From positions 2,272,001 to 2,336,000 of the forward strand of contig CAXXQS010000002.1 in assembly GCA_963674735.2 (NCBI GenBank): a DNA stretch of 64,000 nucleotides, read 5' to 3'. The notes under the pieces are model-generated. The model saw only the letters and a list, made by a program, of their open reading frames with translations, made no database searches and was not told the DNA's origin. Both the position numbers and the translations under genes were made by a program. Positions within the stretch are counted from its first letter, which is position 1; each line of letters begins with the position of its first letter. Shown one piece after another: positions 1-64,000 of the stretch. This DNA is from Myxococcota bacterium. Lineage in GTDB: Bacteria > Myxococcota_A > SURF-8.

Positions 1-406
1 ATTCGAAGTGCCGGTCTTCCCGGCTGACGGCGGTCCAGATTTCGCCCCCCACTTTGACGGCTCCATTCCCGAACAGACCTTCGATGGGTTCGACAACCAG
101 CACCCGCCGTCCCACCAGGGCGTCGGTATTGGTTTTGAAGCTTGCGGCGTCCGGGTTGGTAAGGTAGCGCTTCACCCCGACCTGGATGGCGAACAGCATC
201 ACCAGCGAGGAGGCGGCGAACAGGAAAATCTGTGCGTTGGCCGGTAGATCGAAATAGGCGAAAACAGCGGTCAGCAGCGCGCCCAGCGCGAAGGGCAGAG
301 CGAAAAAGGAGACGGTCAGTGCCTCGACACCCGCCAGAACGACGCCCAGGATAATCCAGAAATGGACCCATCCGAAGGATTCCACGATCGTGTCAAACCA
401 TTCCAC
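1..406 (-). CDS. NfeD-like (YbbJ-type) membrane protein, runs off the window edge
   Basis: Manual translation from GTG at 406: MEWFDTIVESFGWVHFWIILGVVLAGVEALTVSFFALPFALGA...TNTDALVGRRVLVVEPIEG...GAVKVGGEIWTAVS. Hydrophobic N-terminus followed by a NfeD C-terminal OB-fold motif. Confidence 0.85.
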   Translation of the reverse strand, partial: MEWFDTIVESFGWVHFWIILGVVLAGVEALTVSFFALPFALGALLTAVFAYFDLPANAQIFLFAASSLVMLFAIQVGVKRYLTNPDAASFKTNTDALVGRRVLVVEPIEGLFGNGAVKVGGEIWTAVSREDRHFE

Positions 407-477
407 GCCATTACCCCTTGATCAATTAGTGCGACCGTTTCCGTTGCCTATTCTTCTACTCGCTTTTCGGTTCCAGG

Positions 478-2793
478 TCAAATCCCTTCGCCGTCCGGTG
501 TTCCTTCGTCATCCGGTGCTCCTGCGCGATCCGGTTGTTTCGCTTGGACCGGGGCGTACTTGGTCCGGATCAGATGGCCCACGACCTCGCGAACGCATTC
601 GGGGCAGTAGCCAAAGCGCCGTTCCATGCGCTTGAGAACGCCTTCCACCGCTTTGGCTTCTTCGCTTTGCAGTTCACCCTTGCGGTCGGACATGAATTTC
701 AGCAGGTTCTGGTGCAGCTTTTCGACGCGTGTTTGCTGGCGCGAAAAATAGTGGTCTTCCAGGCGCGCGATCATCTTGGGGAAAATGCGGCCGTAATCCA
801 TCCCGTTGCTCTCGCCGTCTCGGTTTTCCAGGGCGAACGCGCCGACTCGCGATACCACATCCTCGCGCACGCTTTTCGCTTCTTCATTGGGGGCGATGAT
901 CCGCTCGACGCTCTTCATGAAGTTTTCGTCCACCGGTCGTTCCTCGCCCGAGACGGGGTCGGTGACCCGTTTTTTGTGGATCCAGGCCGAGGCTTGCGCC
1001 ACGTAACGTTCAAGCAATTGCAGATGTTGCGTTTCCTCCACCATTTCCATGGCGACCAGCAGCTCGCGATCCACTTTGGCGATATAGTAATCTTCTACAT
1101 ATTTCAGTAACTTATCCTGATCGTGGTAGTCACCGTCGGGTTCGATCTGCAACCATTCATAGACGGACTTATCGCGGATGAGGCGGCGCATTTGGCCCAG
1201 CACGTGGCGGACGCCGACGCAGCCGTCACCGGCCTGGGCGGCGTTTTGCAGGATCATTTTGCCTTCGCGCGGCGAGGCTCCGAAACCGCCCTCGTAAAAC
1301 GGGGTGTTGTCGAACTCGTGCAACATTTTGCCGCGTGCGGCCTGCAACTCGGTGGCCTGCACCATGCCCATCCAATCGGGGGTTTCCCCATGGGTGTAAT
1401 AGCGGGCTTTCTCAAGCGGATTGAGACGCTCCATGGCGTCTTTCAATTCGTCGGTGTAATTCTCTGGTTTGGGTCTGCGCAGGCGGGTGAGAACCGCCCA
1501 GACCGCCGTGATATCGGATAGATGCGGGACCACCGGTTTGTCACCGCTTTCCAGCATGAGCTGGGAGTCGTAAATCAGTTGCTCGGCCTCGTAGTCGCGC
1601 AGGTAGGGCACGCGCACCAGTTCCATGCGTCCCTTGAAACTGGTGAAGTCGGGGATCTGCTTGAAATGTTCCAGGTATTTGTCGTTGGACGATCCGATCA
1701 GCACCAGATCGAGGTAGACCAGATAGACATCCAGGCTGACCGTGCCTTTTTCACAGGTTCCGAGCAGATATTTGTAGGCGTCCACCGGGCGTTTGAGCAG
1801 GTCGGAAAACTCCACCACTCCGTGGTTGCTTTGAATCAGGTAGCCTGCTGCGTCGTAAAGCGACAGATTTTGCAGAACCGGCGGCAGCGACGACAGGGAG
1901 CGGTCGGCGGTAATCTGCTGGATACGCGCATCCACCGACATCTGGGGTTCGATGGTCACCGCCCCGATGCGGTAGCGTTCGGAGATGTAGTAGCGCTCCA
2001 CCTGGACGTGCCGCAGCACCTCGGCGTAGTCGCCGTTGTAGGCGCTCAGCAGGGCATCGAAGATCTCGCGGTTTTTGGGCGACAGATCGCCCTCCATCAG
2101 GTATTCGGATAGCTGATGGTCTTTGAAGTCCTCGTTTGTCTGGCGCAGCTCGGTGATGATCCGTCGGCGCTGTTCCTTGGGGATCAGGAAGAAGGGGTTG
2201 TCGCGCAATGGGCAACCGAGTTTGGCGGCGATGCGGTCTTCGGGCAAAAGCGCGTAGGACATTTCGGGGTTGATGGGCGTCTGCTTGTCTTTCGAAAAGC
2301 CGATGGTTTCACGGGTGAAGCGCTCTTCGGGAAAGATCCAGTTAAAATGGTACAGCGCCCCTTCGTCGAGGGTGGAATAATGCTCCAGGCCCTTCATCAG
2401 GCAGCGCACGATGGAGGTCTTGGCGGAGCCGTTGGGGCCGTGCATGAGGATCAGTTTATCGGCCATGCCGACCCGTGCAAAGCCGCGCAGGATGCGGATG
2501 ATCTCGAATTCCACCTCGGCCTGGCCCCACACCGCGCCCTTCCCGCCGTTGAATTTCTGGTCGAAGACGGCGTAGCCTGCCGGGCCGTGGTTACCCCCGT
2601 GTTTACGCGGGCCGTAGTACTCGATCATGTCGGTGAGGTACTGGTAGGCTCCGCGGGTGAAACGCTTCGGATTGGCCTCGAACAGGCTGACGTATTGGTC
2701 GTAGCTCAAGATCGCTTTGCGTGCGGCAAACTGGTCGAGCACGTGTTCGTTGACGGCGGAGAGCAGGTCGGTTTGCTTGTCGGTATCCGTCAT
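478..2793 (-). CDS. prkA: PrkA/YeaG-family serine protein kinase (AAA+)
   Basis: 771 aa; Walker A-like HGPNGSAKTS, NHGVVEFSDLLKRP, C-terminal FGYCPEC motif typical of PrkA. Confidence 0.85.
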   Translation of the reverse strand: MTDTDKQTDLLSAVNEHVLDQFAARKAILSYDQYVSLFEANPKRFTRGAYQYLTDMIEYYGPRKHGGNHGPAGYAVFDQKFNGGKGAVWGQAEVEFEIIRILRGFARVGMADKLILMHGPNGSAKTSIVRCLMKGLEHYSTLDEGALYHFNWIFPEERFTRETIGFSKDKQTPINPEMSYALLPEDRIAAKLGCPLRDNPFFLIPKEQRRRIITELRQTNEDFKDHQLSEYLMEGDLSPKNREIFDALLSAYNGDYAEVLRHVQVERYYISERYRIGAVTIEPQMSVDARIQQITADRSLSSLPPVLQNLSLYDAAGYLIQSNHGVVEFSDLLKRPVDAYKYLLGTCEKGTVSLDVYLVYLDLVLIGSSNDKYLEHFKQIPDFTSFKGRMELVRVPYLRDYEAEQLIYDSQLMLESGDKPVVPHLSDITAVWAVLTRLRRPKPENYTDELKDAMERLNPLEKARYYTHGETPDWMGMVQATELQAARGKMLHEFDNTPFYEGGFGASPREGKMILQNAAQAGDGCVGVRHVLGQMRRLIRDKSVYEWLQIEPDGDYHDQDKLLKYVEDYYIAKVDRELLVAMEMVEETQHLQLLERYVAQASAWIHKKRVTDPVSGEERPVDENFMKSVERIIAPNEEAKSVREDVVSRVGAFALENRDGESNGMDYGRIFPKMIARLEDHYFSRQQTRVEKLHQNLLKFMSDRKGELQSEEAKAVEGVLKRMERRFGYCPECVREVVGHLIRTKYAPVQAKQPDRAGAPDDEGTPDGEGI

Positions 2794-2909
2794 GGTTACA
2801 CCCCCGGATGCGTGTTGGTCGATTCGGCGTCAAGCTTTAGGTAAGCTTAACTTATTTATCCGTGCTTGACAATCGGTTTGGTGGGAGTGAGCGGCTTTTC
2901 CCCCTCCCC

Positions 2910-5267
2910 TCACTCGAACAGATCCACCAGGCCCTTTTTACGGTAGGTCGGCTTATAGAGCACCATGCAGATCGGGGTGAGGATCAAGTCGAAGACCATC
3001 GCCAGCGCCACCACGACTCCCGATAACAAGCCGAAAACGTACACCGGCTGGAATTCCGATAGCGTCAGCACCAGGAATCCGGCCGCCAGCGGGATGCTGG
3101 TGCCGATCATGGCGCGTCCGATCAGGCGCACCGTCTCCGCCATGGCGTGGTCGTAGTCGTGTGAGCGCAGGTATTCACGGCGGAAACGCACCATGAAATG
3201 GATGGTCGAGTCGACCGCCATTCCCAGGGCGACCGGGGCCACCATGGCGGTGGTGGAGTCGAGCGGGAAACCCATATAGCCCATCCAGCCCATGGTGATG
3301 GCGATGGGCATCAGGTTGGGGAGCAGTGATACCAGCCCCAGGCCGAGTTCCCCCGCTACCAGGACCATCATGATGGAGATCAAGAGCAGCGAGAGGGAGA
3401 AGCTCTTGATCTGTCCCCAGACCAGCGAGCTGTTCATGTTGGCGTACAACACCGCCGCGCCCGTGACCGACACGTCCACCCCGCGTTCGGTTAGAGGCGC
3501 AAAGATGGCGTGGGTACGGTGCTTCACGCGTTCCACCAGCGCCTGCAATTGAGCCGACGACAAGGTGTGGATGCGGCAGGAGACGCGCCCGTAGCGGTAG
3601 TCGGAGGAGACGAAGTCGTACAGATCGCTTTCGGGGCCGCTCATGGAGTACAGCAGCAGATATTGGGCCGCCGCGGCACGTGATTCCGGCACTTTGTCGA
3701 AAGCCGGGTCGTCGCCGTGCAAGGACTTGTTTATGCGCTTATAGAAGCTGGCGATCGAGACCACACTGGTGAGTGCGTCTTCTTCGCCGCGCAGGTAGGT
3801 GGTCAGTTCCTCCAGTTTGGCGATCACGTCGGGTTCTTTCATGCCGCCCGAACTTTGGGTGTCGATTACGATTTCCATCGAGGAGATACCCGAAAGATTC
3901 TCATCGATGAAGGTATAGGAGGAACGGATGGGCGACTCGGGACGGAAATATTCGAGCAGGTTGGTCTCGACACGGATCTGACTCATTCCCACGATGGCCA
4001 CGACCAGCAGCAGGCCGTTGATCACCAATATGGCTGTACGGTGGCGGCGGATCAGGCGAATGACACCTTCGAGGGCCGTGACACGCCAGCCGCTGGTATG
4101 GGCGCGAGCGACGGCCTTGCCGGGGGTGGGGAAAAACGACAGCAGCGTGGGCACCACCAGAAACGACAGCACGAAGCTCAGCATGATGCCGCCCGAGGCG
4201 AACAGGGCGAATTCGCGGATCGGCTTGATGGCCGAGACCAGGTTGGAGCCGAAGCCCACGGCGGTTGTGGTGGAGTTGAACAGACAGGGGACGAGCGTGG
4301 CCCCGAGCGCCGCCACCAACGCCGCCCGCCGGTTGAGTCCTTCCCCGGCCTGCAGCGCGTAATGAGTTTGGATATGCACGGAACTTGAGACGCCGTAAAT
4401 CAACATCAGCGGCGTCAGGATGGTGCTGACCATGGTGAGCGGAATGCCCGAAAAATAATGGGCCGCCATTAAGACGAAAATGGAGGCCTGCACTGTGCCG
4501 ATGGTGACGAACACGCCGCCGAAGGTGCGGAAAATGATGAACAGCACCACCACCAGCATCGAGAAGATGATGATTTCGAACTTGACGTTTTCCTTCTTCT
4601 GCGTCTCGGCCAGGTCGCTTTTGAGGGCCGGAACTCCGGCGATGCTGATCTTGTATGGGGCGAACTGCGGTTTGGCGGCGATCTCGCGCGCCTGCTGCGT
4701 GATCTGGGTGCGGGTTTCGGTGGAGTCCGCCTCGCCTTCCAGGGTTTCCAGGCGGGCGACCAGCCCGAATGTCGTGGCATCGGCCGAATAAAAATTGCCG
4801 ATGAAATCTTTTTCCGCCATTGCGCGGCTTTTCAAGGCCGCCATCGCTTCGGCGCTCTGCGGGATTTCGGGAGCCAGTTCTTCGACCACGATGGAGTCTT
4901 CCGAGCCGCGTACCGTGCGCACGTTCGTATAGGCGGTGGCTTCCTTTACATAAGGAATGTTCTCCACCGTTTTGCGCAGAGCTTCCACGTCGCGCATCAC
5001 CTGCGTGTCGAAGAGATCGGGAACCTGGGCCGCGATCAGCAGGAATTCGTCGTTGCCGAAAACCTCCTTGAAATGGTTGTAGGCCAGGAGGTCGGGGTCA
5101 TCGTCCAACACCATGGCTTCGACCGAAGGGTCGCGCGGAATTTTATTGTAGTAATACGCGCTCGATCCGGCCAGAACGACCACCAGCAATAAGATGGCGA
5201 TTCGGTGTTTGAGCAGGATTTCCGCGATACGAATCAGTACGGGATTGGAATGGCCCCTCTGTGTCAC
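2910..5267 (-). CDS. MMPL/RND-family membrane transporter
   Basis: Two repeats of a periplasmic loop plus TM bundle (NSTTTAVGFGS; ALGMAVDSTIHF). Start moved to GTG 5267, which follows a GGAGG RBS. Confidence 0.85.
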   Translation of the reverse strand: MTQRGHSNPVLIRIAEILLKHRIAILLLVVVLAGSSAYYYNKIPRDPSVEAMVLDDDPDLLAYNHFKEVFGNDEFLLIAAQVPDLFDTQVMRDVEALRKTVENIPYVKEATAYTNVRTVRGSEDSIVVEELAPEIPQSAEAMAALKSRAMAEKDFIGNFYSADATTFGLVARLETLEGEADSTETRTQITQQAREIAAKPQFAPYKISIAGVPALKSDLAETQKKENVKFEIIIFSMLVVVLFIIFRTFGGVFVTIGTVQASIFVLMAAHYFSGIPLTMVSTILTPLMLIYGVSSSVHIQTHYALQAGEGLNRRAALVAALGATLVPCLFNSTTTAVGFGSNLVSAIKPIREFALFASGGIMLSFVLSFLVVPTLLSFFPTPGKAVARAHTSGWRVTALEGVIRLIRRHRTAILVINGLLLVVAIVGMSQIRVETNLLEYFRPESPIRSSYTFIDENLSGISSMEIVIDTQSSGGMKEPDVIAKLEELTTYLRGEEDALTSVVSIASFYKRINKSLHGDDPAFDKVPESRAAAAQYLLLYSMSGPESDLYDFVSSDYRYGRVSCRIHTLSSAQLQALVERVKHRTHAIFAPLTERGVDVSVTGAAVLYANMNSSLVWGQIKSFSLSLLLISIMMVLVAGELGLGLVSLLPNLMPIAITMGWMGYMGFPLDSTTAMVAPVALGMAVDSTIHFMVRFRREYLRSHDYDHAMAETVRLIGRAMIGTSIPLAAGFLVLTLSEFQPVYVFGLLSGVVVALAMVFDLILTPICMVLYKPTYRKKGLVDLFE

Positions 5268-5582
5268 GATCTGCCTCCCACTATCTTTACCAGGACTGTT
5301 TCGAGCCTGATTGGATAGGATGGAAAATGATATCCAGGATGCCGGTTGCGCGTCCGGCCGAGGAATCCTATCAAATTGAGACTCGGATGACAATATTTCT
5401 AACAGATGTGGGCTTTGACTTTTTACACGGATGTTGGTAGAATTTGGCCGCAATGCAGTAAAAGCACATTTATGATCCCGGTTTATCCTAATTCTTGGGC
5501 CAGTCGTGAATCCGGGGGAGGGTTCTCAAACCGGCGGTCAGCTTGGGGTTTCTGATACGTACGCTTTCAGCTAGGGGGTACA

Positions 5583-7928
5583 ATGGCGGACAAACCAAGA
5601 CGTTCCGATGGCAAGAAACGATCGCGCGAGAACTCGTGGGACTTTCTCAACAAGCCTATCGGATTCAATTCCATTATCGAACTTCTGAATAAAGAAATCG
5701 AGATCGGCAAAAAGAAGTCGGATGTTGCGATTTTGCCCAATCTCGATCGGCAGGCGGAAGATCTGATCACCCGGGCGGAGAATCTGGCCCGCGCCAACAA
5801 AATCTCGCTGGAAGAGGCGTTGCAAAACTTCGGCATCGATCTCGATGCCGAAGAAGAAGACACCTCCGGCGGCGACACGTCCGGCATGCGCGACAATATG
5901 CTGAAGTCGCTCGACTGGAAGGTGGAGACGGTCGAAGACAGTCCGGCTGCCGCCGATGCTCAGTCCAACTGGGTTCGGCGCGCCACCGACGCCCTGAATG
6001 AGATTCAGACTTACCTCGGGGTGCCCGACAGCGAGCCGATTCTGGCGGCGTTGGAACAAGCCTTGCCTACCGATAAAGTCTTACGCGATCGATTGACGTT
6101 CCTGGAGGTTTGCAGCGACGAAGATTTTCAGGGAGCCGAACAGCGTTTCCGTCAGGGGCGCGGACCGTTCTGGCATATGCTGGTGGAGAGCCCGCAGCGC
6201 GATATTGAGCTTTTCGCCGAGGTGCTGGCCACCATGAGTTATACGCCGATCGCCCGTCCCGAGCAGCCGGTGTTCTGCGAGTGGCTGTTGGATCGCGGTT
6301 ACCTGAACTATCGGACTTTCAAAGAAGCCCGCGCCTTGGCCAAGAAAGAGCGCAGCAGCGTCTGCCGTCTCCTGGCCAGGGAAGATTTCCTGGGGATCAA
6401 ACACTATCTGGAAACCCTGTCCGAATACACCGAGATTCCGGTCTGGACGGCGGCGATTCCGCGTCCGACACCCAAGCTTCTGCGGTCGGTGAAACGGGGT
6501 TGGGTGGAACACTTCGAACTGGCTCCGGTGCGGGTCCAGCGGGATAAACTGGATATCCTGGTATCGTCTCCGCTGTCGCCCGTCATGCTGGAGAAAATTG
6601 CGGCGACCGGCGATTTCAAAATCAATCAACACCTGATCGCCTCCGAAGAACTGCTGAAAATCCGGACCGGGCTTCTGGAAAAGATGGTGGAGAAAGAGGA
6701 GGTCGAACGGCCCGTCAGCGTCAAGACGGCACCCAGCGGCCGCATCCGCACCATTATCGAGTCGGCCTCGGCGGTAAATATGGTGCGCCAGTTGTTCGAG
6801 GGGGCCCTGGAATCGCGCGCCACCGATATTCATATCGATCCCATGCGCGACGGTGCGCGGGTGCGCTTCCGCATCGACGGCCTCTGCTACGATGTCATGC
6901 AGATGGACTCGGAGCTGCTGAACGAGGTCGCCTCACGCATCAAGATCCTGGCCGATCTCGATATCACCGAGAAGCGGCGTCCCCAAGACGGTCACATCAA
7001 GATCGGGATTCGCGGCGAAGAATACGACATGCGCATCGCCACGGTGCCCACCAAGTTCGGCGAGAAAGCCGGTATTCGTCTGGTGTACGCCGGACGCAGC
7101 ATGAAGCCCATGGCGGAACTCGGGCTGCACAAGGACGACTACAAGAAAACCCAGCGCTTCATCAGCATGCCCCACGGCATGATTCTGGCGACCGGTCCGG
7201 TGGGATCGGGTAAGACCACTTCTCTCTATTCCTGCTTGAACGAGATCGACCGCGACTCCAATAATGTCATGAGCATCGAAGATCCGGTGGAACTGACGCT
7301 GCCGGGTGCGAATCAGGTCGAGGCGAATTACAAGTTGCAATTCGGTTTTGCCGAGGGCTTGCGCGCCCTTCTGCGCCAGGATCCGGATACGATTCTGGTG
7401 GGCGAAATTCGCGATGACGAAACGGCGCGCATCGCCATCCGCGCCAGTATGACCGGCTTGCTGGTCTTTTCCACCCTGCATACCAACGACGCTCCGGGTG
7501 CCATTACGGCGCTGTACAACTTCAAGCTGCCTACCCATCTGATCGCCAATTCCCTGGTCGGCATTATCGCTCAGCGGCTTCTACGGCGCATTTGTCCACA
7601 CTGCAAAACCACCTACAAGCCCAAGCAGGTCGACCTCCGTTCGGTCGGTTTCACCGCTGCCGAGGCGAAAACCATCACCAAACTGCACGTCGGCAAGGGC
7701 TGTAAAAAATGTTTCCAAACCGGCTACTTCGATCGTGTCGGCGTTTTCGAGGTGATGGAAGTCACCCCCAAACTGCGCGACATGGTGCTCGATAAGGCAT
7801 CGGAGAAACAGTTGCGTGAAATGGCGATCAAGGAAGGCATGCGCACCTTGGCGATGGATGGCCGAGAAAAAATTCTGGCGGGTGAAACCACGATCGAGGA
7901 ATTCAATCGTGTGATTCGGATCTCGTAA
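5583..7928 (+). CDS. GspE/PilB-family secretion/pilus assembly ATPase
   Basis: ATDIHIDP, RRPQDG, Walker A GPVGSGKTT, LRQDPDTILVGEIRD, STLHTN, Zn motif CPHC...CKKC. Confidence 0.92.
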   Translation: MADKPRRSDGKKRSRENSWDFLNKPIGFNSIIELLNKEIEIGKKKSDVAILPNLDRQAEDLITRAENLARANKISLEEALQNFGIDLDAEEEDTSGGDTSGMRDNMLKSLDWKVETVEDSPAAADAQSNWVRRATDALNEIQTYLGVPDSEPILAALEQALPTDKVLRDRLTFLEVCSDEDFQGAEQRFRQGRGPFWHMLVESPQRDIELFAEVLATMSYTPIARPEQPVFCEWLLDRGYLNYRTFKEARALAKKERSSVCRLLAREDFLGIKHYLETLSEYTEIPVWTAAIPRPTPKLLRSVKRGWVEHFELAPVRVQRDKLDILVSSPLSPVMLEKIAATGDFKINQHLIASEELLKIRTGLLEKMVEKEEVERPVSVKTAPSGRIRTIIESASAVNMVRQLFEGALESRATDIHIDPMRDGARVRFRIDGLCYDVMQMDSELLNEVASRIKILADLDITEKRRPQDGHIKIGIRGEEYDMRIATVPTKFGEKAGIRLVYAGRSMKPMAELGLHKDDYKKTQRFISMPHGMILATGPVGSGKTTSLYSCLNEIDRDSNNVMSIEDPVELTLPGANQVEANYKLQFGFAEGLRALLRQDPDTILVGEIRDDETARIAIRASMTGLLVFSTLHTNDAPGAITALYNFKLPTHLIANSLVGIIAQRLLRRICPHCKTTYKPKQVDLRSVGFTAAEAKTITKLHVGKGCKKCFQTGYFDRVGVFEVMEVTPKLRDMVLDKASEKQLREMAIKEGMRTLAMDGREKILAGETTIEEFNRVIRIS

Positions 7929-8016
7929 AACCCGAGGCATTAATAAAGCGTATTTAGTCGTTATAGTTTTCAGGTTTGAATTCTTGAAACGATCTTAATG
8001 GATCAAGGAGGCGAGC

Positions 8017-9210
8017 ATGGCCGGAGCGGATGAGAAACTGAAAGCCAAAGTCAAGCAACAGTTGAAAGAACGGGCTACGGTGGATGCAGAGCCGACCGAG
8101 ATGCCCCGCAGCGTTCTCGAAAGTATGCCCACTTCGACGGTTCGTCCGCCGAACCGATTTCTGAAACGCATGGCGAAGCCCTATGAAGTGGCGACTTTCT
8201 TTCGTGAACTCGCCATTCTGGTGGAATCGGGTTACCCGATTTTGCGCGCACTGACCCTGTTGGCCAACAAAATCTCCAACCGACATCTAGCCGACAACGT
8301 CGAGCAGGTCGCCATGCAGGTGGAGAAGGGCTCGACCATGGCCAAAGCCATGGCGGCGTTCCCCTGGTATTTCAGTTCCATGATCGTCTCGATGGTGGAG
8401 GCGGGCGAAACGGGCGGCAACCTGGTCGACTCGCTCAACTCGATCTCCGACGACTTCGAAAACGACGAAGAGATCAACGACAAGATGAAGCAGGCCCTGG
8501 CGTATCCGGTCCTCACCGGCCTCATTTCCCTGTTCGTCTTTTTGGCCATTCTGGTTTTCGTCGTTCCCACCTTCGGCCAAGTCTATGAACAACATAATAT
8601 GGATCTGCCCGCATCGACGGCCCTGCTGGTGGCGCTTAGTAATTTCGTAACCGGTTTCTGGTGGATTTGGGTGCCGGTTCTGGCTTTCTTTGGCTGGTTT
8701 ATCAAGCAAAAGCTGACGGCCAATCTCAACGCCTTCGACGGGCTTTTGCTGCGCGTTCCCATCGTGGGAGAGATCATCATTCTCGGGTCCATGGCGCGTT
8801 TCTCCTCCGGCCTGCGCGTGCTGCTCAATAACGGCGTTCCGATTCTGCAAAGCCTCGAATTGGCCAAAGGTTCCGTGACGAATTCGGTTTTACAGGACAC
8901 CATTCACCGCATGGCGCTTAGCGCCGAGTCGGGCAAATCCCTGGCCCAGCCGATGGCCGAAGCCGGACACTTCCCGCCCATCATGGTGGATATGCTGTTC
9001 GTCGGTGAAGAGAGCGGCCGCCTGCCCTTCGTGCTGCTCCAGGTTTCGCGGGCGTTGCGTTTGCAACTCGACCGCCTCACCAGTCAGATGGCGGTCACCC
9101 TCGGGCCGGTCATGACCCTGGTCGTCGGCCTGATGGTGCTGGTGATTGCGCTGTCGCTGTTTGTGCCGTACTTCGATTTCCTGGGGACGCTGGGAACCGT
9201 TATGCAATAG
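8017..9210 (+). CDS. GspF/PilC-family inner membrane platform protein
   Basis: Duplicated T2SSF domains (AGETGGNL, VGEESGRL) and ALAYP; lies directly after the ATPase. Confidence 0.92.
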   Translation: MAGADEKLKAKVKQQLKERATVDAEPTEMPRSVLESMPTSTVRPPNRFLKRMAKPYEVATFFRELAILVESGYPILRALTLLANKISNRHLADNVEQVAMQVEKGSTMAKAMAAFPWYFSSMIVSMVEAGETGGNLVDSLNSISDDFENDEEINDKMKQALAYPVLTGLISLFVFLAILVFVVPTFGQVYEQHNMDLPASTALLVALSNFVTGFWWIWVPVLAFFGWFIKQKLTANLNAFDGLLLRVPIVGEIIILGSMARFSSGLRVLLNNGVPILQSLELAKGSVTNSVLQDTIHRMALSAESGKSLAQPMAEAGHFPPIMVDMLFVGEESGRLPFVLLQVSRALRLQLDRLTSQMAVTLGPVMTLVVGLMVLVIALSLFVPYFDFLGTLGTVMQ

Positions 9211-9234
9211 CTTCGGCTTCGTTCGATCTTTCAC

Positions 9235-9268
9235 GCACGGGGAGCTACCGCTTCCCGTGCTTTCGTTT
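9235..9268 (+). terminator. Putative intrinsic terminator after the pilC-like gene
   Basis: GCACGGGGA-loop-TTCCCGTGC hairpin followed by TTTCGTTT. Confidence 0.5.
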
Positions 9269-9329
9269 GAGAGGGCGTAACCTGCTTAAAAAACTAGACG
9301 ATTTTCGCAAAATGTGGTAGTAGGGATGC

Positions 9330-12314
9330 ATGACGACGAACGGCGATGAGCAGCAGAAAGGCAGCCGGTCCCGGATCGCCAATTATCAGAAAATACTCGC
9401 GAACAACCCACGGTCTTTCATCTTCGCCCAACTGGCGGAAGAGCACCTGAAGCTGGGCGAGTTGGATCAGGCGATCGAGATCTGCCAGAAGGGATTGCAG
9501 TACAATCCCGATTTTTCGGACGGCTTGTACGTTCTGGGCGTCGCTCTGTTCAAAAAAGACCTCAAAGACAACGCCATCAAGCTTTTCCTGAGTATCCTGC
9601 GCAATCAGCCCGATCATTATCTGGCGGGCGAAGCCATGCACCGCATGGACTACACCGACGAACAGATCAAGCAGATGATCGCCGACGGCCTGGACGGTCG
9701 GCCGGAAGAGACGGAGGAGGAACTCTCGCTTTTGGGAGTGGTGCCGGAGGACGAAGAAGTGGCGTCGGCCGCCGCATCGGGAAAAATCCGGCTCGATTCG
9801 CGTCACGCGCCGTCGGAAGCGGCGCAGCAGATGTCGGCCCGCCGTGGCGTTCCGTCTGCGGCCGGGGACATTCGCAGCGCCATCCGTCCGGGGGTCGATA
9901 CCGCCGAACTTGACGACGAGGAACCGGCTTCGTCCGAACCGCGCAATCCGTGGCTGAAAGTCGCGGCTTTGGGCATTTTAATCGTGCTGGCGCTGGTGGG
10001 CTATTTCGTGTACGCCGCTTATGAGGCGCGTTCGGAGCGCGAAGCCGTCGCCATTTTATACATGGAAGCCGATGGCTTGCTCAAACAGGATTCCATGGCA
10101 TCCCAACGTGAAGCGATACGCAAGCTTGAGCAGGGAGTCGAGGCGCATCCGAAAGCCATCCATCTCAAGGCCATGCTGGTGGAGGCCTATGCCAGATCCC
10201 TCATCGATTTCGATCCCGACGATCTCGACTGGAAGGCGCGTATGGAAGCGCTGTTCGCGACGTTTCCGCCCGGCAACATGACCGACAGCGATTTGCTGTC
10301 CGCCCAGGCGTACCGCTCCTTCTATCTCAATCAGCCGGGGGATGTCCGTTTTCTCGTCGATACGGCCGGGGAAAAAGGCTTGCTGACGCCCGGTATGACC
10401 TGTCTGGACGGCGAGTTGAGCATCTTCGATCGCCGCTATCCGAAAGCGCTGTTGCTTTTCGATGAGGCCCTGGCCGACGACCCGGCACTCTTGCGCGCCC
10501 AGTATCGCAAAGCCCTCACCTTGATCGAAACAGGGAACCTGAAAGGGGCGCAGGCCACGCTGGAATTGCTGCTCGAACAGCAACCCGATCACCTGCGCGG
10601 AAAAATCCTGCTGTGGGAAGCGCGGATCAAACAGGGGGACGATGCCAAGCGTCTGCAGCAGGAAGTGAACGACTTTGCCGCCGTCAACGAAGCGAAATTG
10701 CCGAGTATTCCCCTGGCGCGGCTGCTTTACGTCCTGGCCCTGCTCAACAGTCAAAGCGGCGATACGGCGACGGCCCTCGGTCAGGCCGAACGGTCGGTTT
10801 CGCTACACGCCACGGCCGATTCGCTGTTTTTACTGGCGAAGCTGCAATTTGCGGCGAAGCGTTACGACGAAGCGAAGGACAACGCCCTGCAGGCTGCCGC
10901 TTTGAATCCGGATATGAAAGACTACCACGCCTTTTTGGGGCGCTTGTATTTTCTGGAAGATCACAAAACCGAGGCGTTGCGCCAGATGGAAATGGCCATC
11001 GATGACAGCACCGACGCTCTCGATCTGCTGGTCATGGCCGGCGATGCCGCTTCGAAACTGCGCATGTATGACAAGGCTGTGCAGTATTACGAGCGGGCCA
11101 GTTTTGTCAACTTCCAGAATCTCGATCTGAAAAAGAAGCTGATTCTCACCTATATCGAGAAGCAGGATATGAAGGATGCCAAACGGCGCATCGAGAAACT
11201 GCTGCTCGAACAGTACGACCAGCCGATCACGCATTTTCTGAACGGGCGTTATCTGTTGGCCGAAGGCGAACGGGCCAAAGCGCGCAAAGCGTTCATGACC
11301 GGCCTCTCCCGCGACGCGAAAAACCGGGAACTTCTGTTTGAACTGGCCCGCTTGGACATTCGCGAAAAAAACATGAAAGCCGGTTTCAAGCGTCTGAGAC
11401 GGCTGGTGGAGCTTTACCCGGAGGATGTGGAGGCGCTTGGGCTGCTGGCCGATTTCGCCTTTGCCGCCGATGCACGCGCGACCGCTTCCGAGCTTTACAA
11501 ACGCCTGGACGATCTGCGCCCGCAGATTCGGCGTTATCGCCTGCGATTGGCTTTTCTCGATTACCTGGCAGGGGAAAGCAAAGCGGCGCACGCCTTGGTA
11601 GAAAAGGAACTGGCCCGCAACCCCGACTTGGCCTACGGCCACATTCTACGCGGCATCTTCCTGTTGTTGGAGAACGATCCCAAACGCGCCGAGGCCCAGA
11701 TTCAAAAGGGCATTCAGTTAAACAGTAAAAACCCCGAGGGGCATTTCTGGCTGGGTCGGATCAAACGGGAAGCCGGGGACCACACTTGGGCGGTCAATGA
11801 ATTCGACCTCACCCTCGAATGCCAGCCCGTGTACCCGAAGGCCGATTTCGAAATCGCCGACATCCATTTCCTCAAAGGCGAATACGATCAGGCCAAGGAA
11901 CGCTACCTGCGCGCCCTGGACGTCTTCAGCCTCTTTTCCGAGGAGAAAGACTATCAGGTCAAGATTTACACCCGGCTGGGTGAAATCGATATCGTCCGCA
12001 ACCGGGTGCGGCAGGGGTTGAAGCTGGTGCGGCAGGCCTCCAAGATGGATCCCACCGCGGCGGAACCCTATTATATCCTGGCGCGCGATGCCATCGACAA
12101 ATACAGCAATGCGCGCAAAACGATTGGTCTGCTCAACAAGGCGCTGGAACTCGATCCCAAGCTGGCGCCCGCTCATTACGAACTCGGCCTGATGTACATG
12201 GCGCGCGACCGCAACAAGGAAGCCGCCAATCAGTTCCGCCGCTATCTGAAGATCGAGCCGAAAGGGCGTTTCGCCCAGGACGCGCGGCAGAAACTCGACA
12301 ACCTGCTCAGGTAA
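9330..12314 (+). CDS. Large membrane-anchored tetratricopeptide-repeat protein
   Basis: N-terminal TPRs, an acidic linker, one TM helix (VAALGILIVLALVGYFVY), then many TPR-like repeats (e.g. APAHYELGLMY). Confidence 0.85.
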   Translation: MTTNGDEQQKGSRSRIANYQKILANNPRSFIFAQLAEEHLKLGELDQAIEICQKGLQYNPDFSDGLYVLGVALFKKDLKDNAIKLFLSILRNQPDHYLAGEAMHRMDYTDEQIKQMIADGLDGRPEETEEELSLLGVVPEDEEVASAAASGKIRLDSRHAPSEAAQQMSARRGVPSAAGDIRSAIRPGVDTAELDDEEPASSEPRNPWLKVAALGILIVLALVGYFVYAAYEARSEREAVAILYMEADGLLKQDSMASQREAIRKLEQGVEAHPKAIHLKAMLVEAYARSLIDFDPDDLDWKARMEALFATFPPGNMTDSDLLSAQAYRSFYLNQPGDVRFLVDTAGEKGLLTPGMTCLDGELSIFDRRYPKALLLFDEALADDPALLRAQYRKALTLIETGNLKGAQATLELLLEQQPDHLRGKILLWEARIKQGDDAKRLQQEVNDFAAVNEAKLPSIPLARLLYVLALLNSQSGDTATALGQAERSVSLHATADSLFLLAKLQFAAKRYDEAKDNALQAAALNPDMKDYHAFLGRLYFLEDHKTEALRQMEMAIDDSTDALDLLVMAGDAASKLRMYDKAVQYYERASFVNFQNLDLKKKLILTYIEKQDMKDAKRRIEKLLLEQYDQPITHFLNGRYLLAEGERAKARKAFMTGLSRDAKNRELLFELARLDIREKNMKAGFKRLRRLVELYPEDVEALGLLADFAFAADARATASELYKRLDDLRPQIRRYRLRLAFLDYLAGESKAAHALVEKELARNPDLAYGHILRGIFLLLENDPKRAEAQIQKGIQLNSKNPEGHFWLGRIKREAGDHTWAVNEFDLTLECQPVYPKADFEIADIHFLKGEYDQAKERYLRALDVFSLFSEEKDYQVKIYTRLGEIDIVRNRVRQGLKLVRQASKMDPTAAEPYYILARDAIDKYSNARKTIGLLNKALELDPKLAPAHYELGLMYMARDRNKEAANQFRRYLKIEPKGRFAQDARQKLDNLLR

Positions 12315-12396
12315 TCGTCCACTGAAATTGGGTTAGGGGGTAGGGAATATGATGGGTAACTTGTTGCCCATCTTCATGCATCTTGATACGGATCGC

Positions 12397-13413
12397 CTAG
12401 TTGCCCATGCCGCGTTCGGCGTACCAGGATTGATAGAAGTTTTTATACTCGCCCGACTGTATGCGTCGCCACCAGCCTTCGTTTTCGCGGTACCATTCCA
12501 GCAGCCCCGGCAGGGCGTCCTCGATCATGCGCGTGGGGGCGAAGCCCAGTTCGCGTTGGGCCTTGTCGTAGGCGATGGCGTAGCGCCGGTCGTGTCCGGG
12601 ACGGTCTTTGACCAACTGGATGAGGGACTCGGGTTGCCCGGTGAGGGCGCAGATCTGCTTGGCGATGTCGAGGTTGGTCCGTTCGCAGTCGCCGCCGAAA
12701 TTGTATACGTCGCCCGGTTGCCCCTTTTCGATGGCCAGGGCCAGGCCCAGGCAGTGATCCTCTACGTGAATCCAGTCGCGGATGTTCTGGCCGTCGCCGT
12801 ATAGCGGCAACGAGCGGCCCTCCATGGCGTGGATCATGAAAAGCGGGATAAACTTCTCGGGAAACTGAAACGGCCCGTAATTGTTGGAACAATGGGTGAT
12901 CAGCACCGGGAAGTCGAAGGTCTGGAAGTAGCTGCGCGCCAGCAGGTCGGAGGCCGCTTTGCTGGCCGAATAGGGATTGTTGGGTGCGTAGGGGGAGTCC
13001 TCGTCAAACAGCCCCTCCGGACCGAGCGAACCGTATACTTCATCGGTGGAGACGTGTACGAACAGGCGCAAACCGGCCTCGCGTGCGGCGTCGAAGAGAA
13101 TCTGAGAGCCCAAAACATTGGTGGTGACGAAGACCTGCGGACCGACGATGGAGCGGTCGACAAAGCTCTCCGCCGCGAAATGGACCACGACTTCGCAGCC
13201 GTGCATGGCTTCGGCCACCACCTGTGGATCGGTGATATCGCCGCGAATGAAACGGTAGTGGGGGTCGTCGTCGAGGTCTTTTAAATTTTCGAGGTTGCCC
13301 GCATAGGTGAGGGCGTCGAGGTTGACCAGGGTGTCCGCAGGATGTCGTGCACGCCAAAGCTGTATGAAATTACTACCGATAAATCCGGATCCGCCGGTGA
13401 CCAGAAGCTGCAT
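12397..13413 (-). CDS. rfbB: dTDP-glucose 4,6-dehydratase
   Basis: LVTGGSGFIGSN, DALTYAGN, HVSTDEVYG, YSASK, NNYGPFQFPEK, DRPGHDRRY; start MQLL at 13413 after a GAGG RBS. Confidence 0.95.
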   Translation of the reverse strand: MQLLVTGGSGFIGSNFIQLWRARHPADTLVNLDALTYAGNLENLKDLDDDPHYRFIRGDITDPQVVAEAMHGCEVVVHFAAESFVDRSIVGPQVFVTTNVLGSQILFDAAREAGLRLFVHVSTDEVYGSLGPEGLFDEDSPYAPNNPYSASKAASDLLARSYFQTFDFPVLITHCSNNYGPFQFPEKFIPLFMIHAMEGRSLPLYGDGQNIRDWIHVEDHCLGLALAIEKGQPGDVYNFGGDCERTNLDIAKQICALTGQPESLIQLVKDRPGHDRRYAIAYDKAQRELGFAPTRMIEDALPGLLEWYRENEGWWRRIQSGEYKNFYQSWYAERGMGN

Positions 13414-13706
13414 GCCATCCTCTCTTCGTTTAAGCGCCGGTTCGAACGTCTGCACAATAAATCCAGCATACCACGCCCGCGCATCCGACGCCAGTTTGCC
13501 GCCTGTCGATCGGGTGCCAATGAGCTCTTTAGAGAGCGAAATCCCAAGAATTGCCAATAACTTCCGGCTGTGGTACAATAAATATAGAATTCACGTTGCA
13601 GGCAAGGATTCAACTTGACAGCGCCGTTGCAAACGTGCTACTGAAGTTCCATTCATTTTTCGGAGGATCAAACCCTCCGTTGGATTGCGTGAAAGGAGAT
13701 CGGTTG

Positions 13707-14024
13707 ATGACGAGGCTTGTAAAGCTGCTGATGTGTGCTGCCCTGGTGGCCCTGCTCGCGTTCCCCCTGATGCTGACCGGTTGCGGCGACGAAAGCGATC
13801 TCGAAGATCCCACGCTGAATTATCCGGACGGTGGATCGCGTGACGAACAGGCATGCAAGGACGCGTGCGATAAAATCGCCGGTTGTATCGGCGGCGACCA
13901 GTCGGATTTCCTGGAAGACTGCAAACGCCAGTGCAATACGGCCACGTATTTCGACCGTGAAGCGCTCGATTGCATCGATGATGCCGGCTGCGATGCGATT
14001 TTCAGTTGTGGGTTTGAATATTAA
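13707..14024 (+). CDS. Small Cys-rich lipoprotein (8 Cys in the mature domain)
   Basis: AAGGAG RBS, lipobox LTGC, pattern CxxxCxxxxxC...CxxxC...CI...C...C. Confidence 0.75.
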   Translation: MTRLVKLLMCAALVALLAFPLMLTGCGDESDLEDPTLNYPDGGSRDEQACKDACDKIAGCIGGDQSDFLEDCKRQCNTATYFDREALDCIDDAGCDAIFSCGFEY

Positions 14025-14192
14025 ATCGACGGAAAATGCGATTCCCGCACGGGAATCCTTGACCGACGCCTCAAGTTTGGATATCATTCCGACGAACGAC
14101 GTCCTCTTCGAGCCTCGACGGATGACGCCCTACCCCGTGGGTGTGGGTGGGTGTCATGGCGGGGGTGAGTGGATCAGGCAAGGAGAAGGTGC

Positions 14193-14492
14193 ATGATGTT
14201 TCGGAACCCGATGATTAGATTGGCTATGATGGCATTGCTGCTGCTGTCCCTGACGGTAATGGCGCTGGGTTGTGGCGATGCCAATCGCGCGGACTGCAAA
14301 AGTTCCTGCGAAAAGATTTACGATTGCGACGATCCGGATAACGGCGGCTCCGGTGTCCTCGACGACACGTGGCTGCTCTCCTGCAAGTCGGCCTGTGAAG
14401 AGGCGGACGAAATTGCCGAGGATGTCGCGGATTGTATCCTGAAAACGAATTGCGAAGATATCGAGCGGGAGTGCGGAGCCGGATCCGTCTAA
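14193..14492 (+). CDS. Small Cys-rich lipoprotein, paralog of the upstream gene
   Basis: AAGGAG RBS, lipobox ALGC, same 8-Cys spacing. Confidence 0.75.
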   Translation: MMFRNPMIRLAMMALLLLSLTVMALGCGDANRADCKSSCEKIYDCDDPDNGGSGVLDDTWLLSCKSACEEADEIAEDVADCILKTNCEDIERECGAGSV

Positions 14493-14521
14493 GCCTCTAT
14501 CCCCCTCTCGTACAAGTTTCG

Positions 14522-14554
14522 AAAGGTGACGCCTGCGAGCGTCGCCTTTTTTTT
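14522..14554 (+). terminator. Intrinsic terminator
   Basis: AAAGGTGACGC / GCGTCGCCTTT stem followed by a T8 run. Confidence 0.75.
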
Positions 14555-14738
14555 ATGTTCGTCATGGCGTTCTCTCTCCGGGTCGTGCTTTCCGGCCCTC
14601 CTTTCGGATGGCATGGAAACGGCGAGTCGTCTCCCTTCGCCGAGCAGCTTGCAAGGCTGTCCTCGATTGGAAGAGACGCCGTTGTGCCGTTGATGAGGCG
14701 GCGGGACAAGCGGGCTCCGGTTGCGTTGGGATTGGGGC

Positions 14739-16340
14739 TTAGGCCTCCAGGCGCGCCAGCGCTCTTTCGAGTCGCAGAACGCCTTGAAGAAAGAGGCGTT
14801 TGGTTTGCGGATAATTGACGACGAAGCGGGTGGCGGTGATCAGCGAGCGGGCCATCATCAGGCACAAACGCTCCTCGAACAGCGTATCGCCGTGCTCGGC
14901 GGCGAAGCCGCGTGTGAAGTCGATGATGCGCGAGTTCACCGATTCCAGGACGGTCATCTGTTCGTCGGAGTGGATGGGCATGCGCAGATTGGAGGCCAGC
15001 AGGACGCTGATATCCTGCAGGTAATCGCCGTCCGTGCTGCGATAAACGTCGATAAACTGGATTTTGTTCTCGCGCTGCCGAAACAGCAGATTGTCGTTGT
15101 TGAAATCGCCGTGGATGAAAACGGTAAACGGAGTGGCGAGTCGGTCGTTGAAGACTTCCGCGCGTCGGATCAAGTCTTCGAGCGGGGGATGCTCGATGCC
15201 GCAGAACGAGGCGGGTTCGTTGCGCAACAATCCCAGCTTGCGGTGGCGGAAATAGGTGGCGTCGAGGCGCTTGCGCAACTGGTGCATGGGCGTAAAAGGC
15301 GCGGGCTCGGGACGGTAGGTTTGGGTCCAGATCATGTCGAGCAGTCCGAGCAGTTTGTCGGTAACCGCCTCGGCTTTGTCGAACCATTTGGCGTCGTTGT
15401 AGATGTCGAAAAGCGTGACTCCCTGCAGGTACTTGTAAAGCATCACCTGGCGCTTGTCGTCGTCTTTGGTGGTGAGCACCTGCGGGACCAGGTTGGGGAT
15501 AATCCGGTTCCAGCGTTCCAGGCAGTCGACTTCCTTTTGGATTTTATGCGGCGTGCCTTCCTTGTAAATGAAGGTGTCGTCCTGGCCTGTTTCCAGCTTG
15601 AATGTGGAGGAGCCCGATTTGGTGCCCCAAAAGCCTTCCACTGAAAGTTCGGTGAGTTTGTCTTCGTCGAACAGGCGTGAAAACTCGCTGGCCTGGTGCA
15701 TTTTCAGGCGTTCACCGGCCACCATGGTCAAAACCGCTTCGGCCATGTCCAGGATGGCATCGCCGATTTTTTCCAGTTGCTTGGCGGCGAAAAGCTCGGT
15801 GAGCCGGTAACCGACATCCTGGCCGGGATTGGTGAGCCATTCCAGGGTTTCGTGCAGCATGGACGTATAGACGTCGTCGAGGACCGATTCCGTGCGTCCG
15901 GCCTTCTCGGCCATTTCGATGTCGCGTTTTAAAAAGGCCTGCACCACCTGCTCGATTCCGATCAAGGCTTTTTCAAGTCCGCCGCGCAGGTTGAGGGCGG
16001 AGGGCTGCAGAGGCTTCTTGACGATGTGTAGCGATTGCTTGGCGATATTTTCCGCATGGTCGGCCACTTTTTCGAGAGCCTTGGCCATCTTGAGCGCCGT
16101 GCGCAGGTACTCCAGTTTGGGGGCTTCGCTGCATTCCTGAATGAGTTTGAAAATGCGACTTTCGGTGAGGACATACAGGTTGTCGACGTAGTTGTCCTTT
16201 TCGATCACGGTGTGGGCGAGTTGCTCGTCCCGGTCGACGAAGGCCAGAACCGCCATCTTGAGCTGGACCAGCGCCGCTCCGCTCATGCCGAGGACCATTT
16301 CTTTCACTTGCTGACGGGAGTCCGGACTCGTCAACGGCAT
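14739..16340 (-). CDS. PhoU-domain / aminoglycoside-phosphotransferase-like kinase fusion
   Basis: Two PhoU repeats (LEKVADHAENIA, LEKIGDAILDMAE), then a kinase fold with HGDFNNDN and FIDVYRS. Confidence 0.85.
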   Translation of the reverse strand: MPLTSPDSRQQVKEMVLGMSGAALVQLKMAVLAFVDRDEQLAHTVIEKDNYVDNLYVLTESRIFKLIQECSEAPKLEYLRTALKMAKALEKVADHAENIAKQSLHIVKKPLQPSALNLRGGLEKALIGIEQVVQAFLKRDIEMAEKAGRTESVLDDVYTSMLHETLEWLTNPGQDVGYRLTELFAAKQLEKIGDAILDMAEAVLTMVAGERLKMHQASEFSRLFDEDKLTELSVEGFWGTKSGSSTFKLETGQDDTFIYKEGTPHKIQKEVDCLERWNRIIPNLVPQVLTTKDDDKRQVMLYKYLQGVTLFDIYNDAKWFDKAEAVTDKLLGLLDMIWTQTYRPEPAPFTPMHQLRKRLDATYFRHRKLGLLRNEPASFCGIEHPPLEDLIRRAEVFNDRLATPFTVFIHGDFNNDNLLFRQRENKIQFIDVYRSTDGDYLQDISVLLASNLRMPIHSDEQMTVLESVNSRIIDFTRGFAAEHGDTLFEERLCLMMARSLITATRFVVNYPQTKRLFLQGVLRLERALARLEA

Positions 16341-16343
16341 GGG

Positions 16344-16613
16344 CTAGTCCTTTTCGCTGTCGATGCTCAAGGCTTTCGTAGATGGGCTGTGGTCGCGCCA
16401 GGTCAATTCCAGCGATACCCGGTTGTGGACACCGCGTCGGGATGCGCGCAGATCGAGTTCGGTCTCCCGGCTCGGCGCGAGTTTGAAACGCTCGTCGCCG
16501 GTGCTCAGCGTGACCTGTCCCTGGCGCAAACCGCGGGCCAAAGCCTCCAGATAGTCGGCGGCTTGTTCGGGGCTGGTAACCAGTGAAAAATAGAATTCCT
16601 GATTTTCACGCAT
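16344..16613 (-). CDS. Amphi-Trp domain protein
   Basis: AADYLEALARGLRQGQVTL...amphipathic strands ending SLELTW; matches the amphi-Trp family pattern. Confidence 0.85.
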   Translation of the reverse strand: MRENQEFYFSLVTSPEQAADYLEALARGLRQGQVTLSTGDERFKLAPSRETELDLRASRRGVHNRVSLELTWRDHSPSTKALSIDSEKD

Positions 16614-16806
16614 ACAACCGACCTCCTTGGCACGAAGCGGTAAACCAATATAGTATCAATGTGTTAGACATTTAGCAATAGAAAGCAAACGAAAAGCAAA
16701 ACGAAATTCCGCGTTGCCGGATCGGAAAGCTTGTCGACGGCGGGGCTTTATGCTAGCTTGGGCTCGCAAAACAGCGTTGAGACTGTGTAGAGACGAGGCG
16801 TATGCG

Positions 16807-17727
16807 ATGAATGTGGAGAAGATCAGAGACCGTTTTCCGGAGAAGCTCGATAATGTGGTGCTGACTCTGGGTAATTTCGACGGGGTTCACCGCGGGCATC
16901 AGAAACTGCTGCGCCTGACGCGCGATAAAGCCCGCCAGCGTCTGGGCCGAGCGGTCGTGATGACCTTCGATCCCCATCCCGTGCAGGTTTTCAAGCCGTC
17001 GCTGTTCAAACAGATTCAAAGCCTGGACGACCGCCTGTGCCGCATCGAGCAATCCGGGGTGGACACCTGCGTGGTGGTGGAGTTCACCCGCAACCTGGCC
17101 GACCACACCCCGCGCGAGTTCGTCCTTGAATGGATGCTGCGGCTTTTCGATCTCAAGGAAGTGGTGATCGGCTACGACACCACCTTCGGCAAGGGCCGCA
17201 CCGGCAGTCCGCCGATGATGGAGGAATTCGGGCGCGCCTTCGGTTTCGACACCCACGTGGTGGAAGCCATCTACATCGGCGACGAGCCGGTTAGTTCTTC
17301 GCGTATCCGCCGGACCGTGGCGGCGGGCAAGGTGGAGGAAGCCACCGATCTGCTGGGATACAATTATTTCCTGCGCGGGACGGTGGTCAAGGGCTTCGGA
17401 CGTGGCGCGGCCGTGCTGGGCTATCCCACCGCCAATATCAAAACGGAAACCAATCTGATCCCCGCCAATGGGGTTTATGCCGCCTGGTTTCATCGCAACG
17501 GCGACCGCTATCGGGGTGCACTCAACGTGGGCACCAACCCGACATTCGGCAACCAGGCCGTCTCGGTGGAAACCTATATCCTCGATTTCGATGAAGACAT
17601 CTACGGCGAGGATGTGAAGGTGGAGTTCGTGCAGCGCCTGCGCGGCGAACGTAAATTCGACTCCATCGACGCCCTTAAACAACAGATGACCCTCGACGTG
17701 GCCGAGGTGCGGCGTGTGCTGCGCTGA
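16807..17727 (+). CDS. ribF: Bifunctional riboflavin kinase/FAD synthetase
   Basis: GNFDGVHRGH, TFDPHP, VSSSRIR, LGYPTAN, NVGTNPTF, LRGERKF. Confidence 0.95.
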   Translation: MNVEKIRDRFPEKLDNVVLTLGNFDGVHRGHQKLLRLTRDKARQRLGRAVVMTFDPHPVQVFKPSLFKQIQSLDDRLCRIEQSGVDTCVVVEFTRNLADHTPREFVLEWMLRLFDLKEVVIGYDTTFGKGRTGSPPMMEEFGRAFGFDTHVVEAIYIGDEPVSSSRIRRTVAAGKVEEATDLLGYNYFLRGTVVKGFGRGAAVLGYPTANIKTETNLIPANGVYAAWFHRNGDRYRGALNVGTNPTFGNQAVSVETYILDFDEDIYGEDVKVEFVQRLRGERKFDSIDALKQQMTLDVAEVRRVLR

Positions 17728-18487
17728 CGGGGTGGCGGTGGTCGTCCCCGCCCGCAACGAAGCCGCCTGTATTCGCCACGTTCTCCAGACCATTCCCGCT
17801 TTCGTCCGATACATCATTGTGGTGGATGACGCCAGCGAGGACCGCACGGCGGAGCTGGTGCGCTCGCTCGGCGATGCGCGCATCGAGCTTGTGCGGCATG
17901 AAAGGAATCGGGGCGTGGGAGCGGCGATAGCCAGCGGCTATCGGCGTGCGTTGGCGCGTGAAGCGGCCGTGGTGGCGGTGATGGCGGGAGATGGCCAGAT
18001 GGATCCCGCCGACCTGCGGGCGCTGTGCGAGCCGGTCGTGAAGGGGGAGGCCGATTACGCCAAAGGCGACCGCTTCGCCGACGGCAGCGCCTCCGTCCGC
18101 ATGCCGCCCGTGCGTCTGGTCGGGAACTGGCTGTTGTCGTGGCTCTCCAAGCCGGTGACCGGCTATTACGAGGTGTTCGATAGCCAGTGCGGCTATACCG
18201 TCATTTCGGCGGGCATGCTGCGCCGTCTCGACCTCGCCTCCCTGTATCCGCGCTACGGTGTGCCCAACGACCTGCTGGCGCGTCTGCATCGTCTCGATGC
18301 GCGGGTGGTGGATGTGCCGGTGCGTCCCGTGTATCCGGGGCGTCATTCTCAGATGAAGCTGTGGCGCGTGGTTCCCGAGTTGAGCTGGCTGATGCTGCGC
18401 CTGTGGGCAAGACGGATGACGGCGCGCCTCGATCCCGAACCGGCGGCGGGGGGCGTGCGGGAGAACGCCTTCGATGCCGCCGACTGA
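17714..18487 (+). CDS. Glycosyltransferase family 2
   Basis: VVVPARNEA, VVDDASEDRT, NRGVGAA, MAGDGQMDP, DSQCGY. Confidence 0.9.
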   Translation: MCCADGVAVVVPARNEAACIRHVLQTIPAFVRYIIVVDDASEDRTAELVRSLGDARIELVRHERNRGVGAAIASGYRRALAREAAVVAVMAGDGQMDPADLRALCEPVVKGEADYAKGDRFADGSASVRMPPVRLVGNWLLSWLSKPVTGYYEVFDSQCGYTVISAGMLRRLDLASLYPRYGVPNDLLARLHRLDARVVDVPVRPVYPGRHSQMKLWRVVPELSWLMLRLWARRMTARLDPEPAAGGVRENAFDAAD

Positions 18488-19688
18488 CACCCTCGTTATC
18501 ACCTCCGCTTATCCGCGCTTTCCCGGCGATTTCGCCGGCCGTTTCGTGGCCGAGCAGGCGCGTGCCTGCGGTGTGTTGGGTGGGGTTCGCGTGCTGGCCC
18601 CCGCCGATGCGGCCGTCGAGCCGGGGTATGCGCCGTTCGACATTCCGATCCTGCGTTATGCCTCCTTATTCAATCGCTGGAGCGGCCCTTTTTATGGAGC
18701 CGGTGGACCCGACAACCTGCGGCGGCGGTCGGTGCGACTGAGCGTGCCGTACGCCGTTTCCGCGTTGCTTTCGGCCGCGCGGCGTGAAAACCGGACGGCG
18801 GCGCGGCTGGTGGCCCATTGGCTGGTCCCGGCCGGATTCGCGGCGGCAATGGTGAAACGACGCGACCAGCGGCTGCAGGTGATCGTGCATGGCGGCGACT
18901 GGCGCTGGCTGTCCGCCTCGGCGTATGGGCGCGCGTTGGCGCTGGGCGTGTTGTGGCGGGCGGATGACGTGGTGGCGGTGGCGCCCTGGCTGGCCGCGTC
19001 GCTTTCGGCGGCGGTGCCCGCCCGGTTTCGCGCCGCCTTTAAACGCAAGCTGCGTGTGTTGCCGATGGGGCTCGACACGCAGGCCTACGTCGCCGCTGCG
19101 CCGGACCCCGAGGTGTCCGGCGCTCTGCCGCGTCCGCCGTTGATTCTCGGGGTGGGGCGGCTGGTGCCCATCAAGGGGTTCGACCGTTTGATCGAGGCGT
19201 TGGCGGGGCTTGTGGCGGACGGGCGGGAGGCGCGTTTGCGCCTGATCGGCGACGGACCCGAACGCGGACGTTTGGCGGCGTTGGCGGCGCGTAGCGGGGT
19301 GGCGCTCGACTTGCCGGGGGCGCTGGACGGGGATGCGTTGGCGGCGGAGTATGCGGCGGCGACTGTCGTGGCGCTGCCGTCGCGTGGCGGGTGTGGCGGC
19401 GGGGAAGGGCTGCCGCGCGTGCTGCTGGAGGCTATGGCGGCCGGGTGCGCGGTCGCGGCGTCCGATTCGGGCGGGGTGGCATCGGTTGTGCGGCACGATG
19501 AAAATGGACTGCTGGATGAGGGAAAGAATGCTACACTACGGTCCAATCTGGCGCGTTTGCTGACGGATTCCGCGTTGCGTCGCCGTTTGGGCGAGCGGGC
19601 GCAGGCCGACGCGCGGGACTATGATTGGCGCGTTTTGGGGCCGAAGTTTGTCGAACCGTTTACGAGGAGGCTGCCGTGTTCAAGGTGA
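18474..19688 (+). CDS. Glycosyltransferase family 4
   Basis: GVGRLVPIKG, GDGPER, EGLPRVLLEAMAAG. Confidence 0.9.
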   Translation: MPPTDTLVITSAYPRFPGDFAGRFVAEQARACGVLGGVRVLAPADAAVEPGYAPFDIPILRYASLFNRWSGPFYGAGGPDNLRRRSVRLSVPYAVSALLSAARRENRTAARLVAHWLVPAGFAAAMVKRRDQRLQVIVHGGDWRWLSASAYGRALALGVLWRADDVVAVAPWLAASLSAAVPARFRAAFKRKLRVLPMGLDTQAYVAAAPDPEVSGALPRPPLILGVGRLVPIKGFDRLIEALAGLVADGREARLRLIGDGPERGRLAALAARSGVALDLPGALDGDALAAEYAAATVVALPSRGGCGGGEGLPRVLLEAMAAGCAVAASDSGGVASVVRHDENGLLDEGKNATLRSNLARLLTDSALRRRLGERAQADARDYDWRVLGPKFVEPFTRRLPCSR

Positions 19689-20794
19689 TGCTGATCACCA
19701 AGCCGTTGGTTCCGCCTTTTAACGACAGTGCGAAAGTGCTGCCGCGCCTGCTGATGGAGGCCTGTCCGCAACAGCGATTTCACGTGCTGGGGGCGGCGCA
19801 TCAGAAAATAGATTTGGCGAACGTGCGGGTGGAGGATTTCGTGTTCGATGCGGAGCATGGCGCGTTGACCGGCTGGCAGAAGCTGCGCTTGTTTTTGCGT
19901 CTGTTGAAGCCGGACGAAATGGCTGCGTACCATTTTTTTTTCGCGCCCAATCCTCTGTCGTCGCTGATGTCGAGTTTGGCGATGCACATGCGCGGGACGC
20001 TGCCGAGCGTGCAGACGGTCTGTTCGTCGCCGAAGAGCTTTTCGGGGGTGAAGCGGTGGCTGTTTGCGGATGAGACGGTGGTGCTGAGCGATGACACGCT
20101 GGCGAAGATGCAGGCTGAGGGCGTGAAGCATGTGCGGCGCATCTATCCGGCGGTGAAGGCGCCTGCGCGGATCGAAGAGACGCCCGAGGTCACGCGCCGT
20201 CGCTTGGGCTGGCCCGAGGAGGCGGTGGTGGCGTTGTACGCCGGGGATCTGGAATTCTCGAACGCAGCCGAAACCTTGATGGCGAGTCTGCCGGAGGCTT
20301 TGAAGAACCCGCGTTTGCACGTGGCCTTGGCGGTACGCGATAAAACCGAACGCACCCAGGCTTTGCGTCGCGGCTTGAAACGCCGGATTCGTCAGGCGGG
20401 ACTGGAGACGCGCGTCAGTTGGGTGGATGAGCAAACCTCCATGTGGCCTGTTCTGCAGGCGTCGGATGTGCTGGTGCTCAATCCCGATACGCTCTATGCC
20501 AAGATGGATCTGCCGCTGGTGCTGTTGGAGGCCATGGCGCTCGGCAAGCCCAGTATCATCAGCGATTGCGCCCCGATGAGCGAGGCCTACGGCGATGCCG
20601 AGGCCGGGTTACGCGTCACGCCGGGACGCCCCGCGCGTTTGGCGGAGGCTTTGACGGCTTTGGCCGAGGACGCCGGGTTGCGTGAACGGCTGGGGACGGT
20701 GGCGGCGCAGGTGGCGCGTGAACGCTTTTCGCTGGAGCGGCTGGGGCGCGAAACGGCGGCTCTGTATGCCGAGATCGCGGAGCGACCGCGATGA
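19676..20794 (+). CDS. Glycosyltransferase family 4
   Basis: KMDLPLVLLEAMALGKP GT-B motif; GTG start after a GAGGAGG RBS. Confidence 0.85.
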   Translation: MFKVMLITKPLVPPFNDSAKVLPRLLMEACPQQRFHVLGAAHQKIDLANVRVEDFVFDAEHGALTGWQKLRLFLRLLKPDEMAAYHFFFAPNPLSSLMSSLAMHMRGTLPSVQTVCSSPKSFSGVKRWLFADETVVLSDDTLAKMQAEGVKHVRRIYPAVKAPARIEETPEVTRRRLGWPEEAVVALYAGDLEFSNAAETLMASLPEALKNPRLHVALAVRDKTERTQALRRGLKRRIRQAGLETRVSWVDEQTSMWPVLQASDVLVLNPDTLYAKMDLPLVLLEAMALGKPSIISDCAPMSEAYGDAEAGLRVTPGRPARLAEALTALAEDAGLRERLGTVAAQVARERFSLERLGRETAALYAEIAERPR

Positions 20795-21546
20795 CGCGCA
20801 GCAACCGCGACTATTACGACGCCTTCAGTTCGGTGTACGAGAATGGACGCGAGCGGGCCTATCACCGGCTGATCGACGAGCTGGAATTGACGGCGCTGGC
20901 CCCGTATGCGCGTGGCAAGCGCGTGCTGGAGGCGGGCTGCGGCACCGGGTTGATCCTGGCGCGCTTGGCCGAGATAGCGAAGGAAGCGGTGGGCGTGGAC
21001 CAGTCGCCGGGCATGCTGGCGACGGCGCGTGCGCGCGGGCTGGATGTGTACGAGGCCGATCTAGTCGCGCTGCCGTTCGACGACGCGAGCTTCGATACCG
21101 TGTGCAGCTTCAAGGTGCTGGCGCATGTGGAAAACATCCGGGCGGCGCTGGCCGAGCTGGCGCGTGTGACGAAACCCGGCGGGCATCTGGTGCTGGAATT
21201 CTACAACCCGCAGAGCCTGCGCGGACTCATCAAGCGCGTGAAGCCCGCCACGGCTATTCCCGCAGAGCCCCTAAACACGGACTTGGAACGCAATTGCAGC
21301 GCAACCCAAGCGCTCGACGATCACCAGGTGTACACGCGTTTCGATAGGCTGGCGGACATCCGCGCCGTGCTGCCGCCCGGGCTGACCTGGGTGGAGACCG
21401 CCGGAGTACGCGTGGTGACGCCCATGGCCGGTATGCTGGAATGGCCGCTAGTCGGACGCATCCTCGCCGCCGCCGAGCGCGCTGTCCTGCGCTCGCGCCT
21501 CGCCCGCCTGGCGGGCTTCGTCATCGTCGTGTTGCGGAAGGAGTGA
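20791..21546 (+). CDS. Class I SAM-dependent methyltransferase (type 11)
   Basis: VLEAGCGTG, LPFDDASFD, ELARVTKPGG. Confidence 0.9.
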   Translation: MTRSNRDYYDAFSSVYENGRERAYHRLIDELELTALAPYARGKRVLEAGCGTGLILARLAEIAKEAVGVDQSPGMLATARARGLDVYEADLVALPFDDASFDTVCSFKVLAHVENIRAALAELARVTKPGGHLVLEFYNPQSLRGLIKRVKPATAIPAEPLNTDLERNCSATQALDDHQVYTRFDRLADIRAVLPPGLTWVETAGVRVVTPMAGMLEWPLVGRILAAAERAVLRSRLARLAGFVIVVLRKE

Positions 21547-24500
21547 GGAGGGCCAGTAGCTCATCAAGGTATTGTCTTTCAGATCGTTCTCAATTTGTTT
21601 GATAGCGTAGTAGGCGGTTTCACGTAATGGATTGCCCGGATTCAAATTAGTATACTTATACAACTCACCCAATGCAGTCTCTGCGTATTTTCCTAGAGAG
21701 CCAAGCGAAAGAATAGCAGCCGTTGCCGCAATATCATCTTTATAATCAGATACAACTTTAATTAGCTCAATAATCATATGTTCATCTTTTCGTTTAAGCT
21801 CAGATAAAGCGATAGCAGATTTAGCTACAACCCGAGTTGATGAATCAGCAAGAGAATGAATGAGAATATGCTTTATTGACGAGGAAATATGATCATTAGA
21901 TGAATAGTTCTTAAGAATGCGTTTCAAAGTAGTAATGGCATGAAGCTTATCAGGTACAGTCCCATTTGCTAGAAGAATAGAATAGCTGTCCACACGGTCG
22001 TTGAGGCGCTTCTGCTTGATTTCCTCCCAGCTCAAGCCCGCCAGTCCGGCGAGTTCTTCGACCACCTTCGCCGGTACCTGCTTTTTGAAGGCGTCGATCT
22101 GGGAGGTGGTGTAGACCGCGTGCATAAAGCCGCGTATTTCTTCCAGTTCGCCCGGCTTGCTGCGGGCCGCCTCGCAGAAATCCGCCCATTTTTCTTCATC
22201 CGCGCCGTAGGCCTCGATGACGAAAAAAGCAGCCAGATACTCGGCTACCGGATCCTGGCTGACACGTAGCGAGACGAAAAGGTCTTTGTAAACTTTCAGG
22301 ATGCCGAGATTCTCGCACAGATAGTGAATCTTGTTGTCCCAGTCCGCCTCGTCGGGGAAAACGGCGCGTACCTCGTCTTGGGCCCGCCGCGCGGGCTTGA
22401 ACTCCGCTTCCAGGCAGGCGTAGGCGATGCCCTTCATCAGGCGCTGCACCTCCCGATCCGACAACTCGCCCTTGGTGAGGTCGGGCTCTTTGTTGCTGCG
22501 GTTGAGCGATTCGAGAATCAGGCTGGGGACATCCTTGGGCAGTTCGCGTTGCGCCTCATCGGGATTTTGGTAGCGCTCCTCCATCTGCTCGGCGAACAGC
22601 GTGACGATCAAGGGCGTCACGCCACGCTCCGGCCCGGCGCCGGTGGTGCTGTCGATGATCATGTCGGCCAGGTGGCTTTGATCCTGCCCGAACTGCTTGT
22701 AGTCCTCCAGATCCTTCAATTCGATAAACGCTTCGAGAAAACTCTTGATTTCATTGGGCCCCATGAGTTTGGGCTGCAGGCGATGCGTGGCGCTGGTTTT
22801 GCAATCCGAATCGAGGCGGGTGGTGACGATCCAGCGCGGAACGCCTTTCAGCGCGGCCGACAGCGCTTCGCGGCTCTTTTGATTCATCTCCGAGAAGTGA
22901 TCCACCACCGGCAGAATGCGCCCGGCATCGAGTAGCAAGCGCGCGAAAACAGGCGTGATCTTGAAGGCCTTGTGCTGGGCGATCTGCGTCGCCAGCAGGT
23001 CGTCCGGCCGCAGTTCGCTGTCGGCCAGGTCGTCTTCGAGCACCCACGGCAACAGCGGACGCGCGGCAATGGAACCGTGCTCGGTGGGGTCGCAGCACCA
23101 GCTGAGCAGGCGATAAGCGAGGCTGGTTTTACCCGCGCCGCCCTGCCCCGAAATCGCCAGCCGCAGCGTATCCCGCGCCATCAAAGCCTTGAAGTCATCG
23201 GGCGACGGCTTGTCGAAGGGCCGCTGTTCGTCGCTCGCGCAATCGGTGAGTTCGACCGGCATGGCGTGGTAGAAGCCCTTGCGCATCTCGGCGAAACAGC
23301 TGCATTGGTTCGCTTTGTCCCAGGCGGCCTGACGGCGCGGTTGGATCCAGGCATCGAGCGTGCGCGGCCGCGAGGCGTAATGTTCCAAGCGAAAACCAAT
23401 GCGCAGGAGTACGGGCCACTTGGTCAAGCTTGGATGACGATGCGTGAACTCGAACAGACTGACGGTCCAACGGCGACGCCGGTCCCATGGAATATGGAAA
23501 AAGATATGCGCGAATAAAAATACAGCAAATAGGACCACAACCGCAATCGCCGTCCAATCGGCCTCTTCCAACACCCCCTTGATGAAATCGCGCGTCTCGT
23601 TGCGCTGCCGGAGGGCGAGTTCGGCTTGGAGGGATTGGGTTGCATTAGAAATACGATTGTATTCCTGATGCTGCTTCCAATTCATTGATTTGGATGGGGT
23701 GAAACGAAGCAAATCCTGAAGCATGTGAAGGATTTGTTTTTCCGATAGATCGTTCCGTTTGGCCGAAATGGAATCGCTGAATACGGAAATGGTTGTGATT
23801 CCCGGATAACGATTTACCCAATGTTCATCATGATATCCGCTGGTGAGTGTGTGAAAGATATCGATCTGCTGGTTTAGCGGGAGTTGGGTGCCTAACCTTT
23901 CGATGGTGGAAAGCATTGATGTATTATGTTTGAATACTCGCAATGCATCAAAAATGGATTCAATTACGAGTTTCGATGGAGGTTGAAATTCCGATAAGGT
24001 AAAGATCGCCGCGTCTCGGATGATACGACTGGGATCTTTGAGCAGGTGCAAAACATCCGGTAGAAATGAGGCAAACTGGTCGGGGGGAAAGCGGTTGATA
24101 AAAGGCTGAACCCAAGATAAATTGTTCTCATGAGCAAACAATTTACGCATCTTTGGCGCATGATAAAGTAAGCCGCTAACCGCAATCAAACCAGTCAAAG
24201 GGTCAACACTATGAAGTCCCTGGCGAAGACCAGCAGGTGTTTGTAGTTCGGGAAATGCAAGTAATATCAACGATCTGGCAATTAGCATCCGGGATGAATC
24301 CCGTGTATAGCCCATCGCTTTCGTAAGGGCTGGAATAGCAGAAGATGCATCAGAACCAATACAAGCTAGAAGATTGGCTGTACTGCCGAGTGGATAATTG
24401 GTGTTTTCATCCAGGAGATGCTTGATGGCGATTTCAAGGACGGAAGAGGACCGGGTATGTAAGCGGCACAAAGATTCGGCGGACAGGTGATGTATTGCTG

Positions 24501-24909
24501 TCTGCGGGTCGCCTAACGTTTTAAAAAGAGCGATGATAATTGGTTGGAGCGGGTCTCCAATTCGAGCCAAGGCTTCGATTGCCGACGCACGAGTATAGAG
24601 ATCGTTATGATAATCGGTGCTAAATAAAATCAAAGACGGTACCGCCTGGCTGGCTTTCGGACCCATCGCCCCAATTTGTTTGGCGGCAGCCCGAGCCTTG
24701 TTGACGTTGCCACTGTATAAATCCTGAACCAATCCCCGCAGCTCGGGGTCGGTAATTTCGGCGAGGTCGGGAGCCGAGATGGAAGGCGCGGGATTGTCGG
24801 ACGAGGTGGCGCAAAAGGCAGCCGATGGCGTCAGGCAGAGCGTCAGCCAGGCCGTCAGGCAGACGGCCCAAAGCAACCCCCACACAAGATATCGTCGTTC
24901 TCCCGGCAT
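21448..24909 (-). CDS. Signal peptide + HEAT repeats + TM helix + NACHT-like P-loop NTPase + C-terminal HEAT repeats
   Basis: HEAT motifs (AAAKQIGAMGPKASQAVPSL; AAILSLGSLGKYAETALGEL), TM WTAIAVVVLFAVFLFAHIFF, Walker A GQGGAGKT, Walker B ILPVVDHFSE, DPVAEYLAA. Confidence 0.75.
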   Translation of the reverse strand: MPGERRYLVWGLLWAVCLTAWLTLCLTPSAAFCATSSDNPAPSISAPDLAEITDPELRGLVQDLYSGNVNKARAAAKQIGAMGPKASQAVPSLILFSTDYHNDLYTRASAIEALARIGDPLQPIIIALFKTLGDPQTAIHHLSAESLCRLHTRSSSVLEIAIKHLLDENTNYPLGSTANLLACIGSDASSAIPALTKAMGYTRDSSRMLIARSLILLAFPELQTPAGLRQGLHSVDPLTGLIAVSGLLYHAPKMRKLFAHENNLSWVQPFINRFPPDQFASFLPDVLHLLKDPSRIIRDAAIFTLSEFQPPSKLVIESIFDALRVFKHNTSMLSTIERLGTQLPLNQQIDIFHTLTSGYHDEHWVNRYPGITTISVFSDSISAKRNDLSEKQILHMLQDLLRFTPSKSMNWKQHQEYNRISNATQSLQAELALRQRNETRDFIKGVLEEADWTAIAVVVLFAVFLFAHIFFHIPWDRRRRWTVSLFEFTHRHPSLTKWPVLLRIGFRLEHYASRPRTLDAWIQPRRQAAWDKANQCSCFAEMRKGFYHAMPVELTDCASDEQRPFDKPSPDDFKALMARDTLRLAISGQGGAGKTSLAYRLLSWCCDPTEHGSIAARPLLPWVLEDDLADSELRPDDLLATQIAQHKAFKITPVFARLLLDAGRILPVVDHFSEMNQKSREALSAALKGVPRWIVTTRLDSDCKTSATHRLQPKLMGPNEIKSFLEAFIELKDLEDYKQFGQDQSHLADMIIDSTTGAGPERGVTPLIVTLFAEQMEERYQNPDEAQRELPKDVPSLILESLNRSNKEPDLTKGELSDREVQRLMKGIAYACLEAEFKPARRAQDEVRAVFPDEADWDNKIHYLCENLGILKVYKDLFVSLRVSQDPVAEYLAAFFVIEAYGADEEKWADFCEAARSKPGELEEIRGFMHAVYTTSQIDAFKKQVPAKVVEELAGLAGLSWEEIKQKRLNDRVDSYSILLANGTVPDKLHAITTLKRILKNYSSNDHISSSIKHILIHSLADSSTRVVAKSAIALSELKRKDEHMIIELIKVVSDYKDDIAATAAILSLGSLGKYAETALGELYKYTNLNPGNPLRETAYYAIKQIENDLKDNTLMSYWPSSLLPQHDDDEARQAGEARAQDSALGGGEDASD

Positions 24910-25823
24910 GCGTCGCCCCTCGCGGTTCGTCGTGTTGTGCGCGTGTCTGAATCCTACTCCCAATCACGCCGGGCTGTCAATTTTGCGCGTCAATGGAGGA
25001 TGAGATAGGGGGCGTTTGGCGCTCGTTGCGCGGTTGGGTCGCTTGACCGCGGCACGCGAAAATCGCGAAAACGAACGTTTTGGATGAGCAGCGCCAAAAG
25101 GGAGGAAGGCTAACGGACACGGGGCTCGATTCGTTCAAAAGACAATCGGGCGGCCAATACGCGAAATGCGCTCGATACTCGGGCGTTGAAATTGTTGGCA
25201 TTTTCGCTTCCTGACACGCGCGTAACCCGCAAAACCCAGCGGAATGCTCGGATTGCCGTAATACGTCACACCTTCGGGGTGCCCTTTCGTGCGGTGTCTC
25301 CGATTCGCGAAAATGATCGAACCGGAACGCGGGTGGCCGAACCGGAAATGACCTTATTCGATCGGGCGTTCCGCAAGTATGGAGCGAATTTCAGAGCCGA
25401 GTTTGATGAATAGTCATGGGTTAAAACGTATGAGGAATACGTCAAACAAAAATATAATGAATGTAATATAATAAAAGGATTGATAATGCGGGGGATCGAT
25501 GTGACGTAGATGGCTGAAATCACAGCACAATATCGGTAATGCTGGGATGGCGGCCAGATGGGCTGTGAAAATCGGATAAAAGTACGAATAAGAAGTGTGA
25601 TATCAATTAGATACAGACTTCATGCATAGATGGCATTTAGTCGCTGGTTAAAGGGTAGGGGTGGGTCTGTTAGGCTAAAACATCCGTAATATCGGATAGT
25701 TGTACCGCTGACGGGTCCGTGCGCGCGGGGTTTTAGTGGGGTGCCCGTCAAGAATGAAAAGACGCCCGTGTATGCCGCAATCATGAGGCAAAGCGACGCC
25801 TTTTGCCAGGCCAAAAACCCACG

Positions 25824-25846
25824 AAAAAGCCCCTCGGCAGAGGGGC
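25824..25846 (-). terminator. Intrinsic terminator of the glyA-gcvT fusion
   Basis: GCCCCTC-GGCA-GAGGGGC hairpin with an A5 run on + (U-tail on -). Confidence 0.7.
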
Positions 25847-25874
25847 GTTCGTGAGTTCGGAATGGGAAAAACGA

Positions 25875-28800
25875 TCAGGCTTTGTGTTTCGCCGCGAAAG
25901 CCAGTTCGTCGCGCAACGCGAATTTGGCTTCGGCCTTGGGCGGGAAACGATCCACGATCTCGGCCTGCACCGGCAACGGCGTGCGCGTCTTCTCGCCCAT
26001 ATCGAGCGGCATGACCAAGCCCTTGCGGCGATTTTCGGGCACCATGGGAAAGACCGCGATGCGTCCGGGTTTGGCCGCTTTAGATAAAACATAAGCCAAG
26101 CCGACCTGGCTGCCGTCGGGTAGCACCACCGCCGAGGTGACGTGCCCGATGAAGTCGCCGCGATTGCCCGCCACCTTGTCGCCGGGTTTGATGGGCTTCG
26201 TACCTCTTTCCGTAATCGTGAAACGCACGGTTTCCTTGTCGCGCGTCGCTTCCTTGGCTAATAACGCGCGCTTGCCGATGAAGAAGGGCTTGTGGAATTT
26301 TACGTAGGAGGGGAAGCCCGCGCCGCCCGGTGTCATGCCGTAGGGGCCTTCCAACTCGTGCCCGTAAAGCGGCAGACCCGCCTCGGTGCGGGTGGAATCG
26401 CGCGCCGCCAGACCCGCCGGAACCAGCTCGAAAGGCCGCCCGGCTTCGACGATCGTCGCCCACAGTTCCGGGGCGCGTTCGGGATGCACGAACAGTTCGA
26501 AGCCGATGCGCTCGCCGGTGTAGCCGGTACGCGAAATGACCACCGGCAGTCCGGCCAAGGTAAACTCGCCGCAGTCGGTGCGCTTAAGGGTCATAAAGGC
26601 GGAAAGCTGCTCGGGTGCGATCAGGCTGCGTAGCGCGTCGCCCGACCGCGGGCCCTGCAGCGCCAGTACCACGCGGCAGTCCTCGCCGTTTACCGGATCT
26701 TTCAGGTTGCGCAAAACGGTGGGGCGCACGATGCGCCGCTGGGGCACGTCGCGGTCGCATAAAACATCGCCGGTATTCACGGCGTTCAACCAGGCCCAGT
26801 CTTTGTCTTCGTTCGACGCGTTCACCACCAGCAGGTAGCGCTCGGCCGCAAGACGATAAACCATGATGTCGTCGAGAACCTGCGCGTCGGGATCGAGCAG
26901 GTAGGAGTAGTAGCTCTGGCCGTCGCCGATCCAGCGCGCGTAGTTGGTGCTCGCGAAATCGAGAAAAGCCGTAGCGTTCGGTCCGGAGACTTCAAAGCAA
27001 CCCATATGGCTGATATCGAATAAGGCGCAGGCTTCACGCACCGCCTTGTGCTCCTCCAGCGTCGAGGTGTACCACACGGGCATTTCCCAGCCGGCGAAGG
27101 GCACCATCTTTTTGGAAATCGCCGTGTGCGTCTCGTAAAGCGAGGTGCGTTTGAGCGGTGGATTCTCGGGCTCCGTCCAAACGAATTCGGGAAGCGCGGC
27201 CGCCGGGGGCAAGGCTTCCCGCAGCAGGCGTTGACCGACGAAATAGGGTTTGTGCATGGCGAACCAGGCGGTGTCGCCCGCCTCGATCAGGGATGCGACC
27301 GTCAGGGGATGCTGCGGAAGACCCGCTTCGATCACCGCTTCGCGGCGCGTGGCCAGGGCACAGAGTGTTGCCCCGAGTTTGATCAGCGCAATCTGAACGG
27401 CTTCGGCGCGCGCGGCGGGAACCAACAGGGTGGCGAGGGATTCGCCGCCCGCCGCCAATACGATGCCGTCTTTACCGGTGCATTCATGGGCCCATGCCGT
27501 TGCCTGTGCGCCCACCAGATCGAAGCGGTGCAGGCCCTCTCCGAGCGGCGCATCCGCCGCCGCCAGGTCTTCGACCACCACTGGGCCTTCCACTTTGGCG
27601 GTCAGGTCGTCCGGTTCGAAAAGCAGGTAGCCGTCGGCGTGCCCGCGCATCCAGGCCAGCACGTGGTGCGCCCGTTCGGGATGCGGGATAACGAGAAAGC
27701 CGTTGTGGCGCGGGTTTTCGTGAAGCGGCAGGCGCGCAAGCAGGACGTCGTCGAGGACATCGCCCTGGCCATCGAGCATCAGCGTGCGCAGCGTTTCACC
27801 CGCGGCGAGCGCGGACGCGTCGCCGGTGATCAGGTTCTGGATGTGCGCCTCGACGCGCGCGCCGGTGACGCGGATGACTCCGCCGGGAACCGCGAACAGG
27901 GCCGCGCCGTTCTGCATGGCGGCGGTGGTGTCCTGCTCGGCCGTCTGTTCCGTGGGGCAACGGGGCGGCAGCGGTTTGAGCAGGCTGTAATGCGGATAGC
28001 CCGAGGAACGCGGAGCCTCGCCCGCCAGTTCGCCCGCCAGATCGGCCACGTCGCGCTTGGCCGCTTCGAAAGCGGCGAATTCCACCTTACCGCGCGGCAG
28101 CGTGCCCAGAAGACCGTCGAAATGGAAAGGATGGATACCCTTTATGATGCGCGCCACCAGCTCGCCCAGGCGGTCGATCTGTTCGTCAGTGATGCCGCGC
28201 TGGGTGATCCAGGGGGTGCCCATGCGAACGCCGGTGGCCATGGCGGTGAGGTCGTCGCCGGGCAGGGTGTTTTTGTTGGCGACGATGCCGCACAGTTCCA
28301 GCAGGCGCACGGCCATTTCGCCGCGTAGCATTTCGTCGGTGACGCGCGGCAGCTTTTTGAGATCGATCAGGAACAGGTGTGTGTCGGTGCCGCCGTAGGC
28401 CAGCGAGAGCCCGTTGGCTTGAAGCGCCGCACACAGGCGTTGCGCGTTGGCCACGATGCGATGCTGCAGGCGTTTGAATTCGTCGCTCTGGGCCAGCTTC
28501 AAGGCCACCGCCAGAGCGGTGATGGTGTTGACGTGCGGTCCGCCCTGCTCGCCGGGGAAAACCGCCAGGTCGATCATTTGGGCCTTTTCCTCGTCGGTGG
28601 TGAGGATGATCGCGCCGCGCGGACCCATGAGTGTTTTGTGGGTCGTAAAGGTGGTGACATCGGCAATACCCACCGGGTTGGGATAGGCCCCGGCTGACGC
28701 CATTCCCGCCGGATGGGCGATATCGGCCATCAGCAAGGCTCCGCAGGCGTCGGCGATCTGGCGCAGACGCGGCCAGTCGGGTGCCCAAGGATAGGACGTG

Positions 28801-29456
28801 AAACCCGCGATGATCAGGTTGGGTCGATTTTCGAGCGCCAGCTTTTCCATTCGGTCGTAATCGAGACGCCCCGTGGCCGGACTGATGCCGTAGGGGACGA
28901 CCTTGTAGCGTTTGCCCGACATATGGAATTCGGAGCCGTGGCTCAGGTGCCCGCCCTGCATGAGGTCCATGCCCATGATGGTGTCGCCCGGCTCTAAAAA
29001 GGCCTCGAAGACCGCCAGATTGGCGGCCGCGCCGGAGAGCGCCTGCACGTTGGCGAAGATGCGTTCGCTGGCGGCATTCGGATTGGCGAAGAGGTCGGCG
29101 GCGCGCCGACGGCAGAGGGCCTCGACCTGGTTGGCGTAGTCGGTTCCTTTATAGAAGCGCCGATCGGCGTAGCGTCGATAATGCACAAGCTGGGCAGGCA
29201 GGTCGGCCAGATCCGCTTCAGGCAGGTAGGTCGCCATGGAGGACGGATAGCCTTCGGCGTAGAGATTGCCGTAAACCGATTCCATACTGCGCCGGACCGT
29301 CGGATGGCACAGGCTTTCGGATGGAATCATGATCAGACGGCGTACCTGTCGCTCTTCCTCCAGTTCGATCAGGTCGTGAATCACGGGATCGCAGTCACGC
29401 AGCTCGCCATCGAAGGGTGCCACGCCCACGGTTTTGGGAATCTCGCGCTCGGCCAT
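25875..29456 (-). CDS. glyA-gcvT: Serine hydroxymethyltransferase fused to a GcvT-like domain and a full GcvT aminomethyltransferase
   Basis: SHMT motifs YAEGYP, GGHLSHG, TTHKTLMGPRG (PLP Lys), FPGEQGGP; GcvT motifs FAGWEMPVWY, FDISHMG, SRTGYTGE, GLAARDSTRTEAGLPLYGHEL. Confidence 0.92.
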   Translation of the reverse strand: MAEREIPKTVGVAPFDGELRDCDPVIHDLIELEEERQVRRLIMIPSESLCHPTVRRSMESVYGNLYAEGYPSSMATYLPEADLADLPAQLVHYRRYADRRFYKGTDYANQVEALCRRRAADLFANPNAASERIFANVQALSGAAANLAVFEAFLEPGDTIMGMDLMQGGHLSHGSEFHMSGKRYKVVPYGISPATGRLDYDRMEKLALENRPNLIIAGFTSYPWAPDWPRLRQIADACGALLMADIAHPAGMASAGAYPNPVGIADVTTFTTHKTLMGPRGAIILTTDEEKAQMIDLAVFPGEQGGPHVNTITALAVALKLAQSDEFKRLQHRIVANAQRLCAALQANGLSLAYGGTDTHLFLIDLKKLPRVTDEMLRGEMAVRLLELCGIVANKNTLPGDDLTAMATGVRMGTPWITQRGITDEQIDRLGELVARIIKGIHPFHFDGLLGTLPRGKVEFAAFEAAKRDVADLAGELAGEAPRSSGYPHYSLLKPLPPRCPTEQTAEQDTTAAMQNGAALFAVPGGVIRVTGARVEAHIQNLITGDASALAAGETLRTLMLDGQGDVLDDVLLARLPLHENPRHNGFLVIPHPERAHHVLAWMRGHADGYLLFEPDDLTAKVEGPVVVEDLAAADAPLGEGLHRFDLVGAQATAWAHECTGKDGIVLAAGGESLATLLVPAARAEAVQIALIKLGATLCALATRREAVIEAGLPQHPLTVASLIEAGDTAWFAMHKPYFVGQRLLREALPPAAALPEFVWTEPENPPLKRTSLYETHTAISKKMVPFAGWEMPVWYTSTLEEHKAVREACALFDISHMGCFEVSGPNATAFLDFASTNYARWIGDGQSYYSYLLDPDAQVLDDIMVYRLAAERYLLVVNASNEDKDWAWLNAVNTGDVLCDRDVPQRRIVRPTVLRNLKDPVNGEDCRVVLALQGPRSGDALRSLIAPEQLSAFMTLKRTDCGEFTLAGLPVVISRTGYTGERIGFELFVHPERAPELWATIVEAGRPFELVPAGLAARDSTRTEAGLPLYGHELEGPYGMTPGGAGFPSYVKFHKPFFIGKRALLAKEATRDKETVRFTITERGTKPIKPGDKVAGNRGDFIGHVTSAVVLPDGSQVGLAYVLSKAAKPGRIAVFPMVPENRRKGLVMPLDMGEKTRTPLPVQAEIVDRFPPKAEAKFALRDELAFAAKHKA

Positions 29457-29514
29457 CGCTATCTCCTTTCCAAAACATCCACAGATGCCGAAACGATCGG
29501 CTCAATTCGCCGCC

Positions 29515-29543
29515 CATCATACCGCTTTTGCCCGCGTTGTAAA
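29515..29543 (-). promoter_or_regulatory. Putative sigma70 promoter of glyA-gcvT
   Basis: Minus strand TTTACA-N16-TATGAT, about 60 nt upstream of the ATG. Confidence 0.45.
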
Positions 29544-30006
29544 GGAACTTCCAAGGCTTTGCCGCGAAGCGTTTTCGGACTCGGAAAGCGGAGCAAGACC
29601 CGTTTCCGGCGCGGCATCAAACCTAGCATTAACCGGTAAATCATAAGTGATAATACGTATGTTTGAAATCGTGTTACGAAAAAGAAAGAGGTAGCAACTA
29701 CTTGATTTTATGGAATTAACCCTTGCAGCTCTTTTATTTCGATGATAGGCTGAGGTCCGTTTGGGCGCTGGTAGCAGTTTGAGTATGTTACCATTACTAT
29801 GCTGATACATCACTATGCAAGTTAAACGCGGATCTATTTGGGGGGTCAAATCGCGAGTAAGGCGGAATGCCGCGCTCTCTGTTTGTGCCTAACTGCGAAT
29901 GGACCGGTGTGTCCGTCTGCTAGACACACCGTGGATTGATGGACGTGTGTCAAGTATCGAACTTTGTTTGACGGATCTGCGAACTCATTTTCCGGAGGAA
30001 ATGCGC

Positions 30007-30219
30007 ATGGCAGAAAAAATGGAAACCAAAAAGAAGTTTGATGGTGAAAACGTGGAAATTCTTGCCGAGACCTATGAAGACGGCACTCCGCCGAAAGCCG
30101 ACCGCTGGCGGGGGAAATTGAAGAATCGGGAGCAGATGCTCAAATATATCAAAACGGGCCAGCGTTATTGGTACGACGAAGATTCGTACGGAAGCGAGAA
30201 GCGCAAAACGCCGGCCTGA
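30007..30219 (+). CDS. Small hypothetical protein heading the acs operon
   Basis: GGAGG RBS; 70 aa MAEKMETKKKFDGENVEIL...RYWYDEDSYGSEKRKTPA; same strand as, and directly upstream of, acsD. Confidence 0.7.
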   Translation: MAEKMETKKKFDGENVEILAETYEDGTPPKADRWRGKLKNREQMLKYIKTGQRYWYDEDSYGSEKRKTPA

Positions 30220-30286
30220 TTGCCGATTTGGGTTATGAGTCGACTTTTTTTTGACTTGGATTCAGGTGAGTGTGAAGGAGGGATAG

Positions 30287-31762
30287 ATGACGGTTGAGAC
30301 CCCGAAGCAAAGCTATAGCGGAAGCATTCGGGCGATTCCCATCCCGGGCGACAAAGGATTTACGCTCGGTGGTGAGACGACCATGCCCTACTACCTATTC
30401 GAAGGGGAGATGCCCAATCCCCCGAAAATTGCGGTAGAGGTCAATGACGTCGAACCGGGGGAATGGGCCCAGGAACTGAAAGATCAGTGGGGCGACGTAC
30501 TCAAAGACCCGGTGAAATGGGCCAAAATGGCCCAGGATAAACTGGGTGCCGATCTGATCCATCTCGAACTGGTCGGGACCGATCCCAATGGACAGGATCT
30601 GGGGGCCGATCATGCCGTGGACGTGGTGAAGAAGGTGGCGGCCGCCATCGATATTCCCCTGGTCGTCTGGGGCTCGTCGAACCAAGAAAAGGATAAAGAT
30701 ATCCTGCGCGCGGTGGCTGAGGCCGTTACCGATCGGCAACTGATGATCGGACCGGTGCAGGAAGACAATTATAAACAGGTGGGCGCGGGTATTCTGGCGT
30801 ACAAACACATCGCCATCCCCAACAGCCCCATCGACATCAACCTGGCCAAGCAGCTCAACATTCTGCTCGGCAATCTGGGCCTGCCCGCCGACAAGATTTT
30901 GGTCGATCCCACCACGGGTGGCTTGGGATACGGCATGGAGTATAGCTACTCCGTCATGGAGCGCGCGCGTCTGGCGGCCCTGGTGCAGGAAGATGAAAAG
31001 CTGCAGTATCCGCTTTATTGCAACCTGGGTAAGGAAGTGTGGAAGGTCAAGGAAAGCAAGCTGAGTGCCGAGGAAGCTCCCGAACTGGGCGACCCGACCA
31101 AGCGCGGCGTGCTGATGGAACTGCTCACCGCGACCTCGGTTCTGGTGGCCGGCGCCAACGTGTTGGTGTTGCGTCATCCGGAGTCGGTGAAATACGTTCG
31201 CGAGCTGATCGACGATCTGACCAACGCCAACGAAAAACCGGGAATGCAGAAACCGGCAGCCATCGACCGCTCGGTGAAACTCGAAAAACCGAAAGCGGCC
31301 GCCAAACCGGCGGCTAAACCGGCGGCTAAACCGGCGGCCAAGCCTGCCGCCAAGCCTGCGCCCAAGGCAGACGACGCGGCCAAGAAGGCGGCCGAGGCGG
31401 AAGCCAAAGCCAAAGCGGAGGCGGCGGCCAAAGCCAAGGCGGAAGCGGAAGCCAAAGCGGATGCGGAAGCCAAAGCCAAAGCGGAGGCGGAAGCCAAGGC
31501 CAAGACCGACGTGGTTCCTGCGGCCGCTCCGGCCCCGGTTGCCACTGTGGTCGAAAGCGCCGACACCGAAACTCATATCGTCAAGACGTTGGATGCCGGT
31601 GACGACGACGGAAGCGTCACCATCGTCATTCACGTCGGTTCATCTGGAGAACAACAACAACAGGGCTCGTCCAGCGATGTGAACCAGTTGCAAGCGATGA
31701 TCAAACAGCAACAGGCCGAAATCGCCGAGCTCCGCGAAATCGTGGCGAGGAGGAAATCGTGA
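30287..31762 (+). CDS. acsD: Corrinoid Fe-S protein small (delta) subunit with a long C-terminal extension
   Basis: LGGETTMPYYLFEG, SPIDINLAKQLN, DPTTGGLGYGMEYSYSVMER, LRHPES; then an Ala/Lys/Glu linker and a coiled-coil tail. Confidence 0.93.
   Translation: MTVETPKQSYSGSIRAIPIPGDKGFTLGGETTMPYYLFEGEMPNPPKIAVEVNDVEPGEWAQELKDQWGDVLKDPVKWAKMAQDKLGADLIHLELVGTDPNGQDLGADHAVDVVKKVAAAIDIPLVVWGSSNQEKDKDILRAVAEAVTDRQLMIGPVQEDNYKQVGAGILAYKHIAIPNSPIDINLAKQLNILLGNLGLPADKILVDPTTGGLGYGMEYSYSVMERARLAALVQEDEKLQYPLYCNLGKEVWKVKESKLSAEEAPELGDPTKRGVLMELLTATSVLVAGANVLVLRHPESVKYVRELIDDLTNANEKPGMQKPAAIDRSVKLEKPKAAAKPAAKPAAKPAAKPAAKPAPKADDAAKKAAEAEAKAKAEAAAKAKAEAEAKADAEAKAKAEAEAKAKTDVVPAAAPAPVATVVESADTETHIVKTLDAGDDDGSVTIVIHVGSSGEQQQQGSSSDVNQLQAMIKQQQAEIAELREIVARRKS
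31285..31505 (+). repeat. Coding low-complexity repeats (AAKP)n and (AEAEAKAK)n in AcsD
   Basis: 12-nt tandem units such as GCGGCTAAACCG, followed by GCGGAAGCCAAAGCC-type units. Confidence 0.85.
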
Positions 31763-33894
31763 AAATTGAAATTAAAGTCGGATCCGATAAAGGTCAAGCG
31801 GCGGGAGCGTCTTCGGATGTGGCCGTGCTCAAGCAAATTTTCGAAACCAATCAAAAAGAAATCGCCGAGCTGAAGAAGATGCTCGCCGGTGGGCAGCCCG
31901 TCGTGGCGGCGGCTCCCCCGACCGTGGCGAAAGCGGCTCCCAAGCCGAAGAAAAACGTCATCAAAAGCATCGATCCGGCGACGCTGAAAACCATCGACAT
32001 GGCCTGCGAAGACAACGTCCAGGTCGTGTGGGATCGTCTGTCGGATCAGGAACCGCAGTGCACCTGGGGCAAGGGCGGTATCTGTTGCCGCATCTGCGCC
32101 ATGGGCCCCTGTCGCATCAAACCCACCAAGCCGGGTCAGCCCGAGAGCGTGGGCGTCTGCGGCGCGGGAGCCGATGTCATCGCCGCGCGTAACTTCGTGC
32201 GCATGATCGCCGCGGGCGCGGCGGCGCACTCGGATCACGGTCGCGCCGTGGCCGAAGCCTTGCTGCACACCGCCAAAGGCGAAATGCCCGGCTACGAAAT
32301 CAAGGACGAGCAGAAGCTGCTGCAGGTTGCCATCGATTTTGGTATTTCCATCGAAGATCGCAGCATCAAAGATATCGCCATCGACGTGGGCGAGAAAGCT
32401 CTGGCCGAGTTCGGTCAGCAGGAAGGCGAGATCGCCTTTACGCATAAGGCCCCCAAGAAACGCCTGGAACTGTGGCGCGAATTGGGCGTGGTGCCGCGCG
32501 GCGTCGATCGCGAAATCGTCGAGATCATGCACCGCACGCATATGGGCGTCGACCAGGACATCCATAGCCTGATGCTGCAGGGTACGCGCGCATCCATCGC
32601 CGATGGCTGGGGCGGCTCGATGATCGGTACCGAGTTGCAGGACATCCTGTTCGGGACGCCGGTTCCGATCCTCGGTGATGCCAACCTGGGTATTCTGAAG
32701 GACGACGAAGTCAACATCATCATCCACGGCCACGAACCGCTGCTGTCCGAGCAGATCGTGGCGGCGGCGCAAGACCCGGAGATGCTGAAATACGCCGAAA
32801 GCAAAGGCGCGAAGGGCATCAACCTGGGTGGTATCTGCTGCACCGCCAACGAGATTCTCATGCGCCACGGCGTGAACGTGGCCGGTAACTTCCTCCAGCA
32901 GGAACTCGCCATCGCCACCGGCGCGGTGGAAGCCATGGTGGTGGACGTGCAATGCATCATGGCCTCGCTGCCCAAGGTGGCCGAGACTTTCCATACCCGC
33001 GTGATTACCACCAGCCCGCGCGCCCAGATCACCGGCGCCGAGCACATGGAATTCAACGAGCACGACGCGGTCAACAACGCGAAGGATATCGTCAAAGCCG
33101 CCATCGACAATTACGAAAACCGCGGCAAGAAGCATGCGGTCAAGATCCCCAGCGAAAAGCATACCATGGTGGCGGGTTTCTCCCACGAGACCATCGCCTA
33201 TCTGCTGGGCGGCATGTATCGCACCAGCTACAAGCCGTTGAACGACAACATCATCAACGGCAAGATTCGCGGCATCGCGGGCGTGGTCGGCTGCAACAAC
33301 CCCAAAGCGCCCCACGACAAATACCATGTCGAGATGGTCAAAGAGCTGATCAAGAACGACGTGATCGTGCTCATGACCGGTTGCGGCGCGCTGTCGCTGG
33401 GCAAGGAAGGACTGCTGGTACCCGAGGCGGCCAAGGAATTCGCCGGACCGGGTCTGGCCGAAGTCTGCGAAACCGTCGGTATTCCGCCGGTGCTGCATAT
33501 GGGTTCCTGCGTCGATAACTCCCGCATCCTGATGGCCGCCACCGCGGTGGTCAAGGAGGGCGGCTTGGGCGACGATATCAGCGACCTGCCGGCCGCCGGC
33601 GCCGCCCCCGAGTGGATGAGCGAAAAAGCCATCTCCATCGGACACTACTTCGTATCGTCCGGTGTTTACACGGTCTTCTCCACGGCTTTCCCCACCTTGG
33701 GAGCGCCGGGCTTCACGGACTTGTTGTTCAAGGAGTACGAGACGATCACGGGTGGCAAGTGGGACTACATCGAAGACCCGGTCGAGGCGGCCCAGGCCAT
33801 GATCGCGCATATCGACAAGAAGCGGAAAGAGCTTGGAATCGATAAGCAGCGTGAGCGTGTGCTGGCCGATATGGCTGCGCGTCGCGATGTCTAG
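31759..33894 (+). CDS. cooS: Anaerobic Ni-Fe carbon monoxide dehydrogenase catalytic subunit
   Basis: QCTWGKGGICCRICAMGPC; C-cluster ligands HGHEP, GICCTANE, VDVQC, VGCNN, TGCG, GSCVDN; GTG start after a GAGGAGG RBS. Confidence 0.96.
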   Translation: MKIEIKVGSDKGQAAGASSDVAVLKQIFETNQKEIAELKKMLAGGQPVVAAAPPTVAKAAPKPKKNVIKSIDPATLKTIDMACEDNVQVVWDRLSDQEPQCTWGKGGICCRICAMGPCRIKPTKPGQPESVGVCGAGADVIAARNFVRMIAAGAAAHSDHGRAVAEALLHTAKGEMPGYEIKDEQKLLQVAIDFGISIEDRSIKDIAIDVGEKALAEFGQQEGEIAFTHKAPKKRLELWRELGVVPRGVDREIVEIMHRTHMGVDQDIHSLMLQGTRASIADGWGGSMIGTELQDILFGTPVPILGDANLGILKDDEVNIIIHGHEPLLSEQIVAAAQDPEMLKYAESKGAKGINLGGICCTANEILMRHGVNVAGNFLQQELAIATGAVEAMVVDVQCIMASLPKVAETFHTRVITTSPRAQITGAEHMEFNEHDAVNNAKDIVKAAIDNYENRGKKHAVKIPSEKHTMVAGFSHETIAYLLGGMYRTSYKPLNDNIINGKIRGIAGVVGCNNPKAPHDKYHVEMVKELIKNDVIVLMTGCGALSLGKEGLLVPEAAKEFAGPGLAEVCETVGIPPVLHMGSCVDNSRILMAATAVVKEGGLGDDISDLPAAGAAPEWMSEKAISIGHYFVSSGVYTVFSTAFPTLGAPGFTDLLFKEYETITGGKWDYIEDPVEAAQAMIAHIDKKRKELGIDKQRERVLADMAARRDV

Positions 33895-33931
33895 GGTTTG
33901 CCACGTCAGGTGCAACAAAGGAGATTAATCG

Positions 33932-36136
33932 ATGTCGAAAATCATCGCCTCTGCCGGTATTCGCGGTGCCTACAAGATCGTTGAGCGCGCGGAGAAGGCT
34001 TGGACAGTGGCCATGGATACCCATGGCGGCAATACGGAAGTCGGCTTTCCCAACACGGGATACTACCTGCCGATTATTTACGGAATGATGGGCCACAAGG
34101 TCAATACCCTGGAAGACATGAAAGCCGTGTTCGACCAGTGCAAGAGCCTGCTGCCCGCCCCGGTGTACAGCAAGCACCATCTGCCCTTCCTCGGACCGGC
34201 CCTCGATGCCGGTATGGCGACGCTGTTCGCCGAGGAATGCAGCGAGTGCCTGCGCTACCTGAACGAGCCGGACTTCTACCTCACCGGTGAGGATGTCACG
34301 GCCGACAAAATCTGGCTCGGCGCGGCCGACGACGTCATCATGCGTAAGCGCGGCGTCGAGTTCGTCGACGGTTCGGCCCCCGGCTTCGCCGCCATCCTCG
34401 GCGCGGCGCCCAACGCCGACATCGCCGCCAAGATCGCCCTGGAGTTGCAGGAGAAAAGCCTGTACGTCTTCATGGCGGGCAGCCACAACGGCAAAACCTT
34501 CTCCGAGCAGCTCGTGGAAGCGGGCGTTCAGATCGGGTGGGGGACGCGCCTGGTTTCCTTCGGTCCCGACACCTCGGCGGCCGTCTTTGCGGTCGGCTTC
34601 GCCACTCGCGCCGCCATGAGCTTCGGCGGCATCGAGCCGGGCGACTTCCGCAAGATCCTGATTTACAACAAAGACCGCGTGTTCGCCTTCGCGCTCACCT
34701 TCGGTGATGTGATGGACGAATGGTACGCCAACGGCCTGGGCATCGTGAACTACGGCTTCCCGGTCATCGCCGATACGCCGATTCCCGAGATTCTGCCGAC
34801 CGGCGTGTGCACCTACGAGCATGTTGTTGCGAATATTCCTTACGACAACATCGTGCAGAAAGCCATCGAGACACGCGGCCTGAAGGTCAACGTCACCGAA
34901 GTTCCCGTGCCGGTTTCCTACGGTCCGGCCTTCGAGGGCGAGCGCGTGCGCGGCGAAGACATCTACTACGAAGCGGGCGGCGGCCGGACACAGGCGGTCG
35001 AGCTGGTGCAGATGCGCCAGATGGACGAGATCGAGGACGGCAAGGTCGAGGTGGTCGGTCCCACCCTCAAAGACCTCGGCCCCGGCAAGAAAACCCCGCT
35101 GGCCATTCACGTTCTGGTGGCCGGACGCGGTTTCCAGGAGGACTTCGAGCCCATCCTGGAACGCCAGATTCACCATTTGATCAACTTCGCCCAGGGTTCC
35201 ATGCACATCGGCCAGCGCGACATCGCCTGGGTGCGTATCGGCAAAGGCGCGGTGGAGAAGGGCTTCGATCTGGTCGACATCGGCAAGATCCTGCATGCCA
35301 AGTTCCATCAGGACTTCGGCAGCATTCTCGACAAGGTGCAAGTGGTCATCTATACGGATGAGGCCAAGGTCAAAGAGATGGTCAAAACCGCGCGGGCCGC
35401 TTACAAGCAGCGCGACGACCGGGTGGAAGGCATGTCCGATGAAGACATCCCCACCTTCTACTCCTGTACCCTGTGCCAGTCTTTCGCGCCGACCCACGTT
35501 TGCGTGGTGACCCCCGAACGGACCGGTCTGTGCGGGGCGTATAGCTGGCTCGACTGCAAGGCCTCCTTCGAAATCAACCCCACCGGTCCCAACCAGCCCA
35601 TCGAAAAGGGCAAGACCATCGATCCGGTCAAGGGCCAATGGGAAGGCGTGAACGACTTCGTTTCGAAGGCCTCGCGCGGAAACGTGGCGGCTTACAACGC
35701 CTACAGCATCATGGATCAGCCCATGACGAGCTGCGGCTGCTTCGAGGCCATCGCGGCCTTCTTGCCCCAGTGCAACGGCATCATGATCGTCGACCGCGAT
35801 CACTCGGGTATCACGCCTTGCGGGATGAAATTCACCACGCTGGCGGGTTCCGTGGGCGGCGGCGCGATTACGCCGGGCTTCGTGGGACATTCCAAGTTGT
35901 ACATCACCAGCCGCAAGTTCGTGGCGGCCGAGGGCGGTATCAAGCGCATCACCTGGATGCCCAAGCGTCTCAAAGAAGAGATCTCCGACCGCTTCAACAA
36001 GCTGGCGGAGGCGATCGGGGAACCGGATCTGCTGGACAAAATCGCAGACGAAACGGTCGGTGTGACGGAGGACGAGATCTATTCCTTCCTGGAAGAGAAG
36101 GGTCATCCGGCGTTGTCGATGGATCCGATGATGTAG
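33932..36136 (+). CDS. acsB: Acetyl-CoA synthase (bacterial long form)
   Basis: FPNTGYYLP, GPAFEGER, CTLCQSFAPTHVC, GLCGA, MTSCGCFE. Confidence 0.96.
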   Translation: MSKIIASAGIRGAYKIVERAEKAWTVAMDTHGGNTEVGFPNTGYYLPIIYGMMGHKVNTLEDMKAVFDQCKSLLPAPVYSKHHLPFLGPALDAGMATLFAEECSECLRYLNEPDFYLTGEDVTADKIWLGAADDVIMRKRGVEFVDGSAPGFAAILGAAPNADIAAKIALELQEKSLYVFMAGSHNGKTFSEQLVEAGVQIGWGTRLVSFGPDTSAAVFAVGFATRAAMSFGGIEPGDFRKILIYNKDRVFAFALTFGDVMDEWYANGLGIVNYGFPVIADTPIPEILPTGVCTYEHVVANIPYDNIVQKAIETRGLKVNVTEVPVPVSYGPAFEGERVRGEDIYYEAGGGRTQAVELVQMRQMDEIEDGKVEVVGPTLKDLGPGKKTPLAIHVLVAGRGFQEDFEPILERQIHHLINFAQGSMHIGQRDIAWVRIGKGAVEKGFDLVDIGKILHAKFHQDFGSILDKVQVVIYTDEAKVKEMVKTARAAYKQRDDRVEGMSDEDIPTFYSCTLCQSFAPTHVCVVTPERTGLCGAYSWLDCKASFEINPTGPNQPIEKGKTIDPVKGQWEGVNDFVSKASRGNVAAYNAYSIMDQPMTSCGCFEAIAAFLPQCNGIMIVDRDHSGITPCGMKFTTLAGSVGGGAITPGFVGHSKLYITSRKFVAAEGGIKRITWMPKRLKEEISDRFNKLAEAIGEPDLLDKIADETVGVTEDEIYSFLEEKGHPALSMDPMM

Positions 36137-36177
36137 GGCTTTGTCTTCCGGCAACATGCCATATGGAGGGACATTAG

Positions 36178-37524
36178 ATGGGACTGAGTGGAATCCAGAT
36201 TTTTAAGCTACTGCCGAAGACCAACTGCGGTGAGTGTGGCGTGCCCACTTGCCTGGCTTTCGGTATGAACCTGGCGGCGGGTAAGGCGGAGTTGTCGCAA
36301 TGCCCGTACGTCAGCGAAGAAGCCCAAGAAAAACTTGCCGCCGAGTCGGCGCCCCCCATTCGCACCGTCAATTTCGGGTCCGGCGAAAACGTGGTGCCCG
36401 TTGGGGGTGAAACCGTGCTGTATCGGCACGAAAAAACCTTCGTCAACAAACCCGGTCTGGGCCTGCTCGTCTGCGACGACGAGCCGGAAGCCGACGTGAA
36501 GGAAAAGCTGCAGCGCTTCACCAATCTGCAGTACGAGCGCGTCGGATTGAATCTCCGGGCCGAAGTGGTCGCGCTTAAATCCAACACCGGCGACCCCGCC
36601 AAGTTCAAGGCGCTGGCGGAAGCGGTCAAAGCCACCGATGCCGCGCCGGTTCTCATCGGCGAGCCGGAAGTGCTCAAGGCGGGCCTGGCGGTATTGAAAG
36701 ACCGCAAGCCGGTTCTTTATGCGGCGACCTTCTCCAACGCGGCCGAAATGGGCCAACTGGCGCTCGAATCGGGCTGCCCCCTGGCGGTGCGCGGCGAGAA
36801 CCAGGACGACCTGGTCGAACTGACCGAGTATTTCACCGCCATGGGGATCAAGGATCTGGTCCTCGATCCGGGCAAGCGGACGCTGCGCGATTCGCTGTAC
36901 GACCATGTATCCATGCGCCGTCTGGCTATCAACAAGGTTTTCCGCCCCCTGGGCTTTCCGACCATCACCTTCCCCTGCGAGATGACCAACGATCCCATGC
37001 TTGAAACCATGTATGCGGGCGTGTTCATCGCGAAGTACGCGGGCATCGTGATTTTGTCGGATCTCAAGGGCGAAAACCTCTTCCCGCTGCTGTTGCAACG
37101 GCTCAATATCTACACCGATCCGCAGCGGCCCATGAAAACCACCGAGGGCATCTACGAGTTCAACGGCCCGACCGAGAACTCGCCGGTGCTGGTCACGAGC
37201 AACTTCTCCTTGACATACTTCATCGTATCCGGTGAAATTGAGGCCAGTCGCGTTCCGGCCTACCTCATGGTGCTCGACACCGACGGTTTGTCGGTGCTGA
37301 CTGCTTGGGCGGCCGGGAAGTTCGTCGGCGAAACCGTCGGCGCGCTGCTGAAGAAAACGAAGATCGAAGAGAAACTGGCCACGCGGAAACTGGTTCTTCC
37401 CGGCTATGTCGCCGTCATCTCGGGCGACACCGAGGAGGAAGTGGGCAAAAACTGGGAGGTCCAGATCGGGCCGCGCGAAAGCGCTCACATCCCGGCGTTT
37501 CTGCGTCAGAATTTCCCAGCCTGA
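36178..37524 (+). CDS. acsC: Corrinoid Fe-S protein large (gamma) subunit
   Basis: LPKTNCGECGVPTCLAF...CP, IYTDPQRP, TSNFSLTYF, SVLTAWAAGKF, GPRE. Confidence 0.96.
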   Translation: MGLSGIQIFKLLPKTNCGECGVPTCLAFGMNLAAGKAELSQCPYVSEEAQEKLAAESAPPIRTVNFGSGENVVPVGGETVLYRHEKTFVNKPGLGLLVCDDEPEADVKEKLQRFTNLQYERVGLNLRAEVVALKSNTGDPAKFKALAEAVKATDAAPVLIGEPEVLKAGLAVLKDRKPVLYAATFSNAAEMGQLALESGCPLAVRGENQDDLVELTEYFTAMGIKDLVLDPGKRTLRDSLYDHVSMRRLAINKVFRPLGFPTITFPCEMTNDPMLETMYAGVFIAKYAGIVILSDLKGENLFPLLLQRLNIYTDPQRPMKTTEGIYEFNGPTENSPVLVTSNFSLTYFIVSGEIEASRVPAYLMVLDTDGLSVLTAWAAGKFVGETVGALLKKTKIEEKLATRKLVLPGYVAVISGDTEEEVGKNWEVQIGPRESAHIPAFLRQNFPA

Positions 37525-37601
37525 GCGGATGGGGGGGGGAATCTTCCCCCCGCCGCCTGGCGGCGCTTTCAACGGATCGACGAGTATAGGAGGGGATACG
37601 A

Positions 37602-38498
37602 ATGAGCATGAAAGTTATCGCCGAGAACGTCAATGTGATGTCGCGGTCGCTCGGACCGGCGATGAAAGAGCGCAATGCCGCGCCCATCATCGCCATGGCC
37701 AAGCAATGTGCGGAAAACGGCGCGGATTACCTCGACATCAACATCGGCCCGGCGCGTAAAAACGGCGACGAGCTGCTGGAATGGATCGTCAAGACCATTC
37801 AGTCCGAGGTGCAACTGCCGCTGTTTATCGACACCACCAACCAGAACATCCAGGAAACCGGCCTGAAATTCCATAACAACGATTTCGGGCGTCCCATCAT
37901 CAATTCCATCGATGCGGTTGCCGAGCGGATGGACTTTCTGATGCCGCTGGCCAAGAAATACGATGCCGGTTTCGTGGCGCTGATGTACGGCAAGGACGGT
38001 ATTCCGCGTGATACCGACGAGCGTGGCATTCTGGCGGCCGACCTCATCGGCAAGTCGATGGAATACGGCTTCGAAGATCCGGAAGCCCTTTTCTTCGATC
38101 CGATCGTGGTGCCGGTTTCCTCGCAGCAGAACCAGGTTCTCTCCTGCTGGGAAGCCACCGGCATGATCGACGACATGATGCCGGGCGCCATGAGCACCTG
38201 CGGATTGTCCAATGTTTCGAACGGTTCCCCGGAGCATCTGCGCGCTGTCATCAATCAGACCTACCTGATGATGCTCAAGCGCCAGGGTATGCGTTCGGCC
38301 ATCATGGACGGACTGGATACCGAGATCATTTCCATCGCCAAAGGCGAGCATCCCGAATGGGAAGCCGTGGTGGCCAAGGCCATGGACGGTGAAGCCATCG
38401 ATATGGACGGCCTGTCCGAGCGTGAGCGCAACTACGTGAAGACAGTCAAGATCCTCAAGGGCGACGCGCTGTATTCCGACTCCTGGTTGGAACTGTAG
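37602..38498 (+). CDS. acsE: Methyl-THF:corrinoid Fe-S protein methyltransferase (pterin-binding TIM barrel)
   Basis: IAENVN, DINIGP, IDT, INSI, FDP, GLSNVSNG; position in the acs operon. Confidence 0.88.
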   Translation: MSMKVIAENVNVMSRSLGPAMKERNAAPIIAMAKQCAENGADYLDINIGPARKNGDELLEWIVKTIQSEVQLPLFIDTTNQNIQETGLKFHNNDFGRPIINSIDAVAERMDFLMPLAKKYDAGFVALMYGKDGIPRDTDERGILAADLIGKSMEYGFEDPEALFFDPIVVPVSSQQNQVLSCWEATGMIDDMMPGAMSTCGLSNVSNGSPEHLRAVINQTYLMMLKRQGMRSAIMDGLDTEIISIAKGEHPEWEAVVAKAMDGEAIDMDGLSERERNYVKTVKILKGDALYSDSWLEL

Positions 38499-38505
38499 CG
38501 GTCCG

Positions 38506-39198
38506 ATGTCCCAAGAGTCTCCCACCCGCCCCAAGCTGGTGGAGCAGGAAAATCTCGACGTGGCGGCGCGGCTGGCGCAGGACATCCTGCGTCGCCTCGA
38601 CCCCGCGGCGATCGCCCGGAAATGCGGTGCCGAGCTGTTCGATAAGGATGGCCGCCCGCATCTGCGCGTTTCCTACTTCACCGATCCCATCGTGATCGAT
38701 CCCTCCGACGGCCGTATGGCGAAAGAATCCGGAGACGGCGTTCCACTTTGGGAACAAATCATCATCCTGCACTATCTAACCCACGACGGCCGACCGTTGG
38801 CGGTGGAGGATCAACGTCCCATCGCCTTCAAGGAGATTCCCGATGGTCGCTTTTACGCCGAGCCTTTCCGGCGGCGTTCCGTTTTGCCGCTGATCGCCGT
38901 GTTTGGTGAAAAGCCCGCTCTGTTGCGGCAGGCGGCGCTGGCGCTCGCTGGGCGTGAAAGCACGGGAGCCGACGTGGCGGTGGTGGTCAACGCCTTTCCC
39001 GAAGCGCCGGTGACGGTGTTTTTATGGCAGGGCGACGATGAGTTTCCGCCCGAGGCCAATTTGCTCTTTCGCGCGGACATCCCCACGTTTTTCTCGGCGG
39101 AAGACGTGGCGGTGATTTCGGGTATTTTGGTCGGTCGCTTGAAAAAGCAAGCCCAGTTGATCGAGGCGGCGGCCGACACAGATGAACACAAGTCCTAG
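38506..39198 (+). CDS. DUF3786-family protein
   Basis: QIIILHYL, FKEIPDGRFY, LWQGDDEFPPEANLLF, AEDVA; family commonly found near acs genes. Confidence 0.85.
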   Translation: MSQESPTRPKLVEQENLDVAARLAQDILRRLDPAAIARKCGAELFDKDGRPHLRVSYFTDPIVIDPSDGRMAKESGDGVPLWEQIIILHYLTHDGRPLAVEDQRPIAFKEIPDGRFYAEPFRRRSVLPLIAVFGEKPALLRQAALALAGRESTGADVAVVVNAFPEAPVTVFLWQGDDEFPPEANLLFRADIPTFFSAEDVAVISGILVGRLKKQAQLIEAAADTDEHKS

Positions 39199-39208
39199 GA
39201 GGTGAGTG

Positions 39209-39985
39209 GTGAAACTGAAGCTGGCATTTGGTGGCAAGGGCGGCGTGGGTAAAACGACCGTGACCGCGCTCATGGCCCGGTTGCTGGCGAAAAAGGGTAA
39301 ACGCGTGATCGCCGTGGATGCCGATCCCGTGGCCAATCTGGCGGCGGCATTGGGGATTCCGGAAGACGAGCCCATCACGCCCATCTCCCAACTCTCCGAT
39401 CTGATCGCCGAGCGCACCGGTTCGCAAAAAGGCACCTACGGCGGTTTTTTCAAGCTTAATCCGCGTGTCGACGATATTCCCGAGCGTTTTTCGCTCGACC
39501 GCGACGGCGTGAAACTGTTGGTGATGGGCACGGTGGACAGCGGCGGTTCGGGCTGCATCTGCCCGGAAAGCGTGATGCTCAAAGCCCTCATGCAGCATCT
39601 GGTGCTTTACAACGACGACGTGGTGCTGATGGACATGGAGGCCGGGGTGGAGCATCTGGGACGCGCCACGACCGGATCGGTGGATGCACTGCTGACAGTG
39701 GTCAATCCCGGTGCGCGCAGCCGCGTGGCCGCCGAGCGCATCCGCAAGCTGGCCAGCGATCTCGGCATCAAACGCGTGCTCGTTATCGGTAACCGCGTGC
39801 GCGGTCCCGAGGACGAAGCGCTCATCCGCGAGGCGCTGTCGGAGTTTGAGATTCTGGGATTTCTACCCGAAATGGATGAACTCATCCAGGCCGACCGAAA
39901 AGGCGTACGGCCTTTCGAGAACCTCGACGAACTGCCGGAGTCGGTGCATGTGCTGGCCGAGCGTTTGATCAACCTTTCGGAGTAA
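39209..39985 (+). CDS. cooC: CooC/AcsF Ni-insertion ATPase
   Basis: GKGGVGKTT, VDADP, GSGCICPE (CxC), DMEAGVEHLGR. Confidence 0.93.
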   Translation: MKLKLAFGGKGGVGKTTVTALMARLLAKKGKRVIAVDADPVANLAAALGIPEDEPITPISQLSDLIAERTGSQKGTYGGFFKLNPRVDDIPERFSLDRDGVKLLVMGTVDSGGSGCICPESVMLKALMQHLVLYNDDVVLMDMEAGVEHLGRATTGSVDALLTVVNPGARSRVAAERIRKLASDLGIKRVLVIGNRVRGPEDEALIREALSEFEILGFLPEMDELIQADRKGVRPFENLDELPESVHVLAERLINLSE

Positions 39986-40163
39986 ACAGGATGCGGTGAC
40001 CCATCAAGTCGATTTCCTCGATGGTGCCTTCCACTTCCACGCTCTCACCGAGAATGCCGCGCAACAGGTATTTCCCCTCGCCCAGCGGTTTGACCTGGGC
40101 GACCGTTTCCATGATCTTTTCCTGCGTATCCGCCCTCACGATATAAGCCGTCGATTCGCACAT
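39969..40163 (-). CDS. cooT: CooT-family nickel-binding chaperone
   Basis: 64 aa MCESTAY...IMETV...GILGES...IDLMGHRI, with Cys2 and the C-terminal His motif; converges on cooC. Confidence 0.8.
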   Translation of the reverse strand: MCESTAYIVRADTQEKIMETVAQVKPLGEGKYLLRGILGESVEVEGTIEEIDLMGHRILFTPKG

Positions 40164-40402
40164 GTCGTATCCCCTTTCGATCGAACAACCTGACATCAGC
40201 CTAAGCCTTTATGGCGCGGGTTTCAAGGAGAATTGCGGGGAGGAGGCTGGAATCTCTCTCCAGCCCGCGTTCGCGGACGAAGGGGGCAAGCGGTCGGAAA
40301 AGGCGGAGCCCGTCGGGAGACGCGCTCCAACACGCGGGATGTTTTGAAAAAAAGAATTGGCCGGACTGAACGAAGGGCAGCCCGGCGCAAATCCTGCTTG
40401 GA

Positions 40403-40921
40403 CTATCCGAGTTTTTTAATGAGATCGTCGATTGCCGTCTGGGCGTCGATATCTTGGGTGTGCAGGATGATCTCCGCGTCCGAATGGGGCTCGAAGGGAT
40501 CGTCGATGCCGGTGAAATTCGGGATTTCGCCGGCGCGCGCGCGTTTGTATAACCCCTTGGGGTCGCGCTCTTCACAGACGGCCAGCGGCGTGTTCACCCA
40601 GGCGAAGTTGAGAGGAAGGCCGTGAAAGGATTCCCGGATCTTGTGGCGGATCGACTGGTAGGGCGTGATGGCCGCCACGATGACCAGGCCCTTGTGGCGC
40701 ACGATTTCGCGGGCCACGAAGGCGATACGCAAGAGGTTCATTTCGCGGTCTTCCTGCGAAAACCCCAACCCCTTGCTCAAATGGCGGCGCACGATATCGC
40801 CGTCCAGCATCGTTACCGTGCGACCGGCTTCCATCAGGCGTTGCTCTAGAATCTCCGCCAGGGTCGTTTTGCCTGCACCCGAAAGACCGGTAAACCAAAT
40901 ACAACATCCGTTCTGCAGCAT
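40403..40921 (-). CDS. cysC: Adenylyl-sulfate (APS) kinase
   Basis: WFTGLSGAGKTT, LDGDIVR, LGFSQEDR, RDPKGLYKRARAGEI, FTGIDDPFE. Confidence 0.95.
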   Translation of the reverse strand: MLQNGCCIWFTGLSGAGKTTLAEILEQRLMEAGRTVTMLDGDIVRRHLSKGLGFSQEDREMNLLRIAFVAREIVRHKGLVIVAAITPYQSIRHKIRESFHGLPLNFAWVNTPLAVCEERDPKGLYKRARAGEIPNFTGIDDPFEPHSDAEIILHTQDIDAQTAIDDLIKKLG

Positions 40922-40952
40922 GGTACTTCCTCCTGGAACGTGAAGGCTGAGC

Positions 40953-42383
40953 CTAGAGGCTCAACCGGGTGAGATCATCGTAAACCGCCTGTGCTTCGCT
41001 CATCAAGGCCGGGGGCAGGTCGTCGACCGCGTGCGGTCTGGCGGGTGAAATTCCATCCGCCGCGCCGTCCGGCAAGGTCATCCCCAGGCGCTCGAACACG
41101 GCGCCGAGAACGCGCGCCGGGTCTTCCCCGAGGCGCTCGTAGGAGACGAACAGGCTGTCCGCCGGAGCCTGCGCGAGAACGTAGCGATAGCTGCGAATCC
41201 ACAGGGTTACCCAATAGGCCAGTTCGGCCGGGGATGTTTCGCCATCCTGCGGGGGATCGTCCGGGAAGCGGAAAGGCTTGTGGTTGCCGCCGAATTCGTG
41301 GTGCCCGAGCCAGGTCATGTAGGTCAACCCGAAGGCGTCTTCCTTATGCCGGATCAGAAAGCGTTCATGCTGCTGTTTGAGCGACAAGGCGTGCTGAATG
41401 GGATCGCGAAACGGAATGATGATCACGCTGCCGGGAAAGGCTTTTTTTAAACTGGGTAAGCGCAAGAGGTTGTTGTTGTTTTTCGACAGGTAACGCCGTG
41501 GGTCTCCATTCGTGGCGGCCGCCACCTGTGCGACGTAGTGCCGGAAGCGGTCGAGCGTTTCCGTGTCGGGCGAATGGGGAACGAGTGCATCCGGCTGCAT
41601 GTAAGCCGGGCCGTCGAAAATGCGCCAGAAGACTTCTTCGAAGGCCTCGGGCGAATCGTAGTTCACCTTGATGCGGTCGCCGTGGGCGCGTTCCTCTTCA
41701 GCTTTGTGCTGCCGCAGGAATTTGGAGGCTTTGGACCACAGCTTGGGCATCAGGACGAAGGGCATGTCGCGGTAAGTGAGCGAGCGAAACGCGCCGGTGC
41801 CGTACAAGGTGCGCATCAAAATGGTGGTGCCCGCACGCGCCAGACCGCTGACGAAAACCGGTTGGGCGTCGGCCGCCGGGGGCTCGGCCGGGTGCAGCAT
41901 ACGCTCCATGTCGAAGGAGGTTTCCGCTACCGCGCGGGAACCGAGAGCCAGACGATGCAAAAAGCGCGACAGCGTCCCGTATTCTTCGATCGTCCTTTTT
42001 TTCGGGCTTCCGATCAAGGCCTGGCGCAAATAGTAATACACGACGGCGAAGGCGACGGAGAATCCGATCGGCCCCCAGTCGGACAGCAGCACGAGCACCG
42101 GACGTTCGAAGGGCCGCAGATAGTCCCACACCAGCGGTACGACAAGCGCCGCTCCCACGATTGCGGCCATCATCACGATCAGTTTCAGCGTGGTGAGAAA
42201 GATCGTGCCGGAGGCCTTGAGCAGGCGTGCCTGCTTCTCATCGTCGGTGAGGGTCTTGGATGAAACGACGCCCGGAACGGCGGCGGTGGTATCGAGCATG
42301 CGGCGCAAATGGTCGGTGAAAGGCAGGCGTAGCGCCACCTCGACCGCCACGAAAACCAGCAGAGCCGTCAGAACGTAAATCAT
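40953..42383 (-). CDS. Membrane-anchored PAPS-dependent sulfotransferase
   Basis: N-terminal TM helices; 5'-PSB SGLARAGTT, 3'-PB FRDPIQHALS, VSYERL. Confidence 0.85.
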   Translation of the reverse strand: MIYVLTALLVFVAVEVALRLPFTDHLRRMLDTTAAVPGVVSSKTLTDDEKQARLLKASGTIFLTTLKLIVMMAAIVGAALVVPLVWDYLRPFERPVLVLLSDWGPIGFSVAFAVVYYYLRQALIGSPKKRTIEEYGTLSRFLHRLALGSRAVAETSFDMERMLHPAEPPAADAQPVFVSGLARAGTTILMRTLYGTGAFRSLTYRDMPFVLMPKLWSKASKFLRQHKAEEERAHGDRIKVNYDSPEAFEEVFWRIFDGPAYMQPDALVPHSPDTETLDRFRHYVAQVAAATNGDPRRYLSKNNNNLLRLPSLKKAFPGSVIIIPFRDPIQHALSLKQQHERFLIRHKEDAFGLTYMTWLGHHEFGGNHKPFRFPDDPPQDGETSPAELAYWVTLWIRSYRYVLAQAPADSLFVSYERLGEDPARVLGAVFERLGMTLPDGAADGISPARPHAVDDLPPALMSEAQAVYDDLTRLSL

Positions 42384-42625
42384 TCCTTCGTCTCATCCTC
42401 TTTTTGGGACGCGGCGTTCGGGTCGGGCTTTGACCCGCGTTTGAACAGCTTTTTGATGGGGTACCAGAAGATGGCGAAGATGGCCAGCAACACCGAAAGC
42501 AAAACGCCCAGAATGGCGCCGATGGTGCCGAGACCCAGTCCGGGACCGATGTAGGCATGCGCCGGTGCGGCGAAAACCAACAGCAACCAGCAGATGGCCA
42601 GAAATGGCGGAATTAGTCGGAACAT
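42380..42625 (-). CDS. Small membrane protein with an AHA-YIGPG motif
   Basis: Signal-like segment ending APAHA, then YIGPGLG, a TM helix and a basic tail; overlaps both neighbouring genes. Confidence 0.75.
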   Translation of the reverse strand: MFRLIPPFLAICWLLLVFAAPAHAYIGPGLGLGTIGAILGVLLSVLLAIFAIFWYPIKKLFKRGSKPDPNAASQKEDETKE

Positions 42626-43941
42626 GATGGCATTTTCTCCAAGTCGTAAAAGTCCGGCGGCAGATAAACGGCCTCCGCCACGCTGAGTGTCAGGTTCTTT
42701 TCCTTGTCGTAAATATTGAGAAACTCGAAGACCACGCGCCCATCCGGGGTGACTTCGCGAACACTGCCGTAAAGCGGCACCGAGAACAGAATGTTGCCGT
42801 TGGGCAAAACCTGATGCTTGCCCCGGTCGTAGGAATAAAAACGACTCGTTCCCTCGCCGGCCAGAATCTGGACGCTATTCGTTTCAGGATCGATTTTGAC
42901 GATGCGCGAGGCGCGACGGTGCATGTTGTTGTCGTAAACGGTGATGGTGCCGTCGGGTTGCCAATCGGCGTCGTGTTGACGGCGCCACTGTCCGACCCGC
43001 CACCATTTGACTTTCAGGCTGGACGGATCGACGACGCACACCAGGTTGAGCGAGCGGAAATTCAAAAGCAGATCCCCGACGGCGAATTGGGGAAAGGCTC
43101 CGGCCAGCGCGGCGGGCAAGGGCTCGACGTCGTTGGCGTGCCACATCTGGCCGCCCACCTCGGTGAGCCATGGAGAGCCCTCGATCCGGTCGTCCTGGCG
43201 AATACCCAGAATGTCGATTTCGGGGTTGGCGGTATAGATCGCTTCGATGGGCAACTCGCGCAACAGCTTGCCGGTCTGGATGTCGAATTGGCTGAATGCG
43301 CCGTTGCAGGTCGGGCCGACTGCCCAGATGCGGTCGCCTTCGTCGGGCGAGATGGCGTGGTTGTAGAGGCCCGGCGTGGCCCACAGGCGGCGGCCGCACC
43401 AGTCGAAACGCTGGATAGACGAGCCGAAATCGAAGGTGAAAATCAGCGAGCCGTCGGGTTGCGGCAGAATGCCGTGGGGATATTTCACCTGTTCGCTGCG
43501 CGTAACCTCGAAGGGCAGTCCGTTCTCATGCAGCACCCAGTGGTGCACGATGCGCCCCTCGGTATCGAGCAGAATCGCGCCGTGCAGACCGGCCTCGAAA
43601 TCGAAAACGCCGTGGATCAGGCGGTAGCCCGGCTGGGCGCCGTCGCTCAGATACACCTGTGCCGCGGCGCGGCGCTTTTTGGCTCCGGGGATCGCTAACG
43701 TTTTGTAATTACGGGAGTTATCGACTTGCAGCAGGGAGTAATGGCGGTAGGGGTTGACGTCGGCGTCGTTGAGAACTTTTTCGACGAAGCTGGTGCCTTC
43801 TTCGGGATGACCGGCGGCGAAGGCCAGAAAATCCTGCACCACCGCATAGGGAAAAACCTCGTATTTCCCGATGGCGAAACCCCAGGTCATGAAAAGTAAA
43901 ACGGCCAGATAATAGACCGCGAATTTCTGCAATCGGTTCAT
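42613..43941 (-). CDS. Arylsulfotransferase (ASST) family beta-propeller
   Basis: N-terminal anchor; YNHAI, WHANDVEPL, RQHDADW, VYDNN, LPNGNIL. Confidence 0.82.
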   Translation of the reverse strand: MNRLQKFAVYYLAVLLFMTWGFAIGKYEVFPYAVVQDFLAFAAGHPEEGTSFVEKVLNDADVNPYRHYSLLQVDNSRNYKTLAIPGAKKRRAAAQVYLSDGAQPGYRLIHGVFDFEAGLHGAILLDTEGRIVHHWVLHENGLPFEVTRSEQVKYPHGILPQPDGSLIFTFDFGSSIQRFDWCGRRLWATPGLYNHAISPDEGDRIWAVGPTCNGAFSQFDIQTGKLLRELPIEAIYTANPEIDILGIRQDDRIEGSPWLTEVGGQMWHANDVEPLPAALAGAFPQFAVGDLLLNFRSLNLVCVVDPSSLKVKWWRVGQWRRQHDADWQPDGTITVYDNNMHRRASRIVKIDPETNSVQILAGEGTSRFYSYDRGKHQVLPNGNILFSVPLYGSVREVTPDGRVVFEFLNIYDKEKNLTLSVAEAVYLPPDFYDLEKMPSCSD

Positions 43942-44135
43942 GCCAGCCGTCGCCTCGAAGAAAAAACGTTCGCGAAATCAGACCCGTGACCGTGGCTTGA
44001 CAGGCAAGCGTTCGTGAAGAAAGGATCTGAGCGCGCGACCAAAACCTGATTCTAGGTATCACCATTGGGGGGACTTTGTCAATCAAACGTTCTGTTTCCT
44101 ATTATATAGAAGAACGGTTTTCGACGGCCGCGCCC

Positions 44136-44167
44136 AAAAAGAATCCCCGACCCAAGCGGGCCGGGGA
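44136..44167 (-). terminator. Putative terminator after ino1
   Basis: CCCCGACCC-AAGC-GGGCCGGGG stem with an A-run on +. Confidence 0.55.
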
Positions 44168-44193
44168 AGATGAAAGCGGAACGGTATGACGGA

Positions 44194-45525
44194 TTAGTCT
44201 TTATCCATCATGTCGTAGTATTCGAGGCCCAGGTGGGTGATGAGATCTTCCTTCATCAGCCAACGCATGGTGTTTTTCATCTTGTGCTTCTGGATGAACA
44301 GATCGTGTTCCGGGTAAACGCTCTCGGCGGCCTGCGGGCTCTTCCAGTAGAAGCTCAGCCACTCCTGGATACCGTACATATTGCAGCGATGGGCCAGGTC
44401 CATCAACAGCGCCAGATCCAACACGATGGGGGCGGCCAGGATGGAATCGCGGCAGAGGAAGTCGACCTTGATCTGCATGGGATAGCCCATCCAGCCGAAG
44501 ATGTCGATGTTATCCCAACCCTCTTTGTTATCGCCGCGCGGCGGGTAATAGTTGATGCGGACTTTGTGGTACAGATCGCTGTAAAGCTCGGGGTACATGC
44601 TCGGTTGCAAAATGGCGTCGAGCACGCCCAGCTTGCTGACTTCCTTGGTTTTGAAGCTCTCGGGATCGTCCAGCACTTCGCCGTCACGGTTACCCAGGAT
44701 GTTGGTCGAGAACCAGCCCGAGACGCCCAGCATGCGCGCTTTGAAGCCCGGGGCGAGGATGGTTTTCATCAAGGTCTGGCCGGTTTTGAAATCCTTGCCG
44801 CCCACCGGAACGCGGTTTTCTCTGAAAAGCTCCATCAGGGCCGGGGTTTCCAGGCACAGGTTGGGCGCGCCGTTGCAGAAAGGCACGCGCTCTTTGATGG
44901 TGGCGTAGGCGTAAATCTGGCTCGGGGCGATTTCGGGATTGTCGTCTTTCAGACCTTGCTCGAACGCGGCCAGCGATTGATGCACCGCCGACGGCTCGCG
45001 GAAAACTTCGGTGGATGCGCACCAGATCACCACGGCGCGGCTGCAGCCGTTGTCTTTCATGAAGTTGCGGATATCCGCTCTGAGCGCCTGGGCCATTTCC
45101 CACTTGGTGCCCGTTTTCTTGTTGGGACCGTCGATCTTTTTCACGTAATCGGTCGAGAAAACGGCGGCCATGGGTTTGATGGACTGCATTTCCTCTTTGA
45201 TGCCTTGCAGATCTTCGCGCTTGAGCACGGAGGCGTTGAGCGCGGCTTCGTAGGCGGTATCGTTGAAGATATCCCAACCGCCGAATACCAGCTGATCGAG
45301 ATCGGCCAGGGGCAAAAAGTCTTTGATTTTGGGGCTGCGCTTATCGGAACGCTTGCCCAGGCGGATGGTGTTCAATTGCGTCAGCGAACCGATGGGCTTG
45401 GCCAGCCCTTTGCGGCTTGCGAGGACACCGGCCATGAAGGTTGTGGCCACGGCACCGAGACCGGGCGTCAGAATCGCCAGCTTGCCGTCCTTCGGTTTAA
45501 TGTCATCTTTGCGTAGGATGGTCAT
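44194..45525 (-). CDS. ino1: Myo-inositol-1-phosphate synthase
   Basis: GLGAVATT, FGGWDI, NGAP, GKDFKTGQT, STNILGNRDG, GDNKEGWD, CRDSILAAP. Confidence 0.93.
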   Translation of the reverse strand: MTILRKDDIKPKDGKLAILTPGLGAVATTFMAGVLASRKGLAKPIGSLTQLNTIRLGKRSDKRSPKIKDFLPLADLDQLVFGGWDIFNDTAYEAALNASVLKREDLQGIKEEMQSIKPMAAVFSTDYVKKIDGPNKKTGTKWEMAQALRADIRNFMKDNGCSRAVVIWCASTEVFREPSAVHQSLAAFEQGLKDDNPEIAPSQIYAYATIKERVPFCNGAPNLCLETPALMELFRENRVPVGGKDFKTGQTLMKTILAPGFKARMLGVSGWFSTNILGNRDGEVLDDPESFKTKEVSKLGVLDAILQPSMYPELYSDLYHKVRINYYPPRGDNKEGWDNIDIFGWMGYPMQIKVDFLCRDSILAAPIVLDLALLMDLAHRCNMYGIQEWLSFYWKSPQAAESVYPEHDLFIQKHKMKNTMRWLMKEDLITHLGLEYYDMMDKD

Positions 45526-45749
45526 AATCACCTCTCTTCATCTTCCGACTCACATCCAATAAACGGTGTCGGCCGATCAAGCCGTGCTCCGGTTTGGTCT
45601 GCCCGAATTGGGACAACCTAGTATTCTGCCCGTCAATTGTCAACAGAATTCCATTGATTTCACCCCAAGGAAAAAAACGCTGAAGGCTTTACAAATTTCC
45701 GGGGATTTTGTACCCTTATAAAGGAGTAACTTGTGCGGAGGATCGCTGA

Positions 45750-46238
45750 ATGGAGGACTACCTGATACGCCCCGTCGAACCACGGGACGTAGAGCGCGTC
45801 ATCGGCATCATATCTCGACACGACGAATCGGAGGGGGAACTGGCGCGCGACTATCTGGACGCGTATTTCCAGGATCCACTGACCGCTCGCGAGTATGGAC
45901 GTCACTATGTCGTGGAGTTGGACGAGGAAATCGTGGCGGTGGGCGGCTATTTATGCGAGCCTGTGCGCGGTGAGTTCTGGGTGGGTTTTCTGGTGGTGGA
46001 TCCTTACTACCAGGGCCAGGGGATCGGCTCCCTGCTATTGGAACGCTTCGATGCCGATGTTCGATCCCTGGACGGTGCGGCGCTGCATGTGGCGGTTCCC
46101 GAGTCGGACGTGCTGAAGCGCTCGGCGCGTTTCTACGAAGTGAACGGCTTCAATCGCTGCGACGACGTTCTTGCGCCGCCGCTTCCCATGAAATCCGGAG
46201 GACAAATCTACCGCAAGCCGCTTGTTCCGCCCGGCTGA
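45750..46238 (+). CDS. GNAT-family N-acetyltransferase
   Basis: VDPYYQGQGIGSLLL acetyl-CoA motif, ARFYEVNGF. Confidence 0.85.
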   Translation: MEDYLIRPVEPRDVERVIGIISRHDESEGELARDYLDAYFQDPLTAREYGRHYVVELDEEIVAVGGYLCEPVRGEFWVGFLVVDPYYQGQGIGSLLLERFDADVRSLDGAALHVAVPESDVLKRSARFYEVNGFNRCDDVLAPPLPMKSGGQIYRKPLVPPG

Positions 46239-46313
46239 TCCGCGCCGCCCGACCTCTCGCAGACAGCGGCTGTAGCGCTGCGTCATCAACGACTTTTACC
46301 ATAGGAGCCTGGG

Positions 46314-47339
46314 ATGGGGAATCGCGTTCGCTTCGATTTGACGGACCGCTCTTTTTACGAGGTGTGGTATCTCACCGTGGTGCATCGCCAAAGCGGCCAG
46401 GCCTTCTGGATCCGTTCGACGCTGTTGCAGGGTGTGTCCGATAACGGTCAACGGCGCGGCGGTTTGTGGTGCGCCCGATTCGACCCGCGCGACGCCTCCC
46501 GCAATCTGTTGGTGCAACGCGCCTATCCCGAATCGCAGGTGCGGGTGGCTCCGAATGAAACCCCGGTGGCGGTGGGCGATTCACTCTTCGATGACACGCG
46601 CTGGCAGGCCGCTTTCGTGCGTGACGGCTGGGCGGTGGATTGGGATCTGCACTGGGAGCCGCAGGAGGACACGGTGTGGATGATCCCCGATCTTGTCCGC
46701 CGCTCGCATATCCCCAAGGCCGACAGCAACGTGCCCCACATCGATATCAAACTCACCGGCACGCTCACCATCAACGGCGAAACGGTTACGTTCGACGGCG
46801 ACCCGGCCGGGCAGGCGCATCATTGGGGGTACCACTACGCCAAGGAATGGATCTGGGGGCATTGCAACGTGTTCGACCATGCCGAGGATTCGTGGCTGGA
46901 ATTTCTTTCGGCCAAAATTTACGATGCGGGAAGCTGGACCTATCCCTTCACGATGCTGCAAGTGAAAACTCCCGAGGGGCGCTTCGGGGTGAACACGCCG
47001 TGGGCGCTGTTGCGTTCGCGCGCCACTTACGAAAACGGGAGTTGGCGGGTGACCGCGCAGGATGGAGAGCGACGCATCGAGCTGCACATGGCGGCCCCGC
47101 CGGAGCGCTTCGTTTGCGCGCCCTACGAATCGCCGCATCACGAGGCTTACTGGTGCCACAACAGCTGTCTGGCGGATCTGCGCTGCCGCGTGTTGAAACG
47201 CGAGGGGACGGTCTGGCGGCAGGAACGCGAATTGATCAGCACCGGCCGCGCCGCCGCCGAGTTCTGCACCACCCAGGATACCACCCCGGCCGACTTCGTC
47301 TTCCGCACGCTGGCTCCGCCCGTGTTCGTGGGGGAGTAG
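46314..47339 (+). CDS. Tocopherol cyclase-like / lipocalin-fold hypothetical protein
   Basis: FYEVWY, WDLHW, GQAHHWG...WIWGHCN pattern. Confidence 0.6.
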   Translation: MGNRVRFDLTDRSFYEVWYLTVVHRQSGQAFWIRSTLLQGVSDNGQRRGGLWCARFDPRDASRNLLVQRAYPESQVRVAPNETPVAVGDSLFDDTRWQAAFVRDGWAVDWDLHWEPQEDTVWMIPDLVRRSHIPKADSNVPHIDIKLTGTLTINGETVTFDGDPAGQAHHWGYHYAKEWIWGHCNVFDHAEDSWLEFLSAKIYDAGSWTYPFTMLQVKTPEGRFGVNTPWALLRSRATYENGSWRVTAQDGERRIELHMAAPPERFVCAPYESPHHEAYWCHNSCLADLRCRVLKREGTVWRQERELISTGRAAAEFCTTQDTTPADFVFRTLAPPVFVGE

Positions 47340-47404
47340 GGGTAGGTATAACGGCTCAAATGAATGGGGGCTCATTCAAAATATGACTATTGGTGTTGTT
47401 TTAC

Positions 47405-47432
47405 TTGACAAAAATTGAGTTGGCAATAGAAT
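47405..47432 (+). promoter_or_regulatory. Putative sigma70 promoter of the low-GC cassette
   Basis: TTGACA-N16-TAGAAT. Confidence 0.5.
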
Positions 47433-47655
47433 CGTCAAAAGATTTCTTGCGGGTATGCTGTAAAGCATAGTAATATATGTTATTCAATAAGTTGCATTGA
47501 GATAGCTTGGAAAGCTTGGAAGTCGTTTGGCTGTTGTTTTCCAGCACGTACGGAGAGGCGTTGAGTGTGTTTGCAGCCATGTCCAGTGATGATAAGATTC
47601 AAGATTTTTTAATAATGTCCGATCTATTTCGGGTGTAGGGGAGGGACAGAGAATT

Positions 47656-48003
47656 ATGATTTTGGACGTTTTTTATGGAGCGTTATTGGGGGTTATCTTC
47701 TCCAGGATATTTTGTCAAGGAAGTGTAGAATTAGGTGCAAGTGTTGGACTTGAATTTGTTCCTTGGGTAATGTTCTTATTCGGAATCGCAGCGATACTAA
47801 GCAAGTATAGAGACGATGCGATGCGGCGTGATGGTTATTTGAAGCTGGCTATCTGGTTGGCTCTGCTGTTGCTTATGGTTCCCTTCGTATTGAATTCCTT
47901 TTCTGTAGAAATAGCAGGAATATTTGCCCATGCTCTCGCAATTGGTGTTGCGACGTTTTTCTGGATTGTAGCGAATGAACTAGTCCATAAACCAATGTGG
48001 TAA
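47656..48003 (+). CDS. Hypothetical 4-TM membrane protein (low GC)
   Basis: 115 aa with four hydrophobic segments; GGAGG upstream. Confidence 0.65.
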   Translation: MILDVFYGALLGVIFSRIFCQGSVELGASVGLEFVPWVMFLFGIAAILSKYRDDAMRRDGYLKLAIWLALLLLMVPFVLNSFSVEIAGIFAHALAIGVATFFWIVANELVHKPMW

Positions 48004-48025
48004 GAAAACATAAAGAGAGGGTTGC

Positions 48026-48337
48026 ATGACAACCGAAGAAATGATTCTGATGATCCTTACAATCCTTGCGTTAGCGGGTCTTCTTGTCTATTTGCATTTC
48101 ATTAAACCCGTCTTAGTGACGAGGCGAGATAGGCAAAGACATTCCAATGGTGGTGGGCCGTCGATGTCTTTGGAAAGAAGCTCTTCTGCCGAGAGAGGGG
48201 GATTATCTAGCCTCCGCACTTTGACAGCTAATTTGAGTGGAGGGCGGATCGAAATAACGGATGGAAACGCAGATATTCTGCTCAATGCTTTGGATCAGGT
48301 TTGGCAAAAGCACAAAAAGCCGGAAGGCGCAGAATAG
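48026..48337 (+). CDS. Hypothetical single-TM protein (low GC)
   Basis: N-terminal TM ILMILTILALAGLLVYL; GAGAGG RBS. Confidence 0.6.
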   Translation: MTTEEMILMILTILALAGLLVYLHFIKPVLVTRRDRQRHSNGGGPSMSLERSSSAERGGLSSLRTLTANLSGGRIEITDGNADILLNALDQVWQKHKKPEGAE

Positions 48338-48394
48338 ACCCACCTTTGAAATTTGTCCGTGGCTATAAACGTTCATATGCCGATGGGAGTTTGA

Positions 48395-49150
48395 ATGCTT
48401 GATACTCGGTTAAGCTATGCTAGGGGTGTGTCCGAAACTCTGAGAGAAGATTTGGGACGAAACCAGATTGATAAAGATGGGTTGTTGGATATTGCGACCG
48501 ATATCACCACGAGATTGAAATGTGAATTTGAGTTTGCTTCGATCGATCTTCCCAAGGAACAATTCAAAGCTTTGGTTGCCTTTAAATCAAGTATTCGAAC
48601 CTATTGTCTGTTGATCAATAAAAATTTGATTGCAGGCTCTGAATCTGAAAAATCGACAAGTCCATCGGAGTGGTTTTTTATTGCCCACGAAGTGGGGCAT
48701 ATCGTGTTACATCGGGATTTATTCGATGTTGAAGTGATGCGTCAATCCCCTGAGCTTGAAGACCAAGCCGACTTTTTTGCACGTCTCTGTTTCTGGCCAC
48801 TTGAGCGAATCACTTTGGCCTTGGCCACCGGGAAAGAGTTTGGGGAAGCCACGGGATATAAAGAAGTCATGGATCTTAATATGGCAAAGGAGGAGTTTCC
48901 ACCCAAAATCAGCTCTGAACGGTCGTATTCCAGAGATGACTTGTGTCACCAATTGGCCATATTTGCTTCTCAAGCATACGAGGATAAGGGTTGGAACAGT
49001 CAGGTTAATGTCCGCTGGTCCTACTTGAGCATGCTTCGTTATGCGAATGAATTTCTCTATCAATATGAGAGATATTTACCCCATTCCTATTGTAAGTTTA
49101 TGTCTTATTTATCTCCTTATGCCATCGGGCACAACGGGTCTTACCGTTAG
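48395..49150 (+). CDS. ImmA/IrrE-like zinc metallopeptidase
   Basis: FFIAHEVGHIVLH (HExxH) plus a downstream LEDQADFFA motif. Confidence 0.75.
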   Translation: MLDTRLSYARGVSETLREDLGRNQIDKDGLLDIATDITTRLKCEFEFASIDLPKEQFKALVAFKSSIRTYCLLINKNLIAGSESEKSTSPSEWFFIAHEVGHIVLHRDLFDVEVMRQSPELEDQADFFARLCFWPLERITLALATGKEFGEATGYKEVMDLNMAKEEFPPKISSERSYSRDDLCHQLAIFASQAYEDKGWNSQVNVRWSYLSMLRYANEFLYQYERYLPHSYCKFMSYLSPYAIGHNGSYR

Positions 49151-49188
49151 AGTCTCTGATCCACATCAGGATTAAACAAACATCCCAC

Positions 49189-49214
49189 AAAAAAGCCCCC
49201 TCGGCTGAGGGGGC
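49189..49214 (-). terminator. Intrinsic terminator after purH
   Basis: GCCCCCTC-GGCT-GAGGGGGC hairpin with an A6 run on +. Confidence 0.7.
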
Positions 49215-49244
49215 GTAATCGTAGCGGGAAAAGCTTCGCGGCGT

Positions 49245-50495
49245 TTAGTGGCGGAAGCTGCGTTGGCCCGTGAAGACCATCGTCGCTCCGGCTTCGTTGC
49301 AGGCTTCGATCGACTGGTAGTCGTTCATCGAGCCGCCCGCCTGCAGGATGGCTTTCACGCCCTCGCGCAGGCCCACGTCCACGCCGTCGCGGAAGGGGAA
49401 GAAGGCGTCGGAGATCATCACCGAGCCGGGCAGGCCGCCCTTGGCTTCGCGCACGGCGGCGTCGATGGCGGCTTTGGCGTCGGCGTCCTGCAGGTCGTTG
49501 TAGGGCATCTGGTGGCGCTCGAAGCAAAGGCGGTCGGACAATTTGCGGTAGGCCTTGTCGCGCGCGATTTCGGCCACGCCCACGCGGTCCTGCTCGCCGG
49601 TGCCGATGCCCACGGTGACGCCGTCCTTGACGTACAGGATGGAGTTGGAGGTTACGCCCGCTTCGACCATCCAGCCGAAGATCATGTCGCGTACTTCCTG
49701 CTCGCTGGGCTCACGGTTGATTTTATAGGTCTGGCCTTTGTAGTCCGTTTCGGCCAGCTTCAGTTCGGCGGGCGTCTGCCCTACCGGCGTGAAACTGTTC
49801 TGCACGATCAGGCCGCCGTCGATCAGACTTTTGAATTCGAGGGTTTTGGTGGGCGCGAATTCCTTGAGGCGCTGCATGTTGCCGATTTTCAGGATGCGTA
49901 GGTTTTTGCGCGCCGCCAGAATTTCCACCGCGCCTTCTTCATATTCCGGGGCGACCACCACTTCGGCGTAACGTTGAGCGATTTCGCGGGCGGTGTCGGT
50001 GTCGCAGGCACGGTTCAGGGCGATGCAGCCGCCGAAGGCCGCCACGCGGTCGGCCAGATCGGCCTTCACATAGGCCTCGGCCAGGGAGGTCGCGCGCGCC
50101 ACACCGCAGGGGTTGTTGTGCTTCATGATGGCGACGGTGGGTTCGTCCATCAGGTAACGCAAAATATTGAGGGCGTTGTCGGCGTCGGTGAGGTTGGTTT
50201 TGCCCGGATGTTTACCCGATTGCAAAAGCTCCATATCGCTGACCAGGTAGCGTCCCGGCGCGATGGTGGTGATGTCGCCCAGCACCAGGTTGCCGTTGGT
50301 CAGTTTGTACAGCGCCGCTTCCTGCCCCGGATTTTCGCCGTAGCGCAGGCCTTTCTCGACGCCGTCGATGACCCAACTCGCCTTTTCGTAGCACAGCGTG
50401 GTCCGCTTGGCGCCGTCGATGAAACTCACTTCCATCTGCGGCGGGAAGTGGTCGTCCATAATGGTGCGATAGGCTTTTTTCAGATCGTCCGCCAT
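49245..50495 (-). CDS. purH: AICAR transformylase half of a split PurH
   Basis: LRYGENPGQ, KHNNPCG, AFGG, EVVVAP, SDAFFPFRDG, MVFTGQRSFRH. Confidence 0.9.
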   Translation of the reverse strand: MADDLKKAYRTIMDDHFPPQMEVSFIDGAKRTTLCYEKASWVIDGVEKGLRYGENPGQEAALYKLTNGNLVLGDITTIAPGRYLVSDMELLQSGKHPGKTNLTDADNALNILRYLMDEPTVAIMKHNNPCGVARATSLAEAYVKADLADRVAAFGGCIALNRACDTDTAREIAQRYAEVVVAPEYEEGAVEILAARKNLRILKIGNMQRLKEFAPTKTLEFKSLIDGGLIVQNSFTPVGQTPAELKLAETDYKGQTYKINREPSEQEVRDMIFGWMVEAGVTSNSILYVKDGVTVGIGTGEQDRVGVAEIARDKAYRKLSDRLCFERHQMPYNDLQDADAKAAIDAAVREAKGGLPGSVMISDAFFPFRDGVDVGLREGVKAILQAGGSMNDYQSIEACNEAGATMVFTGQRSFRH

Positions 50496-50529
50496 AACTT
50501 ACTCCTTTATCATCGGCCGAAGACGCCGA

Positions 50530-51219
50530 CTAGATTTTGTCGCGATGGGTGTACAGGGTGGCTACGGAGCCGGGCTCCCGCTCGTTGAGATAGGCCGCGA
50601 TGGCCGTATCGTAGGCGGCGGTATGGGCAAAGGCCTTTTGGCTGAGCTTGAATCGGGTTGCCAGGTTGAGCTGTCCGCCGTTGTCGCGCAGCATGTCGAG
50701 CAGGAAACGGTAATCGGCCGGATTGACCACCGACGAGACGCGCAGGTAGTTTTTGGCCGCCGCGCGGATCATGGTGGGGCCGCCGATGTCGATGTTGCCG
50801 CGCGCCTGTTCGACGGTGACGCCTTCTTTGGCGATGGTTTCTTTAAAGGGATAGAGATTGACCACCACCATATCGATGGGGTAGCCGTCCACCCGCTTCA
50901 GGTCGTCCTGGTGGGAGTCGTTGTAGGTTTCGGTGAGCAACCCGAGATAGATTTTGAAATCGAGGGTTTTCACCAGTCCGCCCTGGGTTTCCGGCTGGCC
51001 GGTGTACTCGGAAACCGGTGTCAGATGGCCCTTGGCTTTGTCGCCCAGGATCTTTTCGATGGCGGCGTAGGTGCCGCCGGTGGAGTAGAACTGGATTTCG
51101 GGGATCAGTTCCAGAAGGCCGGGGATCAGCGTGTCGAGGCCGGACTTGTCGGAAACCGAAATCAGGACGCGTTTGACGGCCACCCAGTTGTCTACGTCGG
51201 TTACGAAATTGACGGACAT
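50530..51219 (-). CDS. purH: IMP cyclohydrolase (MGS-like) half of a split PurH
   Basis: LISVSDKSG, STGGT, GGLVKTL, VVNLYPF, IDIGGPTMIRAAAKN, FAHTAAYD. Confidence 0.9.
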   Translation of the reverse strand: MSVNFVTDVDNWVAVKRVLISVSDKSGLDTLIPGLLELIPEIQFYSTGGTYAAIEKILGDKAKGHLTPVSEYTGQPETQGGLVKTLDFKIYLGLLTETYNDSHQDDLKRVDGYPIDMVVVNLYPFKETIAKEGVTVEQARGNIDIGGPTMIRAAAKNYLRVSSVVNPADYRFLLDMLRDNGGQLNLATRFKLSQKAFAHTAAYDTAIAAYLNEREPGSVATLYTHRDKI

Positions 51220-51262
51220 GATACCCTCCACGAAAGATTGACAGTCATTGACAGTGCGGCCC

Positions 51263-51290
51263 CACTATAGCGATCCCGTAAAAAATTTCA
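51263..51290 (-). promoter_or_regulatory. Putative sigma70 promoter of the purH genes
   Basis: Minus strand TTGAAA-N16-TATAGT. Confidence 0.45.
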
Positions 51291-51461
51291 AGCCAAAAAA
51301 AGGCCCTTTGCAAGTACTTGTAAATGCCTGTGATTCCGCAGCTTATTGGATCGCATGGAACGAATTGGCTTGGTTTTGCTTACATGACTGATGAAAAAAA
51401 CGACGACCGGATATTCCGATCGCCGTGAGTTTACAGGTTTTACAGATCGGATATATGTTTT

Positions 51462-52040
51462 TCAGGACGCGCGTGCCTGTTCGAACACGGACAGATTGGC
51501 CTCCAGCGCATGAGGCGGCAGCACTGCCTGCAAGGTTTCGCGCAGAATATCGGCGCTGAGGCCCTCAACTAAATCAAGGCTGGCGAGGCGACCGAGAAGC
51601 GCCACGTTCGACATGCGCACATCCGGAATTCCCTGAACAAAGACCTTTTCGACTTTGATGCGCTTTTCCTTTAGCGGGCTGGCGAGGTCGTCATCATTGG
51701 GATAGGGAGCCTGACCGCTGCGCACCATCTGGGGTTGCTGCACGGCGTTGTAGTAGACCAACGTGCCGCCCGGTTTGAGCATGCTCGTCGCTCCGCGCAG
51801 ACCTTCCAGGCGTTCGAGCGCGATGACCAAATCGGCTTCGCCCGGCGGTGTCATGGGGTAAAAGACGCTTTGGCCGATACGCAGATGCGAGACGACGATT
51901 CCACCGCGCTGGGCCAGACCGTGGGTTTCCACCGAGCGCACCTGATATCCGGCCGCCAGACAGGCACGCGAAAGCACCTCGCCCAAAAGCGCGATACCCT
52001 GGCCGCCCACACCGCATAGATAGAGATTCATGGCTTTCAT
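51462..52040 (-). CDS. iorB: Indolepyruvate:ferredoxin oxidoreductase beta subunit
   Basis: CGVGGQG, ETHGLAQRGGIVVSHLRIG, ADLVIALERLE. Confidence 0.9.
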   Translation of the reverse strand: MKAMNLYLCGVGGQGIALLGEVLSRACLAAGYQVRSVETHGLAQRGGIVVSHLRIGQSVFYPMTPPGEADLVIALERLEGLRGATSMLKPGGTLVYYNAVQQPQMVRSGQAPYPNDDDLASPLKEKRIKVEKVFVQGIPDVRMSNVALLGRLASLDLVEGLSADILRETLQAVLPPHALEANLSVFEQARAS

Positions 52041-53938
52041 TTCAGCACCTCTTGGCGTTTCTTCATGACGAGCCCGCCGCTCGGACTCGACGGCCGGCAG
52101 CTTCCACAGCCGATGCATAGAGAGGCGTTGACCCCCACCGTATCGTCGTCTTGGCGTTCGAAGCTCGGGCAGCCGAAGCCTACGATGGCCTCGTTTTCGC
52201 CTTGCGGGATTTTCTCGGATTCGACCGTCATCAGCATGGGCGGTTGCAGGCCTTTTTTGCTGAGCTGGCGTCCCCATTTTAGCATGCAGGGATGGGACGC
52301 CACCACCACCGAAAAGCCCTTGTGGTCCATCGAGGTTTTGATGGCGGTCAGCAGTTTGTCGTGATTGTAGCAATCGACCGTATCGATCACCTTGGCCCCC
52401 ATCCCTTCCAAAACGTTTTGGATGGGTATCTTCTCGCCCACCTCGCCGGAGCCCGGATTGGGCTGCTGGCCGGTCATGGCGGTGGTGCCGTTTTCCATGA
52501 CGATCAGGGTGATGTCGTGATCGTAGAGCACGGCGTTGACGATCCCCGGCATCCCGGCGTGGTAGAAGGTCGAATCGCCGAGAAAGGCCACCACCTTGCG
52601 CGTGTCGTTGCCGATGGACAAGCCTGCTGCGGTACCGGTGGAATGGCCCATGCACAGCAGCACCTGCCCCACGTTGTAGGGTTCGAAGGCGCCCATGGTG
52701 TGGCAGCCGATGTCGGCCACGGTGATGTCGCTGTCGCCGAGCGCTTTTTTGACGGCGAAGAAGGCGGCGCGGTGGCCGCAGCCGGAACAGAACGTGGGCG
52801 CACGCGGGGGTAAATTTTGTACCGGCGATGGGCCGGATTCTCGCGGCGTGAACAGCTTGGGCCAGACGCCCGCCAAGATGTCCCAGGTGGCGCGCGGTCC
52901 CAATTCGCCTGGCAGGTAGCGGTCGGGTTTGGCGTGCAGCTTGACGGAAATCCCGGCGTCGAAGGCCAGCGCCTTCAACTCCTGCTCCATGACGCGGTCG
53001 AGTTCTTCCACGACCAGCACTTCGTCGTGATTCTGCATGAATTCAACGAGGTGGCGTTTGGGCAGCGGATAGCTTAAGCCCAGGCGGAAGAGATCGATGG
53101 GGTGCTTGCTTTCGCTGAGATTTTCGAGCAGCGACAAAGCGGGCAGGGAGGCGGTGATCAAGCCCAGGCGCTTGCCGTCGATCAGCTCCGAACTGTTGGG
53201 GGATAGCACTTGATTGGCTGCATGCGTTTCGGCTTCCTCCGCCACGGCGTTCAGCTTGGCGAGTGCGCGCGCCTTCATGGGGTCGACCAGGCGCGTGATG
53301 GGGATGAACGGCCCGCCGTTTTCGGGGCTGAAACGCGGGGTCCAGTCGTAATCGGAGTCGGGGCTCCAGGAGGCGAAGTCGACCACCTCGCGGGCGTGAC
53401 AGACGTGTGTCGTCAACCGCAGAAAGACCGGCATGCGACGTGTTTGCGACAACTCGGCCGCCTGTAGAAACATGCGATAGGTTTCGCCGGGGGTGGCGGG
53501 TTCGAACATCGGGATGTAGGACATGCGGGCGAAGTGGCGATTGTCCTGCTCGTTCTGCGACGAATTCATGCCCGGATCGTCGCCCAGGATGATGACCATG
53601 CCGCCCAGCAGTTCCATCAGCGCCAACTGCACCGCCGAATCGGAGGCGACGTTGAGCCCGACGGACTTGAAAAAGACGGTGGACAGATGCCCGTTCATAC
53701 TCGCGCCGAAGGCTACTTCCAACGCCACTTTTTCGTTGACGGAATATTCGAAGCGGAATGGCCGTTCCTCGACCCGGATCGACTGGATAGCGTCGGCGAT
53801 TTCGGGTGTGGGTGAGCCGGGGTAGGTGGTGGTCACCTTGACCCCCGCCTCGATCATGCCGCGCACGAGCGCGTGATTTCCCATCATCAACTCCGAAAAC
53901 GCCTCGGTCGAGAGAAGTTGTTCGTTTAATCGTTTCAT
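52037..53938 (-). CDS. iorA: Indolepyruvate:ferredoxin oxidoreductase alpha subunit
   Basis: MGNHALVRG, YPGSPTPE, NEKVALE, DDPGMNSSQNEQDNR, FCSGCGHR, DIGCH, GDSTFYH, TTAMTGQQP. Confidence 0.92.
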   Translation of the reverse strand: MKRLNEQLLSTEAFSELMMGNHALVRGMIEAGVKVTTTYPGSPTPEIADAIQSIRVEERPFRFEYSVNEKVALEVAFGASMNGHLSTVFFKSVGLNVASDSAVQLALMELLGGMVIILGDDPGMNSSQNEQDNRHFARMSYIPMFEPATPGETYRMFLQAAELSQTRRMPVFLRLTTHVCHAREVVDFASWSPDSDYDWTPRFSPENGGPFIPITRLVDPMKARALAKLNAVAEEAETHAANQVLSPNSSELIDGKRLGLITASLPALSLLENLSESKHPIDLFRLGLSYPLPKRHLVEFMQNHDEVLVVEELDRVMEQELKALAFDAGISVKLHAKPDRYLPGELGPRATWDILAGVWPKLFTPRESGPSPVQNLPPRAPTFCSGCGHRAAFFAVKKALGDSDITVADIGCHTMGAFEPYNVGQVLLCMGHSTGTAAGLSIGNDTRKVVAFLGDSTFYHAGMPGIVNAVLYDHDITLIVMENGTTAMTGQQPNPGSGEVGEKIPIQNVLEGMGAKVIDTVDCYNHDKLLTAIKTSMDHKGFSVVVASHPCMLKWGRQLSKKGLQPPMLMTVESEKIPQGENEAIVGFGCPSFERQDDDTVGVNASLCIGCGSCRPSSPSGGLVMKKRQEVLK

Positions 53939-54146
53939 CGGCACTCCTTCGGCTCGCGTCGCCTCTTTCACTCGGCGGGGCCGCCCTTGGGAGCGGTCCA
54001 CGCAAACGGGGCGGCGGGTCGCCATGGATCAATCGAGATTGCTTTCAATAGAAGGCTGAACGGGGGGGTGAAATTCCGCTTTTTCGTTTTCGGCGAAACG
54101 TGTTGGGATGTCTAGGGTTTTATGTGTCTGGAGCTTGGGATACCGC

Positions 54147-54608
54147 TCAGGTGTTGCGGAATTGGTCGCGGCCGCTGACATCGGAAGGGAGCGAGGTGAT
54201 GGAGAAGGTGGCCTGTCCGATGGCCATTAAGCGATCGGATTCATTGTAAAGTTTCATCTCGGACATGATCAGGCTTCTACCGACATGCAGGATGTCTCCA
54301 ATCGAGTAGAGCGCTTCCGCGCGCGCGGCGCGAAGGAGTTTCATGGAAAAATCCACGGTCGCCACCCAGGTATCGACCTGCGTGGCCGCCGTAAACCACC
54401 CGGCGTTGTCGAGCAGGGTGGCGTAAATGCCGCCGTGGATGCCGCCCAGAGCATGGTCGAAATCGGCTTTGTAGGGCATGTCGAAGCGGGCCTGACCGTT
54501 GGATTGGTAGCTGAGTTCCATATTCAAGGCATGCTTGATGGGAGCGTTGTCGAACAACTCCTTCAGGCGTTTCTGACGGCGTTCGAGCGTCGCGAGCGAT
54601 TCAGGCAT
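54147..54608 (-). CDS. PaaI-family hotdog thioesterase
   Basis: GGIHGGIYATLLDNAG motif. Confidence 0.88.
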   Translation of the reverse strand: MPESLATLERRQKRLKELFDNAPIKHALNMELSYQSNGQARFDMPYKADFDHALGGIHGGIYATLLDNAGWFTAATQVDTWVATVDFSMKLLRAARAEALYSIGDILHVGRSLIMSEMKLYNESDRLMAIGQATFSITSLPSDVSGRDQFRNT

Positions 54609-54629
54609 GACGACTCCTTGGGGATGATG

Positions 54630-54965
54630 CTAGTCGGTTTCCGGTACTTCGGAATTGGTCTTTGTTTCGGTATCTGTTGTTTCGCGACAGAACGGCAGAC
54701 CATATTCCGGGCAGAAGATTTCCTTTCTTGGTAATTGCCAGATCTCGGGCTGGGTTTCAACGCACATCAATTCCTCGGGTGTCATTTTACAATAAAGAAG
54801 CTTGTCATGTTCACCGAAGACGCGTTGAACTACCCAGACGTGGCCGTTAGTCGTCGGACTGATACTTTCATAAAACATCCGATGCTCGGATGGTGCAGGA
54901 GATGCACAGTTGATCAGGCCAACAAGCGCGACTACCAGCAGAAGATGAAAGAGAAGTCTTCTCAT
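54630..54965 (-). CDS. Small putative lipoprotein
   Basis: MRRLLFHLLLVVALVGLINC signal peptide with a Cys; four more Cys downstream. Confidence 0.55.
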   Translation of the reverse strand: MRRLLFHLLLVVALVGLINCASPAPSEHRMFYESISPTTNGHVWVVQRVFGEHDKLLYCKMTPEELMCVETQPEIWQLPRKEIFCPEYGLPFCRETTDTETKTNSEVPETD

Positions 54966-55123
54966 AATTTCACCTGTTGTCGTGTTTGATAAACCATGAC
55001 TACCAAAGTTTGGTCGTGGCGGCAACTCATAATGAATCGATGCCTGCGCTTCGGGCTTGGCGGACGGCCCAAGGTGTGCTACATAGGCAAGCCTGACTGT
55101 GTGACCGGAGGTATGTGCCACCC

Positions 55124-56200
55124 ATGTCCGTCATTCACGAATCGCCAGCCTCATCATCCGCCGTCGTTGCGGACAATGCCCTCGCGCGTCCTCTCGTTGT
55201 GCGCGGCGTGACGATCCCCAACCGCTTGTTTCTGGCCCCGGTGGACGGCATCTTCGATTACCCGGCGCGTGCCTTGGCCAAACGGCGCGGGGTGGGGCTG
55301 ACCTGCTCCGAGATGGTCCCGGCCCAGGGACTGAAGTTCAATCGGGGTAAACTGCTGGTCAAATTCGATCGCTCCCCGGATGAGCGACCTTTTCAGGTGC
55401 AGCTCTCCGATCAGAATCCGGACTTGCTGGCGCGTATGGCCGCCGGGATCGAAGAACACGGTTACGGTGAACTGGTGGACCTCAACATGGGGTGCCCGTC
55501 GCGCCTGGTTACCGCCAGCGGTCACGGGGCGGCGTTATTGAAAGACCCCGCGTTGATTCGCGAGATCGTCAAGTCCGTGCGGGCGGCGATCACGTTGCCG
55601 TTGTCGATCAAGATTCGCCTCGGCTGGGACGCCCACTCGATCAACGCGCTGGAGGTGGCGCGCATCGCGGAGGGCGAAGGGGCCGACTTCATCACCGTGC
55701 ACGCACGCACGCGCGCTCAAGCCTTCGGCGGAAACGCGGATTGGTCGATGATTGCGGCGGTGAAACAGGCGGTCACGATTCCGGTCGTGGGCAACGGCGA
55801 CGTGAATTCAGCCGAATCCGCGCAGCGGATGCTACGCGAAACCGCTTGCGATGCGGTGATGGTGGCGCGCGCCGCCTTCGGCAATCCCTGGCTCATCGAG
55901 CGCATTCTCAGTGGGGACGATACGCGCCGCGGTTCCGCCGCCGAACGTCGCCAAGAGGTGTTCGCGCACCTGGCCTTGCAGTTCGAGTGGATAAAAAGCG
56001 AGCGCGTAGCGGTGCGACAGATGCGCAAACACCTGGCCTGGTATGTCAAATCGCTGCCCCACGCCGCTCGTTTTCGTCGGGAAGCGCTTATCATCCCCGA
56101 CCGTGCCACCTTGGAGGCCTATCTCACGACCTATTTCGACGAACTCGAAGCCCGCGAAGCGGCGCGCCACGCGGAAACGGAATCGACGCCATCCACGTAG
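55124..56200 (+). CDS. dusB: tRNA-dihydrouridine synthase
   Basis: LAPVDG, DLNMGCP, KIRLGW, VHARTR, GNGDV, RKHLAWY. Confidence 0.9.
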   Translation: MSVIHESPASSSAVVADNALARPLVVRGVTIPNRLFLAPVDGIFDYPARALAKRRGVGLTCSEMVPAQGLKFNRGKLLVKFDRSPDERPFQVQLSDQNPDLLARMAAGIEEHGYGELVDLNMGCPSRLVTASGHGAALLKDPALIREIVKSVRAAITLPLSIKIRLGWDAHSINALEVARIAEGEGADFITVHARTRAQAFGGNADWSMIAAVKQAVTIPVVGNGDVNSAESAQRMLRETACDAVMVARAAFGNPWLIERILSGDDTRRGSAAERRQEVFAHLALQFEWIKSERVAVRQMRKHLAWYVKSLPHAARFRREALIIPDRATLEAYLTTYFDELEAREAARHAETESTPST

Positions 56201-56306
56201 GCGTTTTTTCGAGTCGCTTGTTCGCGGCGGTCCACTCTGCTAAAATGGCGGCCCACGTTCGATTTCGAGTGCGGGAAATGAATCTCCAACATGAATAGGA
56301 GCCTCG

Positions 56307-57593
56307 ATGCGGCCGCTCACGCTCATCCTGCTGTTTGGCTTTCTGATCGGACTGCTTGCTTGCAGTGGCGGTGCGGCTTCGTCGACGGCGGGCGATGAGG
56401 ATCATTCGGACCTGGATCTCTATCCCTGGCCCGACGGCGATCGGAATCTGAACGGTGATGTGGAGGACCGTGACGGAGATTCCGATGACGAGCGATTCGA
56501 CCGCGACAGCCCGGATGGAGACATCGTTGATGGGGATGGCTTCGATGGTGAGCAGGACGTCGATTACGAACTGCCGCCACCGGGAGATGTGTGCTTGGAG
56601 ATCGACGGGCGGCTCGATCTCGGTTGCGATGGCGTGTTCGACCGTGCCTGCATCACGCGTCGCAGCGACATCCACGGTCGGGAGGTGGAATCCTGGCGCG
56701 ATGATGACTGCGACGGCACACCCGACAGCTTCTGTTCCACCACAAGCTACGACGATGCCGCCCGCTCGACCTTGGAAACCGCCGACGACGACTGCGACGG
56801 AGTCGCCGATCTGTGCACCACGCGTTTTTTCGATGCCTATGGGCGCGTGGAGCGGTTGGAGATCGATCAGGGCTGCCTGGCAGAGACGAGCGCATGCCAG
56901 TGGATCGGCTATCAGACCGCTTCGCAGGAACGCGCGAGCGGCTTCGACCAGGACTGCGATGGGACACTCGATAGCTTGTGCGTGTTCGAAACCTTCGATG
57001 CGGCCGGTTTGCTCATCCTTGAACGCGAGGAACCTGCCTGCGATGGGACTGCTCAACGTTGCTTGGCTTACTCCTACGACGAGTGGGGAGGGTTGACGCG
57101 GCTTGTCCACGATGAGGGTTGCGATGGTTCGCCCGAAAACTGTTACGTGTTCACCAACGATGCCGCCGGGCGGGTGGTCTCCGAGGCGCGTGACATGGAC
57201 TGCGACGATTCGCTCGACTTCGATTGCATCAGCCGTGCGTTCGACGAACAGGGGCGATTGGCGTCTGAATACCTGGATGACGATTGCGATGGCACACCCG
57301 AGCATTGTACGGATGTGTCCAGCGATACCCAGGGGCGGCGCGTGGAAACACTGAGCGACTGCGGAGAACGGATTTGGGCCTGCATCACCCGCAGGCTGGA
57401 TGCCGAGGGACGTCTGCTTGAGGTGCGGGACGACCGCGAATGTGATGACAGCAGCGATCCCAATGACCGTTGCGATACCTACACTTACGACGCGGCCGGA
57501 AACCGGAGTGAACAAAGCACCGATCTTGCCTGCGACGGCGTCCCCGACGAATGCCGCGCTTGGAATTACGCGTGTTTTGCAGTCGCCGACTGA
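56307..57593 (+). CDS. Lipoprotein with about 12 Cys-paired YD-like repeats
   Basis: Lipobox LLAC, DGD-rich linker, repeats DxxCDGxxDxCxxxx(Y/F)DxxGR. Confidence 0.75.
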   Translation: MRPLTLILLFGFLIGLLACSGGAASSTAGDEDHSDLDLYPWPDGDRNLNGDVEDRDGDSDDERFDRDSPDGDIVDGDGFDGEQDVDYELPPPGDVCLEIDGRLDLGCDGVFDRACITRRSDIHGREVESWRDDDCDGTPDSFCSTTSYDDAARSTLETADDDCDGVADLCTTRFFDAYGRVERLEIDQGCLAETSACQWIGYQTASQERASGFDQDCDGTLDSLCVFETFDAAGLLILEREEPACDGTAQRCLAYSYDEWGGLTRLVHDEGCDGSPENCYVFTNDAAGRVVSEARDMDCDDSLDFDCISRAFDEQGRLASEYLDDDCDGTPEHCTDVSSDTQGRRVETLSDCGERIWACITRRLDAEGRLLEVRDDRECDDSSDPNDRCDTYTYDAAGNRSEQSTDLACDGVPDECRAWNYACFAVAD

Positions 57594-57608
57594 GGGAGAA
57601 AGCGACCC

Positions 57609-59126
57609 ATGACCCTTTCGGATAGAGAGCGTTTGCGCCTTGGTTGGTTGTGTCTGGTGCTGCTACTGCTGTGCGCGTGTTCCGATGAGGGTGATCGTCC
57701 CATCGATGGCGATAAAATGGCTTCTGATGGCGACGGGGATAGCTTCGATAATGACGCAACCGACGGCGACCGGGACGAGGTCGAAGAGGACGGGGAGGCG
57801 GAAGAAGAACGCGAGATCGATGTGGAAATTGATGAGGAGCCCGGCGAAACCTTCCCGCCCGAGTTGCAGACACCTCTGTTCGAGCGTGGTTTGATCTTAC
57901 CTCCCAATTCGCTGCCCTGTACCCCGGTGGAAACGGGCGTGCCGCAAAACAATTGCAATCACCACGGATCGACCGTCACCGAACTGGCCGACGGCACGGT
58001 GGCGGCGGTGTGGTATCACGGCGAATACGAGAAATCGCTCGATTCGCGCATCGTGTGGTCGCGCCTGGTTCCCGGGACTACCGAGTGGTCGCCGGTGGAA
58101 GTGCTGTATGACGATCCCGAGCATTCCGACGGCAACCCGGCGGTGTGGACCCGCGAAGACGGCCGCTTGTACGTTTTCGTGGCGACTTTGTGGGAGGGAA
58201 GCTGGGACAGCGTTAAGCTGCGGATGGTGACGTCCGACGATGATGGGGCGAACTGGTCCGACCCGATGTTTTTACGCGAAGCCTATTGCTGGAACGCGCG
58301 TCATCGTCCCTTGCGGCTGGAAGACGGCCGTCTGCTTTTACCGCTGTATCAGGAATGTCTGGCTTTGCCTGTTTTCATGCGTTCGGAAGATGATTTTGAG
58401 AGCCACTGGGAGGAACTCTACGATGCCACGGGAGAAAGTTTCCTCGATCACGTGGGTCAGATTCAACCGGCGCTGATTCGCCTCGGCGGCGGAGGCGTCG
58501 CCGCTTTGACGCGGGACGGTACGGCCGCCCATCGCATCCAGCGTATGGAAAGCTTCGATGGAGGTGAAAGCTGGACGCCGAGCACGCCGATCAACCTGCC
58601 CAACAGCGGAACGTCCATCGATCAGGTCCGTCTGCTCGACGGTCATGTGGTGGTGGTGTTCAACAACAGCCCCACGCTACGTTTTCCGCTCACGGTAGCG
58701 CTGAGCCTCGACGAGGGCCGCACCTTTACAGCCATCCGCACGGTTAACGACGACTGTCCCGAAGGTGGCTGCTCCTTCCATTATCCGTCGATCATGCAGA
58801 GCAAACACGACGGAACCATCTGGATCACGTATACCCACAAGCGAGAAACCATCGGTTGGGTGCATTTCAACGAGGCCTGGCTGGCCCAAGGTGGCGAGCT
58901 TTCCCGCTTCTTCTGCCTGCCGGGTGAAGGCTGTGTCGATGGAACCTGCTATCCGGTCTGTGATGACGGGAACTGCGGCGACGACCGAAGCTGTGTGGCG
59001 GGTGTCTGTCGTCGGGTTTGCCCCTGCGAAGCGGATGAAAGCTGCGACAGCGGCGGCTATTGCGCTCCGATTCCCGCTCCGAACCGGGTAGATGTTCTGT
59101 GTCAGGGAGATTGGCTGGAACGTTGA
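57609..59126 (+). CDS. BNR/Asp-box (sialidase-like) lipoprotein with a Cys-rich C-terminus
   Basis: Lipobox LCAC; Asp-boxes SDDDGANW, SFDGGESW, SLDEGRTF; HYPS. Confidence 0.82.
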   Translation: MTLSDRERLRLGWLCLVLLLLCACSDEGDRPIDGDKMASDGDGDSFDNDATDGDRDEVEEDGEAEEEREIDVEIDEEPGETFPPELQTPLFERGLILPPNSLPCTPVETGVPQNNCNHHGSTVTELADGTVAAVWYHGEYEKSLDSRIVWSRLVPGTTEWSPVEVLYDDPEHSDGNPAVWTREDGRLYVFVATLWEGSWDSVKLRMVTSDDDGANWSDPMFLREAYCWNARHRPLRLEDGRLLLPLYQECLALPVFMRSEDDFESHWEELYDATGESFLDHVGQIQPALIRLGGGGVAALTRDGTAAHRIQRMESFDGGESWTPSTPINLPNSGTSIDQVRLLDGHVVVVFNNSPTLRFPLTVALSLDEGRTFTAIRTVNDDCPEGGCSFHYPSIMQSKHDGTIWITYTHKRETIGWVHFNEAWLAQGGELSRFFCLPGEGCVDGTCYPVCDDGNCGDDRSCVAGVCRRVCPCEADESCDSGGYCAPIPAPNRVDVLCQGDWLER

Positions 59127-59295
59127 GGTGGAATACGGATTCCCGCGTTATTTGAGTCATTTACATGCGATAACGAACCATCCAACCTGGCGGCAAAGAA
59201 AAAAGGGGCGATTCCGTACCGATTTGATGTTTGACCAGCCGAAAAATTCATAGTATTTAGTGGTTATTGCAATCTTGTAAAAAATAGAGGCGAAG

Positions 59296-61974
59296 ATGAA
59301 ATTGTGTACCTGCTGGGCTGTTGTTGTTTTCCTGCTGATTTTCTCATGCTGTGTCGGTTGTGGTTCCGATGTGAACGATCCGGACGGAGATCGTTCGGAC
59401 GGCGACGATCCCGACGGCGACGATCCCGATGGCGACGATCCCGATGGCGATGATCCCGATGGCGATGATCCGGACGGTGATGGTCCGGACGGCGACGACC
59501 CGGACGGCGATGAACCAGATGGTGACAATGACAGCGACGGCGATTCGGATTCCTCCGAGGAGACCGGGATCAATACGCCTATGGCCAGGAAGGTGACCAC
59601 CCTGATCCATGTCGACGAGCCAACTTGGTTGTTGCCTGGTGTCAGCAGCGAAAAAATGGGCAGTATCCTGGATGACAAGGGCAGTGACACTCCTGGTGCT
59701 GAAATCGGACAGATTTTGGACCGCTTGATGACGGATCAGCCGAATGGGCGGTTGGTGGAGATCCAGTCCGGCGATGTGGACGCCGACGGAAAAGACGAAA
59801 TCGTGGTGCTTAGCCTTTATACCGATCACGAAAATACCGAATATCGTTTCGACTTTCCCCGTATCACGCTCATCGATGACCAGGATGCCGGATTTGCCGT
59901 CATCGGTACGATCGATAAAACGCCTTTCGAGGTAGATCCGCTTAACCCCGATTTTGATTCCTACCTTGCCATGGATCTGGCCTTGGGCAACCTCGATGAC
60001 GATGATGCCCTGGAGATTATCGTTGTCGGCACCTACGGGCGGATTTCCATCAACAATTATTCAGGGAATGAGACGTTTCAGCATGCCAGTGTGATCGCTA
60101 CCTTCGATGATGCCACCAACGCACTGGCACCCTTGGCCTTCAATGCCGAGGTGGGGGTCGACATGTTGAGCATGCATGTCGATACCGGAGACGTCGATCA
60201 TGACAACCGCGACGAAATCATCGTCGTTGCCAAGGGAAAGAATGGTTACGTCAAAGCCTGGGCTTTGGACGATCATGTGCAGGCATACGCTGAACTCCAT
60301 CTCTGGCACAATCTCGATGACCAGGTTTTTACCAACACCAGTGGGCTGCCGAATCTGGTCTGTGGAGATTTCGACGGCGACGGTCTTGATGAAATCACCT
60401 TCGGAGCTGTCGCTCAATCTGGCTACTGCCGCTTGCAAACGCGTGTTTTCGATGATGCCCTCCAAGGATTCGCCTACATGGAAGGAAAGTATATCGAAGA
60501 CTGCCCGAATAGAATCTGGAATAGGTACATTCCCTTGCAGCTTGCCGCCGCGGATTTCGATGGCAATGGCAAGGACGATGTCATCATTGCGGTTCACGAT
60601 GTCTACTACGACGATCGTGGCTGGTCTCTGTTTTATTTTCGACCCGACCGAGATGACTCGGGAATCATCGAAACCGAAAGATTGGGCAAGCCCAATGGAG
60701 AATTTTTTGCGCGAACCCCGTTCGACATGCTTCCCGGCGGCTTCCATCTGGCCGTCGGCGATTTCAATCGCGACCGCCGGGACGATGTCTTTGCCATCTA
60801 TCATCGCTATAATGAGGGGGGGATTTGGGGCCGCGATTTGAATGAGGATGACGAGTCCGTAATTGAGGGATTTGATGCCAAACGATGGTTTTTCGACGAT
60901 GCGAATTTCATTGTCGACGATGAATGGAGTTGGGATCTTCCTGAAAGCCTACCCTACGGGACTGCGATTCAGCCTCTGGTGGGGCTGGGCGATTTAGACG
61001 GCGACAGCATGGTTGTCCGCTACACGGGAGAGAAATGGCTGGCCATGAGCGAGCCGCGTATCGTGGTGGCAATGGCCATGCCGCCGGGCTGGGCTTCTAT
61101 TCCCCAGGACAACAAAAACAATACTTGGGTTGGTTACGGACAGGTTCGGGAGGAGTCCAACTCCGAGTCCAACGAAATCGCCATGTCGGCTTCCGTGACG
61201 ATGAGCATGGAAGCGTCCGATCCTTTCGGGATCGTGTCGGCCTCGGCCTCCACTTCTTTGAAGGAGGAACTGGCCAAAACGACCACCGTGACCAAAACGA
61301 CCAGCACGGGCGTCAAGCGCATTGGTAATTGGGCACCGGATGATTTGGATAATTTCGTGATCTATACCGCGACGGAGTACGAGCGGTTTCAGTATGAGAT
61401 TATCACGCATGAAGACTCGGACAAGATCGGAACCTTGCTGACCATCGATGTTCCGGTTGAAACCAACACCTATAAAAAGACCGTCACGGCTTTCAACGAA
61501 CAAAACGGCGACTATCGCGATATCGGTGCGGAAACCTTCGGTCATACGGTTGGTGACCCGTCCAGCTATCCCACCGAGACCGAACGTGACGCCATACTCG
61601 CCGCCTATACGGGCTGGATTACCCCCGCTTCAAGCGAACCCTTATATTCGATTGGGGAAACTTCAGCAGGTGGCACGGAAGTGTTTATCTCCATGAGTGA
61701 AGAAAACGCCGAGGCCGAGGCGCGCACTCTCGGGGTCGAGGTGTCGGCGGGATTTTCGGTGGGAGGGGTCGGAGTGGAAACCACGGTTGGCCTCAGCAAC
61801 ACGAGTATCTACGAAATCGCCATTGCGGAATCCACGGAGTATGTTGGTAGCGTAGGGGATATACCAAGCAGTGATTACATGGATTACAACTATGGCTTCG
61901 GTATGTTCGTTTATAATTTCGAGCGCGATGACGGGGTAAAATACCAGGTTATCAACTGGTGTGTGGAAGAGTAG
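59296..61974 (+). CDS. FG-GAP/VCBS-repeat lipoprotein with a DGDDP linker and a Ser/Thr-rich C-terminal domain
   Basis: Lipobox CVGC; GDVDADGKDEI, GDFDGDGLDEI, ADFDGNGKDDV, GDFNRDRRDDV. Confidence 0.82.
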   Translation: MKLCTCWAVVVFLLIFSCCVGCGSDVNDPDGDRSDGDDPDGDDPDGDDPDGDDPDGDDPDGDGPDGDDPDGDEPDGDNDSDGDSDSSEETGINTPMARKVTTLIHVDEPTWLLPGVSSEKMGSILDDKGSDTPGAEIGQILDRLMTDQPNGRLVEIQSGDVDADGKDEIVVLSLYTDHENTEYRFDFPRITLIDDQDAGFAVIGTIDKTPFEVDPLNPDFDSYLAMDLALGNLDDDDALEIIVVGTYGRISINNYSGNETFQHASVIATFDDATNALAPLAFNAEVGVDMLSMHVDTGDVDHDNRDEIIVVAKGKNGYVKAWALDDHVQAYAELHLWHNLDDQVFTNTSGLPNLVCGDFDGDGLDEITFGAVAQSGYCRLQTRVFDDALQGFAYMEGKYIEDCPNRIWNRYIPLQLAAADFDGNGKDDVIIAVHDVYYDDRGWSLFYFRPDRDDSGIIETERLGKPNGEFFARTPFDMLPGGFHLAVGDFNRDRRDDVFAIYHRYNEGGIWGRDLNEDDESVIEGFDAKRWFFDDANFIVDDEWSWDLPESLPYGTAIQPLVGLGDLDGDSMVVRYTGEKWLAMSEPRIVVAMAMPPGWASIPQDNKNNTWVGYGQVREESNSESNEIAMSASVTMSMEASDPFGIVSASASTSLKEELAKTTTVTKTTSTGVKRIGNWAPDDLDNFVIYTATEYERFQYEIITHEDSDKIGTLLTIDVPVETNTYKKTVTAFNEQNGDYRDIGAETFGHTVGDPSSYPTETERDAILAAYTGWITPASSEPLYSIGETSAGGTEVFISMSEENAEAEARTLGVEVSAGFSVGGVGVETTVGLSNTSIYEIAIAESTEYVGSVGDIPSSDYMDYNYGFGMFVYNFERDDGVKYQVINWCVEE
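59383..59547 (+). repeat. Coding 15-nt tandem repeat encoding about 10 DGDDP units
   Basis: GACGGCGACGATCCC-type units with synonymous variation. Confidence 0.9.
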
Positions 61975-62083
61975 AATCGCTTTTCCTAGATCCGTGAACC
62001 CGAGTTCGTCGCCAAACTACCGAGCAGGTCGGTTGTTTTCTAGGCTGTGTTGATGATGGGGGCCGATCCCGCCTGCCGGATCT

Positions 62084-63298
62084 CTAACCTGTGATCAGCC
62101 GTTCGTTATCCAACTGGCGGTGGCGCAGGAACAAAATCAGCGGGATGGCCGATAGCAGCACGAACGTGTTCGCCAGCCAGTATAGATGCTCGATCGGCAG
62201 CAGGTCGCTGGCTGCGCCGGTGAGGATGCCGCCCGTAAAACCGCCCAGGCCGATAACCAGGCTGGCCCATAGCGTCTGGTAGCTGTTGCGCATATGGGGT
62301 GGAGCCTGACTGGCGACCAGCCGGGTTCCCACGATGTAGAACAGAGCGAAGCCCAGGCTGTGCAGGGTTTGTGCGGCGAGAATCAGCCAGATCGGGGCGG
62401 CCAGGGCGAAGATCGTGTAGCGCAAAAGCGAGGAGAACAGAATCGCCCCGAAAAGGGTGGGTAGGCGGAAGTGCCGGATCAGGCGGTTGGACACCAGAAA
62501 CAAGAAGAATTCAACCAGCGTTGAAATCGCCCAGCCGATACCGATCCACAGGCCGACGTTATCGAATCCTTGGCGGACAAGCATTTCCTTTAAAAATACG
62601 CTGAACAGGTGCATGTAAGGGATGAAGCTGATCCAATAAAGCATGCCGAAAAGGAAAAACAGCAGCAACCCCTGTTTGCGCACCGAGGCCAGGATGCGAA
62701 AGATATTGAGCGGTACCCGACTACCGGCGCGGTCTTCGTCGGCACCGGTGTCGTCGACGAACCAGACCGCGATTCCGGTAAGCCATAGGGCCACCGGAAT
62801 GACGAACATCAGCGATTCGAGCGGTACCCATTCCAGAATCGCTCCTCCCAAAAGCGTCGTGATGAGAAAAGTCAGCGTTCCCATTGCGCGGGCGGTGGCG
62901 AATTGCGCCCGGATGTTGCGCAAGGAGATGGCATCGAGGGTGGGAATGACGGGGGTGGCGAACAGGGAAAAGACGAGCATTCCACCGATCAGCCAATAGC
63001 CCTCGGGGTGGCGTGAAAAAACGAGAAATACCGCTCCCGACACCGTCAACAGGACGGTCAGCGTGATACGGCGATTGAGTACGCGGTCCATCAAGTAACC
63101 CCAGATGGGCGGGGCGAAGAAGGCCACCAAGGGAAACAGTGAGAAAACCCAGGTTGCAAAACGTCGACTGTTGCCCGCTTCCACCAAGTATAAAACAAAA
63201 TAGGGAATCAAAATACCCCAGGAGACGAAGAACAGGCCGTACAACCACATAAAGGGTATCAGGCGAGGCGCGGAAGTGGTTGGTGCGGTCGGGGTCAC
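62084..63298 (-). CDS. MFS transporter (MFS_1-like)
   Basis: About 12 TM segments; PIWGYLMDR, RAMGT, AQTLHSLGF. Confidence 0.85.
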   Translation of the reverse strand: MTPTAPTTSAPRLIPFMWLYGLFFVSWGILIPYFVLYLVEAGNSRRFATWVFSLFPLVAFFAPPIWGYLMDRVLNRRITLTVLLTVSGAVFLVFSRHPEGYWLIGGMLVFSLFATPVIPTLDAISLRNIRAQFATARAMGTLTFLITTLLGGAILEWVPLESLMFVIPVALWLTGIAVWFVDDTGADEDRAGSRVPLNIFRILASVRKQGLLLFFLFGMLYWISFIPYMHLFSVFLKEMLVRQGFDNVGLWIGIGWAISTLVEFFLFLVSNRLIRHFRLPTLFGAILFSSLLRYTIFALAAPIWLILAAQTLHSLGFALFYIVGTRLVASQAPPHMRNSYQTLWASLVIGLGGFTGGILTGAASDLLPIEHLYWLANTFVLLSAIPLILFLRHRQLDNERLITG

Positions 63299-63740
63299 GG
63301 TCCCTCCATTGAAATTGGCATGAAAATCCGGTCGATTCGACCGGAAACCACGCCATCATACTCCGAGCTTTTCCGATTGCAACGGATATTGTCCGCCAGT
63401 CGAGCTGCGGGAAACAACGAATTGTCTCCTCCGCGGATCGGTACGTCTGTCCATTGCGCAGGGTCGAACCGAAAAGGCAGCAGGTTGTCCGGTGCCGCTC
63501 GGCAGGCAAGATCCGGATTTTGGCCATCCTATTCCATCCAGTCGCGGTGCAAGCCGTAAAAGTGTCGGGGAGTTGAAAAAACATGGGGTCCGTGCTACAA
63601 GAGACAAACCGTAGAAAGACCTCGCACCCCGTATGGTGTGAACCGGAAGCGGCGATACCCGAAAACCGAACGTCCGTTGCCACACGGTCGGGGCAAGCTC
63701 CCCTCCCCAAACGGACCCCCATAGAAAGGACCGACAGCTC

Positions 63741-64000
63741 ATGAGTGATGCGGCCATTCCCCGAGGTTTCAACGGCCATCCCAAAGGTCTTTTCCTGCTC
63801 TTCGGCGTCGAGGCCTGGGAGCGCTTCAGCTATTACGGCATGCGTGCGCTGCTGGTGCTTTATATGACCAAAGTGCTCATGTTCTCCACCGAACAGGCGG
63901 GCAGTGTCTACGGCTGGTATACGGGGCTGGTTTACCTCACTCCGCTGGTCGGCGGCTATATTGCCGACCGCTACCTGGGGCAGCGCAAATGCATTTTCAT
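63741..64000 (+). CDS. POT/PTR-family peptide transporter, runs off the window edge
   Basis: Manual translation: [42 protein letters not shown]...[13 protein letters not shown] (ExxERFxYY motif). Confidence 0.92.

Follow-up and report, generated by a model that had tools for sequence, protein, structure and literature searches.

AcsD, the CFeSP small subunit, and the product of the neighboring gene, the CODH subunit CooS/AcsA, belong to the Wood–Ljungdahl carbon-fixation pathway and carry homologous terminal modules, the D tag at the AcsD C-terminus and the S tag at the CooS N-terminus (Table 1; positions refer to the window, the whole 64-kb stretch of DNA that was analyzed). We judge the chances to be evenly balanced that these tags are a cognate C-terminal/N-terminal docking pair tethering CFeSP to CODH/ACS. 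Why archaea have a megadalton ACDS complex while bacteria have separate CODH/ACS and CFeSP, and by what route the methyl carrier CFeSP reaches the active site of ACS, is an active question in structural work. Three deposited CODH/ACS–CFeSP structures (PDB IDs: 9fzy, 9fzz, and 9g00) and a 2026 preprint on ACDS (bioRxiv 10.64898/2026.07.07.736967) bear on it. A literature search outside the subscription journals found no paper on such tags for bacterial AcsD or CooS.

Terminal modules of AcsD and CooS

AcsD belongs to the AcsD/CdhD family and lies in an acs operon. Residues 23–256 match the Pfam CdhD TIM-barrel (PF03599, E 1.3e-37, 129.9 bits, cut-off 24.8), residues 1–423 match positions 1–417 of NF003377 (532.5 bits, cut-off 527), and further matches to NF040759 (WLP_AcsD) and NF003376 assign the protein to the bacterial type. 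Residues 1–315 align end to end with the solved small subunits 4djd_D, 2h9a_B, and 9fzy_E (309–323 aa). Beyond this core, an arm of ~125 residues, part Pro/Ala/Lys-rich and part predicted Glu/Ala/Lys-rich (EAK) helix, bears the D tag. AlphaFold2 shows no secondary structure and low pLDDT for residues 317–361, then predicts an EAK helix of 44 residues (H63–106 of a model of residues 300–491, pLDDT 66–76); a weak TolA-like match to residues 327–475 (TIGR02794, E 4.9e-6) falls below the cut-off. Two short strands are predicted ahead of the tag at residues 420–423 and 429–435 (E121–124 and E130–136 of the model, pLDDT about 55), which suggests, at low confidence, that the AcsD module is larger than the tag delimited in a preliminary description of this DNA; relatives show alternating hydrophobic patterns at the same place. 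The amphipathic D-tag helix is predicted after a low-confidence linker. The AlphaFold2 models of the two proteins are shallow (4–5 rows, mean pLDDT 60 and 70).

CooS is a Ni,Fe-CODH catalytic subunit with a full-length domain, encoded beside acsB. Residues 108–674 match Pfam Prismane (PF03063, E 3.4e-176, 587.3 bits), residues 71–694 match TIGR01702 (683.5 bits, cut-off 478), and PDB entry 6ytt_B aligns with an E of 1e-208; the alignment of solved CODHs begins at CooS residues 55–79. Within the S tag, a helix is predicted at residues 16–45 (pLDDT about 91 for residues 21–40), and the strand is absent from the AlphaFold2 monomer prediction. Read from its sequence, the S tag (MKIEIKVGSDKGQAAGASSD...) contains no hydrophobic stretch and no RR, and so does not resemble a Sec/Tat signal. 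As proposed from inspection, both tags lie outside the catalytic folds, since the CdhD and Prismane domains and the aligned solved structures fall beyond them, and each is joined to its enzyme by a linker, Pro/Ala/Lys-rich in AcsD and Ala/Pro/Lys in CooS.

BLASTP aligned the AcsD end with the CooS start at 19/44 identities and 29/44 positives with one gap (30.4 bits, E 4e-8), and the Smith–Waterman score of 74 was reached by none of 5000 shuffled CooS tags (23.9 ± 4.7, maximum 57). These results corroborate the homology that the preliminary description had proposed by eye. In genome G000 the tags share 43% amino acid and 53% nucleotide identity, placing their likeness at the protein level, in two reading frames. 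In both, a strand and a loop precede an amphipathic helix that spans ~3.5 heptads and has a conserved Gln/Asn in its core. No Pfam family covers either tag at E ≤ 1e-3, and the isolated tags have no NCBIfam match at E ≤ 0.01.

The acsD and cooS genes overlap by GTGA, with the cooS ribosome-binding site drawn from the RR codons of the AcsD RRKS end, 5 nt before the GTG. The CooS start is the earliest in-frame ATG/GTG/TTG after a stop. Four relatives (G003, G004, G006, and G009) have an AGGAG-type site at the same place, two of them with an ATG start. Across the tagged genomes the cooS ribosome-binding site sits in the acsD tail and the genes overlap by GTGA or ATGA, or in G003 lie 17 nt apart. 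The possibility that CooS actually starts downstream, at MLAGG, is not borne out: the first in-frame start, the AGGAGG site, and the relatives' junctions agree, and the MLAGG methionine is not kept among relatives. The reported 14-nt repeat was found as exact copies in different frames across the overlap; it occurs exactly twice in the window, 140 nt apart (0.01 expected). The remainder of the operon (33932..39985, + strand) contains no gene with a tag in a tag HMM search over the genome.

Table 1. Features of the acsD–cooS junction and the downstream operon, in window coordinates
Feature	Position	Strand	Description or basis
AcsD gene	30287-31762	+	491 aa; ends ...VTIVIHVGSSGEQQQQGSSSDVNQLQAMIKQQQAEIAELREIVARRKS
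AcsD catalytic core (CFeSP small subunit), residues 1-316	30287..31234	+	Pfam, NCBIfam, PDB alignments
AcsD Pro/Ala/Lys-rich linker incl. (AKPA)n, residues 317-361	31235..31369	+	composition
AcsD Glu/Ala/Lys-rich predicted single long helix, residues 362-405	31370..31501	+	AlphaFold2
AcsD pre-tag segment, residues 406-443	31502..31615	+	two predicted short strands
AcsD C-terminal D tag, residues 444-491	31616..31759	+	strand VTIVIHV, Gly/Ser/acidic loop, predicted helix 462-490, RRKS end
First 14-nt repeat copy, GAAATCGCCGAGCT	31718..31731	+	E-I-A-E-L, acsD frame
cooS ribosome-binding site AGGAGG	31748..31753	+	within last acsD codons
CooS/AcsA gene	31759-33894	+	711 aa, GTG start; begins MKIEIKVGSDKGQAAGASSDVAVLKQIFETNQKEIAELKKMLAGG
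CooS/AcsA N-terminal S tag, residues 1-44	31759..31890	+	strand MKIEIKV, Lys/Gly loop, amphipathic helix
Second 14-nt repeat copy	31858..31871	+	E-I-A-E-L, cooS frame
CooS Ala/Pro/Lys linker, residues 45-66	31891..31956	+	sequence
CooS/AcsA CODH catalytic core	31957..33894	+	Pfam Prismane, TIGR01702, PDB
acsB	33932-36136	+	Pfam
acsC	36178-37524	+	Pfam
acsE-like pterin-binding methyltransferase	37602-38498	+	Pfam
DUF3786	38506-39198	+	Pfam
cooC-type ATPase	39206-39985	+	Pfam

Distribution and matched evolution of the tags

A tag HMM search of the 5.26-Mb genome, translated in six frames into 96,810 ORFs, returned only the two copies (E 1e-28 and 4e-25); no third was found, the next match lying at E 0.76. 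AcsD is present in seven of the ten genomes of the window's order, and both tags occur in five of the seven (G000, G003, G004, G006, and G009; E ≤ 1.6e-14 each). The other two, G001 and G008, have neither tags nor linkers, with an AcsD of 314–315 aa and a CooS that starts ~10–25 residues before the core, and no genome among the seven carries a single tag. The pair is therefore not private to this strain, and the suggested HMM survey of co-occurrence and other carriers gave both tags or neither across genomes and, within this genome, no carriers other than AcsD and CooS. In a comparison set of 80 CODH loci from other lineages, with 52 recognized AcsD ORFs, the tag HMM matched none of the loci at E ≤ 1, and the searches gave no confident tag match beyond this clade. 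The five tagged genomes are kin and probably descend from a single gain, so very few independent events underlie the both-or-neither pattern. The AcsD core nearest to that of the window, at 73%, is the untagged P0024 (313 aa), and the existence of such close relatives indicates that the tags are dispensable. Gene trees fix no position within the tagged clade for either G001 or P0024.

Both tags are under purifying selection. Between G006 and G009, the D tag (42 codons, dS 0.62) has a dN/dS of 0.10 and the S tag (40 codons, dS 0.72) one of 0.12, while the AcsD core has 0.04; orthologous tags are 40–49% identical versus about 65–70% for AcsD cores, so the tags evolve faster. D-tag orthologues keep a V[TR]IVI..G strand, an acidic loop, and an RRxS end, and S-tag orthologues an MK[IV]EI.VG strand and a Lys/Gly loop; these position-specific features imply that the tags are not interchangeable copies. 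Comparison of the sequences indicates that D and S tags change together within each genome. The D/S loop lengths, counted from the strand to the invariant Leu, are 11/11 in G006 and G009, 16/15 in G000, and 14/15 in G004, and in G003 both tags are of another flavor (F.F/I..LP ... KLTE[IV]), 39% identical to each other and each only 12–31% identical to their orthologues. Gene conversion, as opposed to co-evolution of an interface, could account for part of the within-genome similarity.

A candidate docking pair and its alternatives

The docking proposal draws on the computed tag homology, the placement of both tags beyond the folds, the start codon, conservation, distribution, selection, matched evolution, and predicted secondary structure, from which we infer physical binding, a geometry, and a kinetic benefit. 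The D module on AcsD would dock with the S module on the CODH subunit made from the next, translationally coupled gene. The tag helices may pack alongside each other, with the strands combining into a small sheet, perhaps extended by the two extra strands of AcsD, with 1:1, or 2:2 on the CODH dimer, as candidate stoichiometries. CFeSP would then be held on the AcsD arm plus the ~22-residue CooS linker, a length that would allow it to move back and forth from the methyltransferase to the A-cluster of ACS, and the tether would keep it at high local concentration and fixed stoichiometry. Such an assembly would be an independently evolved bacterial counterpart of the tethered archaeal ACDS. Of the two readings offered in the preliminary description, tethering gains from the both-or-neither pattern, the matched tag changes, and linkers that fit; the shared targeting peptide is weakened, because only AcsD and CooS are tagged in the genome and the search for a BMC shell or encapsulin gene found none. 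Counting against docking, the Clostridium autoethanogenum structures 9fzy, 9fzz, and 9g00 contain CODH/ACS and CFeSP together without such tags. A genetically separable bacterial tether would give a direct handle on whether proximity limits acetyl-CoA synthesis, and if binding is true, the tags, small, modular, and possibly orthogonal in their two flavors, could supply docking parts for CO2-fixing assemblies.

The tags might instead act homotypically, with S tags zipping the CODH dimer, D tags oligomerizing CFeSP in the manner of the CdhD coiled coil of archaeal ACDS, and any CFeSP–CODH link incidental or made through mixed bundles. We consider this unlikely, although the homologous tags have a/d cores and e/g charges that would equally allow homo-pairing: heptad e/g charges favor hetero- over homo-pairing in none of the five tagged genomes, so D–D and S–S association is equally compatible with the sequences. 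Hydrophobic residues at g positions (M/I/L28 and I/L/M42) suggest bundles larger than dimers, and archaeal CoFeSP self-assembles via a coiled coil according to the preprint (bioRxiv 10.64898/2026.07.07.736967). Left unexplained, however, are the joint gain or loss of the tags (five both, two neither, none single), the joint flavor switch in G003, and the distinct strand and loop features conserved among D and among S orthologues.

It is rather more doubtful that the tags are a shared address by which both enzymes bind one third component, be it a scaffold, a membrane or cytoskeletal protein, or a shell, with no tag–tag contact. Related peptides on the flexible terminal linkers of two pathway enzymes fit an encapsulation or targeting pattern, and a common receptor would also give a matched tag flavor in each genome. 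Like BMC encapsulation and encapsulin cargo-loading peptides, the tags have a terminal amphipathic helix set off from the enzyme by a low-complexity linker, with related peptides on more than one pathway enzyme; they differ in their conserved β-strand, in having only two carriers, and in a genome in which no shell genes were found. G000 (94% complete) gave no match to the BMC shell family PF00936, for which the E. coli and Synechococcus controls were positive, or to encapsulin PF04454, which matched in three control genomes. AcsB, AcsC, and AcsE have no tag, neither tag resembles a Sec/Tat signal, as both lack a hydrophobic core and the S tag lacks a twin arginine, and no gene for a candidate receptor co-varies with the tags. 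The small ORF upstream of acsD is found next to untagged AcsD in other phyla as well. Highly improbable, in our view, is a tolerated tandem duplication that has no role in assembly, whether it came about through the overlapping-gene junction or translational coupling or serves as a tail for solubility or stability. The dispensability of the tags in the close relatives G001, P0024, and G008 and their faster evolution than the cores speak for it. Against it stand the dN/dS of about 0.1 in both tags, the heptad a/d residues, core Gln, and strand pattern kept across two families, a D/S similarity that is at the protein level in two different reading frames, and the loss of tags and linkers from both proteins together.

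Comparison with known docking and tethering systems

Myxococcota, the lineage of the window, are rich in modular PKS/NRPS synthases. The docking domains of such synthases are short C-terminal and N-terminal regions of adjacent genes' products outside the catalytic folds, often helical/coiled-coil or strand-adding, with cognate classes that set partner choice. The tags are alike in position, at a C-terminus and the next N-terminus outside the folds, but belong to no described docking-domain family in Pfam or NCBIfam; here the putative partners are homologous to each other and sit on Wood–Ljungdahl metalloenzymes, not on assembly lines. PKS/NRPS docking domains are the subject of a review (PMC9113145).

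Archaeal ACDS serves the same pathway step. The preprint (bioRxiv 10.64898/2026.07.07.736967) describes a coiled-coil helix in a terminal extension of CdhD that is disordered, with CODH (through the CdhA N-terminus) and ACS held through disordered termini, and proposes as the benefit a local concentration of partner-exchanging modules. The CdhD N-terminal helix is predicted there to assemble into a homo-oligomeric coiled coil, hexameric or octameric, and this region is stated not to be conserved in bacterial AcsD. In the window's AcsD, likewise a CFeSP small subunit, a coiled-coil helix (residues 462–490) is also predicted in a disordered extension, but this one is at the C-terminus, and the N-terminus of CODH bears a homologous copy. 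The different terminus and the reported lack of conservation make an independent origin likely.

Long AcsD proteins occur elsewhere. Among the 52 AcsD ORFs from other lineages, 12 have tails of 159–229 aa; 11 of these tails are Glu/Ala/Lys-rich, and in the twelfth (L113) AcsD is joined to a small conserved domain. The long AcsD subfamily NF003377 (432 positions) and the extended AcsD of delta-proteobacterial-labelled MAGs both resemble the AcsD of the window. At nine of the long-AcsD loci the CooS N-terminus is also extended (MASEEAKETLKVVEKEKKK), but without the helix, and the AcsD tails have another terminal motif (GPKEMKVAEIQLSPVDKLLAQINRVNKRT and variants), for which hhalign detected no profile similarity to the tags (probability 0.9%). 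It is conceivable, though we hold it as less than probable, that this anaerobic Myxococcota lineage has independently arrived at its own ACDS-like supercomplex, in which the tags clip CFeSP to the CODH/ACS core on a swinging arm longer than 10 nm, with at least two co-evolving tag flavors, and that EAK-armed AcsDs elsewhere, with their different terminal motifs, follow the same principle, which would make methyl-carrier tethering both recurrent and convergent in the Wood–Ljungdahl pathway.

The Ala/Pro-rich linkers of 2-oxo acid dehydrogenase E2 and domain II of TolA are spacers through which a carrier domain gains access to more than one active site. The AcsD arm is like them in its Pro/Ala/Lys- and Glu/Ala/Lys-rich composition, but ends in a putative docking module and is not part of one polypeptide core.

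The acsD-cooS junction and the two tags

The acs operon on the plus strand is complete, and the tagged junction lies between its first two genes (identified with Pfam). AcsD, the small subunit of CFeSP, is 491 aa long and the solved small subunits (309 to 323 aa) align to its residues 1 to 315; CooS, the CODH, is 711 aa long and its alignment with solved CODHs begins at residues 55 to 79. This leaves an extra 176 residues at the C-terminus of AcsD and about 55 to 66 at the N-terminus of CooS. As the preliminary description held, both segments thus fall outside the catalytic folds, the solved proteins aligning without them.

Features of the acs operon and the genes beside it, in window positions
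Feature	Position	Strand	Remarks
HEAT-repeat protein	21448-24963	-	1171 aa; upstream of SHMT-GcvT fusion (Pfam)
SHMT-GcvT fusion	25875-29456	-	1193 aa; PF00464 + PF01571
Small ORF immediately preceding acsD	29899-30219	+	Translation probably starts near 30007 or 30019
acsD	30287-31762	+	CdhD domain (Pfam)
cooS/acsA	31759-33894	+	Prismane/CODH (Pfam)
acsB	33932-36136	+	Pfam
acsC	36178-37524	+	Pfam
Pterin-binding methyltransferase	37602-38498	+	Pfam
DUF3786	38506-39198	+	Pfam
CooC-type ATPase	39206-39985	+	Pfam

A CooS start at 31759 is well supported by the sequence: this is the first ATG/GTG/TTG after the stop in the cooS frame, AGGAGG lies 5 nt upstream within Arg-Arg codons of AcsD, and the arrangement of the junction is repeated in four relatives (ATG in G004 and G003, GTG in G006 and G009). 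Nothing corresponding to the other candidate start, at MLAGG, exists in these four genomes.

Aligned with a single gap, the last 48 residues of AcsD (D tag) and the first 44 of CooS (S tag) are identical at 19/44 positions (E 4e-8); the number of identities is the one counted by eye. The alignment scores 74, compared with 23.9 ± 4.7 (maximum 57) for composition-preserving shuffles, of which 0/5000 reach 74. The 14-mer GAAATCGCCGAGCT occurs in the window only at 31718 and 31858, reads E-I-A-E-L in its own frame in acsD and in cooS, and is the only DNA identical between the two tags. Because nucleotide identity is only 53%, against 43% for protein, the likeness appears to be kept at the protein level rather than reflecting a recent DNA copy. 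Recent gene conversion of the whole tag as the sole cause is unsupported, as the nucleotide identity is no higher than that between orthologues; partial gene conversion may still have contributed.

Neither tag matched a described family in Pfam or NCBIfam. AlphaFold2 modeling of AcsD 300-491 relied on 4 aligned rows and gave a mean pLDDT of 60, and we took only secondary structure from it. The Pro/Ala/Lys segment is unstructured in this model, the Glu/Ala/Lys (EAK) repeats at residues 362 to 405 form one long predicted helix (pLDDT 66-76), three short predicted strands follow (420-423, 429-435 and 444-450; the third is VTIVIHV, the strand of the tag), and a terminal helix is predicted at 462 to 490 (pLDDT 70-85). 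The CooS tag modeled alone shows a helix at residues 16 to 45, with pLDDT of about 91 over residues 21 to 40, and no strand was predicted in this monomer model. Hydrophobic residues in the tag helices follow 3-4-3-4 spacing (V22, L25, I29, Q32, I36, L39 and V43 in AcsD-tag numbering), with L25 and L39 invariant and Q32, a polar core residue, nearly so. Both faces of the D strand are hydrophobic; the S strand, M-K-I-E-I-K-V, is amphipathic, as expected of an edge strand.

Distribution of the tags and selection on them

In the genome of the window, G000 (5.26 Mb, 3 contigs, 94% complete), the tag profile finds two copies only (E 1e-28 and 4e-25), the next match among 96,810 six-frame ORFs having an E value of 0.76; no protein besides AcsD and CooS carries the tag there. 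The collection holds 10 species genomes of this order, and AcsD is encoded in seven. Both tags are present at the acsD-cooS junction in five of the seven (G000, G004 and G003 of one family, G006 and G009 of another) and neither in two (G001, with an AcsD of 314 aa and a CooS that starts MANEVEVKKKKVISVDP, and G008, with an AcsD of 315 aa), from both of which the linkers are also missing; no genome among the seven has a single tag. In a comparison of the congeneric G006 and G009, the D and S tags have dN/dS values of 0.10 and 0.12, respectively (dS 0.6-0.7), and the AcsD core has 0.04. The duplication is therefore not the private, unselected feature of one strain that the preliminary description had allowed for.

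The short alternating E-V-E-V-KKKK stretch at the G001 CooS N-terminus (loci L014/L074) resembles the S-tag strand and Lys loop, and could be what was left when a tag was lost or, alternatively, the precursor of the tag. G009 is a 70-contig draft in which apparent frameshifts interrupt both genes (L003/L007/L017), splitting AcsD at the EAK repeat and CooS after about 390 codons; P0022 (406 aa) is a truncated AcsD call from this genome. These frameshifts are probably assembly errors in low-complexity sequence.

Among 401 Myxococcota genomes, strong paired matches occur in only the same five. Another 14 have one weak match each, to the helix only (E 5e-5 to 9e-3); five of these were inspected and proved to be unrelated coiled coils within other proteins. 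The profile has no match in the 80 best CODH loci of other lineages (best E 2.5). A 10-tag profile searched against 1.84 billion protein representatives, which stand for 50% clusters and may hide tagged proteins behind untagged ones, gave 15 matches at E <= 1e-3. One is a true tag, on P0001, a 194-aa CooS fragment close to that of G004; the other 14 were rejected, the four sequences read being repetitive coiled-coil or helix-only and the remaining 10 matching the profile helix only. A word-index homologue search, too coarse for such peptides, returned only the protein itself for CooS 1-60 and nothing for AcsD 435-491; a degenerate DNA pattern for KIEIKVG, which was too loose, retrieved at least 120 metagenome loci, and those listed gave no match to the tag HMM (best E 0.11); AcsD 416-491 gave no usable match in a protein atlas.

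Fifteen of the best 120 of 4207 AcsD homologues are at least 400 aa long, and six of those 15 carry the D tag (E <= 2.8e-10), with P0017, P0018 and P0020 being new. Every tagged sequence falls in one clade of 10 in an AcsD-core tree (support 86/83); this clade, whose interior is poorly resolved, includes G001 and P0024, both untagged, and the untagged G008 is its sister (97/93). A single origin of the tags would be the simplest reading of this tree.

A candidate docking pair and its alternatives

D-tag orthologues have V[TR]IVI..G, an acidic loop and an RRxS end in common, and S-tag orthologues MK[IV]EI.VG and a Lys/Gly loop. Orthologous tags of G004, G006 and G009 are 40-49% identical, compared with 30-33% for the paralogues within a genome; by these sequence comparisons the D and S tags are not interchangeable copies. 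Loop lengths (D/S) are 11/11 residues in G006 and G009, 16/15 in G000 and 14/15 in G004, and SSDV and EIAEL are common to both G000 tags. In G003 both tags have switched to another sequence type (F.F/I..LP, KLTE[IV]): they are 39% identical to each other and only 12-31% to their own orthologues. The G003 type also appears in P0020, on a second AcsD lineage. The both-or-neither pattern points to coupling, resting on few independent events since the genomes are kin.

We propose that the D and S modules, at the C-terminus of one protein and the N-terminus of the other, form a docking pair by which CFeSP is kept tethered to the CODH/ACS core. This proposal is partly supported: of the tethering put forward in the preliminary description, functional coupling of the tags and selection on them are shown by sequence comparison, and the binding itself is what we infer. 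Co-evolution of an interface would predict the matched change of the D and S tags, as would, equally, gene conversion of parts of the tags or a receptor shared by both. Such a receptor is the premise of the reading in which both tags are an address for a third component, and this shared targeting is weakened by the finding of no BMC shell or encapsulin genes in the 94% complete genome and by the limitation of the tag to two proteins of G000. If instead each tag paired with its own kind, the heptads would be compatible, and the e/g charges do not discriminate between hetero- and homo-pairing; homotypic oligomerization, however, leaves the joint presence and absence of the tags and their position-specific differences unexplained. 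Neutral duplication without a role is contradicted by the purifying selection on both tags and by the deep conservation of their pattern. Complex prediction of the AcsD tail (58 aa) with the CooS tag (54 aa) at 1:1, run without controls, gave ipSAE values of 0.18 and 0.19, below the 0.32 mark, and was counted neither for nor against docking.

In the proposed docking pair, AcsD would contribute the arm: a Pro/Ala/Lys-rich stretch of about 45 residues, a helix of about 44 that would span roughly 6-7 nm if straight, and about 38 more residues. The linker on CooS would add about 22. With the two genes translationally coupled at their GTGA overlap, AcsD and CooS would tend to be made in equal amounts and to pair early. 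Solved CODHs are dimeric, so a 2:2 bundle would be as plausible as two 1:1 pairs; the extra hydrophobic residues at heptad g positions are in keeping with bundles of higher order than a dimer. Tethering would hold the methyl carrier at high local concentration near ACS and leave it free to reach the methyltransferase.

Known systems, other long AcsD proteins and neighboring genes

The closest functional parallels to the proposed pair are PKS/NRPS docking domains (PMC9113145) and the archaeal ACDS tether. The same tethering logic is described for ACDS in a 2026 preprint (10.64898/2026.07.07.736967), according to which the archaeal region concerned, in the N-terminal part of CdhD, is not conserved in bacterial AcsD. 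A tethered bacterial CODH/ACS-CFeSP would be an independently evolved counterpart of ACDS, built differently. Terminal docking and tethering modules are already known; what would be new is their use in a pathway whose bacterial enzymes had been regarded as lacking such a module. A literature search, with most subscription journals outside its reach, found no paper on terminal tags of bacterial AcsD or CooS.

The long form of AcsD is itself already known, as NCBIfam NF003377 covers AcsD 1-423. In the 80 CODH loci from other lineages, 12 of the 52 AcsD ORFs recognized have tails of 159-229 aa; 11 of these tails are Glu/Ala/Lys-rich, and in the remaining case (L113) a small conserved domain is joined to AcsD. 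An extension of about 220 aa of the Glu/Ala/Lys-rich type is seen in a clade of MAGs labeled delta-proteobacterial (L071, L078, L081-L083, L085, L087, L094 and L106) and in proteins P0061, P0077, P0082, P0088, P0100 and P0127. The delta-proteobacterial-labeled tails end in a conserved motif, GPKEMKVAEIQLSPVDKLLAQINRVNKRT, or in ..TAAAxQK....[IL]...L..[VI]HRR variants, and CooS in these nine loci has its own conserved N-terminal extension, MASEEAKETLKVVEKEKKK. Homology of this tail motif to the Myxococcota tags was rejected (hhalign probability 0.9%). The tail and the CooS extension may be an analogous arm-and-dock system, and armed AcsD proteins with lineage-specific ends may be a wider theme.

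The small ORF upstream of acsD encodes about 66-70 aa with the core ...WRG...RYWY...GSEKRKTPA and matches nothing in Pfam or NCBIfam. G009 and Spirochaetota-/Leptospirales-labeled MAGs (L048, L069) also have it, conserved, upstream of acsD, and in L113 the AcsD-containing open frame has this domain at its C-terminal end. It is an unnamed acs-associated small protein untied to the tags. Adjoining the operon is an ORF in which a serine hydroxymethyltransferase domain and a glycine-cleavage T-protein aminomethyltransferase domain are fused; both enzymes belong to folate-dependent C1 metabolism, and their fusion is unusual.
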